From contig OZ024742.1 in the NCBI GenBank assembly GCA_964016885.1, positions 252,402,001 to 252,466,000 of the forward strand: a stretch of DNA of 64,000 nucleotides. The letters run 5' to 3'. The translations under genes and the position numbers were made by a program. Positions 1 to 64,000 of this stretch are shown piece after piece. The stretch comes from Eledone cirrhosa. Lineage: Eukaryota. Each line of letters begins with the position of its first letter. The first letter of the stretch is position 1. The notes beneath the pieces were generated by a model, which did not search any database, was not told where the DNA came from, and saw only the letters and a list, made by a program, of their open reading frames with translations.

Positions 1-749
1 CACTCTTTCTCTCTTTCTACTATTACTCCCTCCTCTATCACAGAAGTTCTTCATTATCCAGCTTCATATAACTGACTTTCAATGTCTCTGTCAATTCCAT
101 TTATCTCTCTTCCAACACACTCTTGCACTTATCACTCTGGTCCTTTTCTATTATTCTCCTTTTTAACTCTCCCCCCTCTCTCTCTTCTATTTCATTTTCT
201 GTCATATTGTTTCTATTCAATTTACTTGCCAACAACTATCATGTAAATTGCCTCTTGATCATGTTGCTATTCAGTCTCATCATCAACAACCATCATTTAG
301 CTGTCTGCTGCTCTACCTCTTTGCCCACTCTCTTTTTCTTTCTTTCATTACTCATTCTTTTATCACACTCATTCCTTTGTTTTCATCCTTTATTCTATCT
401 TCTATCACGTCCTCATTTCTATCACCCTTGACCCCTTCCATCACTTCATCTTGTTTCCACCGAGAAACAATAAAAAGTGCATATATATTACACACATACA
501 CCTACAAGTCTATGAATTATTTATTTTTTATAATCTCATGTTACACACACACACACATATATACACATGTATGCATGTTTATAGTGGTAACTATAAACAG
601 TTAAGTAGATTAACAATAGAAAGGGCAACCAAATGTTAAAATACTTATTTCAGGAAAAATGAAAATGTTAATATTTTCAAAATCATTCCATTTATGATAG
701 GAAAATAGATGTAAAAATTACACACGTACACACACTTATACATACACAC

Positions 750-789
<40 letters not shown>

Positions 790-2379
790 ATATATATAGA
801 GATAGAAAGATAGATAGATAAATACATGCATACATACATATGTACGTACATACATACATACATACATACACAAATACATATATATGTACGTAATACATAC
901 ATACATAAATACATGCTTACATACAACCATACATGTGTGCAATGTGTGTATTTATAAATATTTTTTTAAATACATAGCAAAAAAAAAAAAAAGAAAAGCA
1001 TTGTAAAATATAAAATCTTCCTATAACTCTTATACTATCATCAGCTTTAAATTGTGTATTTTGTGTCACTCCGCTGGACTTTAATATATAGTGGAAGTGA
1101 CTTGAGATTTCATTATTTAAGTATACCATTGATTCAATAATATTGATTTCTAACTTTGATACAAGGCCACACACTTGTGAGGAATGGGTGTAATCGATGA
1201 AATCAAACACAATAGATTACTGGTATTTCTATGTATTGACTAGCCATGGAAAGTCAGACATACTCCACAAAATATGGTCAGATATCACTCAATCTCTTCA
1301 TTGCTACCTCCACGACCCCATACTTGCTCTCCTGCCGGCAAATATGGTATATTGTTATTCATAATTTAGCATTAAAAAGCATGAAAAAATATATATTGCC
1401 ACGAAAAAAGCCATAAAAAATTGCAGAAGATATTTACGATTCCATGAATATGCAGTGTTTTCCACAAACAATAATTAGTTAGGTTCTATGGAAAATTCCG
1501 CAAATGCCAGAGCCACGAATGCCTGGGGTATACTGTATATATAAATATAATGGACATATATGTTTATGTGTGTATAGATATATAGAAACAGTTGATTTTT
1601 TTAATAACTGCCTTTATTCAGTACTCCTTGTAAATATTTCAATGTACCAACATTTTTAATGTGCTCTTTGGAGTTCCATTTTATATGATTAGCATTTCCT
1701 TGTGTCATTTCCATTGAATTTCAGTTGCTACGTTTAGACTTAAACAATTAATTTGCTTCATTTCTATGCAGGTGACATAAATTTGTTTGGTACAGATCAT
1801 AAAATGAAATTTATTTAACTCTTTAGCATTTACATTACTCTATATTTACTATTATATTTTCGCGGTAAAGGCTTTATCTTACATAAATAGGATGACCTCT
1901 TCTCTCAGCAAGCAACATGTAGTCTGACTCCTACCCCCCCATCCCCATCCTCCATGCTTTCATATTACATACCCCCAAACATCACTGCCTTCCCAGTCAG
2001 GCTGAGGATACAATAATAGAATACACTGAACCTGCTCTGTAAATTGATGGTGTTGGTGCAAAGACAAATTACACCCAATCTGCCATGTAATGTGGTAGTA
2101 CTGTTACCAGTAACTTTGTAAACTGGTTAATGTTAGGAAGAGTACCCAGCCATAGTAATTATGCCTTATTGGTCTAGCTGCAGAATGTGCCAACCTGTTT
2201 AACCCATGCAAGCATAGAAAATAAACATTGGACGATTTGAAGTAAAAACATAAAGACCTATACTAAATATACTTCTAAGTTGGTACTTTATTTACATCAA
2301 TTCTGGAAGGATGGTAGGCCAAACTTGACCTCTTCAATTGGATTTTAACTCAAACTGTAAAGGATAGTAACTAAATACT

Positions 2380-2680
2380 GAGTGTGCACCCAGGTCAGGC
2401 CCATACCTGCCAAGTCTTCTACAGCCCTCAACAATGTCTTGATGGGTTTTCCTTGTTTCTTTATGGCTCCTGCCCAAAGGAAGCCTTTACTGGTCTTTTT
2501 GGGATATGCATAGCATAAGGTCAAGCATCTGCTGAGCTGCAATTCTTAATGGCACCCCTATGACTCTACTAAGAGTTATAGGTTCATAAACATGACATAA
2601 GCATAGAGAAGTCAATCTAGTAATTGCAGGCATAGCCCTCAGTTCCAGAACAGTGCCTCTTTGGGAATGCCATAGTCACA
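2380..2680 (-). mobile_element. Old RTE-like C-terminal remnant
   Basis: KKQGKPIKTLLRAVEDLAGMGLTW resembles RTE C-termini. Confidence 0.4.
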
Positions 2681-4143
2681 AAGTTCTCTTTTATAAATTT
2701 AGCAATTTTGTTTTGAAAATAAAAGAAGTGTGGATTTTATTCCAACAATAATGTTCAATGGAAGGTACTTTGAGTCATAGAGAGAGGGCTAAGTAGAAAA
2801 AAAAACATCGAATTTAGAGAGAGAAGACAGTTAACCAGTGTTCGGGAGAGTAAGAGAAGAACTTCACAGTGTAGTGTCATTGAAAATACACCAAAGATAA
2901 TGTTTAAAAATGATGAAAATTTAAACAACAATGGCAAAAGCTTTAACAACAACAGCAATCACAACAACAACACTTTAATTACACTTGAAATTGTGACAAA
3001 GATTGTAACAGAATACATAGGCCTACAAATCAGTGGTGGTGGGCTGGAGGGTGGGTGAAGCAAAAAGAAAACTATTCAAGCAGAGAAGGCCAAAAAACTA
3101 ACTATGATGACAAATATTTTTAAAAAGGAAAAGGAGCTGATCATCAGATTGGAACAATGAAACAATGTTTTAATTTCTTTTTCTATTGCTGATATTTTCT
3201 GCAAGTATTTGGAGTATATTGTTAAGGAAACTTATAACTGGTTTTCAAAGTCAATCGATTTTATGTTTTTTTAAATCTATTTTAAATATTTTAGCAACAA
3301 TATTTGCCACCTAACCAATGTTCAATCTATATTAAATTTTTTTTATCTTCATGCATTTTTAGTGTCTTTTAGTCAAATATTGGTGCTTTTGACCCTAATT
3401 CATCATGTTTACCCTTGAAAAATTTGGCAACACAGGTAATATTATCCAATTCAAAGCTATGATGAAAGGGCAGTTTCCCCTCATCTCTCTCAGAAGCATC
3501 TTCAATCATTTTTCTTCCTCTTTTATGCCACAAAACATTCTGTGTATGTGTGTGTGCCTCTCTTTCTTTCTGTCTCTCCTTCATTGTTTCATACTGTGTC
3601 TTTCTATTAACTCCAACACTGTCTCATATTAGCTGTCTTCTGGTGGCTGTTTGTGCATCTGATTGTGTGTGTGTGTGGGGGGGGGGCATGCGCACATGCA
3701 TGTATGTGTGTGTGTATGTGTGTGTGTGTGTATGTGTGTGTGTGTGTGTTTGTGTGTGCATTTGTGTATGAGTGTGTGTGTGTTGCATCATCATCATCAT
3801 TTTACGTCCGCTTTTCCTACAAGGGTGGAGGGAATCAAAATAAGTTTAAGTGACAGATAATATATTTATGTTATGTACGAGGGGATAAAATATGTCTGTC
3901 AGTCAGTTTGTTCATTAGAGAGCTACCTATTGAAAACAATAGGTATTACATTTTATAGTGGTACACTGTTCTTAAAACATCTCAAGCTGCTATTTTCAAC
4001 TTTGGTCAAATTACTAAATCACAAAGAATTCATTGAATATGTCATATTAATATCAGTAGTGTAGCTAAAATGTATGCCAATCAGGTCAGCTCTTGAGTTT
4101 GTTGCCTCCCATTCTCCATTAACCATATACTTAAATATATATG

Positions 4144-4488
4144 GAGGCACATGGCTTAGTGGTTAGAGCATTGGCCTTGCAATCGAAAGATTGTGAGTTC
4201 AATTCTCAGACCGGGTGATGTGTTGTTTCCTTGAGCAAGACACTTTATTTCACATTGCTCCAGTTTACTCAGCTGTAGAAATGAGATGATAGGGACAGGG
4301 GCCCCTATCATTCCACTGCAAAGTGGTCGTGGAGGTGCCATGGCAAAAAAATCACCCACCACTCACTGTAAATGAGGTTGGTGTTAGGAAGGGCATCCAG
4401 CTGTAGAAATCAAGCCAAAATCAGTTCCCGTCCCACCCTTGCAAGCAGGGAAAAAGCGGACGTAAAATGAAATGAATGATGATGATGA
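4144..4488 (+). mobile_element. tRNA-derived SINE, family 2 (RTE-type tail, (ATG)n end)
   Basis: A-box TGGCTTAGTGG and B-box GAGTTCAATTC. 3' end matches the RTE 3' end at ~41680-41722. Other copies at 25724-26098 and 49631-49900. Confidence 0.85.
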
Positions 4489-5820
4489 TATATAACAGAC
4501 TCAAAAGTGCCTCCTTCATAAGATTGTCGCCTGAAGTGGTAGACCGCCCTTATCACCCCAGCACCTAGCTATGCTACTTCGTTATATAATATTATTATAT
4601 AGCTTAATCAATGTTATATATCGATTAAAAGAATAATTAGAGCATGACGTGTCAGAGATGGTAACAGACTAGATGTAAATTCTTCCCTGCTCTATTCAAT
4701 TTTGCTCTGCTGTGCTCTGGGTTCAAATGCCAATGTGAATGACTTGACATTTCATCCCTTCAAAGATAATGAAATAATGATTTTTTTTAAAACAAAAGTG
4801 TTGTTGTTTTCTTGAAACATTGTGTAAAGTGCAGAAAATGATGTTTTATTAGAAGGCTGTGAAATAGACATTGATTGTTAAAAATATGATGACAACAAAA
4901 ATGTTGGGATGTTATCTTGCAGTTGTTTATTGGTCCTTATATTTCAGGATAAAATAAATCTTTTTACATCAACAGTATATTTGAGAAAACTAATTCAGAG
5001 CTGTATATCTTTTGTCACACTTAACCCTTTAGTATATACATTACTCTATATATACTATTGTATTTTTGTGATAAAGGCTTTGTCTTATATAATTATCCCA
5101 CATAATATCGAATCTATGAGATTTTGATATTATTTATTTTGAGAACAATACCTCAACATCAGTATGAGCGGCCAGTTACAGCTGGTTTGAAACGAAGAAG
5201 GTTAGAGAATTCTGGCCAGATACAGCTGGTTTAAATTTGAAAGTGGTGGATTTTCTTTTTTCACAACTGAAAATTGTGAATAGCTCACATGAAATCTGAT
5301 TTAAGCTATGGTTGAATCTATAATGATTTATTTCTATTAGCTACAACTTAAAGATAGAAATACAGTAAACATCATAAACATAGCGTTACAGTACATGTGA
5401 GGCTGGACAAAGTTTTATAAAAACAAGGGTAGGGGCAATGACATTATATAATAGACAGATTCATTTGATAAAACATGAAATAAGTATGAAATAATTATAA
5501 AATAAAAACATTTTGGTTACCCACTCACACACAGAGGGGAACCCGCTAGTTAAGTCTAGTCAGAACAACCAGCATATTGTGGCAGTTGTTCTGAAATAGC
5601 AGTATACACCTTGTAGTTAGTTGTTTTATGATATGTACTGAGCAGGTGGTGCAATAACGTCAAGGTAAAATACTATGGAATAAAGGTAAATGACATCCCA
5701 CCATTACATAATCTTAATATTGGTGTCAATAAAATGTACTCAGTACAGCACACGATCATATGTAAGTGAGATGTTGGTTCCTGGCCCCTCTGAAAGGTCA
5801 GTAGCTCTACTTGAGTACTG

Positions 5821-5880
5821 CATATGTTGACACGGATCTTCCGCATCCTAGTTCGCGCGGTACCCCCCCTCAACGTCTCC
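5821..5880 (-). mobile_element. ~60-bp internal fragment of the Tx1 RT region
   Basis: Near-identical to 8180-8240 and to the reverse complement of ~33644-33703. Confidence 0.85.
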
Positions 5881-6245
5881 AATAATAATAATTGTTTCCA
5901 CTTTTGGCACAAGGCCAGCAATTACCCAGTGTATTACTGGTACTTTATTGTATCGACCCCGTAAGGATGAAAGGCAAAGTTAACCTCGGCGGGATTTGAA
6001 CTCAGAATGGCAAGGGCCGTAACTCTATGCATCAAAGCATATCCAATAATAATAATTGTTTCTACTTTTGGCACAAGGCCAGCAATTATACCAGTGTATT
6101 ACTGGTACTTTATTTTATCGACCCCGTAAGGATGAAAGGCAAAGTTAACCTCGGCGGGATTTGAACTCAGAATGGCAAGGGCCGTAACTCTATGTGTCAA
6201 AGCATGGCGTCCGACCCTCTACCGATACTGCCAATTCACCGCCCT
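5881..6245 (-). mobile_element. Two tandem copies of tRNA-derived SINE family 1 ((ATT)n tail)
   Basis: B-box GAGTTCAAATCCCGCC, body TTTGCCTTTCATCCTTACGGGGTCGAT, tail AGTAGAAACAATTATTATT. The first copy is 5'-truncated. Confidence 0.85.
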
Positions 6246-6351
6246 ATCCAATAATAATAATATGTCCTGAATATCTGAGGTTGCAGGTAGCGGCTTGATA
6301 TTCATTTCAATAAACCTTCCAGTTAAATAACGTCAATGACTGAGACTGAAA

Positions 6352-6384
<33 letters not shown>

Positions 6385-6815
6385 TAATAATAATTCTCAA
6401 GATCAGCAAATATGAGCTACAGAAGATCGGGCTACTAGGAAGAGTACACATTCTCAGGTTAGTTCAATCTCTACAATGAAAACATATATTGCCCTAGATT
6501 CAAGGCCTGAACCCAGCAATAGAGAAACGGAACTAAGCTAAACAGACTAGCACAACAATAATAATAATAATGTTTTCTTTATTAACCACAAGGGTTCACA
6601 TAAAGTAGACATTAAGGACAGTACAGGACAATACAGGACGGTACAAATGGGCATTTCTGCGTGTAAAAAAACAGAGGTTGAAATAAAATAACAAAGAAAA
6701 ATTCCCCAATAGGGGGGGAGACTTCCGAGGGACATCTGTGGAGAAAGCCCATTAAAAGACCACAGTGGCCCTGACCACCAGGGCAAGTGCCCTCTCCCAG
6801 TTTTCCACCTTTAAT

Positions 6816-9800
6816 TTACAGACACATACTCAGAGAAGGCCCATTCATTCGGGCCATACTTGCTTCTCTCACCCATCTTTCAACAAAATGCTGGGAAGAG
6901 AGCACTTCCCTCTCTACCCTGATTTTCCTTTTCAAATGAAATTTGAAAAAGTTAATCAGAGCATCACCGAAGAGGTAAGTGCTCGTCTTCAGCCCTTTCA
7001 AACGTGTCCACCATACTATCTCTTTCGCCATGGCCACCAGACAGATAAAAACTGCCTGCCCTTCCCGGCTAAAGGAAGGGGGCGGGGCAATCCTCACGAT
7101 GGACTCAGCTGATAGCTGGATCCGTCCTACACGTGACAGTAGGTGTTCGACATAAACCCACAAGTCAGCAATGCTCGGACACTGGACGAGTGCGTGCAGG
7201 ACGGTTTCGTCGCCCTGCACGCATCTCGGACATGCCCGGCTGACGGCACCTCCATGCCTGTAGAGTTTATCCCGAACTGGCAAAGCTCCTCGGTAGCACT
7301 GCCAGGCCAGGGATTTCTGGAAGTTGTCCATAGGCCCCGGCCCGAAAGTCCTTCCGAAGAGATTGGCTAGTTGATTTTCGTCGACGCCTAGAGTTTCTCC
7401 AAGTACGTCGTCGCTCTTCCCCTCCACTAATCCCATATAGAACGCCAAGGTGGAGTTTCCACCGATCACATTGCCCGATTGGTCGAGGGCTGTGAGCGCC
7501 TGAAGACATTCCAGTCTCCAAGCGCTCCCTTTTGGTCTTCGCTTGACCCAGGACTGCAGCTCCGCCAAGGAGACGAGCTGGGGAAAAACGTGTCTAGCAA
7601 ACGGCGACCACACCTGATCACCGTCGAGGAAGAGGTGGAGATGTCGTAGCCTGAGCGCGTGTCTGCGCATCATCAGCCACGGCATGCCCAGCCCTCCACG
7701 TAGCGGGTGTTGACAGCAGATGGACCGCCTGACCATCGGAGCGCGTCCCTTCCACAAGAAGCGAAAGAGCAAACGCTCCAGCGCAGTCAGGCGGGGCTTA
7801 GGACAAGGTACGACGGTCAGGCGGTAGTAGATGACGGATGCGATGTACGCGTTCGCCACCTCCGCTCGACCTTTCAGGGATAGCTTCCTCTCCGCCCATT
7901 TCTGGATGAGAGAAGCCACCCTGCTCGTCACCTCGTCCCAGTTTTTGTCCGTCTGGAGGTCTGGACCGAACCAGACCCCTAGCAATTTAACCGGTCCGTC
8001 CGTCCAGCGCCCGACGACGCTGTTGGACGGCATGGACCTGCCTCTCCAGGTGCCGAGCTGCAGGCCCACTGACTTTTCCTGGTTGATCATTGCTCCTGTC
8101 ACCGCTTCGTATTCTCTTAGTGTAGTGCCGATCGCCTCGATGTGTTTGGCGTTCGACACCACTACGGTGACATCGTCGGCATATGCTGACACGGATCTTC
8201 CGCATCCTAGTTCGCGCGGGACCCCCCTCAACGTCACCAGTTTGTGCAGTAATGGCTCGAGAGTCAATACGTACAATAGGGACGAGAGGGGACATCCTTG
8301 GCGGACCGAGCGCATGATGTTGAACGGTTCCGAAAGATGACCGTTCACTCTCACTACAGAGTAGATGTCGCTGTGCATGGCAGCGATCCAGCCTCTGAAG
8401 ACGGGCCCAAAGCCAGCCGCCCTCAGGACTGCCGCTAGGTAACGATGGTCGACCCTATCGAAGGCTTTCGACTGATCTAAATTGATCAAAGACCCACCCG
8501 TGCCAGGTTCCCTAGCTACCCTCTCTACGATGTATCGCATGAGGTGGAGGTTGTCGTGGATGGATCTGTCGGGAATGGCGCATGTCTGTGCCTCTCCCAC
8601 CAGACGACCAACGACAAGCGCCAACCTCTTTGCTAGCACCTTGGCCAAAATCTTGAACTCTGTGTTTAGCAGAGTTATGGGCCTAAAATTATCTATGTTA
8701 TCCCCCTTGTTCGGATCCTTTCTCAGCAGCGCCACCGCTCCTCGGCTCACAGAGCTGGGAATTCTCCCGTTCTGTTGCCAGTTGCAGTAGACGTCCGCCA
8801 AGAGATCTCCGAACAAGTTTGGCATTTGTACGTAAAGTTCATAGGGCAGACCATCCAAACCAGGCGATTTACCCCTTGTGCAACTAGTCATTGCATCCCG
8901 TACTTCAGCGGTTGTTATCGGCTTTTCGCAACACTCCGCCTCAGTGGCCGAAAGCCGCGGCAGTCCGTCGAGGTAGACACTAAAGTCCATCCCTCGATCC
9001 GGCCCGCCACTGCCCCCGAACAGTTGAGCGAAGTGTCGCTGAAAAGCTTCACACATTTGCCCGGGATCGAGTAGCATGCGCCCGTCGTGGTCCACCAAAG
9101 ACCGGATCGTGGCTTTGTTGCCACGACGCGCCTCCGCCACTCGGGCCCATTGAACGGCTTTCGTCCCCTCGTGTCTGAGAGCACGCACCCTAGCTCTGAC
9201 AACGCAGCCTTCGTGCTTTGCATTGAAGAATTGGTCAAGGGCCAATTTCGCCGCAAGTACGTCGGTCGCGATGCCTTTGCTAAGCGCCTCATCTAATTTT
9301 CTAACTAATTCTCCCTCTGCTCTATTTTTCTCTATTGCTAAAGTCTTACTAAACCTAATGGACTCTATTCTAATTGCTCTTTTCAGAGCAAACCACCACT
9401 TGTTGTTGACGATGGCCCCCGTCAACGCCCGCTTAACTAGTTCGCTAATCCGGTCTCTGTAGGCCTTGCGCGCTGGTAAGGACGCGTTTAGCTTCCAGTA
9501 GCCGGGTCCTCGTCTATGAAGCCTATCTAAGTCAAGCACACAGATCACGAATTTGTGGTCCGTGTAGCTGACTATCTTGAATTGTGGACAGCCTATGCTA
9601 GACCTATCTATTTCCCTACAAAATACTCTATCTAGATATGATCTGGATCATCCTATGCGATTTGTCCAAGTCCACATTGGTACATTCGGGAAATCCATTC
9701 GGTACCTGTCAGACAGTTCAAAACGTCTGAGCAGGTTGGTGAGACTCTTGCACCCTCCTTCCCTATCCACTAATCCCACACAATCCCAGCGTGCATCTAA

Positions 9801-10235
9801 GATCCCGTTCCAGTCGCCCACTAACACTAAAGAGCGGGACGTTCCAAGAAAGGTCTCCAGACGCCGGAAGAAATCAGGCCGCCCTGCTCCTGTCGGGGCA
9901 TAGACGGCCACTAACCTGAAAGCTTGCCCGTCTCCGCTGGTCACGTCCAGCACCACCAACTTACCTTCTGGGTCCAGGAAGATGGCCCGTATGGCAAGAT
10001 CCAAACCTCTCCGAAAAAGCACAGCAACTCCTCCCCCCGATCCCGGACGGCTGGGAGATGCGTACACATCGTAGCCGCCGAAGATCGGTGCGAAAGCCTG
10101 TGCTTCGGAGATTCTGGTCTCGCTGATGGCCACTACATCTATGTTTAGTGACCTGAGGTCGTTGAGCAGGTGGCCCTGCTTCCATGACGACCCCAAGCCA
10201 CGCGCATTTATGCTGCCTATTCTGAGTGAGGTCAT
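6816..10235 (-). pseudogene. ORF2 (APE endonuclease + reverse transcriptase) of Tx1 copy A, one in-frame stop
   Basis: ORFs 9648-10235 (SINARGL, ISET, GDWN) and 6816-9548 are in the same frame. TGA at 9648-9650 corresponds to TCA (Ser) in copy B. Confidence 0.92.
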
Positions 10236-10269
10236 GTTGAAAAGGAGTGGAAAAGATGGGAAAGACCAC

Positions 10270-12295
10270 TTACCTTACTTCTCGTAGGGGAAGGACGGTT
10301 TTTCCATCCTTTTCACTGCGTGTGGCCTCCTCAGGAAGGATGTCCTTATAAATCCTCCTGGAGAGTGCTTGTCGGAAGTCTCCGATGTCTTTGGGGAATT
10401 TTTGTTTTAGTGTCATGTACGTTTTCTGTGTGATGCGAGTGATTTGTATGTGTGGAGGTGGTGTGAATTTTGGGGTTGTTGTGTAGTCTTTTTCTGTGAT
10501 GCTGGTGTTGTGTTGGATGTAGTGTAATAATTGCTTGTTGTTCAAATTTAATGCTGTGTAGTGTGTATCGTTTTAGTTGTTTTGTTTTGTTTGCGTTTGT
10601 TGTGGGTTTGTTTCTGTTTCGCATTTTGGTGACTTTTGTGGTGTAGGTGATGGTGGTGTTGGAGTTAATGATGGTGATGGTGTTGGTGTTTGGGTTGATG
10701 GGGTTGGTGATGCTGGTGTGGATGGTGGCATATCTGTCCTAACTTTTTTGTTTCTTAGTTTATTTGTTTCCCTCTGTATTTTGTTTTTGGAGGGGGAAGG
10801 AAGAGAATTTTTTCTTTTTTGGTTTCTTTTTTTTTTTCCGGATATCGTTTCCCACTCCTCGTCGTCACAATCTGTCTCCAGTTGTGATAGGCCGGGGAGT
10901 GGAAAATCCTCCACAGCCGTTAGTTTTGGTTGTGGTGTGGTGGATGGTGTAGGCGCTGGTGCTAGTTCTGAAGCGTTGGGTGGTGGTGGTGTTGGTTTTG
11001 CTGGTGGTGGTAGTGGTGTTGGTTTTGCTTCTGTTGCTGGGGTTGTTGCTGTTATAGTTGCTTCTGTTGTTGCTCTTATAGTTGCTTCTGTTGTTGCTGC
11101 TACAGTTGTTGCTGGCATCTCTGCTACTGGTGGTGTTGATGGTTGTGTCACTGGAGTGGGTAGGAGAGGTGGCCTCAACCTTTTAGCCTGAGGGCAGAAA
11201 GCCCTTAGGTGGGTTCCTTCACCACAAACGACACACCTAGGTCTTCTGCCCTCGACAATTACCGTGAGGTGGCTGCCGTCAGTGAGGTCTATTACCTCTG
11301 GGATCTCCTCAATGCTTTTTTGGTCCGCTTGGATCAGGAGCTCCATCCCAGATCCGGACCAGTTTTCCTGCTTTTCTTTTGCTACTGCTATTATTTTCGT
11401 GTTAGCTTCGATGCCGGCGAGGACGGCCGCTATTAGCCAGGGAATTTCGATGACCGGTGGAACGTGCGTCACCCTGATCTTTACGAGTCTCTGGCCACAA
11501 TAGCTTGGGACGAGTGTGAAGTCGTCACTTTTTAATGGGGCCATGGAGTGTTCTCTAGCCTCCTCTGGTGTTTCAAAGAACACGTCCACGGTTCCATACT
11601 TTTGCCCACGTCTGATGTGGGTTTTTCTTGCCCACACACGTCCCAAAGCTTTTTGGATTTGGGACTCGGATGCCCGTTCCACTCGGCGCGATTTTACATT
11701 TATTGTTCTATACGACACGGTGCATAGGCGCCGATGCTCCATTTTATTAGGTGGGGGTGAGGGGGGGGGGGGGTGAGGCTGACCCTGTACCCATCATTCT
11801 TTACCATTTGTTTGGCATTTTCTAAATCTTCTTGAGTTACCGTGAACGCTTCAAATTGTTTTGCTACGATGGCGAAACTGAGGGTCGGTTTTATAATGTC
11901 ATTGTTGTTGTTGTTGCTATCGTTAATATTAATTTTATTTTCAGTTGTGGTGGTGGTGACGTCAGTCGTCTTTGGTGGGGAAGAGTCCATTTTGCTTGAT
12001 TTCATTTCGACGTCACGAGTTAATTTATTTTTTCTTCTTTTGTTTCTGTTGTCGCGGTGGTGGTGGTGGTGGTGGTGGTTGTCGCGGTGGTGGTGGTGGT
12101 GGAGGGTTTAACACCTGCAGTCATTGGTAATGGCGGGAAATGAATGTCTGCCTGAGACAAATTTAAAATATTTCTACTGCTTATATTTTTTTTTGTGTTG
12201 GCAAACGTAGTAACATTTACAATGGTGGTGTCGGTGTGAGGTGTTATTTTGTGAGGAAGGCTTTCAGCTGCTTCGTGCAGAGGGGAATTAGCCAT
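10270..12295 (-). pseudogene. ORF1 region (gag-like, zinc knuckle CVVCGEGTHLRAFC, Pro/Thr-rich) of Tx1 copy A
   Basis: Segments 12020-12295, 11700-12005, 10573-11742 and 10270-10545. TAA at 10573-10575 corresponds to CAA in copy B. Two frame breaks at A- and C-runs. Confidence 0.8.
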
Positions 12296-12799
12296 TTTTT
12301 TTCAAAGAAATTTTTGGATAATAATAAAAGTTAAAATTTTGGGCACAAGGCCCCAATCTTTTTGGGTGTCCTTTTCGGAAAACAATGTATGTGTGCTTAT
12401 AAACAGTTTACAATAAAATTTTCCATAAATGGCAATTTTTAAACAAACGGAAATAACAAACCTTTGCGGAGCTCACGATAATACGATTTCCTACGTAGGT
12501 CGCCAATAATAATAATAATAATAATAATATTCAATTCATTTGAAAGCAAACAGCCTCATAATGCTATGACCATCATCATCTTTTGTTCTAGCAGTGGCAA
12601 AGGGAAACTATTGACAATGTTGTTTCAGGGTTACTGCCCTTCGTCAAGATTGTGTATCCTTTCCTGCTACACACTAGAACTCTTGAAAATATAGGATATT
12701 TTCTGAAGTATACACCAGCTGATTAGACTTATTTGCATACCGACCGATTTTACAGCTGGCTTTGCCAAAAATTGAAAACAAAAAACTCACAAATACATT

Positions 12800-13870
12800 T
12801 ATCTATCCACCTATGTAAGAGCAAAAACTTCAGCTTCCACCATGACACATACAGGCAAATAGGCCTATCCGGCCTGCTTACCATTACTTATATAAACCAT
12901 CTAGAATGTTGAGCACTCAACACCTGCCACTCCTGTGCATTCCTCACCCGATATATAGATGACATATACATCCTGACACTATCCCATGAAAAAGCAGACA
13001 GGATATACACGACATTCTCCAGCATAGATAAAAACATAAGATTCAGCATGGAACACCCCAATGACACTGGATCCCTTTCTCTGCCCAACATCCAACTCAG
13101 GATAATGAAAGGCAGTGGCAACCACACCAACTTCTACAGAAAAGCCACCAGCAGAGACCGGTTTCTTCATTATAGATTGACCCTCCTGCTTAGTGCCAAG
13201 TCCGGATACATAAGGAATTAACTTACATGTATCCGGAGTAAATGCAACAAGAAGAGGGGCTGAGACATGCACACCATACACTTCGTGGAAGTACTGAAGA
13301 TAAACAGGTACCCGACATCCACTATGAACTGCGTGAGAAACAGGAAACATAGCAACCGAAAGACGACCTCCGCCAACACCTGCTTGCTGATGTTGCCACA
13401 CTTCAGTGATGATACAACCATGGCAACCCACAAAACCATCTGAAGAGAAGGGCTAGATCTACAACAAGCCCACTGCAGGCTTTTGCTACGCAGACAACTA
13501 TCCAGGAGATGACCCAAAGACCACAACAAATATTTCACGCTAGCTAACTACCCACCTCAGTGACACAGACATGTGGCCGCAGCTATATGTCATGTACTGA
13601 ATCCAGTGCAAAAAATAACTTTTATATAGGCACTACAACTTGACAATTACACATTAGAATTAAAGAACACTTCAATACTTTCTCATTCAAAGAACACATA
13701 GAGAACTATAAAAACACAAATATAACAATATAGACAAAAATATAGCAATTACGATAGAAGACAGAGACAGAAATATAGGGAATCTAAGAATAAAAGAAGA
13801 GATGATCATAGCCAAAGCACAACCGCGAATCAATAATAGACCAGAATTAGGCATGCAATACTTAATATAG
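12800..13870 (+). mobile_element. Degenerate Penelope-like element (RT C-terminal half + GIY-YIG)
   Basis: Manual translation gives RYIDDIYIL, NIRFSMEH, FYRKP and FYIGTT..LHIRIKEH, with stops and frameshifts. Confidence 0.7.
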
Positions 13871-14009
13871 AAGACTACACACACACCCACAAGACTTTAT
13901 ATAAGAGGGTACGCATATGTATGTGTCTGTATTTGTGCGTGTATGTGCGTGCTTATGTATATAAGTGTATGTATACATATATGTGTGTGTGGGTGTGCAT
14001 GTGTATATG

Positions 14010-14044
<35 letters not shown>

Positions 14045-14246
14045 ACGTGTATGCACACATAGATAACATGAGAAAGGATTTCTGTGCCCTAGAATACTAA
14101 GATACATACCTCTCAGGGTCTTTATCTATGAGAACGTATGTATGAGCATATATATGTTTGTATGGGTATGTGTAGTCAAATAAGGAATTACAATTTTAAA
14201 GCATATCTTCCAATCCGGCCTTCTATTGTTGTTTTATATATATATA

Positions 14247-15815
14247 CTAGCATTAAAGCCCGGCGTTGCTCGGGGTCAGTAAGTTACCAAAGTTAGGTTG
14301 CACCACCTATTTTATGGCAGCACTTTTTTTGTCTGCCAGGCACTGGATGAATGAATTGCAGACCTGGACTGCCGAAGCAGGAGCTGCGCCAGCAGTAACA
14401 ATTGTAGTTTCGCCTATAGATATTATCTCTGTGCAAAGAAGTGTTGAAATTTATTGTTTCACAGTACTTGCGCAACACGCGCGTAGACGATGCCAGCCGA
14501 ACAACAGAGCTGCGATGGAGTTGTTCTGCATTGTTGTCTAATGTGTGTTTTCTAAATTTAAGACAGTAGGGAGGGGTGTGATATGGGGGAGAGTTAGCTG
14601 CTGTTTCTAGTAGGTTTAGTGACCTCATAGAGGATATGTTTTCTAAATTTAAGACAGTAGGGAGTGGTGTGATATGGGGGAGAGTTAGCTGCTGTTTCTA
14701 GTAGGTTTAGTGACCACATAGAGGATATTATTGTGTATAGTAAATGAACTGATACTTTTTTTCTTCCACGTTCGTTGATAGATGTTTTAAAAAAGATTTA
14801 TCGCTATTTTTGTTGTTGTTGAATAAATTTAACTGTTGCCTTTGAATATGGGGGAGAGTTAGCTGCTGTTTCTAGCAGGTTTAGTGACCTCATAGAGGAT
14901 ATGTTTTCTAAATTTAAGACAGTAGGGAGTGGTGTGATATGGGGGAGAGTTAGCTGCTGTTTCTAGCAGGTTTAGTGACCACATAGAGGATATTATTGTG
15001 TATAGTAAATGAACTGATACTTTTTTCTTCCACGTTCGTTGATAGATGTTTTAAAAAAGATTTATCGCTATTTTTTTTGTTGTTGAATAAATTTAACTGT
15101 TGCTTTTGAATAATTGTTGTTTCGTATAAAATGTAATAAGTTCTCTTTGTCATTGAAGTAAATAAATGTTTGACCGTTCCACACTCAAAAACAAACGTTC
15201 TCTCTCTCTCTCTCTCTCTCTCCCTCTCCCTCTCTCTCTCTCTCTTAAAGTTTGTAAGTTCTTTCCCTTTATCATTATCTATAAAAGGCAGATTGTTGTT
15301 GTTGTGTGTGTGTGCAGGTTCCATGTTTATACATTTGCACAATTTCAAACCGATTCGAATCAAAGTCTGTAAGAATGTTGTAAATGGTCTAAATTAGGTC
15401 AACGACTATTTATTTCATTCAAACTCACCCATAATTACGGAAATAATCGATAAAACTAAATACATGACGCTTTACCCCTCTAATACAATCAGATTACCTC
15501 TCTTTACTCCCCTTAAAATTCGATAAAACTACATATATGCTGCAACTTTCTCTGATGAAGGGGAGTAGAGAGAGGTATTCTGATTGTATTAGAGGGGTAA
15601 AGCGTCATGTATTTAGTTTTATCGATTATTTCCGTAATTGTGGGTGAGTTTGAATGAAATAAATAGTCGTTGACCTAAGTTAGACCATTTACAACATTCT
15701 TACTGACGTTGAATCGAATCGGTTTGAAATTGTTTAAATGTATAAACATGGAACATGCACACACACAACAACAACAATCTGCCTTTTATAGGTAATGATA
15801 AAGGGAATGAACTTA
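14247..15815 (-). mobile_element. Non-autonomous Helitron-like element (3' end at 14247; 5' end uncertain)
   Basis: Minus-strand hairpin CCCGAGCAACGCCGGG, then a CTAG terminus in a TA context. Internal 91-bp and ~267-bp repeats and a large palindrome follow. Confidence 0.6.
15255..15815. repeat. Long inverted repeat, ~260-bp arms, ~43-bp spacer
   Basis: 15255-15514 versus 15558-15815, with scattered mismatches. Confidence 0.93.
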
Positions 15816-16687
15816 TTGACCTTTCTCCTGCAAGAACTATAAAATAAATAAATAAAAGAGGGATAGAGTCCTATGCTCCCCCTCCTTCCCCTTCTCCCTC
15901 ACCCATGTCCACCACTTCCAGCAGCATGATTTAGCACGTTTACCGATTCCGAATCTGTCCCTTGTTATATACACCTCCGAAGAAGAGATTTTATCTTGAA
16001 ATATCAGGACGGATAAATAAATAAGGTAACACATAACATTTCGTTTCTTCTTCTTTTTTTTGTTCGTCCATTTCGTATTGTCATGGCCTTCAAACTTCAC
16101 ATTGTTCTATACCAAAGGTTCTCAACCCATTTCGGCCAAACGCCTCCTTTTGCCCCTCGAAATCACGAAACGGCCCCCTACACTATTTTTCCATTTTTCA
16201 ATATACTACTGATTTTGATATCAGTAGATTACTGGGCCAAATCAAATTATGTTAGAATCTTTCAAAAAATCTTTAAAAAATACTCGTACAAATTAAATAC
16301 AAAAACGTTTCAGTCCAAAACAAAAGCAAGCTATTTCAAATTATATATTTTTGAAAAATAGACGTGAATGTTCTCAAAGATTTGATCTCGGTCGAAAAAG
16401 CTTTTTTTTTAAATTCTATATTTCACTGTTAGCTGTTGTAATATTTTGAGTGGATAGACAATTCTACAATTCAAACTGTGAAGTCAAAATACAAAAGATA
16501 CAAAATATGAAGGATTTCTTACCTTTCTCTTGAATCACAAACGCAAGTAAAAGATAGTACCTTGCAAAATAGTTGCAACGAATGAATTGAGACGCTTGTG
16601 AACAAACAATATCTGTATCCCTTATATATATATATATATATATACAGTGATAGATACACACACACACATACACGCGTGCGCACACAC

Positions 16688-16730
<43 letters not shown>

Positions 16731-16875
16731 TGTGTGTGTGTGTGTGTGCCTTGTTTTTGGTACAGAAAGAATTTTGACTCCAGTTTTTATTGCCGGGTCA
16801 AAGGCCACTGCTCTTTTCAACAACGTCAAATAACAACGCCATATATATATACATATATATATATACATATATATA

Positions 16876-16962
<87 letters not shown>

Positions 16963-17037
16963 GGAAAGAGGGAGAGACAAAGAGAGAGTAAGAAATATGT
17001 GTGTGTGTGTTTGGTACACGTCTATCTATCTATCCAA

Positions 17038-17440
17038 CAGGGGGCTCAAACATGCGGCCCGCGAACTACTTATTTATGGCTCATGGTAGAACCAATATTT
17101 CAGATTCCATTATAACTGGTGGAAATAAGGCGGTGAGCTGGTGGAATCGTAACCACATCTGGCGAAATGCTTAGCGGTACTTCTTCCGTTTTTACGTTCC
17201 GAGTTCAAATTCCGCCGATCTCAACTTTGCCTTTCATCCTTTTGGGGTCGATAAATTAAGTACCAGTTGTGAACTGGGATCAATGTAATCGACGGGACCC
17301 TAAACCCTAAATTTCATGCCTTGTGCCTATAGTAGAAATGATTATAACTGGTGAAAATCATCACCCACCACTACATTTGGCCCAGTGCCTCTCCTCCTGG
17401 ACGTAATGGCTCTTTTATGTCCTTGAGTTTGAGACCCCTC
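17038..17440. mobile_element. hAT-like MITE interrupted by a SINE
   Basis: Termini CAGGGGGCTCAAAC...GTTTGAGACCCCT with subterminal GCGGCCCGCG/TGGCCC. No clean 8-bp TSD. Confidence 0.55.
17128..17345 (+). mobile_element. SINE family 1 variant nested in a hAT-like MITE
   Basis: GGCGGTGAGCTGG head, B-box and the same body. Direct repeat ATTATAACTGGTG(G/A)AAAT on both sides (TSD). Confidence 0.85.
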
Positions 17441-17444
17441 TTCT

Positions 17445-17475
<31 letters not shown>

Positions 17476-17983
17476 CACTTTACTTTTTTTCTGTCTCTGG
17501 ACTACGCCCATGTTGGAGCATCACCTTGGTAAGTTATGGGGACGTCAACAAACCAACAAGCATTGATGGGAGGGCAAACAAATGCAAAGACAGAGACAGA
17601 CATATATACATATATACGACGCGCTTCTTTTAGTTTCGGTCTATCAAATCCACTCACAGGGCTTTGGTCGGCCCGGGCAGTGGGACTGAACCCGGAAATA
17701 TGTGGTTGGGAAGCAAGCTTCTTGTCACACTGTGCATATATATATATGTGTGTGTGTTATCAAGTTAACAATGAAAATAAAAAGAACAAAGTCAAGTTAC
17801 TTTATAACTTCGTTTTTATTTTGTTGTTTTTATTTTTAATGTTAATTTAATACCTAATATCTGACTCTGTATCTCAAGAATTAATTCAGCAAAACACAAC
17901 TTCTCTATGGATTTTACAAGATTACATTGAGTCCTATCTACGGTACGACGGACCCTACCACCAGAGGTAGACCAACTGAAGAA

Positions 17984-18031
<48 letters not shown>

Positions 18032-18655
18032 CTACAATCATACATATATACATACATACATTTACCTATGTATATAGCTATGCATTTATTCACTTGTATA
18101 TATACATGCATTTATATTTAAGTGTGTAAGGATGTTGACAAGATTTATGTGTTTTTTTGGTAAGGAGATAATTTTTGTCTCCAGATTTTATTACCTAGGG
18201 AGATTAAATACCACAGCTCTGGCTGAAAGCTGACCAGGTTCTCAACCTCATCAAACACCAACGCCGGCCTGTGTGTTTATATATGTGTGTGTGTATATGT
18301 ATGTATGTATGTATGTATGTATGCATATGTGTGTATGATTGTATATGTATATATATATATATATATATATACACCCACACCTTTCCCCACCATTGCTTCT
18401 TTTTCTTGTCGTTTCTGTTGTTCTTGTAACTGTTGTAAAAGTTGACGTTGTCCTTATTTTCATTTTCTTTGATTTCTTTCGTTTTTCTTTTATCTCCCTA
18501 GGGAATTCGTTGACAAGCTTCTTTTATTTATTTTCTTCGTTTTCTTCATTCAAATGCATTCACACTGGCTGTCTCAGAGACGTACAAATATGGCTTATAA
18601 AACTTACCTAAGTAAATAGCCTGAACTCATTGCATGAACTCATAATCCTTTATTT

Positions 18656-18711
18656 ACTGCTATATATATTTCGATGATAGCCATTGAATGGCTATGACTT
18701 CATCAGGCAGT
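18656..18711 (-). ncRNA. Type I hammerhead ribozyme
   Basis: Minus strand: ACTGC-CTGATGA-AGTCATAGCCATTCAATGGCTATCATC-GAAA-TATATATA-GCAGT. Confidence 0.7.
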
Positions 18712-19009
18712 TAGTCAGTTCTTAGATATGTCAGCTCTGTGTTTATAGTGTTGATGGTATCAGAGCCTTGGGACATATGAGCTTGTTAGGAATATTTTGT
18801 TGTTGTCAGCAGGAATAGTCTTGATTCTCATTGGTCAGTTTGTAAATGGTAGTAGGTTGGTATTTGACCTCAAAGGGGCAGGTGGTTCTGTAAGGTTCAA
18901 ACCGTATATATATGTCTGTGCGTGTGTGCGTGTGTGTGTGCGTGTGTAATCCATGCAAGCATGGAAAAATTGAAGTTAAATGAAGATGAATAATGATATA
19001 TATCATATT

Positions 19010-19300
19010 TTTGAGGTACACTCAAAAGGTTCTGAGACTTTCACCAGAGAGACATATATTTAACTCAGATCAACACAAAACTCTAGTCTCCCCCCCCCAA
19101 AGTAGGATCCTCCAACTTCAATGCTCTTGTTGTAGCACTCCAGCCACTTGTGGAAGGCTCCTTTGTAGTCCTCCAAAGTGAAGGTATCCAGTGTGCTTGT
19201 CACAGCCTCTGTCATCCCCTCCACATCCTCAAAGCAGATACCCCTGAGCTTCTCCTTCAGCTTTGGGAACATCCAGAAATCACATGGCGCTAAGTCTGGG
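19010..19300 (-). mobile_element. mariner transposase C-terminal remnant with 3' TIR-like end
   Basis: PDLAPCDFWMFPKLKEKLRG...GGSYF. Confidence 0.85.
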
Positions 19301-19421
19301 TGTGTGTGTCTGTGGAATGCTCAGACACTTTCATGTAAATTTCATGAGCAGGTTATTCTGAGATTTAAACAACTGGAACACTCATCCTTGAAACAGGTGG
19401 AGACCAAACAATGTTTGTGGT

Positions 19422-22400
19422 GTCTGCCTGTATGTGTGTGTGTCTATGTATATATGTCTGCCTATATGTGTGTGTGCCTATGTGTATATGTCTATATGTA
19501 TGTGTGTGTGCCTATGTATATATGTCTGCCTGTATGTGTGTGTGTCTATGTATATATGTCTGCCTGTATGTGTGTGTGTCTATGTATATATGTCTGCCTG
19601 TATGTGTGTGTGCCTATGTATATATGTCTGCCTGTATGTGTGTGTGCCTATGTATATATGTCTGCCTGTATGTGTGTGTGCCTATGTATATATGTCTGCC
19701 TATATGTGTGTGTGTCTATGTATATATGTCTGCCTGTATGTGTGTGTGCCTATGTATATATGTCTGCCTGTATGTGTGTGTGCCTATGTATATATGTCTG
19801 CCTGTATGTGTGTGTGTCTATGTATATATGTTTGCCTGTATGTGTGTGTGCCTATGTATATATGTCTGCCTGTATGTGTGTGTGCCTATGTATATATGTC
19901 TGCCTATATGTGTGTGTGTCTATGTATATATGTCTGCCTGTATGTGTGTGTGTCTATGTATATATGTCTGCCTGTATGTGTGTGTGTCTATGTATATATG
20001 TTTGCCTATATGTGTGTGTGCCTATGTATATATGTCTGCCTATATGTGTGTGTGCCTATGTGTATATGTCTACATGTATGTGTGTGTGCCTATGTATATA
20101 TGTCTGCCTGTATGTGTGTGTGCCTATGTATATATGTCTGCCTGTATGTGTGTGTGTCTATGTATATATGTCTGCCTATATGTGTGTGTGCCTATGTATA
20201 TATGTCTGCCTGTATGTGTGTGTGTCTATGTATATATGTCTGCCTGTATGTGTGTGTGTCTATGTATATATGTCTGCCTGTATGTGTGTGTGCCTATGTA
20301 TATATGTCTGCCTGTATGTGTGTGTGTCTATGTATATATGTCTGCCTGTATGTGTGTGTGTCTATGTATATATGTCTGCCTGTATGTGTGTGTGCCTATG
20401 TATATATGTCTGCCTGTATGTGTGTGTGTCTATGTATATATGTCTGCCTGTATGTGTGTGTGTCTATGTATATATGTCTGCCTGTATGTGTGTGTGTCTA
20501 TGTATATATGTCTGCCTGTATGTGTGTGTGCCTATGTATATATGTCTGCCTGTATGTGTGTGTGTCTATGTATATATGTCTGCCTGTATGTGTGTGTGTC
20601 TATGTATATATGTCTGCCTGTATGTGTGTGTGCCTATGTATATATGTCTGCCTGTATGTGTGTGTGTCTATGTATATATGTCTGCCTGTATGTGTGTGTG
20701 TCTATGTATATATGTCTGCCTGTATGTGTGTGTGTCTATGTATATATGTCTGCCTGTATGTGTGTGTGCCTATGTATATATGTCTGCCTGTATGTGTGTG
20801 TGCCTATGTATATATGTCTGCCTGTATGTGTGTGTGCCTATGTATATATGTCTGCCTGTATGTGTGTGTGTCTATGTATATATGTCTGCCTGTATGTGTG
20901 TGTGCCTATGTATATATCTCTGCCTGTATGTGTGTGTGCCTATGTATATATGTCTGCCTGTATGTGTGTGTGCCTATGTATATATGTCTGCCTATATGTG
21001 TGTGTGTCTATGTATATATGTCTGCCTGTATGTGTGTGTGTCTATGTATATATGTCTGCCTGTATGTGTGTGTGCCTATGTATATATGTCTGCCTGTATG
21101 TGTGTGTGCCTATGTATATATGTCTGCCTGTATGTGTGTGTGTCTATGTATATATGTCTGCCTGTATGTGTGTGTGTCTATGTATATATGTCTGCCTGTA
21201 TGTGTGTGTGCCTATGTATATATGTCTGCCTGTATGTGTGTGTGCCTATGTATATATGTCTGCCTGTATGTGTGTGTGCCTATGTATATATGTCTGCCTG
21301 TATGTGTGTGTGTCTATGTATATATGTCTGCCTATATGTGTGTGTGCCTATGTATATATGTCTGCATGTATGTGTGTGTGTCTATGTATATATGTCTGCC
21401 TATATGTGTGTGTGCCTATGTATATATGTCTGCCTGTATGTGTGTGTGCCTATGTATATATGTCTGCCTATATGTGTGTGTGTCTATGTGTATATGTCTA
21501 CATGCATGTGTGTGTGCCTATGTATATATGTCTGCCTGTATGTGTGTGTGCCTATGTATATATGTCTGCCTGTATGTGTGTGTGCCTATGTATATATGTC
21601 TGCCTATATGTGTGTGTGCCTATGTATATATGTCTGCCTATATGTGTGTGTGCCTATGTATATATGTCTGCCTGTATGTGTGTGTGCCTATGTGTATATG
21701 TCTATATGTATGTGTGTGTGCCTATGTATATATGTCTGCCTGTATGTGTGTGTGCCTATGTATATATGTCTGCCTATATGTGTGTGTGCCTATGTATATA
21801 TGTCTGCCTGTATGTGTGTGTGCCTATGTGTATATGTCTATATGTATGTGTGTGTGCCTATGTATATATGTCTGCCTGTATGTGTGTGTGTCTATGTATA
21901 TATGTCTGCCTATATGTGTGTGTGCCTATGTATATATGTCTGCCTATATGTGTGTGTGCCTATGTATATATGTCTGCCTGTATGTGTGTGTGTCTATGTA
22001 TATATGTCTGCCTATATGTGTGTGTGTCTATGTATATATGTCTGCCTATATGTGTATGTGTCTATGTATATATGTCTGCCTGTATGTGTGTGTGCCTATG
22101 TATATATGTCTGCCTGTATGTGTGTGTGTCTATGTATATATGTCTGCCTGCATGTGTGTGTGCCTATGTATATATGTCTGCCTATATGTGTGTGTGCCTA
22201 TGTATATATGTCTGCCTATATGTGTGTGTGCCTATGTATATATGTCTGCCTATATGTGTGTATGTCTATGTATATATGTCTGCCTGTATGTGTGTGTGCC
22301 TATGTATATATGTCTGCCTATATGTGTGTGTGCCTATGTATATATGTCTGCCTGTATGTGTGTGTGCCTATGTATATATGTCTGCCTATATGTGTGTGTG

Positions 22401-24036
22401 TCTATGTATATATGTCTACATGTATGTGTGCGTGTCTATGTGTATATGTCTACATGTATGTGTGCGTGTCTATGTATATATGTCTACATGTATGTGTGCG
22501 TGTCTATGTGTATATGTCTACATGCATGTGTGCGTGTCTATGTATATATGTCTGCCTGTATGTGTGTGTGCCTATGTATATATGTCTGCCTGTATGTGTG
22601 CGTGTCTATGTATATATGTCTGCCTGTATGTGTGCGTGTCTATGTGTATATGTCTACATGTATGTGTGCGTGTCTATGTATATATGTCTGCCTGTATGTG
22701 TGCGTGTCTATGTATATATGTCTGCCTGTATGTGTGTGTGCCTATGTATATATGTCTACATGTATGTCTGCGTGTCTATGTATATATGTCTACATGTATG
22801 TGTGTGTGCCTATGTATATATGTCTGCCTGTATGTGTGCGTGTCTATGTATATATGTCTGCCTGTATGTGTGTGTGCCTATGTATATATGTCTATATGTA
22901 TGTCTGCGTGTCTATGTGTATATGTCTGCCTGTATGTGTGCGTGTCTATGTGTATATGTCTACATGTATGTGTGCGTGTCTATGTGTATATGTCTACATG
23001 TATGTGTGCGTGTCTATGTGTATATGTCTACATGTATGTGTGCGTGTCTATGTGTATATGTCTACATGTATGTGTGCGTGTCTATGTATATATGTCTGCC
23101 TGTATGTGTGCGTGTCTATGTGTATATGTCTACATGTATGTGTGCGTGTCTATGTGTATATGTCTACATGTATGTGTGCGTGTCTATGTATATATGTCTG
23201 CCTGTATGTGTGCGTGTCTATGTGTATATGTCTACATGTATGTGTGCGTGTCTATGTGTATATGTCTACATGTATGTGTCTGTGCCTATGTATATATGTC
23301 TACATGTATGTGTGCGTGTCTATGTGTATATGTTTACATGTATGTGTGCGTGTCTATGTATATATGTCTACATGTATGTGTGCGTGTCTATGTGTATATG
23401 TCTACATGTATGTGTGCGTGTCTATGTGTATATGTCTACATGTATGTGTGCGTGTCTATGTATATATGTCTACATGTATGTGTGCGTGTCTATGTGTATA
23501 TGTCTACATGTATGTGTGCGTATCTATGTGTATATGTCTACATGTATGTGTGCGTGTCTATGTATATATGTCTACATGTATGTGTGCGTGTCTATGTGTA
23601 TATGTCTACATGTATGTGTGCGTGTCTATGTGTATATGTCTACATGTATGTGTGCGTGTCTATGTGTATATGTCTGCCTGTATGTGTGCGTGTCTATGTG
23701 TATATGTCTACATGTATGTGTGCGTGTCTATGTGTATATGTCTACATGTATGTGTGCGTGTCTATGTGTATATGTCTGCCTGTATGTGTGCGTGTCTATG
23801 TGTATATGTCTACATGTATGTGTGCGTGTCTATGTGTATATGTCTACATGTATGTGTGCGTGTCTATGTGTATATGTCTGCCTGTATGTGTGCGTGTCTA
23901 TGTGTATATGTCTACATGTATGTGTGCGTGTCTATGTGTATATGTCTACATGTATGTGTGCGTGTCTATGTGTATATGTCTGCCTGTATGTGTGCGTGTC
24001 TATGTGTATATGTCTACATGTATGTGTGCGTGTCTA
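19422..24036. repeat. 34-bp satellite (~135 units)
   Basis: Unit TGTCTGCCTGTATGTGTGTGTGCCTATGTATATA shifts to TGTCTACATGTATGTGTGCGTGTCTATGTGTATA at the 3' end. Confidence 0.97.
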
Positions 24037-25723
24037 AACATTTGTGTATCTAAACAATTTCAAATCAACTAAATAGTAGTAACAATTATCTTTAACAGTG
24101 CTCTGGCTGAAATCTTTCATGAGAGCAGGAAAAAATGCTGGATCTATATCGTTGACTTAAAGCCAAATAATGTGGTATTATGTTCATCTCCAGCTTATGT
24201 CTTCATACAACTGTATGTGTAAGATTGTGCATGTCTGTGTGTGTGTGCATGAAAGATAGATAGAGAGGAGTGAGAGGCAGAGTGAGAGATGGAGAGAGAG
24301 AGACTGAAAGTGAGAGAGAAAGTGTTTGATTGTATTTCTCATAGTATTATTTTGTATAGGTGGTGTCATTCATTATCTTCTAATTCATTATCAGCAATGT
24401 ACATACCTTCACTTTCTATTTTCGTGTGTTTGTGTGTAGGTGTGTAGGTGGATGGCAGTGTTTTTGTAGAATCTGTTACTAATTCTACTTGTGTAAGTAC
24501 TCAGACCAGATCTCTGCTCTGAATAGTTACATGAAATATTGATGTGCTGCTTTTTACTGCATCTCCCATATTTAGTGCTATGATCCACTTATCTATAGAA
24601 ATGAATTGCGATGTCACTGGTGCCAAGCTGTATCGGCCTTTGCCTTTCCTTTGGACAACATCATTGGCATGGAGAGTGGATTGTTGGTCTTCCATAAAAG
24701 CCCCTTGCCCAGGCTTATGCATCGTTGGGAAGCTTTCTATGTGAAAAATCCATGTTTATTCATAACTGAAGGGTTTTTTTTTTACTCTTTTATCTATACA
24801 GAAGGTGCATGACTTAGTGGTTAGGGAATTGGATTAGCAATTGTGAGGTTGTGTTCAATTCCCAGACCAAGACATTTTATTTTCCATTGCTTTTTCTGCC
24901 AGGAGTTGTGAGTGGTAGATAGTATCAGCAATGGAAAAATTAATGGAAACATTGTTTCCTTGGTCTGATTTGATGAGTTTCACCATACTTGGTAAGTGAG
25001 TGAGGTTAGGGAACTTGTCAGTCATATCATCCATATATATATATTTAAATATAATATGTTTCAGCTGCTTTTTCCACGATTTAAACTGTGATCAACTAAA
25101 TTGTTAAAATGCTGGACAGACAATTTTATTCAAATTTTCCTGTGGGTATTTTATTTTGTTTTTGGACAAGATATTTTATTCTATATTGCTTCATTTCAGT
25201 GAAGAAAAGGTCAGTAGAGCTGATCATCCATTAATATATATAATTCAAACAGCAGAATAAATATTTTGCCATGAGGAAGAAAGACCATTGCTAGTTTCAT
25301 TGGATTCTCCTGCATTTATTATATAACACCGATACAGATGTTTGCTCAGAAAAACCAAAGTTAACAGAAGCTAATATTAACTAGAGATGATTTACTGCAG
25401 TTTCCCTCGCAACTTTAGTTTCTCTTCTTCAAGTCTATATTGGTCATTTATTTCTAACTAGTTTGCTATGTGTCCTTCAGTGGGGATACTTACCAAGAAA
25501 CTAAGTCATTCTAGGGAATTCTTTTTGTTATAGGTGTTGATTTTGTTTAGCCACAGATCAAGCATTCCAGCTATAACCAATCAATTTTTTTATAGTCATT
25601 GTATAACTCGAACTACACAATCCAGTGCATCCTTCCATTTTTTAAGACAGTATGCTAAAATTCTGAGGTATAGAATGTATTTACATAAATGTTCAGCTTA
25701 TATATATCATATATATATATATT

Positions 25724-26098
25724 ATCATTTTACGTCCGCTTTTCCCTGCTTTCAAGGGTGGGACGGGAACTGATTCTGGCTTGATTTCTACAGCTGGATG
25801 CCCTTCCTTACACCAACCTCATTTACAGTGAGTGTTGGGTGCTTTTTTTCCGTGGCGCCTACACGTCCACTTTACAGTTTGGGCTGGGTGCTTTTTTGCC
25901 ATGGCACCTCCACGACCACTTTGCAGTGGAATGATAGGGACCCCAGTCCCATCATCTCATTTCTACAGCTGAGTAAACTGGAGCAATGTGAAATAAAGTG
26001 TCTTGCTCAAGGAAACAACACATCACCCGGTCTGAGAATTGAACTCACAACCTTTCGATTGCAAGCCGAATGCTCTGACCACTAAGCCATGTGCCTTC
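25724..26098 (-). mobile_element. SINE family 2 copy
   Basis: Reverse-complement match to 4144-4488, with a small internal duplication. Confidence 0.85.
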
Positions 26099-27089
26099 AT
26101 ATATATACAATAAAGAGAAAATGTGATAAAAACTGTACAATATAAAAATGGCAATAAAGAAGAAAGAAATTAAGCAATGAAAGAATGAGAAAGGGATATG
26201 GAGCGACAGTTAGAGCCAAGGGCGGAAAATACCCAGCAACACTTGCTGCAACAACCATGCGGAGGCTCCTTCATCTGGTGGGCTGCTGTCTTTCCGATTT
26301 TACACAGGAATTCAGCAGAATTACAGGGACCAGCATGAAAAAGAAGCAGTATGAAGTAGTATGCAGTGTATTTAATCATTATTTCTAGAATATAGAGCAG
26401 CCATGTAGAAGCATCAGTCAGTTAGATATTGTGAGGTTAAGTGTCATCATTTTTAACAACTTACATACCAATACACATGATATCTAAAAATGATTAGCAT
26501 AAATTAATACTACCTTTAGCAGCTAAATCAATTTTAGATTCAAAGCAAATTGAATAATTAGTAAATTAGATTTACCACATTTACTTATTTGTTACTTTGT
26601 CTACTATCTTACACATACACATGCACACACACATATATGTGTGTGTGTGTGTGTGTGTGTCTGTGTATGTATGTATGTATGTATGAGTGTGTGTATGTGT
26701 GCATGCGTACGTGCATGTGTATTTATTGCAAATTATGGTTTCCTCATTTATATATAGTCGTCATGATGTTGATAGTTATAAATTTATAGTATTGAAATTT
26801 AGTATTGATATCTGAAAATCAAAAAAAAGAAAAGAAATCAAAATTGTTTTTGATAAGGATATGAATTAAAAGCAAAAATCAAAGAAATTAGATATTTGTC
26901 TGCAAAATTTGTTTCAATTTCTTAATTTTCTTTCTTTCCATCCTGCTTATCGTTATCTGTCTTTCTGTCTGTTCATGTGTCTTTCTGTTTGTTCATCTTT
27001 TTGTCTGTTCATCAGTAGTTCTGTCTGTTCATCTATCTATCCATCTGTTATTTATTTGTTTATTTGTTCATCTGTCTTCCTGTCTATTC

Positions 27090-27285
27090 ATCTGTCTTTC
27101 TGTCAGTTGATCTGCCTTTCTGTCAGTTGATCTGCCTTTCTGTCAGTTGATCTGTCTTTCTCTCAGTTGATATGTCTTTCTGTCAGTTCATCTGTCTTTC
27201 TGTCAGTTCATCTGTCTTTCTGTCAGTTCATCTGTCTTTCTGTCAGTTCATCTGCCTTTCTGTCAGTTCATCTGTATTTCTGTTT
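27090..27285. repeat. 20-bp minisatellite (TGTCAGTTCATCTGTCTTTC)n
   Basis: About 9 units visible, with decayed units upstream. Confidence 0.9.
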
Positions 27286-27494
27286 GACTTCTTATTCTTA
27301 TCTGTTTCCTCTTCATCATCATCATCATGTCATCACAATCACCACATCATCATTCTTCTTCTTCTTCTTCTTCTTCTTCTTCTTCTTCTTCTTCTTCTTC
27401 TTCTTCTTCTTCTTCTTCTCTTCCTCCTCCTCCTCCTCCTCTTACCACCACATCTTTCTATTAGTTTTACATGGTTTAAGGTCAAATCCTTTAA

Positions 27495-27715
27495 CCCTTT
27501 AGCATTTAAACCGGCCATATCCAGCCAGAATTCTCTCACCTCTTTCTGTTCAAACCGGCTGTAACTGGCCACTCATACTAATGTTAAGGTACTGTTCTCA
27601 AAATAAATAATATAAAAATCTCATAGATTCGATATTATGTGAGATAATTATGTGAGGTAAAGATTTTACTATGAAAATCTAATAGTAAATATAGACTAAT
27701 GTAAATACTAAAGGG
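27495..27715. mobile_element. piggyBac-like MITE
   Basis: TTAA|CCCTTTAGCATTTA...TAAATACTAAAGGG|TTAA. Related copies at 61691-61911 and ~5025-5240, and partial ones at ~1815 and ~36170. Confidence 0.75.
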
Positions 27716-28541
27716 TTAAAAATTGGTAAATTGGTAGTTTTGATAAACGTAATCCAAATGTTAACTCAATGTCCTGTACCACATGCAATCGCATTAGCAA
27801 GAAAAATACAAGACAGCACTATGACTGCATCACATTAAGAATTTACTACAAATTTTTACAATGGTCTGTCCGCCAGTAAAAATATAAACATTTGAATTAG
27901 CAAACTCGTTTTTAGATATTTTCTGCTACATCATTACAGGATATTAAGATTTAATTAACAATGATGCATATGCAACAATTAGAAAAAAATGTGTTTACTT
28001 TAATACTACAAATTTTTACAATGATCTGTCTACTAGTAAAGCTACTATAAACATTTTAATTAACAAATCTGCATTTAGATTTTTTTCTTCTAAATCATTA
28101 CAGTGTGTTAAGAGTTTTTAGCCACTCATTAAGACAAAGTCTGATGGAGAGAATAAATTAACCCAAGAAAAGATAAAACACCACAGTTAACTATTTATCA
28201 GCTTATCTAAGACAACATTGAAGTGACAAAAATAGAGCTGCCTCTCTAGCTAAAGACAAATCAAAGATAACTTTATCAAAAGAACATAAACAGATCACTA
28301 ACTAGATTCTACCTTTCATAGTCTAGTAGGGTGACGGAGCGATAAGATCGTTCAGGGATAAGATCGTTCGTAGTGGGCTGGCTGACAGATCATGAATAAA
28401 CAAAGTAATTTAAGGACAAAATGCCAAAATTATTGTAGATAAATAAAATAATATCAAACCATTGTTTTAGGCCTTCTAATTAGTTGAGTTGTGTGTACAT
28501 AGAATGTAGATAGAAATGACCACTACAAGAATATTTGTCTT

Positions 28542-28588
<47 letters not shown>

Positions 28589-28984
28589 GGTGGTGGTGGT
28601 GGTGGTGGTGGTGGTGATGATGATTGTGTTGGCAGCAGTGGGGATAATGATGATGATGATAAATGGAGAAACTAACTAAATATAAATATCTGGAGAAAGA
28701 AATAATCGGAATTTGGATAAGGAAAACAGAGACAATCCCTATAATAATAGGTGTTCTAGGATTGATAAAAAGAAAGACACAGACAGACACATAATGGAAA
28801 TCCCAGAGCTCATAATTATATAGAATGTACAGAAAATAGTTCTACTAGACTATTAGCCTGTATACATTTTACAAAAGGTACTTTCAAAATAATAGAAATA
28901 ACAACACCAAAAACACACTGCATGTACCCAAGGCACACAGAGCTGTGCTCGATAATTCAGTGAAAGAACGCAATGAAAACAAGA

Positions 28985-29397
28985 TTAATAATAATTGTTT
29001 CTACTTTGGGCACAAGGCCAGCAATTATCCCAGTGCATTACTGGTACTTTATTTTATCGACCCCGTAAGGATGAAAGGCAAAGTTAACCTCGGCTGGATT
29101 TGAACTCAGAATGGCAAGGGCCGTAACTCTATGCGTCAAAGCATGGTGTCCGACCCTCTACCGATACTGCCAATCCAATGGTTTCTGATTTAGGCACAAG
29201 GGCAACAATTTTGGGGTAGGGGAAAGTTGATTAAATCGACCCCAGTGCATTACAGGTACTGTATTTTATCGACTCACATAAGGATGAAAGTAAAAGCTAA
29301 CATTGGCAGGATTTGAACTCAGAGCATAAAGAGCCGCAACTCTATGTCGCTAAGCATGTTATCCAATGTCCAACCAATACTGCCAATCCCCCACCCT
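28985..29397 (-). mobile_element. Two tandem SINE family 1 copies upstream of Tx1 copy B
   Basis: Match to 6046-6245. Confidence 0.8.
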
Positions 29398-29653
29398 TGA
29401 TACAATAATAATAATAATAATAATTATTATTATTATTATTATTATTAGCGACCTACGTAGTAAATCGTATCATCGTGAGCTCCGCAAAGGTTTGTTATTT
29501 CTGTTTGTTAAAAATTGTCATTTATGGAAAATTTTATTGTTAACTGTTTATAAGCGCACATACATTGTTTTCCGAAAAGGACACCCAAGAAGATTGGGGC
29601 CTTGTGCCCAAAATTTAAACTTTTATTATTATCAAAAAATTTCTTTGAAAAAT

Positions 29654-31612
29654 ATGGCTAATTCACCTCTGCAACAAGCAGCTGAAAGCCTTCCTCACAA
29701 ATTAACACCTCACACCGACACCACCATTGTAAATGTTACTACGTTTGCCAACACAAAAAAAAATATAAGCAGTAGCAATATTTTAAATTTGTCTCAGGCA
29801 GACATTCATTTCCCGCCATTACCAATGACTGCAGGTGTTAAAGCCTCCACTACCACCACCCCACCACCACCGCGACAACAGAAACAAAAGAAGAAAAAAA
29901 TAAATTAACTCGTGATGTCGAAATGAAATCAAGCAAAATGGACTCTTCCCCACCAAAGACGACTGACGTCACCACCACCACAACTGAAACTAAAATTAAT
30001 ATTAACGATAGCAACAACAACAACAATGACATTATAAAACCGACCCTCAGTTTCGCCAGAGTAGCAAAACAATTCGAAGCTTGTACGGTAACTCAGGAGG
30101 ATTTAGAAAATGCCAAACAAATGGTAAAGAAAGATGGGTACAGGGTCAGCCTCCCCCCCCCCCACCTAATAAAATGGAGCATCGGCGCCTATGCACCGTG
30201 TCGTATAGAACAATAAATGTAAAATCGCGCCGAGTGGAACGGGCATCCGAGTCCCAAATCCAAAAAGCTTTGGGACGTGTGTGGGCAAGAAAAACCCACA
30301 TCAGACGTGGGCAAAAGTATGGAACCGTGGACGTGTTCTTTGAAACACCAGAGGAGGCTAGAGAACACTCCATGGCCCCATTAAAAAGTGACGACTTCAC
30401 ACTCGTCCCAAGCTATTGTGGCCAGAGACTCGTAAAGATCAGGGTGACGCACGTTCCACCGGTCATCGAAATTCCCTGGCTAATAGCGGCCGTCCTCGCC
30501 GGCATCGAAGCCAACACGAAAATAATAGCAGTAGCAAAAGAAAAGCAGGAAAACTGGTCCGGATCTGGGATGGAGCTCCTGATCCAAGCGGACCAAAAAA
30601 GCATTGAGGAGATCCCAGAGGTAATAGACCTCACTGACGGCAGCCACCTCACGGTAATTGTCGAGGGCAGAAGACCTAGGTGTGTCGTTTGTGGTGAAGG
30701 AACCCACCTAAGGGCTTTCTGCCCTCAGGCTAAAAGGTTGAGGCCACCTCTCCTACCCACCCCAGTGACACAACCATCAACACCACCAGTAGCAGAGATG
30801 GCAGCAACAACTGTAGCAGCAACAACAGAAGCAACTATAACAGCAACAACCCCAGCAAAACCAACACCACTACCACCACCAGCAAAACCAACACCACCAC
30901 CACCCAACGCTTCAGAACTAGCACCAGCGCCTACACCATCCACCACACCACAACCAAAACTAACGGCTGTGGAGGATTTTCCACTCCCCGGCCTATCACA
31001 ACTGGAGACAGATTGTGACGACGAGGAGTGGGAAACGATATCCGGAAAAAAAAAAGAAACCAAGAAAGAGAAAATTCTCTTCCTTCCCCCTCCAAAAACA
31101 AAATACAGAGGGAAACAAATAAACTAAGAAACAAAAAAGTTAGGACAGATATGCCACCATCCACACCAGCATCACAAACCCCATCAACCCAAACACCAAC
31201 ACCATCACCATCATTAACTCCAACACCACCATCACCTACACCACAAAAGTCACCAAAATGCGAAACAGAAACAAACCCACAACAAACGCAAACAAAACAA
31301 AACAACCAAAACGATACACACTACACAGCATTAAATTTGAACAACAAGCAATTATTACACTACATCCAACACAACACCAGCATCACAGAAAAAGAATACA
31401 CAACAACCCCAAAATTCACACCACCTCCACACATACAAATCACTCGCATCACACAGAAAACGCACATGACACTAAAACAAAAATTCCCCAAAGACATCGG
31501 AGACTTCCGACAAGCACTCTCCAGGAGGATTTATAAGGACATCCTTCCTGAGGAGGCCACACGCAGTGAAAAGGATGGAAAAACCGTCCTTCCCCTACGA
31601 GAAGTAAGGTAA
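29654..31612 (+). pseudogene. ORF1 region of Tx1 copy B (frameshifted)
   Basis: Segments MANSPL.., MKSSKM.., MEHRRL..(CCHC) and ..LREVR. The A-run near 31046-31055 has 10 A versus 11 in copy A, giving a frameshift. Confidence 0.8.
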
Positions 31613-31646
31613 GTGGTCTTTCCCATCTTTTCCACTCCTTTTCAAC

Positions 31647-34600
31647 ATGACCTCACTCAGAATAGGCAGCATAAATGCGCGTGGCTTGGGGTCGTCATGG
31701 AAGCAGGGCCACCTGCTCAACGACCTCAGGTCACTAAACATAGATGTAGTGGCCATCAGCGAGACCAGAATCTCCGAAGCACAGGCTTTCGCACCGATCT
31801 TCGGCGGCTACGATGTGTACGCATCTCCCAGCCGTCCGGGATCGGGGGGAGGAGTTGCTGTGCTTTTTCGGAGAGGTTTGGATCTTGCCATACGGGCCAT
31901 CTTCCTGGACCCAGAAGGTAAGTTGGTGGTGCTGGACGTGACCAGCGGAGACGGGCAAGCTTTCAGGTTAGTGGCCATCTATGCCCCGACAGGAGCAGGG
32001 CGGCCTGATTTCTTCCGGCGTCTGGAGACCTTTCTTGGAACGTCCCGCTCTTTAGTGTTAGTGGGCGACTGGAACGGGATCTTAGATGCACGCTGGGATT
32101 GTGTGGGATTGGTGGATAGGGAAGGAGGGTGCAAGAGTCTCACCAACCTGCTCAGACGTTTTGAACTGTCTGACAGGTACCGAATGGATTTCCCGAATGT
32201 ACCAATGTGGACTTGGACAAATCGCATAGGATCATCCAGATCATATCTAGATAGAGTATTTTGTAGGGAAATAGATAGGTCTAGCATAGGCTGTCCACAA
32301 TTCAAGATAGTCAGCTACACGGACCACAAATTCGTGATCTGTGTGCTTGACTTAGATAGGCTTCATAGACGAGGACCCGGCTACTGGAAGCTAAACGCGT
32401 CCTTACCAGCGCGCAAGGCCTACAGAGACCGGATTAGCGAACTAGTTAAGCGGGCGTTGACGGGGGCCATCGTCAACAACAAGTGGTGGTTTGCTCTGAA
32501 AAGAGCAATTAGAATAGAGTTCATTAGGTTTAGTAAGACTTTAGCAATAGAGAAAAATAGAGCAGAGGGAGAATTAGTTAGAAAATTAGATGAGGCGCTT
32601 AGCAAAGGCATCGCGACCGACGTACTTGCGGCGAAATTGGCCCTTGACCAATTCTTCAATGCAAAGCACGAAGGCTGCGTTGTCAGAGCTAGGGTGCGTG
32701 CTCTCAGACACGAGGGGACGAAAGCCGTTCAATGGGCCCGAGTGGCGGAGGCGCGTCGTGGCAACAAAGCCACGATCCGGTCTTTGGTGGACCACGACGG
32801 GCGCATGCTACTCGATCCCGGGCAAATGTGTGAAGCTTTTCAGCGACACTTCGCTCAACTGTTCGGGGGCAGTGGCGGGCCGGATCGAGGGATGGACTTT
32901 AGTGTCTACCTCGACGGACTGCCGCGGCTTTCGGCCACTGAGGCGGAGTGTTGCGAAAAGCCGATAACAACCGCTGAAGTACGGGATGCAATGACTAGTT
33001 GCACAAGGGGTAAATCGCCTGGTTTGGATGGTCTGCCCTATGAACTTTACGTACAAATGCCAAACTTGTTCGGAGGCCTCTTGGCGGACGTCTACTGCAA
33101 CTGGCAACAGAACGGGAGAATTCCCAGCTCTGTGAGCCGAGGAGCGGTGGCGCTGCTGAGAAAGGATCCGAACAAGGGGGATAACATAGATAATTTTAGG
33201 CCCATAACTCTGCTAAACACAGAGTTCAAGATTTTGGCCAAGGTGCTAGCAAAGAGGTTGGCGCTTGTCGTTGGTCGTCTGGTGGGAGAGGCACAGACAT
33301 GCGCCATTCCCGACAGATCCATCCACGACAACCTCCACCTCATGCGATACATCGTAGAGAGGGTAGCTAGGGAACCTGGCACGGGTGGGTCTTTGATCAA
33401 TTTAGATCAGTCGAAAGCCTTCGATAGGGTCGACCATCGTTACCTAGCGGCAGTCCTGAGGGCGGCTGGCTTTGGGCCCGTCTTCAGAGGCTGGATCGCT
33501 GCCATGCACAGCGACATCTGCTCTGTAGTGAGAGTGAACGGTCATCTTTCGGAACCGTTCAACATCATGCGCTCGGTCCGCCAAGGATGTCCCCTCTCGT
33601 CCCTATTGTACGTATTGACTCTCGAGCCATTACTGCACAAACTGGAGACGTTGAGGGGGGTCCCGCGCGAACTAGGATGCGGAAGATCCGTGTCAGCATA
33701 TGCCGACGATGTCACCGTAGTGGTGTCGAACGCCAAACACATCGAGGCGATCGGCACTACACTAAGAGAATACGAAGCGGTGACAGGAGCAATGATCAAC
33801 CAGGAAAAGTCAGTGGGCCTGCAGCTCGGCACCTGGAGAGGCAGGTCCATGCCGTCCAACAGCGTCGTCGGGCGCTGGACGGACGGACCGGTTAAATTGC
33901 TAGGGGTCTGGTTCGGTCCAGACCTCCAGACGGACAAAAACTGGGACGAGGTGACGAGCAGGGTGGCTTCTCTCACCCAGAAATGGGCGGAGAGGAAGCT
34001 ATCCCTGAAAGGTCGAGCGGAGGTGGCGAACGCGTACATCGCATCCGTCATCTACTACCGCCTGACCGTCGTACCTTGTCCTAAGCCCCGCCTGACTGCG
34101 CTGGAGCGTTTGCTCTTTCGCTTCTTGTGGAAGGGACGCGCTCCGATGGTCAGGCGGTCCATCTGCTGTCAACACCCGCTACGTGGAGGGCTGGGCATGC
34201 CGTGGCTGATGATGCGCAGACACGCGCTCAGGCTACGACATCTCCACCTCTTCCTCGACGGTGATCAGGTGTGGTCGCCGTTTGCGAGACACGTTTTTCC
34301 CCAGCTCGTCTCCTTGACGGAGCTGCAGTCCTGGGTCAAGCGAAGACCGAGAGGTAGCGCTTGGAGACTGGAATGTCTTCAGGCGCTCACAGCCCTCGAC
34401 CAATCGGGCAATGTGATCGGTGGAAACTCCACCTTGGCGTTCTATAGGGGATTAGTGGAGGGGAAGAGCGACGACGTACTTGGAGAAACTCTAGGCGTCG
34501 ACGAAAATCAACTAGCCAATCTCTTCGGAAGGACTTTCGGGCCGGGGCCTATGGACAACTTCCAGAAATCCCTGGCCTGGCAGTGCTACTGAGGAGCTTT

Positions 34601-35066
34601 GCCAGTTCGGGATAAACTCTACAGGCATGGAGGTGCCGTCAGCCGGGCATGTCCGAGATGCGCGCAAGGCGACGAAACCGTCCTGCACGCACTCGTCCAG
34701 TGTCCGAGCATTGCTGACTTGTGGGTTTATGTCGAACACCTGCTGTCACGTGTAGGACCGATCCAGCTATCAGCTGAGTCCATCGTGAGGATTGCCCCGC
34801 CCCCTTCCTTTAGCCGGGAAGGGCAGGCAGTTTTTATCTGTCTGGTGGCCATGGCGAAAGAGATAGTTTGGTGGACACGTTTGAAAGGGCTGAAGACGAG
34901 CACTTACCTCTTCGGTGATGCCCTGATTAACTTTTTCAAATTTCATCTGAAAAGGAAAATCAGGGTAGAGAGGGAAGTGCTCTCTTCCCAGCATTTTGTT
35001 GAAAGATGGGTGAGAGAAGCAAGTATGGCCCGAATGAATGGGCCTTCTCTGAGTATGTGTCTGTAA
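31647..35066 (+). pseudogene. ORF2 (APE + RT + C-terminal zinc motif) of Tx1 copy B, one in-frame stop
   Basis: 981-aa ORF ends at TGA 34590-34592 (CGA in copy A) and continues in frame to 35066. Confidence 0.92.
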
Positions 35067-35310
35067 ATTAAAGGTGGAAAACTGGGAGAGGGCACTTGCC
35101 CTGGTGGTCAGGGCCACTGTGGTCTTTTAATGGGCTTTCTCCACAAATGTCCCTCGGAAGTCTCCCCCCTATTGGGGAATTTTTCTTTGTTATTTTATTT
35201 CATCCTCTGTTTTTTTTTACACGCAGAAATGCCCATTTGTACCGTCCTGTATTGTCCTGTACTGTCCTTAATGTCTACTTTATGTAAACCCTTGTGGTTA
35301 ATAAAGAAAA

Positions 35311-35371
<61 letters not shown>

Positions 35372-35575
35372 AAGGCGGTGGATTGGCAGTATCGGTAGAG
35401 GGTCGGACGCCATGCTTTCCAGCATAATTACGTCCCTTTACGATCTAAGTTCAAATCCCGCCGAAGTTGACTTTGCCTTTCATCCTTACGGGGTCGATAA
35501 AATAAAGTACCAGTAATGCACTGGGTAATTGCTGGCCTTGCGCCTAAAGTAGAAACAATTATTATTATTATTATT
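35372..35575 (+). mobile_element. SINE family 1 copy directly after the (ATT)n tail of Tx1 copy B
   Basis: Full head-body-tail, ending in (ATT)n. Confidence 0.85.
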
Positions 35576-35611
35576 CAATATAAAACTCACAAATACATAT
35601 ATACATATGTG

Positions 35612-35667
<56 letters not shown>

Positions 35668-35748
35668 CGGTAAACAGAAATAACAAGACAAACAGCACAG
35701 TATATGGAAGGAATATATTAATTTAATGCTTTTAATAACAGGAAGAGG

Positions 35749-35786
35749 GTCTTAACGTTTCGGACACTAGCCCTTCATCAAAAGAC
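35749..35786 (-). ncRNA. Minimal hammerhead with C3U core change
   Basis: GTCTT-TTGATGA-AGGGCTAGTGTCC-GAAACGTTA-AGAC. Confidence 0.6.
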
Positions 35787-36420
35787 AGAATGAGAAATTA
35801 AAGAAGAAATAGAAAGATTGAGGGGACAAGATAAACCATATATAACACTATAAAATCTCTGAAGTCCACCATAACTATCACATTGCCCCAAATAGATAGA
35901 GAACATCTGATTCAGGCATGCATTAAAGCAACCTTCAATGCTAATGGTGGATTCATTGAGTGGGTGTTTCAAGAAGAATCATAAGGTTATTTACGCCAAT
36001 TTTTTCTTATATAAAGCTCTTTTTTTCATGCCTTATGCATGTTTTACTAAATTCATGCAAATATTCTCAAAGAACTGAGCAACACTGTAACAGTGAATTT
36101 ATGGACAGGAATGGACCGTACCATTTTATTACGAATGTGTCACCTGATTTTACTTGAAGATTGCATTAACCCTTTAGCATTTACATTACTCTATATTTAC
36201 TATTATATTTTCACTGGAATACTCATTGTTAAAATTATGCAAGATCCATTAAGAGAGAAATTTTTCAGATATCCACCACACATCATTTCTAAAAATTAGT
36301 TTTTATATATATATTTTTTTTATAAATGGTAAATAAGTACCTAAATACATACCTGCATAAAAGCAAGCACATACACACACACTCACAGATCTATATATCT
36401 ATCTATCTCTCTCTCTATGT

Positions 36421-39263
36421 TGGTTGACGGGTGCAATCGTCAACAACCGATGGTGGGCATCTCTCAAAAGAGAGATTAGAACAGAATCAATAAGTTATAG
36501 CAAGATGTTAGCTGCCGATAGGAATAGAAACGAGAAAGAATTAACAGGTAAATTAGAAGAGGCAATCAAGAGCGAAGATGTGGCCAGAGTGCTGGCATCG
36601 AGGACGGCCTTGAACCAGTTTTTCGATGCAAAGCACGAAGGCTGCGTCATTCGAAGTAAAATACGTGCTCTAGGTAATGAGGGGGCCAAAGCCGTTGGCT
36701 GGGCCCGCATGACAGAAGCTAAGAGTGGAAATCGATCCACCATCCGGTCTTTGCAAGACGGGGATGGACGGGTGATCTGGGAGCCTAAGCAGATGTGCGA
36801 GGCCTTTCAAAGGCACTTTGCCCGATTATTCGGGGGAGGCGGGGGTCCGGGCGGGGACGTGGATTTCGGTCCATACCTCGACGGCTTGCCGCGTCTCTCG
36901 AGCGAAGAGGCAGAGTCCTGCGAGGGACCAATCTCGGCTGATGAGATCGGGGATGCGCTGAGCCAATGCAGCAGACGCAAATCTCCAGGTCTCGATGGTA
37001 TACCTTACGAACTTTATTTAGCAATGCCAGTCTTCTTCTCCGAACTCCTCGAAGCGGTCTACTGCAATTGGCAGCAGAACGGCAGAATTCCTTGTTCTGT
37101 AGCCAAGGGCGTAGTCTCGCTGGTGAGGAAGATGAGAACAAGGGGGGTAGTATAAATAATGTTCGGCCCATAACCCTGCTAAACACAGAGTTAAAGATTT
37201 TGGCCAAGGTGTTAGCAAAGAGGTTGGCGCTTGTCGTGGGTGGCCTGGTGGGAGATGCGCAGACATGTGCTATCCCATCCAGGTCCATTCACGATAACCT
37301 CCACCCCATGCGATACATCATAGAGAGGGTTGGCAACAAACACGGCTTCGGTGGGGCCCTGATCAACTTGGATCAGTCTAAGGCCTTCGATAGGGTCGAC
37401 CATGGTTACCTGGATGTGGTGCTAGCGGCGGCTGGGTTCGGTCCTGTTTTCAGAGGCTGGATCACTGCCTTACATAGCAACCACATCTGTTCTAGGATCA
37501 AGGTGAACGGCTACCTTTCGAAGCCGTTCGAAATCACACGATCCATTCGACAGGGGTGCCCTCTCTCCTCCCTTCTGTACGTATTGACTCTCGAGCCTTT
37601 ACTGAGGAAGTTGGAGTTGTTGCAGGGTATCCCCCTGGAACCAGGATTGAGCAAAGCGGTGTCGGCCTACGCCGATGACGTAACAGTAATGGTATCGACC
37701 GACTCGGAGATCGAGGCGATCGGTACCTTACTGGAGGATTACGAAAGGCTGTCAGGAGCGAAACTGAACCGGGAAAAATCCATCGGGCTGCAACTCGGAA
37801 CGTGGAGAGGCAGACCGATACCTCCCGACGGTGTCGTCGGACACTGGACGGAGGGCCCGGTGAAGTTGCTTGGGGTCTGGTTTGGACCGGACCTCCAGGT
37901 GGAAAAGAACTGGGACGAGGTTACGAACAAGGTGTTTGCACTAACCCAGAAATGGGCCAAGTGTAAGCTGTCCTAAAAGGTCGGGCGGAGGTGGCGAACA
38001 TTTACATAGCGTCCGTCACTTACTACCGCCTGACTGTCGTGCCTTGCCCTAAGGAAACACTCACCACCATGGAACGCTTGCTCTTCCAATTTCTTTGGAA
38101 GAAGCGCCCTCCTATGGTGAGAAGATCCATCTGCTGCCAACAACCTTCGAAAGGAGGGCTGGGGATGCCGTGGTTGATGATGCGTAGGCACGCATTAAGG
38201 CTACGGCACCTACAGGTATTCCTCACTGGTCAACCGGTGTGGGCTCCGTTCGTGAAACGAGCCTTTCCGAGACTCGTCTCACTCACCGAGCTGCAGTCCT
38301 GGGTGAAGCAAAGATCCGGAAAACTGGGAGACTGGCACACTGAGTGTGCCCAGGCGCTCAGGGCTCTCTGGCAAGCGGGCCAGGCCATCGGTGGAGAATC
38401 CACCTCATCATTCTATAGAGGGATGGTGGCTAGCAGGGGCGATGACACCCTTGGAGAGTCGCTGGACATGGAAGAGGACGAACTGGCCAGCCTGTTCGGT
38501 AGGACTTTCGGCCCGGGACCAATGGACAACTTCCAGAAGTCACTAGCCTGGCAGTGCTACCGGGGGGCTCTACCCGTTCGAGAGAGGCTCTACAGACACG
38601 GGCGCCCGGGCAGGGATCCCTCGAAAAAGATTTGCCCTAGATGCGTGCGTCACGAAGAAACCGTTGCGCACGCATTGGTGCACTGTCCGGGCGTGGCTGA
38701 TCTGTGGGGCTACGCCGAACGACTGCTGTCGCGGGTGGCGCCGATTCGATTGACCGCCGAGTCCGTGATGACAATCAAGCCGCCTCCCCTCTTCACAAAG
38801 GAAGCAAAGGCGGTTTTTCTGTGCGTAATAGCCATGTTGAAAGAGGTTGTTTGGTGGACACGATTGAAAGGTCTGAGGTCAGGCAATTTCCTCTCTGGCC
38901 ATAGTCTGGTCTACTTCTTCCGATATCACTTCGGAAGAAGGATAAGAATGGAGAGAGAGGTGCTTGGCCACAGGCAGTTTTATGAAAGGTGGGTGATAGT
39001 GGCGAGAATGGCTCGTGTAAATGGGCCTTCTCTGTATACCATCCTGTAGTAAAGAAGTGAAGGAGAGGGGAGCACCTTCTCCATGTGCTCCCCGGGCAAA
39101 GGATTGCACACTTTTTCGGTGGGGGTGTGCAACCCCCATCACGTCCCCTCCCTTTTGAGGTTGTTTTCGATTATTTTCATTTTATACCCTTTTTACTCGA
39201 TTTTATGTAAACTCCCCCTTTGTATTTGTCCCTTCTTTTTATGCCTTTATGGTAAATAAAGAA
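36421..39263 (+). mobile_element. 5'-truncated Tx1 LINE of a second, related family
   Basis: ORFs 36424-37155, 36966-37976 and 37991-39049 are colinear with copy B ORF2 but clearly diverged, with two frameshifts. 3' UTR ends AATAAAGAAA. Flanks are TATC/TC microsatellite. Confidence 0.9.
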
Positions 39264-39607
39264 ATATATCTATTTCTCTCTCTATATATATATGTATATA
39301 TATAGCGATGGTTTGTTGGTCATATTGGTAGTTGATTGTGTTGTGGTGTTGATTCGATTGTTGCGTGTGCACTCACTTGTAGTTTGCTGTGTTGTGTGCT
39401 ACAGTGGGACCAGAGGTTACATGTGTGCAGGTAAGTGAGTAAGTGTTCAATAAGATGATGATATAATAGTTCATTGATCACGCAGAAAATGAATATATAT
39501 AAATGAACCACGATGACACCAAACCGCTATATTATTAATTCATTTAAAATAGCCTATGCTGAAGCTATACGAAAAATACACAGGAATTATGGACGTTATC
39601 ATCAGAG

Positions 39608-39755
39608 ACCTTGCTTTACAGCATAGAGTTATGGCCTTTTTATGTTCTGAGTTCAAATCCCGCTGGGTTTTCAACCTTACGGGGTTGATAAAATAAAGCA
39701 CCAGCAATGCACTGGGTAATTGCTGGCCTTGTGCCCAAAGTAAAAACGTTATATT
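39608..39755 (+). mobile_element. Degenerate SINE family 1 copy
   Basis: GAGTTCAAATCCCGC...GCTGGCCTTGTGCCCAAAGTA. Confidence 0.7.
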
Positions 39756-40205
39756 TGTTTGTTTGTAAAAGTAGAATTAAATGTATTTACCAAGAAAACT
39801 TCACGAACTTCACTGGCTTGATTGAGAAAGAAACCAAGAGATAGAGATTCGGTGAAAGAGAGAGAATAAGAGAAAGTAAGAGTCTGTAAGACCTGCAATA
39901 GTTTACATATTTACTCTATCAAAAACAGCTCCAAACTGCTGTCTGTTTGATCCAAGGTGGGCTACTTATCCATGTCACTTCTTCTGTCTCAAGACTTTAG
40001 AACACAGGGCTGACCGTTAGAGGTCGTCCACTCTCAGACTTATTGACGGCCGAAAGGAGATAACCCAGAAAATGACCACGAGATGACTCCCAGGGGTCAA
40101 GGTGTGGACATATTTCGCTACATATATATATATATATAGTTTCAGAAGATCTCGTTAAGTGTGAAAGCAGTGATTCTTTGCTTAAACTTTAATCTGTTAT
40201 TTTAA

Positions 40206-40271
<66 letters not shown>

Positions 40272-40426
40272 TTAGTATCGTGAGAGAGTAGAAGGTTTAA
40301 AGGGATAAGCGATACATATAGTTAGTTGCCATAAGCTGGTGCATTTGTGCTCAATACTTGTGCCTACAGGGTTAAATATCGGAAGCGTTAATATTTAGTG
40401 GGCGAGAATATAAGCAGAGCGGTTAC

Positions 40427-40529
40427 AAATGAAATAATTACGAAAGAGAATACAGACTGTTAGAACATGTTTATACAATTGTATAAACATGTTCTAACAG
40501 TCTGTATTCTCTTTCGTAATTCTTTCATT

Positions 40530-40530
<1 letters not shown>
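40427..40530. repeat. Spacerless palindrome (43-bp perfect arms, 104 bp with one mismatch)
   Basis: 40436-40478 is the exact reverse complement of 40479-40521. Confidence 0.95.
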
Positions 40531-40583
<53 letters not shown>

Positions 40584-40601
40584 CATACATATATATATGT
40601 A

Positions 40602-40667
<66 letters not shown>

Positions 40668-41667
40668 AAGCAGTTGACTTAATGACTTAAGAAGCATTGA
40701 GAAACTTTGAAAACTGACATATGTGTGCATCTGTAACGGAATATTATGTGTGGTTGTAACGATAAGTGGATGGATAGATGTAACTGTTGGTATGGTGGTT
40801 TTGATGTAAAGAAAAATACCAGGTTTGTGTTGTTACAAAGTTTATTTTATTATAACAATATTCAATTTGAATATTGAATGATAAAATCAATAACACAAAA
40901 TATTCATACAATAATTTGGTGGTTCTTCGAGCCACGTAAATTCAAGTATCACAGAATACGATTATAATATAATTTGTACTGTATCAGAAAGGTACAATAT
41001 GTGTAAACAGAAATGAATGGTGCGTGTACAAATACTGAACTCACTATGAATGCGTGTGTGCGTATCAGTATATTTACTTATTTGTATTGCAGGAGTCAGC
41101 GATCAGCCAGGAAGGTGAGAATAAGTGGCAGACTGGTTTTTCGTGACGAGAGCTTGTAAATGCGACTTGTCTTGTCTGTATATCACTTCTTTTCTGTCGA
41201 GGCGTAAACAACCCCTGTATTTATAAGAGTTGAAGTTAGAAGGATAGATATATCCTCTGAACTTTGGTTAGTCTCCCAAGGGATTAGTTTGCCAAGCGTA
41301 AACAAGTCAGAAAGATGGATATATCCTCTGACCTATTTTCTGTCAGGCGTAAACACCTCTCACCTGTGTTTAGCCTCTCCCAAGGGGGTTAGTCTCTTGA
41401 GCGTAAACAAGTTACCACGGCTTGTCCCAGAGGCGGGAAAGCTCGGATTCGGTTTCGAATCTTCGCCGCCGTTATACATCCCAATGCAAATAACCATAAT
41501 AATCGAATACTATAATAATCAAATACTATAAATAGTAGCTGAGAAGATCAAATTTGACAGAGGTGCCTGTGAAGAAATGAACCCTGGTTTACTCAATTTT
41601 CTCAACTATTATTTATAGTTTGACTATTATGTTGGAACACACACACACACGCACATATCTCTCTCTA

Positions 41668-42290
41668 TCATCATCATCGTCATCATTTTATATCCGCTTT
41701 TCCTTGCTTGCAAGGGTGGGCGGGTCCTATTCAGCACAGCATCTCTCCACTTGTCATGGTCCTTCGTCATTTCCTCCGTGAGTTTCAGCAGTCTGAGGTC
41801 TGCTCTCACCATCTCTGCCCATGTTTTTCGTGGTCTTCCTCTACTGTGTCTTCCTTCTACTGGGATTTCTTGGCACTTCTTTACCCAGCTGTCATCCTCC
41901 ATGCGCATCACATGTCCACACCATCTCAGTCTTCTCTCCTTCACACCACAACTTATCCCTCTTATACCCAGTTTCTTTCTCAACTCGTCTATGCTTGGTC
42001 GTTCATGCACATTGACATTGCACATCCAACGGAGTATGCTTGCTTCATTTCTATCCAGCCGTTGCATATCATCTGCAGTTGCTGCCCATGTCTCACTACC
42101 ATGCAGCATCGCACATCTCACACAGGCATCATATAACCGTCCTTTCGTATGCAGGGAGAATCCCTTCTTTGTCAACAGAGGAAGCAGCCCCTAAACTTCT
42201 TCCAACCCATCCTTATTCTAGATACTATGGCCTCGGAATCCCCCCCCCCTCCCATGCTAATCTGATCACCTAGGTACCGGAAGCTATCAA
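41668..42290 (-). mobile_element. 3' fragment of an RTE-clade LINE
   Basis: ORF 41627-42175 (LHGSETW, RRLRWCGHVMRM, RGRPRKTW) and an (ATG)n tail. Confidence 0.85.
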
Positions 42291-42920
42291 TATATATGTA
42301 TATATATATGTATATATATGTATGTATATGTATATGTAAATGTAAATAAAAGTATCAATTGAAAAAACAGAGTTAAAGACTCGCATTAATCCCCTGTAGT
42401 TTAATGAGCTCAAGGAATAAGTACCAGGCTCTTCATAATACAGTATTTATAGAAGAAAACACGAAAGGGTATGTTTTAAATTATGAGGGGTAGAGAACCA
42501 CTAGAGGAGTAGAAAACCACTGAGAGGTTATGGTACTGACAATGTTTATGGCAAAACATTCTCTTCTTTGAGTTTGTCCAGGTGTTTTATAGTTATAAAG
42601 GTGGGTCTGTACATTTTAGTTTACCTTTTTAATTATGCATTTTCCATATTTTTTGTAGACTCTATGCTTTTCACTCTAGTGGTTCTCTACCCCTTGTAAT
42701 TGAAAACCTACCCTTTCGTGTTTTCTTCTCTAAATACTGTATAATTATAAATAAAAGTGTAATAAAAGTGTAAAGTCTATATATATATATATATGAATGT
42801 ATATATAGTGTATTTTGCAATACACTGAATGCTTAATTATAAAAGCATTTTGAAGACCATACGCTATTGTTTTAAAATAGTGACAATGTCACTTATTCAA
42901 ATCTTCAGCAAACAGGGGAG

Positions 42921-42972
42921 ATAAACTGACAGAGCTCTGTTTCGTACTTTTTGGTACTTATCAAAGTTCATT
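42921..42972 (-). ncRNA. Degenerate hammerhead (core TTGATAA)
   Basis: GAACT-TTGATAA-GTACCAAAAAGTAC-GAAACAGAGCTCTGTC-AGTTT. Palindromic stem III. Confidence 0.55.
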
Positions 42973-43831
42973 ACCCCTCCTGTTTGCTGAAAATTATGTG
43001 TTGGATTCTTATAGAATTCCAGTAATAATCAGGAACTGATTATACAGAGGGGTCGCCGGTCCAGCAGAAATTGAAAATTAGAATTGGTGCTCTGAAATAG
43101 CGATATATATATGAATGTATATATAGTGTATTTTGCACATTTCAGAGCACCAATTCTAATTTTATATATATATGTGTAAGTGTGTGTGCATGTATCATCA
43201 TCATCATCGTTTAACTTTCATTTTCCAGGCTAGTATGGGTTATATGTATATATATATATATATATGTGTGTGTGTGCGTGTGCGTGTATACACATATAAT
43301 GCGTGTGTATGTATTATATATATAAATAGCCAAACAAACACATACACGCACACTTTTACATATATATTGCATAAAAAAATAACAAGGCATCTAATTTCTA
43401 CTTGCACGTGAGCCTATGTCTTTGGTTGCTAATGTATATTAAGAAACTATTTAAAAAAAAGATTTATATATATATTGATAGTGTGTGTGTGTATTTGTAT
43501 ACGCATGCAATAATACTGTGCCTCTATATGTGTATAACTTCAGGTGCATTTGCCTGAGTGCCTATTTTCTATATTTCTTGTGAATGTGTGATCGTGGAAA
43601 TCTTAAACTGGTTTTGAATTATGTAATTTGCTAAAATCCATTTTTCTTCTTCTTTCCTTTATAATATTTAATGCATTTCATTGATTCCTAATTTTCTATA
43701 AAAAATTTTCTGTTTTGAAAAGTTTTGTTACAGATTATTTTAATGTATTTAATATATATACATACATATACATACTTATGCATATATACACACACACACA
43801 TATATATATATATACATACATATACATATAT

Positions 43832-43862
<31 letters not shown>

Positions 43863-43944
43863 CATACTTATGCATATATACACACACACATATATATATA
43901 CATACATTTATATATATACATTTATATATATATATATATACATT

Positions 43945-43983
<39 letters not shown>

Positions 43984-44070
43984 TCATTTATATATTCATT
44001 TATATATATATATACATATATATATATTCATTTATATATTCATTTATATATATATATTCATTTATATATG

Positions 44071-44102
<32 letters not shown>

Positions 44103-44135
44103 AATGAAGTAATTCCGTCGGAAAAGTCCAGGAAA

Positions 44136-44166
<31 letters not shown>

Positions 44167-44299
44167 TATACATTTATATATATACACATTTATATATACT
44201 TATATGGTGGCTGCCAACTCGTTTTCGAGTACGGCCACTACTTTATATCCATGTAGGAGAACCCCTACTGATGCGCTGAATAAGTGTGACTTTTAGTCC

Positions 44300-44766
44300 A
44301 GCCAGCGACTTGAAAACTCTGGTACAAACACTACACTTGTGACAATTATTGACACATAGTGCTGGGCCCATGATACCATGTGATGACAAGTGCAGGGAGA
44401 TCTCCAGATATAAAGCAATGCCTGTGCCGTGAAGCTTTTATAGTGAGCAAAGGCACTGCACAAAGCCAGTCCCACTCTCTTAACCAAGATGATATTTACC
44501 AAAAAGAAGAACAAGTCAACATCATTGGATACCATCAGGGTTGCAGGTGTTATATCAGAGTTTTCCTTCTCCTAGAATTCTGCCTTGACAAAGGCTAAGG
44601 GTTCATCTCTCCCGGTGATTTTGGTTGGCCATTGACTCTTAAGACCTCCTTTTCCCTTTGACAGGTTTTGTTTTTAGTCCTGCAGGATGTCCAAAGTCAC
44701 CCTCCTCACCATGGGACAGGTTGTACTGGGATACATGTTACCAGTAGCACCAACTGGTGACCTGAC

Positions 44767-44770
<4 letters not shown>
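44300..44770 (-). mobile_element. Probable RTE-like 5' UTR remnant
   Basis: CTAGGAGAAGGAAAACTCTG motif typical of RTE/BovB 5' regions. Starts next to (TA)n. Confidence 0.4.
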
Positions 44771-44826
<56 letters not shown>

Positions 44827-45023
44827 AAATAGAGGATTGGGTTTTTTTTTTAGTCTAACAGACAAAAAAGTTTATCTGAACTACCAGTTTGAAACATCAT
44901 AGCACAAAGACTCCAGATCAAAATTAACAAATAACTTTCGGGAAGCTTGTGTAAACGCTAATACACACACACACACACACTATATATATATACACATAAT
45001 CATACGCATGCACATGTACATAT

Positions 45024-45057
<34 letters not shown>

Positions 45058-45165
45058 ACACACATACACATACGTACATATACACATATATATACATACA
45101 TATATACATACATACACATAAATACATATATATAAATACACATATATACATATATATATAATCAT

Positions 45166-45208
<43 letters not shown>

Positions 45209-45773
45209 CAAGAAATGGGGTGTTCAAATGAAAAAAATAAAACTTAATACATATATTAGTTTGTTAATTTGTTTTGAAGTTGAAGACTCAGCATTGAATA
45301 AATGATTGCGTATGCATGTCTAGTTTTAAACTTTTCAACTAAATTAGATGAAGCAGCATTTATATGTTCCTAAAGATAAACTAAGTTTAAAACTGGCAAT
45401 ATATTTAATTTGATGACATTTTTACAATTTTTTGTTTTTATAACAATATTTTATTTTTAGTTTAAATATAAGATTTTTAAGATTTAAACAAAACCATAAA
45501 AAATATTTAATATGAGGGTTAAATCAGTCAGAATTATTAAATTAGTGAAATTTACTCTGGCTCAAAAAGATCTTTTGGGGATTGTTGTGCTGTACTTAGC
45601 AACATTTAATATCAGTTTATATACATAGATATCAACATAAAATCTATAAAATAATATCTATAATATCTATAAAATCTTTTTCTAGTTGTAAATATATATA
45701 TTCTCAACAGCAATAATTCGTATAAAAGTGTAGATAAAACATATAAGGATATATATATAATTTATTTCAGTAT

Positions 45774-46037
45774 TTCAGTCTTTTGCATTGGGCTGCAAAA
45801 GAGGGCCGCCTCAATATAGTGGATATGCTAATTGCACGGGGAGCACGTATCAATGCTACAAACATGGGTGATGATACTGCTTTACATATGGCTTGTAGTC
45901 ACGGACAAAAAGAAATCGTTCTGAGGTTGATGCAAAACAAAACCAATATAAATGCAATAAATAAACATGGAAACACTCCCTTACATTATGCTTGTTTCTG
46001 GGGCTTTGCTGATATATCAGAGGATCTTGTTAATAAA
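45774..46037 (+). pseudogene. ILK: Integrin-linked kinase ankyrin-repeat fragment, probably a processed pseudogene
   Basis: [57 protein letters not shown] matches the ILK N-terminus as I recall it ([25 protein letters not shown]). Homology stops abruptly at (TA)n. Confidence 0.85.
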
Positions 46038-46139
<102 letters not shown>

Positions 46140-46289
46140 TATATATATACATATATATACATTTATATATATATATACACACATTTATATATATATATAT
46201 ATATATAACAAAGGAATTGTGGTAAGGAACCAGATGGACCATAACGCACCAGAGTACTCAATACTTAGGGTAGTAGAGTGGGAAATAGG

Positions 46290-48450
46290 AAAAGGTATGA
46301 CCCCGACGGCAGAGCTCAAGCCGTTTCGACGGCTATTTCTGGACTAAATTAGAATTTTTAGCCTGGTGAATAAATAGCCGAACTTTTCAAGGGGGTACTT
46401 CCTTATATGGGAAGATTGTAGCTGTCAAGAGGATTGGTTAAAATTTGTTGTAAACACAAATAAGTCTATCATGGCATTTGGTGGGAGGTAGGAGTGGCTG
46501 AACTTGCCTGTAGAACAATTGGGTGGAGCGGTCAAGCGTTGAAAGTGATAAGTATATAGCAGATTCTAAGGATAGTGTATGAAGTGGAGGAGGGAGGTTA
46601 TAGAATAAGTAAATCGAATCGAGTGAGAAATGAATAAAAAAAATCACAATGCTATCTTACAATTACAGGTTAATAAGTTGAGAATAGAAAAAATTTGTAG
46701 AAATTGAGTAGTACCAGAACTGATACAAAATTAAAGGGGTTTAACACGTCTGCTATAAGTAGTTAGTAAAACGTATTCGGCCAATTCTATCTTAAAATTA
46801 CAGGGGTGGGGGAACTGATGCTACAGGGGCCCGATGGGCTGCATCGGGGTAGGCGAAAGGGGAAAAGCAGACGAGGAAGAAAATAGGGGGTGGAAGGAAG
46901 TGATAGGATGAGACAGGGGGAAGAAGAAGACAAAGAGGAAAAGAAAAGAAAAGAAATACATCTACCTAAGTAAGCTGGGGTTTCCCCTAACTTATTCGGC
47001 AAGTCTGTGTGTGTGTGTGTGTGGGGGGGGGGGGGTATCAGCCCTTGTCTACCCACTCGGGTCGTTATGGGGTTTGAGGGCGAGGTAAGTCCTACGCAAT
47101 CTGTGTTTGCATGCGGTTAACAGTTCGTCTTTCTTGTTTAGGAGTTGGTCCTTCGAAAACAACATTTGTAATGTTTACTCCGAGCATAAGTTACACGGAC
47201 GGCGTCCTCCCGTGTAAGAGTTAGCTCTGGGCAGTAAGCTCCAAGTGAGATTATAGGTTATATTATTATCTTGGAGGTCCCAGATGTGGCCCGAAAGTGT
47301 AGTGGCATGTCGCCGGACCGGGTTTCGGAAAGGATGTCGGTGTTGGTAGAGCCGGGTCTTGAAGTCACACGCGGTTAATCCTATATAAGCTTTGTTGGAG
47401 GTGTCCGTCCTCACGTTGGTAGATCACGTTACGTTCTCGGCATTTGTTGTTGAGGGGGCACGTAGATCTATCAGGGCAGTTACACCTCCTGGTCGACTCT
47501 CCACTGATGTCTAGGTTATTTCTTCCATAGGGGTTGAGTTTTTTGTTATGTTTGTGCGAAGTTAGGTGTGGTGCTGTAGGAGAATTTGATGTTTTTTTTG
47601 TTGATTATGTTGTGGTAGCGGTGTTGTAGTGGGAAGTGTTTTTCGAGGAGTCTAAAGAAGATTTTCCCGATAGGTGTTGCCACCTCGGCATTATGGGGAG
47701 GATTGAACCACGTTACGTTGTGTGAGCGGCGGTGTCGCCTGCTGGTTCCGCTAAGGGAAGCTGGATAAAAGGATATTTCCTCCCGGAAGCCACTCCGCTT
47801 GAGGGCCTGGTTGTAATGAGGCGCATGTTTGTCGAATATTTGCTCATTAGCGGACAAACGAGATATGCGGAGGGAGATGTTTTTAACCAGGTTATTGGTG
47901 ATGTTTCTAGGATGGTTAGAGCGGCGGTGGATGTAGTGCAGGTTGTCGTTTGGTTTCCTGTATGGGTAGTACAGATCGTTTTCGAGGTTAAGGGTAACGT
48001 CCAGGAAATTGACTCGGGTTAAGGACGTTTGTAGGGTGATTTTAAATCCCCAGTCCCGGAAGAAGTTGATTAGTTGTTTACGGACCCGGTCTGTACTAGT
48101 GGGGTTGTACCCTTTGAGGGTGATGAGCCCATAATCCCGGTACAATCCACCGCCGAATGCAGGAAACATTTCGGTGAGTTTAAATAGTAGGAATAATCCT
48201 ATAAGATCTGTGACCTCGGCCGAATCCGTCGCGCCCATACTGACGTCGAAGGGGGAGTCGGGAGCTCTCTTTATCCACTTGGAGTTGTCGAAAAGTAGGA
48301 CTGTCTTCCTGGCGTGGAGAATGATATTTTTTTCCTGGTCAGTGATGGGTGTGAGTGTTTCGGCAAAGTCCAAGGCAGCCGTAAGGAGCGGTAAGGTAAT
48401 AGATGCATAGTAACTCTCTATGTCAAACTAGATGTATTTTGTGTCTGCCG
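46290..48450 (-). mobile_element. 5'-truncated Penelope-like element (Naiad-like)
   Basis: ORF 47546-48373 (SMGA, GLYRD, NFLDV, WFNPP) plus the GIY-YIG piece 47175-47414 (YIG, CNLC). Degenerate hammerhead downstream. Confidence 0.85.
46301..46395 (-). ncRNA. Degenerate hammerhead downstream of the PLE
   Basis: CCCC-TTGAAAA-..CGGCTATTT..AAATAGCCG..-GAAACGGC..GCCGTC-GGGG. Confidence 0.55.
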
Positions 48451-48454
48451 CTTA

Positions 48455-49076
48455 AATATTCGAAAATACCACCTTTTCGCTCAAATTTCCGCCTTTTCAG
48501 CTCTAGCTCCCACTTTTTTCAACCGATTTCGTTCAAATTCGAAACTTCGGCTCCACCTCACACATAAATCAATTTATTTGGTTCAACTTTTATACTACGA
48601 TAGAACCTATCATTAGCTCCCACATTTTTCAACCGATTTCGTTCAAATTCGAAACTTCGGCTCCACCTCACACATAAATCAATTTATTTGGTTCAACTTT
48701 TATACTACGATAGAACCTATCATTAGCTCCCACATTTTTCAACCGATTTCGTTCAAATTCGAAACTTCGGCTCCACCTCACACATAAATCAATTTATTTG
48801 GTTCAACTTTTATACTACGATAGAACCTACCATTGCACATCTTATAGTAGCTTTACACTTTGCATTTTTTGTTCAGGGACGGCGTGGAAGCCGTTTAACT
48901 CTTCAAAATACGATTTTTCCACCTCCCACATATTCTATACGATTTCACTCAACATTTCGCCATTTGCTACACCTTACGACCGATTTTCAAGAAACTCGCA
49001 GTCACTAAGATCAACACCTTTTCATCAAAGCAGATATTATTTTACCTACCCAGGCAACGCTGGGTACTGCTGCTAG
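48455..49076 (+). mobile_element. Non-autonomous Helitron-like element with internal 110-bp x3 repeat
   Basis: Hairpin TACCCAGGCAACGCTGGGTA at 49047-49066, then CTAG|T at 49073-49076. Tandem units start at 48504, 48614 and 48724. Confidence 0.65.
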
Positions 49077-49078
49077 TA

Positions 49079-49153
<75 letters not shown>

Positions 49154-49331
49154 TTATATATATATATATATATATACATTTATATATATATATATATATA
49201 TACATTTATACATTTATATATATATATATATATAGATATATATACATTTATACATTTATATATATATATATAGATATATATACATTTATACATTTATATA
49301 TATATATATATAGATATATATACATTTATAC

Positions 49332-49465
<134 letters not shown>

Positions 49466-49485
49466 TTATATATATATATACATTT

Positions 49486-49542
<57 letters not shown>

Positions 49543-49561
49543 CATATATATATATATATAT

Positions 49562-49630
<69 letters not shown>

Positions 49631-49633
<3 letters not shown>

Positions 49634-49900
49634 AGTCACATGGCTTAGTGGTTAGATCATTGGCCTTGCAATCGAAAGGTTGTGAGTTCAATTCTCAGAC
49701 CGAGTGATGTGTTGTTTGCTTGAGCAAGACATTTTATTTCACATTGCTCCAGTTTACTGAGCTCTAGAAATGAGATGATAGGACTGGGGCCCCTATCATT
49801 CCACTGCAAAGTGGTCGTGGAGGTGCCACGGCAAAAAAGCACCCACCACTCACTGTAAATGAGGTTGGTGTTAGGAATGGCATCCAGCTGTAGAAATCAA
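49631..49900 (+). mobile_element. SINE family 2 copy, 3'-truncated
   Basis: Matches 4144-~4413, then switches to the hammerhead-containing repeat. Confidence 0.85.
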
Positions 49901-49912
49901 GAATGAACACTT

Positions 49913-49964
49913 CTGAGTTGTACTGATGAAGGGTAATCCTCAGAAACATTAGTGTCTACAGTTC
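49913..49964 (+). ncRNA. Type I hammerhead ribozyme (retrozyme copy 1)
   Basis: GAGTTGTA-CTGATGA-AGGGTAATCCTCA-GAAA-CATTAGTG-TC-TACAGTTC. Stem I pairs over 8 bp (two G-U). Predicted GUC cleavage after 49956. Confidence 0.8.
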
Positions 49965-50353
49965 TGTTCGTATACCAACACAAGAGCAAGAATGAAGTGT
50001 TCATTCTTCTGACATGGCTATAAAATCGAGGCTAGTTTTTCATAATTGCAAACGAATTGAATGTTATTATTTATATTCAAAAAACTCAGATTACATTTAT
50101 TGTATTCAGCCATGTAGAGCGAAACTTTCTTTTTTATTTGAATTTGGCAAAGCCGGCCATTTATCGCTCGTATACAGGAAACTGGGTGGCCAGTCTGCGG
50201 ATATGCACATCTGGCTGATCAATGCATCTGCTAATATGCAGATCTGACTGATCGGCCAGTCTGCTAATATGCAAATCAGGCCGATCAGTCAATGTGTATT
50301 TTTGAAAAGAGCATATATTTTCACTAGCTCTGACAGTTTGGCAGGTGAACAGT

Positions 50354-50403
50354 GAGCTGTACTGATGAAGGGTGATACCCAGAAACATTAGTGTCTGAAG
50401 TTC
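50354..50403 (+). ncRNA. Type I hammerhead ribozyme (retrozyme copy 2)
   Basis: GAGCTGTA-CTGATGA-AGGGTGATACCCA-GAAA-CATTAGTG-TC. Perfect stem II; the 3' strand of stem I is partly decayed. Confidence 0.75.
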
Positions 50404-50558
50404 TGTTCGTATGCCAACGCAAAAGCAAGAATGAAGTGTTCATTCTACTGACATGGCTATAAAATTGAGGCTTGCTTGCATAATTGCAAACGAATCGAAT
50501 GTTATTATTAATATTCGAAAAACTCAGATTACATTTATATATATATATATATATATAC

Positions 50559-50639
<81 letters not shown>

Positions 50640-50652
50640 CATATATATATAC

Positions 50653-50698
<46 letters not shown>

Positions 50699-52078
50699 TA
50701 GCCGTTGCTCGCACCAACCGGAGGTATATGGTCTTTAAAGCGATGAAATGCCTATGATAGTTGGAAGATCATTGATGAAGGACAAACTTTTTTCATATGT
50801 AACCCATTTGCAACTCCGCAGCGCCCTTATTATCATATTTACACATATTTTTTCCTCTGCTGCTACACCGTCTTTTTCGTTCTATGTATCTTTACCCTTT
50901 CTAGCAGTCTCTCTCTCTGTTAGCCTCTTCCTCACCTCGCCCTTCACTCACTCATTCTCTGTCACTACCTCTCCTCCTCCTCCTCTTTCTTCCCGTTTGA
51001 CCTGTGAGTAACTCTTTTCTCTCACATTCTCGGCCAAGCTGGTCGGAATTTTTTCTCTCTCGTCTACGATTTCACAGAACTTATGTTTACCGAATTCGCA
51101 GACCAGACCCCTTCTTCCTCCCGTTAGACCTGTGTGAAATTCCTTCCTTGCTCACATTTCAACCAGGTTTGATGGTCTTTATTCTCTCGTTCACGATTTC
51201 ACCGAACTTAAATTCATAGAAATCTGGGACTTGTCTCCTTCTTCCTCACTTTCTGTTGCCTCACCATTTTGTTTGTTTACCCTCGCGTCCCCTTTATTTA
51301 CGTGTCCCAACGACTTTTTTTAGCCGTTGCTCGCACCAACCGGAGGTATATGGTCTTTAAAGCGATGAAATGCCTATGATAGTTGGAAGATCATTGATGA
51401 AGGACAAACTTTTTTCATATGTAACCCATTTGCAACTCCGCAGCGCCCTTATTATCATATTTACACATATTTTTTCCTCTGCTGCTACACCGTCTTTTTC
51501 GTTCTATGTATCTTTACCCTTTCTAGCAGTCTCTCTCTCTGTTAGCCTCTTCCTCACCTCGCCCTTCACTCACTCATTCTCTGTCACTACCTCTCCTCCT
51601 CCTCCTCTTTCTTCCCGTTTGACCTGTGAGTAACTCTTTTCTCTCACATTCTCGGCCAAGCTGGTCGGAATTTTTTCTCTCTCGTCTACGATTTCACAGA
51701 ACTTATGTTTACCGAATTCGCAGACCAGACCCCTTCTTCCTCCCGTTAGACCTGTGTGAAATTCCTTCCTTGCTCACATTTCAACCAGGTTTGATGGTCT
51801 TTATTCTCTCGTTCACGATTTCACCGAACTTAAATTCATAGAAATCTGGGACTTGTCTCCTTCTTCCTCACTTTCTGTTGCCTCACCATTTTGTTTGTTT
51901 ACCCTCGCGTCCCCTTTATTTACGTGTCCCAACGACTTTTTTTAGCCGTTGCTCGCACCAACCGGAGGTATATGGTCTTTAAAGCGATGAAATGCCTATG
52001 ATAGTTGGAAGATCACTGATGAAGGACAAACTTGTTTCATATGTAACCCATTTGCAACTCCGCAGCGCCCTTATTATC

Positions 52079-52080
<2 letters not shown>
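50699..52080. repeat. 622-bp tandem repeat, ~2.2 near-identical units flanked by (TA)n
   Basis: Units start at 50699, 51321 and 51943. Confidence 0.95.
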
Positions 52081-52139
<59 letters not shown>

Positions 52140-52140
52140 A

Positions 52141-52176
<36 letters not shown>

Positions 52177-52177
52177 T

Positions 52178-52215
<38 letters not shown>

Positions 52216-52267
52216 CGAATAAGGAAAAGCGAAGTAGTTTCAGATGTTCAAGTCCTTTAATAATAAT

Positions 52268-52341
52268 GCTGTGATGTATATTTCAATGACGACACTGGCC
52301 ACACTGTTCTGTGTGCGAGTGTCGTGTCATCATCAGACAGC
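52268..52341 (-). ncRNA. Type I hammerhead ribozyme
   Basis: Minus strand: GCTGT-CTGATGA-TGACACGACACT..AGTGTCGTCATT-GAAA-TATACA-TC-ACAGC. Confidence 0.7.
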
Positions 52342-52573
52342 TTGTTACATAATAAGGTTGTTTCCGAGGCAATCCAAATTGAATCGACATGGGAACGGAT
52401 GAAGTTCGTGCTTTTGGGTTTTTCATCCGAGATACCTTCCTCTACCCATAAATTAAGTTCTTTTACTACTATATTACTATCTTGACCTTCACTATCTTTC
52501 TATTGGTCAATTCAAAATCTGTTCCCAAACAGACCTATTGTATTAAATCTTTGTTTTTTTCAATAAACAAATA

Positions 52574-52715
52574 TCATTATTTCTGAAGACAGCATATATA
52601 TGTGTAGGTATGTATATTCCCTCTGATAGTTTGTATAAATATTTTACATAGATCTATAGAATATGCATACCAACACTAACACTTATATATCCTAGAAACG
52701 ATCGTAAAATGATGA
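52574..52715 (+). ncRNA. Hammerhead in the 5' pLTR with a long stem II insert
   Basis: TCATTATTT-CTGAAGA-(~105 nt)-GAAA-CGATCG-TA-AAATGATGA. 9-bp stem I and palindromic stem III. Confidence 0.75.
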
Positions 52716-55446
52716 ATTTTTTTAATATAAGGAACTGTTTCTTTGTTTATTCATTATTTTATTAATTTATCTTGACTCTGTTTTCCGTTAATTTTCACCG
52801 AAAATAGTTTTTGAATACATCTCTTTTCATGATATCCGGATTACATTGAGTTCTTCATACGGATTGGACACTACCGTAAATTTTTGGTAGATTTATCTAC
52901 ATACTTTGCTCCTATTTTTATGGGGATATTCTTATTTTTGTGAATGTATATGTATGTGTATGTGTATATATATTTATATATATATATATGTGTATAACTT
53001 TATAACTCCATATATAAATAGTTGAGCTCTTTTTCTTGTCCATTATCCATATCACAATGGAAAAACAATACTTGGGAACTTCTTTAAAGAATATACCATT
53101 ACCTTCTAAGGATGATTTCTTACTTCTTATGATACAAAAAACCAACCAATTTATCAGAAGGGTCAGATGGAGGGCCTACCACTTCGATAAAAAAACAAAA
53201 TGTACTGATAAGAAATATTTATATGATTTCACTACATATAAAAATCCACCACACAACTCTTTACTTGAAAACTTTGAGAAAGACCTTTTTAATTTAATCA
53301 AACACCTCAAATTTAAGAGGTATAAATCTAATTTTCAAAAGGACCTTGATTCTACCCTATTGGATCTAAAAAAATCTAAAAAAATCCATGTCCACTCGGA
53401 CAAAACTGAAAATCTGTATCACATGGATATTGAAAATTACAATGAGTTCATATATAAAGAACTCAGGAAAAATTATAGAAAAACAAACAATGCGTCACTT
53501 ACCAACATCAACAACAAAACACACAGCATAGTGAATAGACTTAATATTGAAGATAGAACTGAACCTTTGGCACTGAAAAGACCACATTTCAACCTGAAAG
53601 ATCATAAATCTAACTTTAACTCTAATCCTTCTATAAGGCTTATATGCCCTTCCAAATCTGATATTGGAATCATTAGTAAAAATTTTTTAGATAGAGTCAT
53701 CCCACAACTAAGAAAACATGTTAATTTACCACTCTGGGAACACACATCCCAGATAATTAACTGGTTTAATAATATTAGAAATAAATCCTCTGCTTCATTT
53801 CTACAATTTGATATAAATAATTATTATTCTTCTATATCACCTATACTCCTGAACAAAGCCTTGATATTTTCTAAAAATAGATCTAACTTAACTTTGGATG
53901 ACATTAATATTATTACACATGCTAGACTAACACTATTGGAATTTAAAAATGAATACTGGACCAGAAACACATATAGTAATCTATTTGATATTACTATGGG
54001 TTCAAGCGATTCCGCCCAAATTACTGATCTTGTGGGCCTCTTTCTTCTTTTTAACATAAATGCTTCCTTTCCCCACCTTAAAGGTGGTTTATATCGTGAC
54101 GACTGTCTTCTCTCCAATAACCTTAGCCTTTCAGAGATAGAAAAAAATAAAAAGCTTATTAGAACTTTCCTTAAAGACTATTATAGTCTAGATATTACAT
54201 TTGAAAACACAAGTAAAGTAGTTAATTTCCTTGATATAATATTAGACTTATCTACGGGTATCTACCAACCTTACCATAAACCTAACCAAAATTTACACTA
54301 CATACACTCACAATCTAATCACCCTAAATCTATCCTTAAAAACCTTGCATATAATATATCACTTAGAATTTCTAACCTTTCGTCTAACCAGGATGTATTT
54401 GATAAAAATGCGACCTTTTATAACGAGCTCTAGCTAGAAGTGGCCACAAAAATAAATTAGTATATATACCTTGTACCAATAACACTACAAACATACAACC
54501 TAATATTACCAACAAACACCAAATGAAACATACACACCTAAATGCCACTCACACTATACCCCAAAATACCAACATAAAACCAAATTTCTCTAACTCTTCT
54601 AATATACAATATAGTAACTCTAAAAAAACTACTCATCCTACAACTCTAATAAATGTTAATAATAAAACTCCTAATAAACAAGCTAAAACACCTAAATCAA
54701 TAAATCTAACTAAAACTGTGTGTGGTGAAGTCATTAACAATAATTCTCTTAATAAACATCAGGATACATCCTATAAAAACAATAAACAACATCGAAACCG
54801 TAATAGACGAGTTACTTGGTATAATGCTCCATTTAATTTACAAATTAAGGATAATATACCTAAAAAATTCTTTAATATCCTAGAGAAGAACTTCCCGCCA
54901 AACCACAAATACCATCAAATTTTAAATAGATCAACGGTTAAATTCTCCTACTCAACAACCAAAAACATAAAACAAAATATAAGTGCCTACAATGCATATA
55001 AATGTAAAAAAAACCATGAGTATACCACCAGTACATCAAACTAACCATAATATCTCCTCAGATACAGGATTCACGAAAAGTTGTAACTGTAGAAACAAGG
55101 CAAACTGCCCATTAAAAGGAAATTGCCTTGTTAATAACATAGTATATAAATGTAAAGTTAACACTAAGGACTCAATTTATTCATATATAGGAGCTACCTC
55201 TAACAAATTTAAGGTAAGATTTAATACCCACAAACATAGTTTTAAAAATGCCGCACTAGCTAATACAACATCTCTAGCTGAAATAATTAATAATTATAGA
55301 AAGAGGAATATAGATTATGAACTGACCTGGAGTGTGCTCAAAAGGGCCACCCCTTATCAAAATAATAGATATGAATGTAGATTATGTTCCCAAGAACTTT
55401 TTGAAATAATGAAATCTAAGGATATCCTATTAAATAAGCGACAGGA

Positions 55447-55725
55447 ATTAATAATTGTTTCTACTTTAGGCACAAGGCCAGCAATTACCCAGTACATTGC
55501 TGGTACTTTATTTTATCGACCCCATCAGGATGAAAGGCAAAGTTAACCTCGGCGGGATTTGAACTCAGACTGTAAAGGGACGTAACTATGGTAGAATTAA
55601 TAATTGTTTCTACTATTGGCACAAGGCCAGAAAATTACCCAGTACATTACTGGTACTTTATTTTATCGACCCCGTAAGGATGAAAGGCAAAGTTAACCTC
55701 GGCGGGATTTGAACTCAGAATGGCA
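55447..55725 (-). mobile_element. Two truncated SINE family 1 copies inserted in the end of the PLE ORF
   Basis: They interrupt ..LLNKRQE|IISCNH at an AATAAT site. Confidence 0.8.
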
Positions 55726-56818
55726 AATAATATCGTGTAATCATTAACTGAGAAAAACCTTTAAATATTATAAACCTAATTAATATACATTTTAGAAATT
55801 AATATATAAACTGTTTTTAATTTAGTTAACCTATAATTAATATTCTACTACTGATGAACTACATAATTTTACTTTCCTTCTTACAACTATCATTTCCTAA
55901 AACTGATACCATTAAGTAAACATATATAATGCTTTAATTTCAGGTTATGACTCTATGTTCCTTGAAATCTCTATATATTTATTATTTCTCACTAATAAAT
56001 TTAACTCCCCCCCCCAATAATTATATGTATGTGTGTGTATGTATATGTGTATGTATATATGTATGTATATATATATGTGTGTGTGTATGTGTGTGTGTGT
56101 GTATGTATATATATATATATATATATTATTTTTATATTCTTTTAATTTCTCCTCATCTTTAACAGCACTCTTCAACTACATCTAACTCTTATTTATCATA
56201 TCTATATGCATTAGTATAATTTTATCAATATAAATATACCCATCAATTAAATTAATTTATATTCTTTTCATAGATGTATTTTTTCACTAACACTCTTATC
56301 GTAAAATTTTAGTCTCCTTAGATATTTGCATTGGCATTACTATTTTATAACAGCAACTGTTTCTATACCTTTTACTGACCTGACCTATTTTCACCCCTAA
56401 AATAACCTTCTCATTCTTCACACTCCATTCAAAACTGAAATCTGCCTTCTTCTACCCCTAAAATAAACTTCAATTACTACTATTTTACCATTTGGCCAAT
56501 TATTAACTTTCTATTGGTTAATTCTAAACCTGTTACTAAACAGACAGACTATATTAGATCTTTGTTGGTTTTATACAATGAACAAATATAATTATTTCTG
56601 AGGTCAGCATACGACCTATTTTCATCCCTAGAATAATCTTTCATTCATAATATTCTTTTCCATCCAAAACTGAAATCTACCTTCCTCTACCCATAAATTA
56701 AGTTCTTTTACTACTATATTACTATCTTGACCTTCACTATCTTTCTATTGGTCAATTCAAAACCTGTTCCCAAACAGACCTATTGTATTAAATCTTTGTT
56801 ATTTTAAATAAACAAATA

Positions 56819-56960
56819 TCATTATTTCTGAAGACAGCATATATATGTGTAGGTATGTATATTCCCTCTGATAGTTTGTATAAATATTTTACATAGATCT
56901 ATAGAATATGCATACCAACACTAACACATATACATCCTAGAAACGATCGTAAAATGATGA
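56819..56960 (+). ncRNA. Hammerhead in the 3' pLTR with a long stem II insert
   Basis: Same motif as 52574-52715. Confidence 0.75.
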
Positions 56961-57045
56961 ATTTTTTTAATATAAGGAACTGTTTCTTTGTTTATTCATT
57001 ATTTTATTAATTTATATATATATTTATATATATATATACATTTAC

Positions 57046-57079
<34 letters not shown>

Positions 57080-57080
57080 T

Positions 57081-57127
<47 letters not shown>

Positions 57128-57337
57128 TTACATATATATATATATATACATTTACATATATATATATATATATATACATTTACATATATATATATATACA
57201 TTTATATATATATATATATACATTTACATATATATATATACATTTATATATATATATATACATTTATATATATATATACATTTATATATATATATTTATA
57301 CATTTATATATATATTTATATATATATATATATATAC

Positions 57338-57397
<60 letters not shown>

Positions 57398-57513
57398 TTA
57401 TATATATATATATATACATTTATATATATATATACATTTATATATATATATATATGTATATATATACATTTATATATATATATACATTTATATATATATA
57501 TATATATATATAA

Positions 57514-57565
<52 letters not shown>

Positions 57566-57597
57566 GTATATATATACATATATATATATATATATAA

Positions 57598-57662
<65 letters not shown>

Positions 57663-57663
57663 C

Positions 57664-57729
<66 letters not shown>

Positions 57730-57885
57730 TTATATAAATATATATACATTTATATATATATATATACATTTATATAAATATATATACATTTATATATATA
57801 TATATATATTTATAAGGAAAAAAGATGAAATCGAAAATGCAACTGGAGTCTTATTTAAAAAAAAAACATATATTTTTATTTGGTT

Positions 57886-60640
57886 CCTTTACCGGTTTCG
57901 CAGTTCTTCTGCTTTTCAAAAGTAGAGTTGAGATGGAGGGTCTGTGGTTGGTCTTTAAATGTTATTTGTTTTATATGGAAAAAAGTGGCTCGAAACGCCA
58001 GGTTTTTAGAGAAGTAATTTGATTGGTTGGTGAATAAGTATAATAAATTTCGTGCAAGTTCGCGTTCCAAAGTTCTTCAAACAAAGGGCGGGGGGGGGGG
58101 GGGGGCTCAGGTTGTTTTTTCATATATGAGTAAAGTTTGGTTGGTTGATGCAGTCGCGTGAATAAGCACATCAGCTTTCGCGCCAGTTTGTTTGAATTTC
58201 TTTTTACTTTAAAAAAAGTGGCCCACGAAGGCTTTTTTTTTTATAAAATGTAATTTGATTGGTTATAAATGAAATTATGACTGTCACGTGAACAAGTTCA
58301 TTAAATTTCGCGCCCGTATTTGGGAATTTATTTTGTAGCCTTTTAGAGAATTTTATGACAAACAAAAGATAATGGTCAAGAGAAATGGGATGGGGAGAAT
58401 TGTTCTGGTTCAGTGAATATGGCTGGTTCGCTGGGGTGTCAGAATTCAGACTTTCTATTGAAATAAAGAAAGTAGAGATATGTATGTTTATTTGTGTGCT
58501 TGTGTGTGTGTATGTGTGTGTGTATAGGAAGATGATTCTATTAGTAGAAATGGGGGAGGGAGTTGTGTGTGTGTATGGGTGTTATGTGTGTGAGTGTGTG
58601 TGGGAGTATGTTAAGATGGGGAGAATATATATATTTTGTGTGTGTGTATGTGTGTAGGAAAGTGATTCTATTAGTAGAAATGGGGGAGGGAGTTGTGTGT
58701 GTAGGAAAATGATTCCGTTAGTAGAAATATTTTTGAATAAACATATTTTCCTTATTTATTCGTATTTGTTCTGTTGTATTGTCAGCGCAAACGTATGTTA
58801 AGGTTTATTTAGTTCGGGTTTTTATTTTCTACAGTAGAAGGTGTTATGTGTGTGTGTATGTGTCTGTTTGGATGGTTAGCATGTTATGGTGTTGACATAA
58901 TGTATATTAAACTATATTTAATGCTGGTCTATATTTTTGAATAAACATATTTTCCTTATTTATTCGTATTTGTTCTGTTGTATTGTCAGCGCAAAGGAAA
59001 AATGGGAAGACTTGGAATTTGGGTGTCTTATTACTTGCGCATATGTCTAGATGTGCACTTAGTGGTATCTGTCTCGTGGTTGGATCTCGTAATTGTTGGC
59101 CATGAACTGTCATTCTGTTTCTGAGTGTGAGTTTAGTTTGTCCTATATAATCTTCATTGCATCCTTTACATTTAATGGCATAAACTAGATTTTTTGATGA
59201 GCAAGTGAAGTGATTTTTTACAGCAAAATTTTGTTCTGATTGAAATGTATACGTGTTGCCTTCAACGAGGTGAGTGCATGTTCCACAATTAGAGCGACCA
59301 CATTTTTTGACAGTTGGTTGTGGGTTTGTGGTAGGTAATTTGGCATTGGTGTGTAATGTTTTTAGTGATTTCGGTTGTCTTTTGCTTTTGATTATTTTGT
59401 GTGTTTCAAGGGATTTTTTCATTCTTGAGTCTTGTTTCAATAGTGGGATGTTCTTGTGAATAGTGTTGTAAGCTTCCGCATTTTTGGGGTTGTGTGTTGA
59501 GATATATGATAGAATATTGGACGTACCTTGAATTTGTTTCTGTTTTCGTAATTCATCAATGCCTATTGCTTTAGCCCTTTCTATTCCATTATTTATTAGT
59601 AATGGTGGGTACTGTCTTTCGAGTAGAATTTCCTTTAATTCTTGAAGTCTTTTATTTCGCGTTTCATAATTGGAGACAATTGCTAGGTTAAAAGGAATGT
59701 TCGTCTTCGTGTGTTTTGGATGGTTGGAAGTGAATAGCAGGTATTGTTTGGAATCTGTTGGTTTGTAGTGTATGTCAGTTTCAATATTTGTGTCTTTTTT
59801 TAAGATTAAGATGTCCAGAAATGGGAGTTGATCTTGGCAGTATTCCATTGTGAATTGGATGTGGTTATTGATGCCGTTAATTAAATTTTTGAAATCATTC
59901 AGTTGGTCGAGTGTGTGGGACCAAAGAATGAGACAATCATCCAAGTAGCGTTTCCAATTCTCTGATAAATATTTGTGGAAGTTCAATCCGTATTTTGATT
60001 TGGACTGTTCATATATCTGGACTTCTAAGTATGCCATGACTAAGTTGGCATAAGTTGGAGCGGCTTTTATACCCATCCATCGCAGTCCCCGATATTTGCG
60101 TGTAAGTACTGCCATCGAAATCAAAAAAGTTGTTATGTAAGATAAATTATAATCCCTCGGTGATGAAGCTTTTTTTCTATTCTGCCAGGTATCTCATTGG
60201 GATATTTCTCTAGCCAGAATCCTATTGCTTCTAGTCCGTATTGGTGTGGGATCGTTGTGTGGAGATTCACTACATCGAGAGACACAATAATAGTGTCGTT
60301 GTTGACATGTTTGGGGAGGTGGTTTAAGAGGTCCAGATCGTCTCTTACAAGGCTTGGTATGTGTTTGAGAATTGGTTTTAGTAGTATGTCTATAAAGTTG
60401 CTCAGTCTGTGTTTCACATTGTGGGCCCGCTACAATTGGTCTTAATTTAAGGTCTGTGTGTTCACGCAGGCAGAGGTGGATTATTTACAGGCATCGTTAA
60501 TTATTTTACACTTGTGGATATTCGGAAGTCCGTATATATGTGTGTGTGTAGTATTTCCGTAGAAATGATGAATGGGTTGGACGTTTCTGTAAGGATCATC
60601 AAGTTTCTTGAAACCTTTGGTAATGGAATAATTATATTGT
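57886..60640 (-). mobile_element. Penelope-like element (Neptune-like), degenerate
   Basis: ORF 58907-60124: MG..APTYAN, WKRYLDD, LPFLD, linker C-x4-C-x2-C, LVYAIKC..C..YIGQT. Upstream RT piece at 60133-60417. Degenerate hammerhead near 57886-57923. Confidence 0.85.
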
Positions 60641-60659
60641 GGCGTTTATTAAGTAATCA

Positions 60660-60729
<70 letters not shown>

Positions 60730-60996
60730 TTATTTTGTGAAGTTATGTACATTGTTAAATCTACTGGTGAAGTCCGGGACTCTATCAAGTAACTTACTGG
60801 ATATCGACTGGTAAAAGTCCACAATATCAAATTGGGTGAATCTGGCTCTATCCATATGCTTAAGGGAGTTAAACCAATATAGTACTGCATGGCTATTTTC
60901 TTATTGGCTTAGTTTACACTGTTTTTTAATATTCCTATTCAAATTTCTAAATAGGTTTTTACTAATAAGTCCTAATTCTGTCTTGGTGAGGTTAAC

Positions 60997-61180
60997 GAGT
61001 CGGATTGGCAGTATCGGTAGAGAATCGGACGCCATGCTTTCCAGCATAGTTATGTCCCTTTACGGTCTGAGTTCAAATCCCGCCGAGGTTCACTTTGCCT
61101 TTGATCCTTACGGGGTCGATAAAATAGAGTACCAGTAATGTACTGGGTAATTTCTGGCCTTGTGCCAAAAGTAGAAACAG
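60997..61180 (+). mobile_element. SINE family 1 copy
   Basis: Match to 35372-35575. Confidence 0.8.
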
Positions 61181-61680
61181 TTAATGAGTCTACATGTCGG
61201 GTTAGTCATAAAGTCATCCTTAAGTGTTACATAAGCCTCCTTCTTCACTAGGCATTCAAATCTATTTTCTACTCTCATCGTTGATTGAGTTATATGTGGC
61301 AGGGTCAGCTTTTTATATTTGGATTGTATTAGCTTATCTGGTAATTGGCTGTGGATGGCAGGATCAAGATCATAGAGGTTATTTGTTTTATCCAATAGGA
61401 TGAAACACTTATTGGAGGATTAAATATTTTTTAGGTCTCTATTTAATTTGTTTTGGAAAGAGGTAGACTGTTTGTGGAAGGTGATGCTTAATACTAAATT
61501 AATAAAATCAGATATGAAAGATGCGAGTCCATTTACCTTTGGTGGATATTGAGTAGATTTCAGGTTAAAAGTATTCACTGTGCCAGATATTTTTTCTTCA
61601 TATGCCATCAAAAATGTTTAACCACATCTTTGACTTTCTGCAGGAGGATTTTCAAATAATCCTATTAGAAGAGGGAGGAA
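61181..61680 (-). mobile_element. Degenerate N-terminal fragment of a Naiad-like PLE
   Basis: DKTNNLY and AYVTLKD..F..NPTCRLIN resemble the ORF at 53036-54433. Confidence 0.65.
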
Positions 61681-61690
61681 AGTTCTTTAA

Positions 61691-61911
61691 CCCATTAACA
61701 TTTAAACTGGCCATATCCAGCCAGAATTCACTCACCTCTTTCTGTTCAAACCGGCTGTAACCGGCCACTCATACTGATGTTAAGGTATTGTTCTCAAAAT
61801 AAATAATACAAAAATCTCATAAATTCAATATTATGTGAGATAATTATGTCAAGTTGTGCCTTTACCATGAAAATATAATAGTAAATATAGAGTAATGTAA
61901 ATGCGAAAGGG
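61691..61911. mobile_element. piggyBac-like MITE
   Basis: TTAA-flanked CCC...GGG termini. Matches 27495-27715. Confidence 0.75.
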
Positions 61912-62299
61912 TTAATGAGTAATCAATTTCCTGGACGTTCATTATTGGCGGTTAGGGGATCATTAATGAGTGAACTTGGATAAGAGAGTGCTCAACTGGG
62001 TCAAATTATTACCTATTTTCCATGTTGTTGAAGAATCTGCAGTACACGTTCCAGGAGACAAATATTGTGGCAATAGTTTGGTAAAGATATCCAAGATATA
62101 TAAGTTTGTAGGATGAATTTTAATATAATTATTAAGGCCAATTACTAAAATGACACCATACCAGGAATGTACGTTTTGTTGGACTGGTGGACCAACTTGT
62201 TCAACCTGTGCTGATGGAAATGAACTGAAAAATGTTTACTTAAAAAAGAAAGTAATAAGAAAATAAGGAGAGTACTAACAGGGGAGGTAATAAGATTGT

Positions 62300-62332
<33 letters not shown>

Positions 62333-62399
62333 CCGCCCTTTATCCTCCGACCCCACTCCTGGATATCAACAATTCGTGTCCTCCACCATCCACGAGCTC

Positions 62400-64000
62400 A
62401 TCTCCTCTCTCCTACCCACCACAGTTACCAACCCTATTGTACGCACCCCTCGCACACCCACCATCTACTTCCTCCCCAAAATATACAAATAAAATAATTC
62501 CGGCCGTCCTATCGTTTCTGCGTGCAACTGCCCCACCGAGATAATTCTGAATATTTAGACACCATCCTCGCCCTGTTGGTCGGTAATCTCCCCTCCCACA
62601 TTCACGATACCAATCATGCCCTTAGACTCTTCAAATCCTTCTCCTTCCCCCCTGGTCTCTCTTGCCTTCTCTTTATCGTCCACATCACCTCTCTCTATAC
62701 CGTCATCCCTCATGATGACGGCCTCCGTGCTCTCCAGCATTTTTTAGACTTACGCCCTACCCCTTACCCCAGCACTACCACTCCTTTCCGTCTGGCTGAG
62801 CTTGTTCTCACCCTCAATGGCTTTTCTTTTTCTGGTGAAATCTATCAGCAGGTCTCTGGGGTAGCGATGGGAACCAGAATGGGTCCAAACTATGCCAACC
62901 TGTTTGTTGACTATGTCGAAGCCCAGATCTTCTCCCAGTACGCTGGACCGACTCCTGAGCTATACGGTCGTTATATCGACGTCTGTATCAGTGCCACCAC
63001 TCTATTACGAGAACAGCTCAACTGCTTTCTTTCTTTTGTCCTATCTTTCCACCCTACTCTCACTTTCACCGCCTCCATCTCTGATTCTTCTGTTGCTTTT
63101 CTAGATATCTCTCTATCTATTAATCACTCTCACCACACCCTCTCTACTTCCATCTTCATTAAACCAACAGACTCCCACTCTTACTGCGACTTCACCTCCT
63201 CCCACACCAAACACTCCATACTCTATTCCCAATTCCTCCATCTTCGTCGACTCTGTAGCCAGGACAACGATTTCGAAACCCATTCCCTTCGCATGGCTTC
63301 CTGCTTCCTCCAGCGTGGATATCCCCCCACCCTGATCCAAGCTGCTCTAACCCGCGCCCATGAAACTGACCCTACAACATCCCTCTCACCTCACCCCCTC
63401 CCTCCCAACACCCGCGTTCCTTTCCCTCTCACCTGCCACCCCATCACCCTACCGCTCCGGCGATATATCCTCTGTTCCTTCTGCATCCTCTCTTCTGAGC
63501 CTGTCACTTCTAGCTTTTTTTCTAAACTCACCCATTACTGTTTTTAAGCGCGCCTGCAACCTCCATGACTTTCTGGTTTGCAGTTCCTTTTCGTCCTCTC
63601 CTACGACTCCACCCGGCTCTCATCCTTGTTCTTGTTCCTGCTGCAACACTTGTCCCTTCATTTCCACCCTCATCACTCTTACAGGCCCTAACGGGTCTTT
63701 CCGTATCTGCCACTCTTTCACCTGCACATCCACTCACATTGTCTATGCCCTCCAGTGTTCCCTTTGCGGGTCTTTATACATCGGACAAACTGGACGCCGT
63801 ATGGTGGACCGATTTGCTGGGCATTTGAGAGACATACGTCTCGGTTTGGATATTCCTGTCACCCATCATTTCTGTTCCCTACATGTTTCAGTCCTGGGTG
63901 TCCATTTACATCATGGATCACAGGCCTCACACACCAGGACTGAACAAAGTCTGATTCACCGCCTTGGGTCCTATTCTACTCTTGGACTCAACTCACCTCC
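62400..64000 (+). mobile_element. Degenerate Penelope-like element (Neptune-like), runs off the window
   Basis: ORF 62522-63547 (GVAMGTRMGPNYANLF, RYID, FLD). Downstream GIY-YIG remnant IVYALQC..C..LYIGQTGR. Confidence 0.85.

Follow-up and report, generated by a model that had tools for sequence, protein, structure and literature searches.

The DNA stretch analysed here (64,000 nt of the Eledone cirrhosa genome, referred to as the window) holds two hammerhead-like motifs in direct repeats 439 nt apart, which raises the question of whether this locus is a retrozyme and which machinery placed it there. The original prediction had answered with a retrozyme family mobilised by the Penelope-like elements (PLEs) of the window. 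Our analysis leads, with good confidence, to a related answer: the locus holds one decayed member of a non-coding retroelement family that is dispersed in the genome and bears a predicted type I hammerhead, and a Penelope-like reverse transcriptase (RT)/GIY-YIG endonuclease likely did the copying in trans.

The predicted layout of the locus was largely borne out. The CTGATGA..GAAA cores at 49923-49946 and 50362-50385 both belong to motifs with full hammerhead anatomy, and the GTC triplets of the putative cleavage sites end at 49956 and 50395, exactly 439 nt apart. The direct repeats, put at about 190 bp, measure 187 nt (49914-50100 and 50353-50538) and share 90.4% identity. We numbered the 439-nt unit between the predicted cleavage sites (49957..50395, forward strand, 39% GC, non-coding) from q1, the first base past the predicted cleavage site (window 49957), to q439. 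The main arm of the window copy (49914..50538, forward strand) is 625 nt or 1.4 units long and runs from q397 to q144, i.e. 43 nt ahead of cleavage site 1, one full 439-nt unit and about 143 nt up to a short 3' end. In agreement with the proposed absence of a retroelement ORF, the longest ORF within the unit comprises 78 aa, and there is no RT + GIY-YIG ORF between pseudo-LTRs (pLTRs), as would be found in an autonomous PLE. Three subrepeats of 33 bp, also foreseen, occupy 50188..50287 on the forward strand (starts at 50188, 50221 and 50254; the first is degenerate, the third contains ATGCAAAT at 50269-50276); long hairpins are predicted for this region (z -5.3), which may act as a promoter or as an RNA structure. 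An internal copy of a tail of about 35 nt lies at 50101..50137 (forward strand), between the two 3' end positions of the family as defined by 3' end clusters, and these two positions are likely the two reverse-transcription start sites. On its 3' side the element ends as proposed in a (TA)n tract, which begins at about 50539, extends to 50697 and represents the usual target of the family.

The 5' side turned out to be more complex. It is flanked by a tRNA-headed SINE (49631..49901, forward strand, outside the element) with 92-95% identity to the copies at 4142-4414 and 26099-25871; the head of the latter passed Rfam tRNA, and full copies extend about 75 nt beyond the window SINE. The proposed truncation of this SINE holds as far as the cut at about 49901 is concerned, yet the junction resembles a later microhomology deletion more than the insertion itself. 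Between SINE and main arm we found a 15-nt remnant of an inverted arm that had been overlooked before (49899..49913, reverse strand; reverse complement of 49994-50008), which has AAG in common with the SINE end. On the simplest reading, the SINE end and the outer arm were lost together in a later deletion. The window copy is a real, decayed and probably inactive member of its family and by now probably a poor substrate for double cleavage.

The neighbourhood is rich in other repeats. A 622-bp tandem repeat (50698-52081; 2.2 copies, 99.7% identical) follows directly past the (TA)n tract, and a 110-bp triple tandem at 48504-49077 lies within an element that ends in a short hairpin plus CTAGT, which resembles a non-autonomous Helitron-type 3' end. 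About 4 kb upstream of the element and on the same strand, positions 45747-46046 hold an ankyrin-repeat coding segment, which we take to resemble integrin-linked kinase. Two LINE copies of about 6 kb (6554-12528 and 29423-35329; endonuclease + RT, 97.7% identical) in inverted orientation flank a 4.7-kb simple-sequence array at 19169-24069.

Both hammerhead motifs accommodate a stem I, stems II and III of 3 bp each (the former closed by a 5-nt loop, the latter by a self-complementary one) and the GUC site. Hammerhead 1 (type I; 49915..49964, forward strand; core 49923-49929, GAAA 49943-49946, predicted cut after 49956) is 5'-truncated: it begins at q397, its stem I is missing the distal half, and one pair of its stem II is G-U. 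Hammerhead 2 (type I with an extended, bulged stem I; 50340..50415, forward strand; core 50362-50368, GAAA 50382-50385, predicted cut after 50395) is mismatched (G.A) where the third pair of stem I would form. Stem III had been singled out as very short; it does have 3 bp, but together with its palindromic 4-nt loop this is the normal metazoan type. The base of stem II (10.1-11.1) is A.A throughout the family, as opposed to the usual G-C. The suggested scan with hammerhead models failed to support the motif, as Rfam returned no hammerhead at this locus at the gathering threshold or at E<=10, and the ribozyme call therefore rests on motif and covariation.

Loose matching of the CTGATGA..GAAA core gave 4 hits in the 64-kb window (1.09 expected). 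A loose hammerhead pattern had 4,039 matches, compared with 16 for a control, and revealed at least three other families besides the 439-bp family. In 23 motifs from four families, 5.2 of 6 stem I pairs form when a strand is matched with its own partner, and 2.8 when the partner is taken from another family. Stem III shows C-G throughout, mostly A-U and a near-palindromic loop in the four families, while the base of stem II is A.A, A-U, U.U or U-A depending on the family. The helices thus covary across sister families, indicating that the fold was selected and did not arise by chance. Among copies, divergence of the core amounts to 2-4% compared with 3-7% elsewhere, in samples that were partly picked by an exact core, so that this difference is no evidence of purifying selection on the hammerhead. 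Relative to the minimum-energy fold, the best active fold is less stable by 10.2 and 8.7 kcal/mol in the two window motifs and by 6.2 kcal/mol in the family majority. Slow action is predicted for the lone ribozyme, whose core pairs with the stem III loop in a fold about 6 kcal/mol more stable than the active one, and better performance for a dimer formed through the palindromic stem III.

Searching the 3.0-Gb genome yielded 3,172 candidates; all 40 that were scored are near full length, and the 39 besides the window copy are 92-94% identical. Exact patterns were found 1,669 times (34-mer, q110-143), 1,104 times (34-mer of the core) and 435 times (27-mer, q202-228), which confirms that the monomer is multicopy, and reversed control patterns gave 0 matches. 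The order 1,669 / 1,104 / 435 fits 5' truncation, though the patterns differ in length (34, 34 and 27). Copies deviate by about 2-7% per region from the column majority, with few subfamily sites. The window element is one copy of a dispersed family with more than 1,000 sites. Dimers comprise the window copy, in which hammerhead 1 is incomplete, and 50 exact-pattern copies genome-wide. Tandem arrays, for which a check had been suggested, did not appear: there were no consecutive matches among the 50 exact-pattern dimers and hence no trimer, in an assembly that may have collapsed arrays. No publication describing a retrozyme from octopus or other cephalopods came up in our literature searches; Repbase/Dfam may already contain the family. 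The other families revealed by the loose hammerhead pattern, at least three in number (L324-L343, contig C1), also have extended type I hammerheads and end in (TA)n, some of them with inverted or direct repeats; they gave no BLAST match to the 439-nt unit and are probably further retrozyme-type families.

How the copies entered the genome was read from their insertion footprints. Five samples, drawn largely from the top-listed places of contigs C1-C2, gave 270 element loci, of which 224 unique loci remained after 46 duplicates had been dropped. Both arm orientations are present in 156 of the 224 loci, and adjacent arms form 141 head-to-head pairs but 0 tail-to-tail pairs. The 3' ends of the arms fall into two clusters, a short one of 166 arms at q135-152, peaking at q144 and q149, and a tailed one of 142 arms at q166-185, peaking at q181; another 119 ends lie elsewhere, many of them broken by nested insertions. 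These two fixed ends are about 35 nt apart, which is the spacing of a PLE 'tail'. Leaving out 73 of the 141 head-to-head pairs, in which one end is decayed or holds a nested insertion, 65 of the 68 scorable pairs combine a short with a tailed end, 2 are short+short and 1 is tail+tail (P 2e-16 vs 50:50). The 5' truncation of the arms is variable. (TA)3 was detected within 20 nt of 258 of the 308 family 3' ends, in a genome in which (TA)n is common at large. Of 465 arms, 193 extend through a single cleavage site and 62 through two; no arm passes three, and the longest measures 835 nt, i.e. not more than 1.9 units per arm. The element ends, about 144 and 181 nt beyond the cleavage site, do not coincide with it. 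The retrozyme layout initially proposed thus stands as regards a standalone, non-coding, multicopy hammerhead element, but not in the position of the element ends.

A SINE-like element is repeatedly inserted at unit q110, an AT-rich palindrome (L007, L014, L043, L044 and others); it accounts for 13 of 56 free 5' ends, a few of which were sampled twice. The same element is also present in a PLE ORF at window positions 55445-55726, a nested target preference.

Each of the insertion footprints of the arms has a counterpart in PLEs. Reported PLE insertion features include 5' truncation, partial tandems, an inverted 5' copy and an optional tail of 30-40 bp, and some clades show a (TA)n bias (PMC8557442, PMC3846280); the tail is described as the spacing of two RT start sites (PMC11167929). 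Coding GIY-YIG PLEs of the same genome likewise end in (TA)n with tails of about 35 nt. The proposed mobilisation by the PLEs of the window is therefore supported in so far as the footprints point to PLE-class machinery; against it, the element has no sequence in common with the window's four coding PLEs.

By analogy with the Anolis Poseidon enzyme (PMC11167929), a PLE enzyme would nick both strands of a (TA)n tract. One cDNA would begin at each of two internal RNA sites, some 144-149 and 177-181 nt beyond the predicted cut, and the two cDNAs would extend to variable lengths before joining at their far ends. For the lizard PLE, the published in vitro data describe a protein that nicks and extends both strands at AT-rich DNA, two internal RNA start sites that bound the tail, and hammerhead cleavage that is dispensable (PMC11167929). 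Since arms run through the cleavage site, most templates would have been uncleaved, i.e. longer than one unit, or religated. A minority of templates were likely cut by the hammerhead, because 5' ends pile up at the cut site.

This pile-up was seen in arms that had been sampled by their 3' end and reach the site, excluding those that end at the SINE insertion site: 13 of 76 truncated 5' ends fall at -2..+6 of the cut site, compared with 2.6 expected (P 2e-6). For the upstream cut site, a second sample gave a weaker enrichment (5 of 19 5' ends). In a third, small set of partner arms the pile-up did not recur (1 of 16 vs 1.1 expected). The stronger hairpin of the subrepeats caused no excess of 5' ends (10 of 48 vs 10.1 expected). 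Enrichment also extends over +7..+20, the whole 3' strand of stem I (12 of 88 vs 4.6 expected), so that RT stalling at stem I is a possible cause. Judged by the positions of the ends, the pile-up at the cut site is an indirect hint of hammerhead cleavage. Among Xenopus retrozyme dimers, a 2026 preprint reports that only 1 of 9 was cleaved (bioRxiv 10.64898/2026.07.22.740005).

The original prediction corresponds to the classical retrozyme cycle, in which two-hammerhead copies release the 439-nt monomer, and the circle ligated from it is the main template for longer-than-unit reverse transcription. This route is compatible with PLE enzymes, and we treat it as a tentative alternative. In its favour, 255 of the 465 arms (62 of them at two places) pass through the cleavage junction without a seam, though the genome showed no array from which long transcripts could come. 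Retrozymes of coral, mussel and axolotl are described to form circles (PMC7229834). As a circle, the 439-nt unit is predicted to be highly self-paired (-129.8 kcal/mol, z -5.7), and the family-majority unit strongly so, with a blocked core (-163 kcal/mol, z -9.8). A second pile-up of 5' ends at q161-190 (19 of 62), about one round from the tail start, could stem from a collision with the start site on a circle. It is, however, set by position and not by arm length, and it follows a U-rich tract, so that release of the RT on this tract or a transcription start would also explain it. Only about 50 copies fit the exact two-hammerhead pattern, and the Anolis PLE needed no hammerhead cleavage in vitro (PMC11167929).

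The repeats within single arms bear on the number of templates. A single circle implies identical repeats at birth, whereas the repeats within an arm disagree in 19-24% of cases: at four subfamily sites we counted 15 of 78, 19 of 79, 16 of 82 and 18 of 82 discordant pairs, with 38-58% for random pairs, and these include 12 T/G swaps at a non-CpG site. We estimate that about a third of the within-arm repeat pairs came from two templates. This discordance exceeds what one circle plus later decay would leave, so template switching or heterogeneous linear precursors must contribute. A more specific version, in which the 439-nt circle serves as direct template for a dimeric Penelope enzyme that primes twice on opposite target strands at the two fixed sites, passes the ligated junction and stalls at the occupied start, appears doubtful to us.

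The preferred reading, copying in trans of a non-coding element, further depends on its independence from a coding PLE. We consider it improbable that the copies are 5'-truncated ends, i.e. pLTR debris, of a rare, unsampled coding PLE. This explanation draws on the fact that every footprint is a PLE footprint, and on Xenopus, where 24 of 57 retrozyme families were reported to be homologous to known TEs at their termini, nearly all of them PLEs (2026 preprint). Long arms, on the other hand, re-enter the 439-nt unit and not a UTR or ORF, as the 62 double crossings demonstrate. A survey of 242 arms in 137 loci (some sampled twice) provided 56 free 5' ends, and none of them continues into shared PLE sequence or any other common continuation apart from the nested SINE at q110 and unrelated flanking repeats, which is in line with the original expectation of a standalone element. 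Same-strand PLE fragments within 1.2 kb were detected at only 12 of the 224 loci, at inconsistent distances and from different families. Our partial survey of coding PLEs covered 80 loci out of more than 10,000 GIY-YIG candidates (30 of the window's GIY-YIG family, 30 with Pfam GIY-YIG and 20 of a fourth family); these loci had no sequence in common with the unit, barring one separate insertion in opposite orientation, and neither they nor the window's four coding PLEs have ends in common with it. A faint likeness by eye between the tail of the element and that of the family at window 58910-60193 was not counted. In addition, hammerheads of the coding families seen are of the minimal and not of the extended type, several with the U3-A8 core described previously (PMC4209133). 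As no arm runs into a coding PLE, we regard the element as standalone and non-autonomous, of the metazoan retrozyme kind.

Two loci in which an arm abuts a PLE ORF (L212/L213) were considered as a family link and rejected: at one of them the arm is joined head-to-head to an old degenerate PLE, at the other the element has inserted into a PLE ORF and splits it, and neither links the families. The coding PLE with the RT/GIY-YIG ORF at 58910-60193 carries a minimal hammerhead at its end (57860-57930, reverse strand), in which the core is of the U3-A8 variant and the loop is the palindrome CCGG, and two other GIY-YIG families bear similar motifs. Its many copies with identical scores and open frames of 775 aa suggest that this PLE family is likely young. 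Near-identical duplicates of two window PLE loci are located on contig C3, about 364 kb from the window (L062 and L215); one of the pair adjoins an assembly gap, and they represent a segmental duplication or an uncollapsed haplotype.

A DNA-level origin as a MITE-like or satellite repeat, with palindromes from fold-back repair and a chance or dead hammerhead, is strongly disfavoured. TA flanks and inverted ends are MITE-like, copies have diverged by about 4-7%, and the decay of their hammerheads roughly keeps pace with that of the remaining sequence. Against this origin, the arms are asymmetric with variable inner ends and outer ends that differ by a fixed 35 nt, exact matches follow a 5' truncation gradient (1,669 / 1,104 / 435), no arrays were found and the helices covary between hammerhead families.

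Among known systems, the metazoan non-LTR retrozymes come closest; they were defined by Cervera and de la Pena (2020, PMC7229834), who named PLEs as candidate helpers, and their units measure 350-390 bp in mussel, 220-240 bp in coral and 330/350 bp in axolotl. The 439-bp family, with 39% GC and more than 1,100 exact cores, falls into the retrozyme class of low-GC, multicopy elements of 150-450 bp. According to the features given in that study, it shares with metazoan retrozymes a non-coding unit of a few hundred bp with a GC content below 45% and thousands of motifs, a type I hammerhead whose stem I is extended and whose stem III is short and palindromic, and the coexistence with PLEs that bear minimal hammerheads. 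Its unusual stem II base has a precedent in axolotl HHR_Amex2, which has U.U at this position and whose weak cleavage as a monomer improves in the dimer (PMC7229834). In contrast to coral retrozymes, described from dimers to 62-mers, the 439-bp family comprises not more than 1.9 units with no array found; larger arrays are common in the described metazoan families but not obligatory. It further differs by its dispersed twin-arm insertions with PLE tails.

Vertebrate retrozymes have been described as non-autonomous PLE derivatives that also occur as dispersed monomers (Li, Clavereau, Pollet, bioRxiv 10.64898/2026.07.22.740005), which implies the same mobilising class. The evidence presented in that preprint is co-occurrence and pLTR homology, while for the 439-bp family it is the footprint, with no homologous coding PLE found. 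With EN+ PLEs (Penelope/Poseidon, Neptune, Naiad), the family has in common 5' truncation, partial tandems, a head-to-head arm, a 30-40-bp tail and the (TA)n bias reported for them (PMC8557442, PMC3846280, PMC11167929); in contrast to these, it lacks an RT/GIY-YIG ORF, and its hammerhead is of the extended canonical type and not minimal. Non-autonomous PLEs of the Chlamydomonas MRC1 type resemble their autonomous partner at the 3' end, whereas no such partner was found for the 439-bp family among the 80 coding loci surveyed.

Taken together, the class of element is already known, and the 439-bp family is an additional retrozyme-type non-autonomous PLE. The mover of animal retrozymes has so far been argued from co-occurrence and pLTR homology; the 439-bp family bears the mechanistic signature of PLE integration itself, namely tail, twin arms and TA target. 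Its many insertions put a number on a rule, one short with one tailed end (65 of 68 pairs), that agrees with the two start sites and the two-strand extension reported in vitro for the lizard PLE. At 439 nt, the unit is also a compact substrate with which to learn if hammerhead cleavage or circularisation is of importance to PLE retrotransposition. A circle-templated PLE cycle was proposed in 2014 and 2020 and is not demonstrated in the literature compared here; if the circle-template reading were true, the thousands of insertions in this octopus genome would be a fossil read-out of circle-templated PLE retrotransposition.
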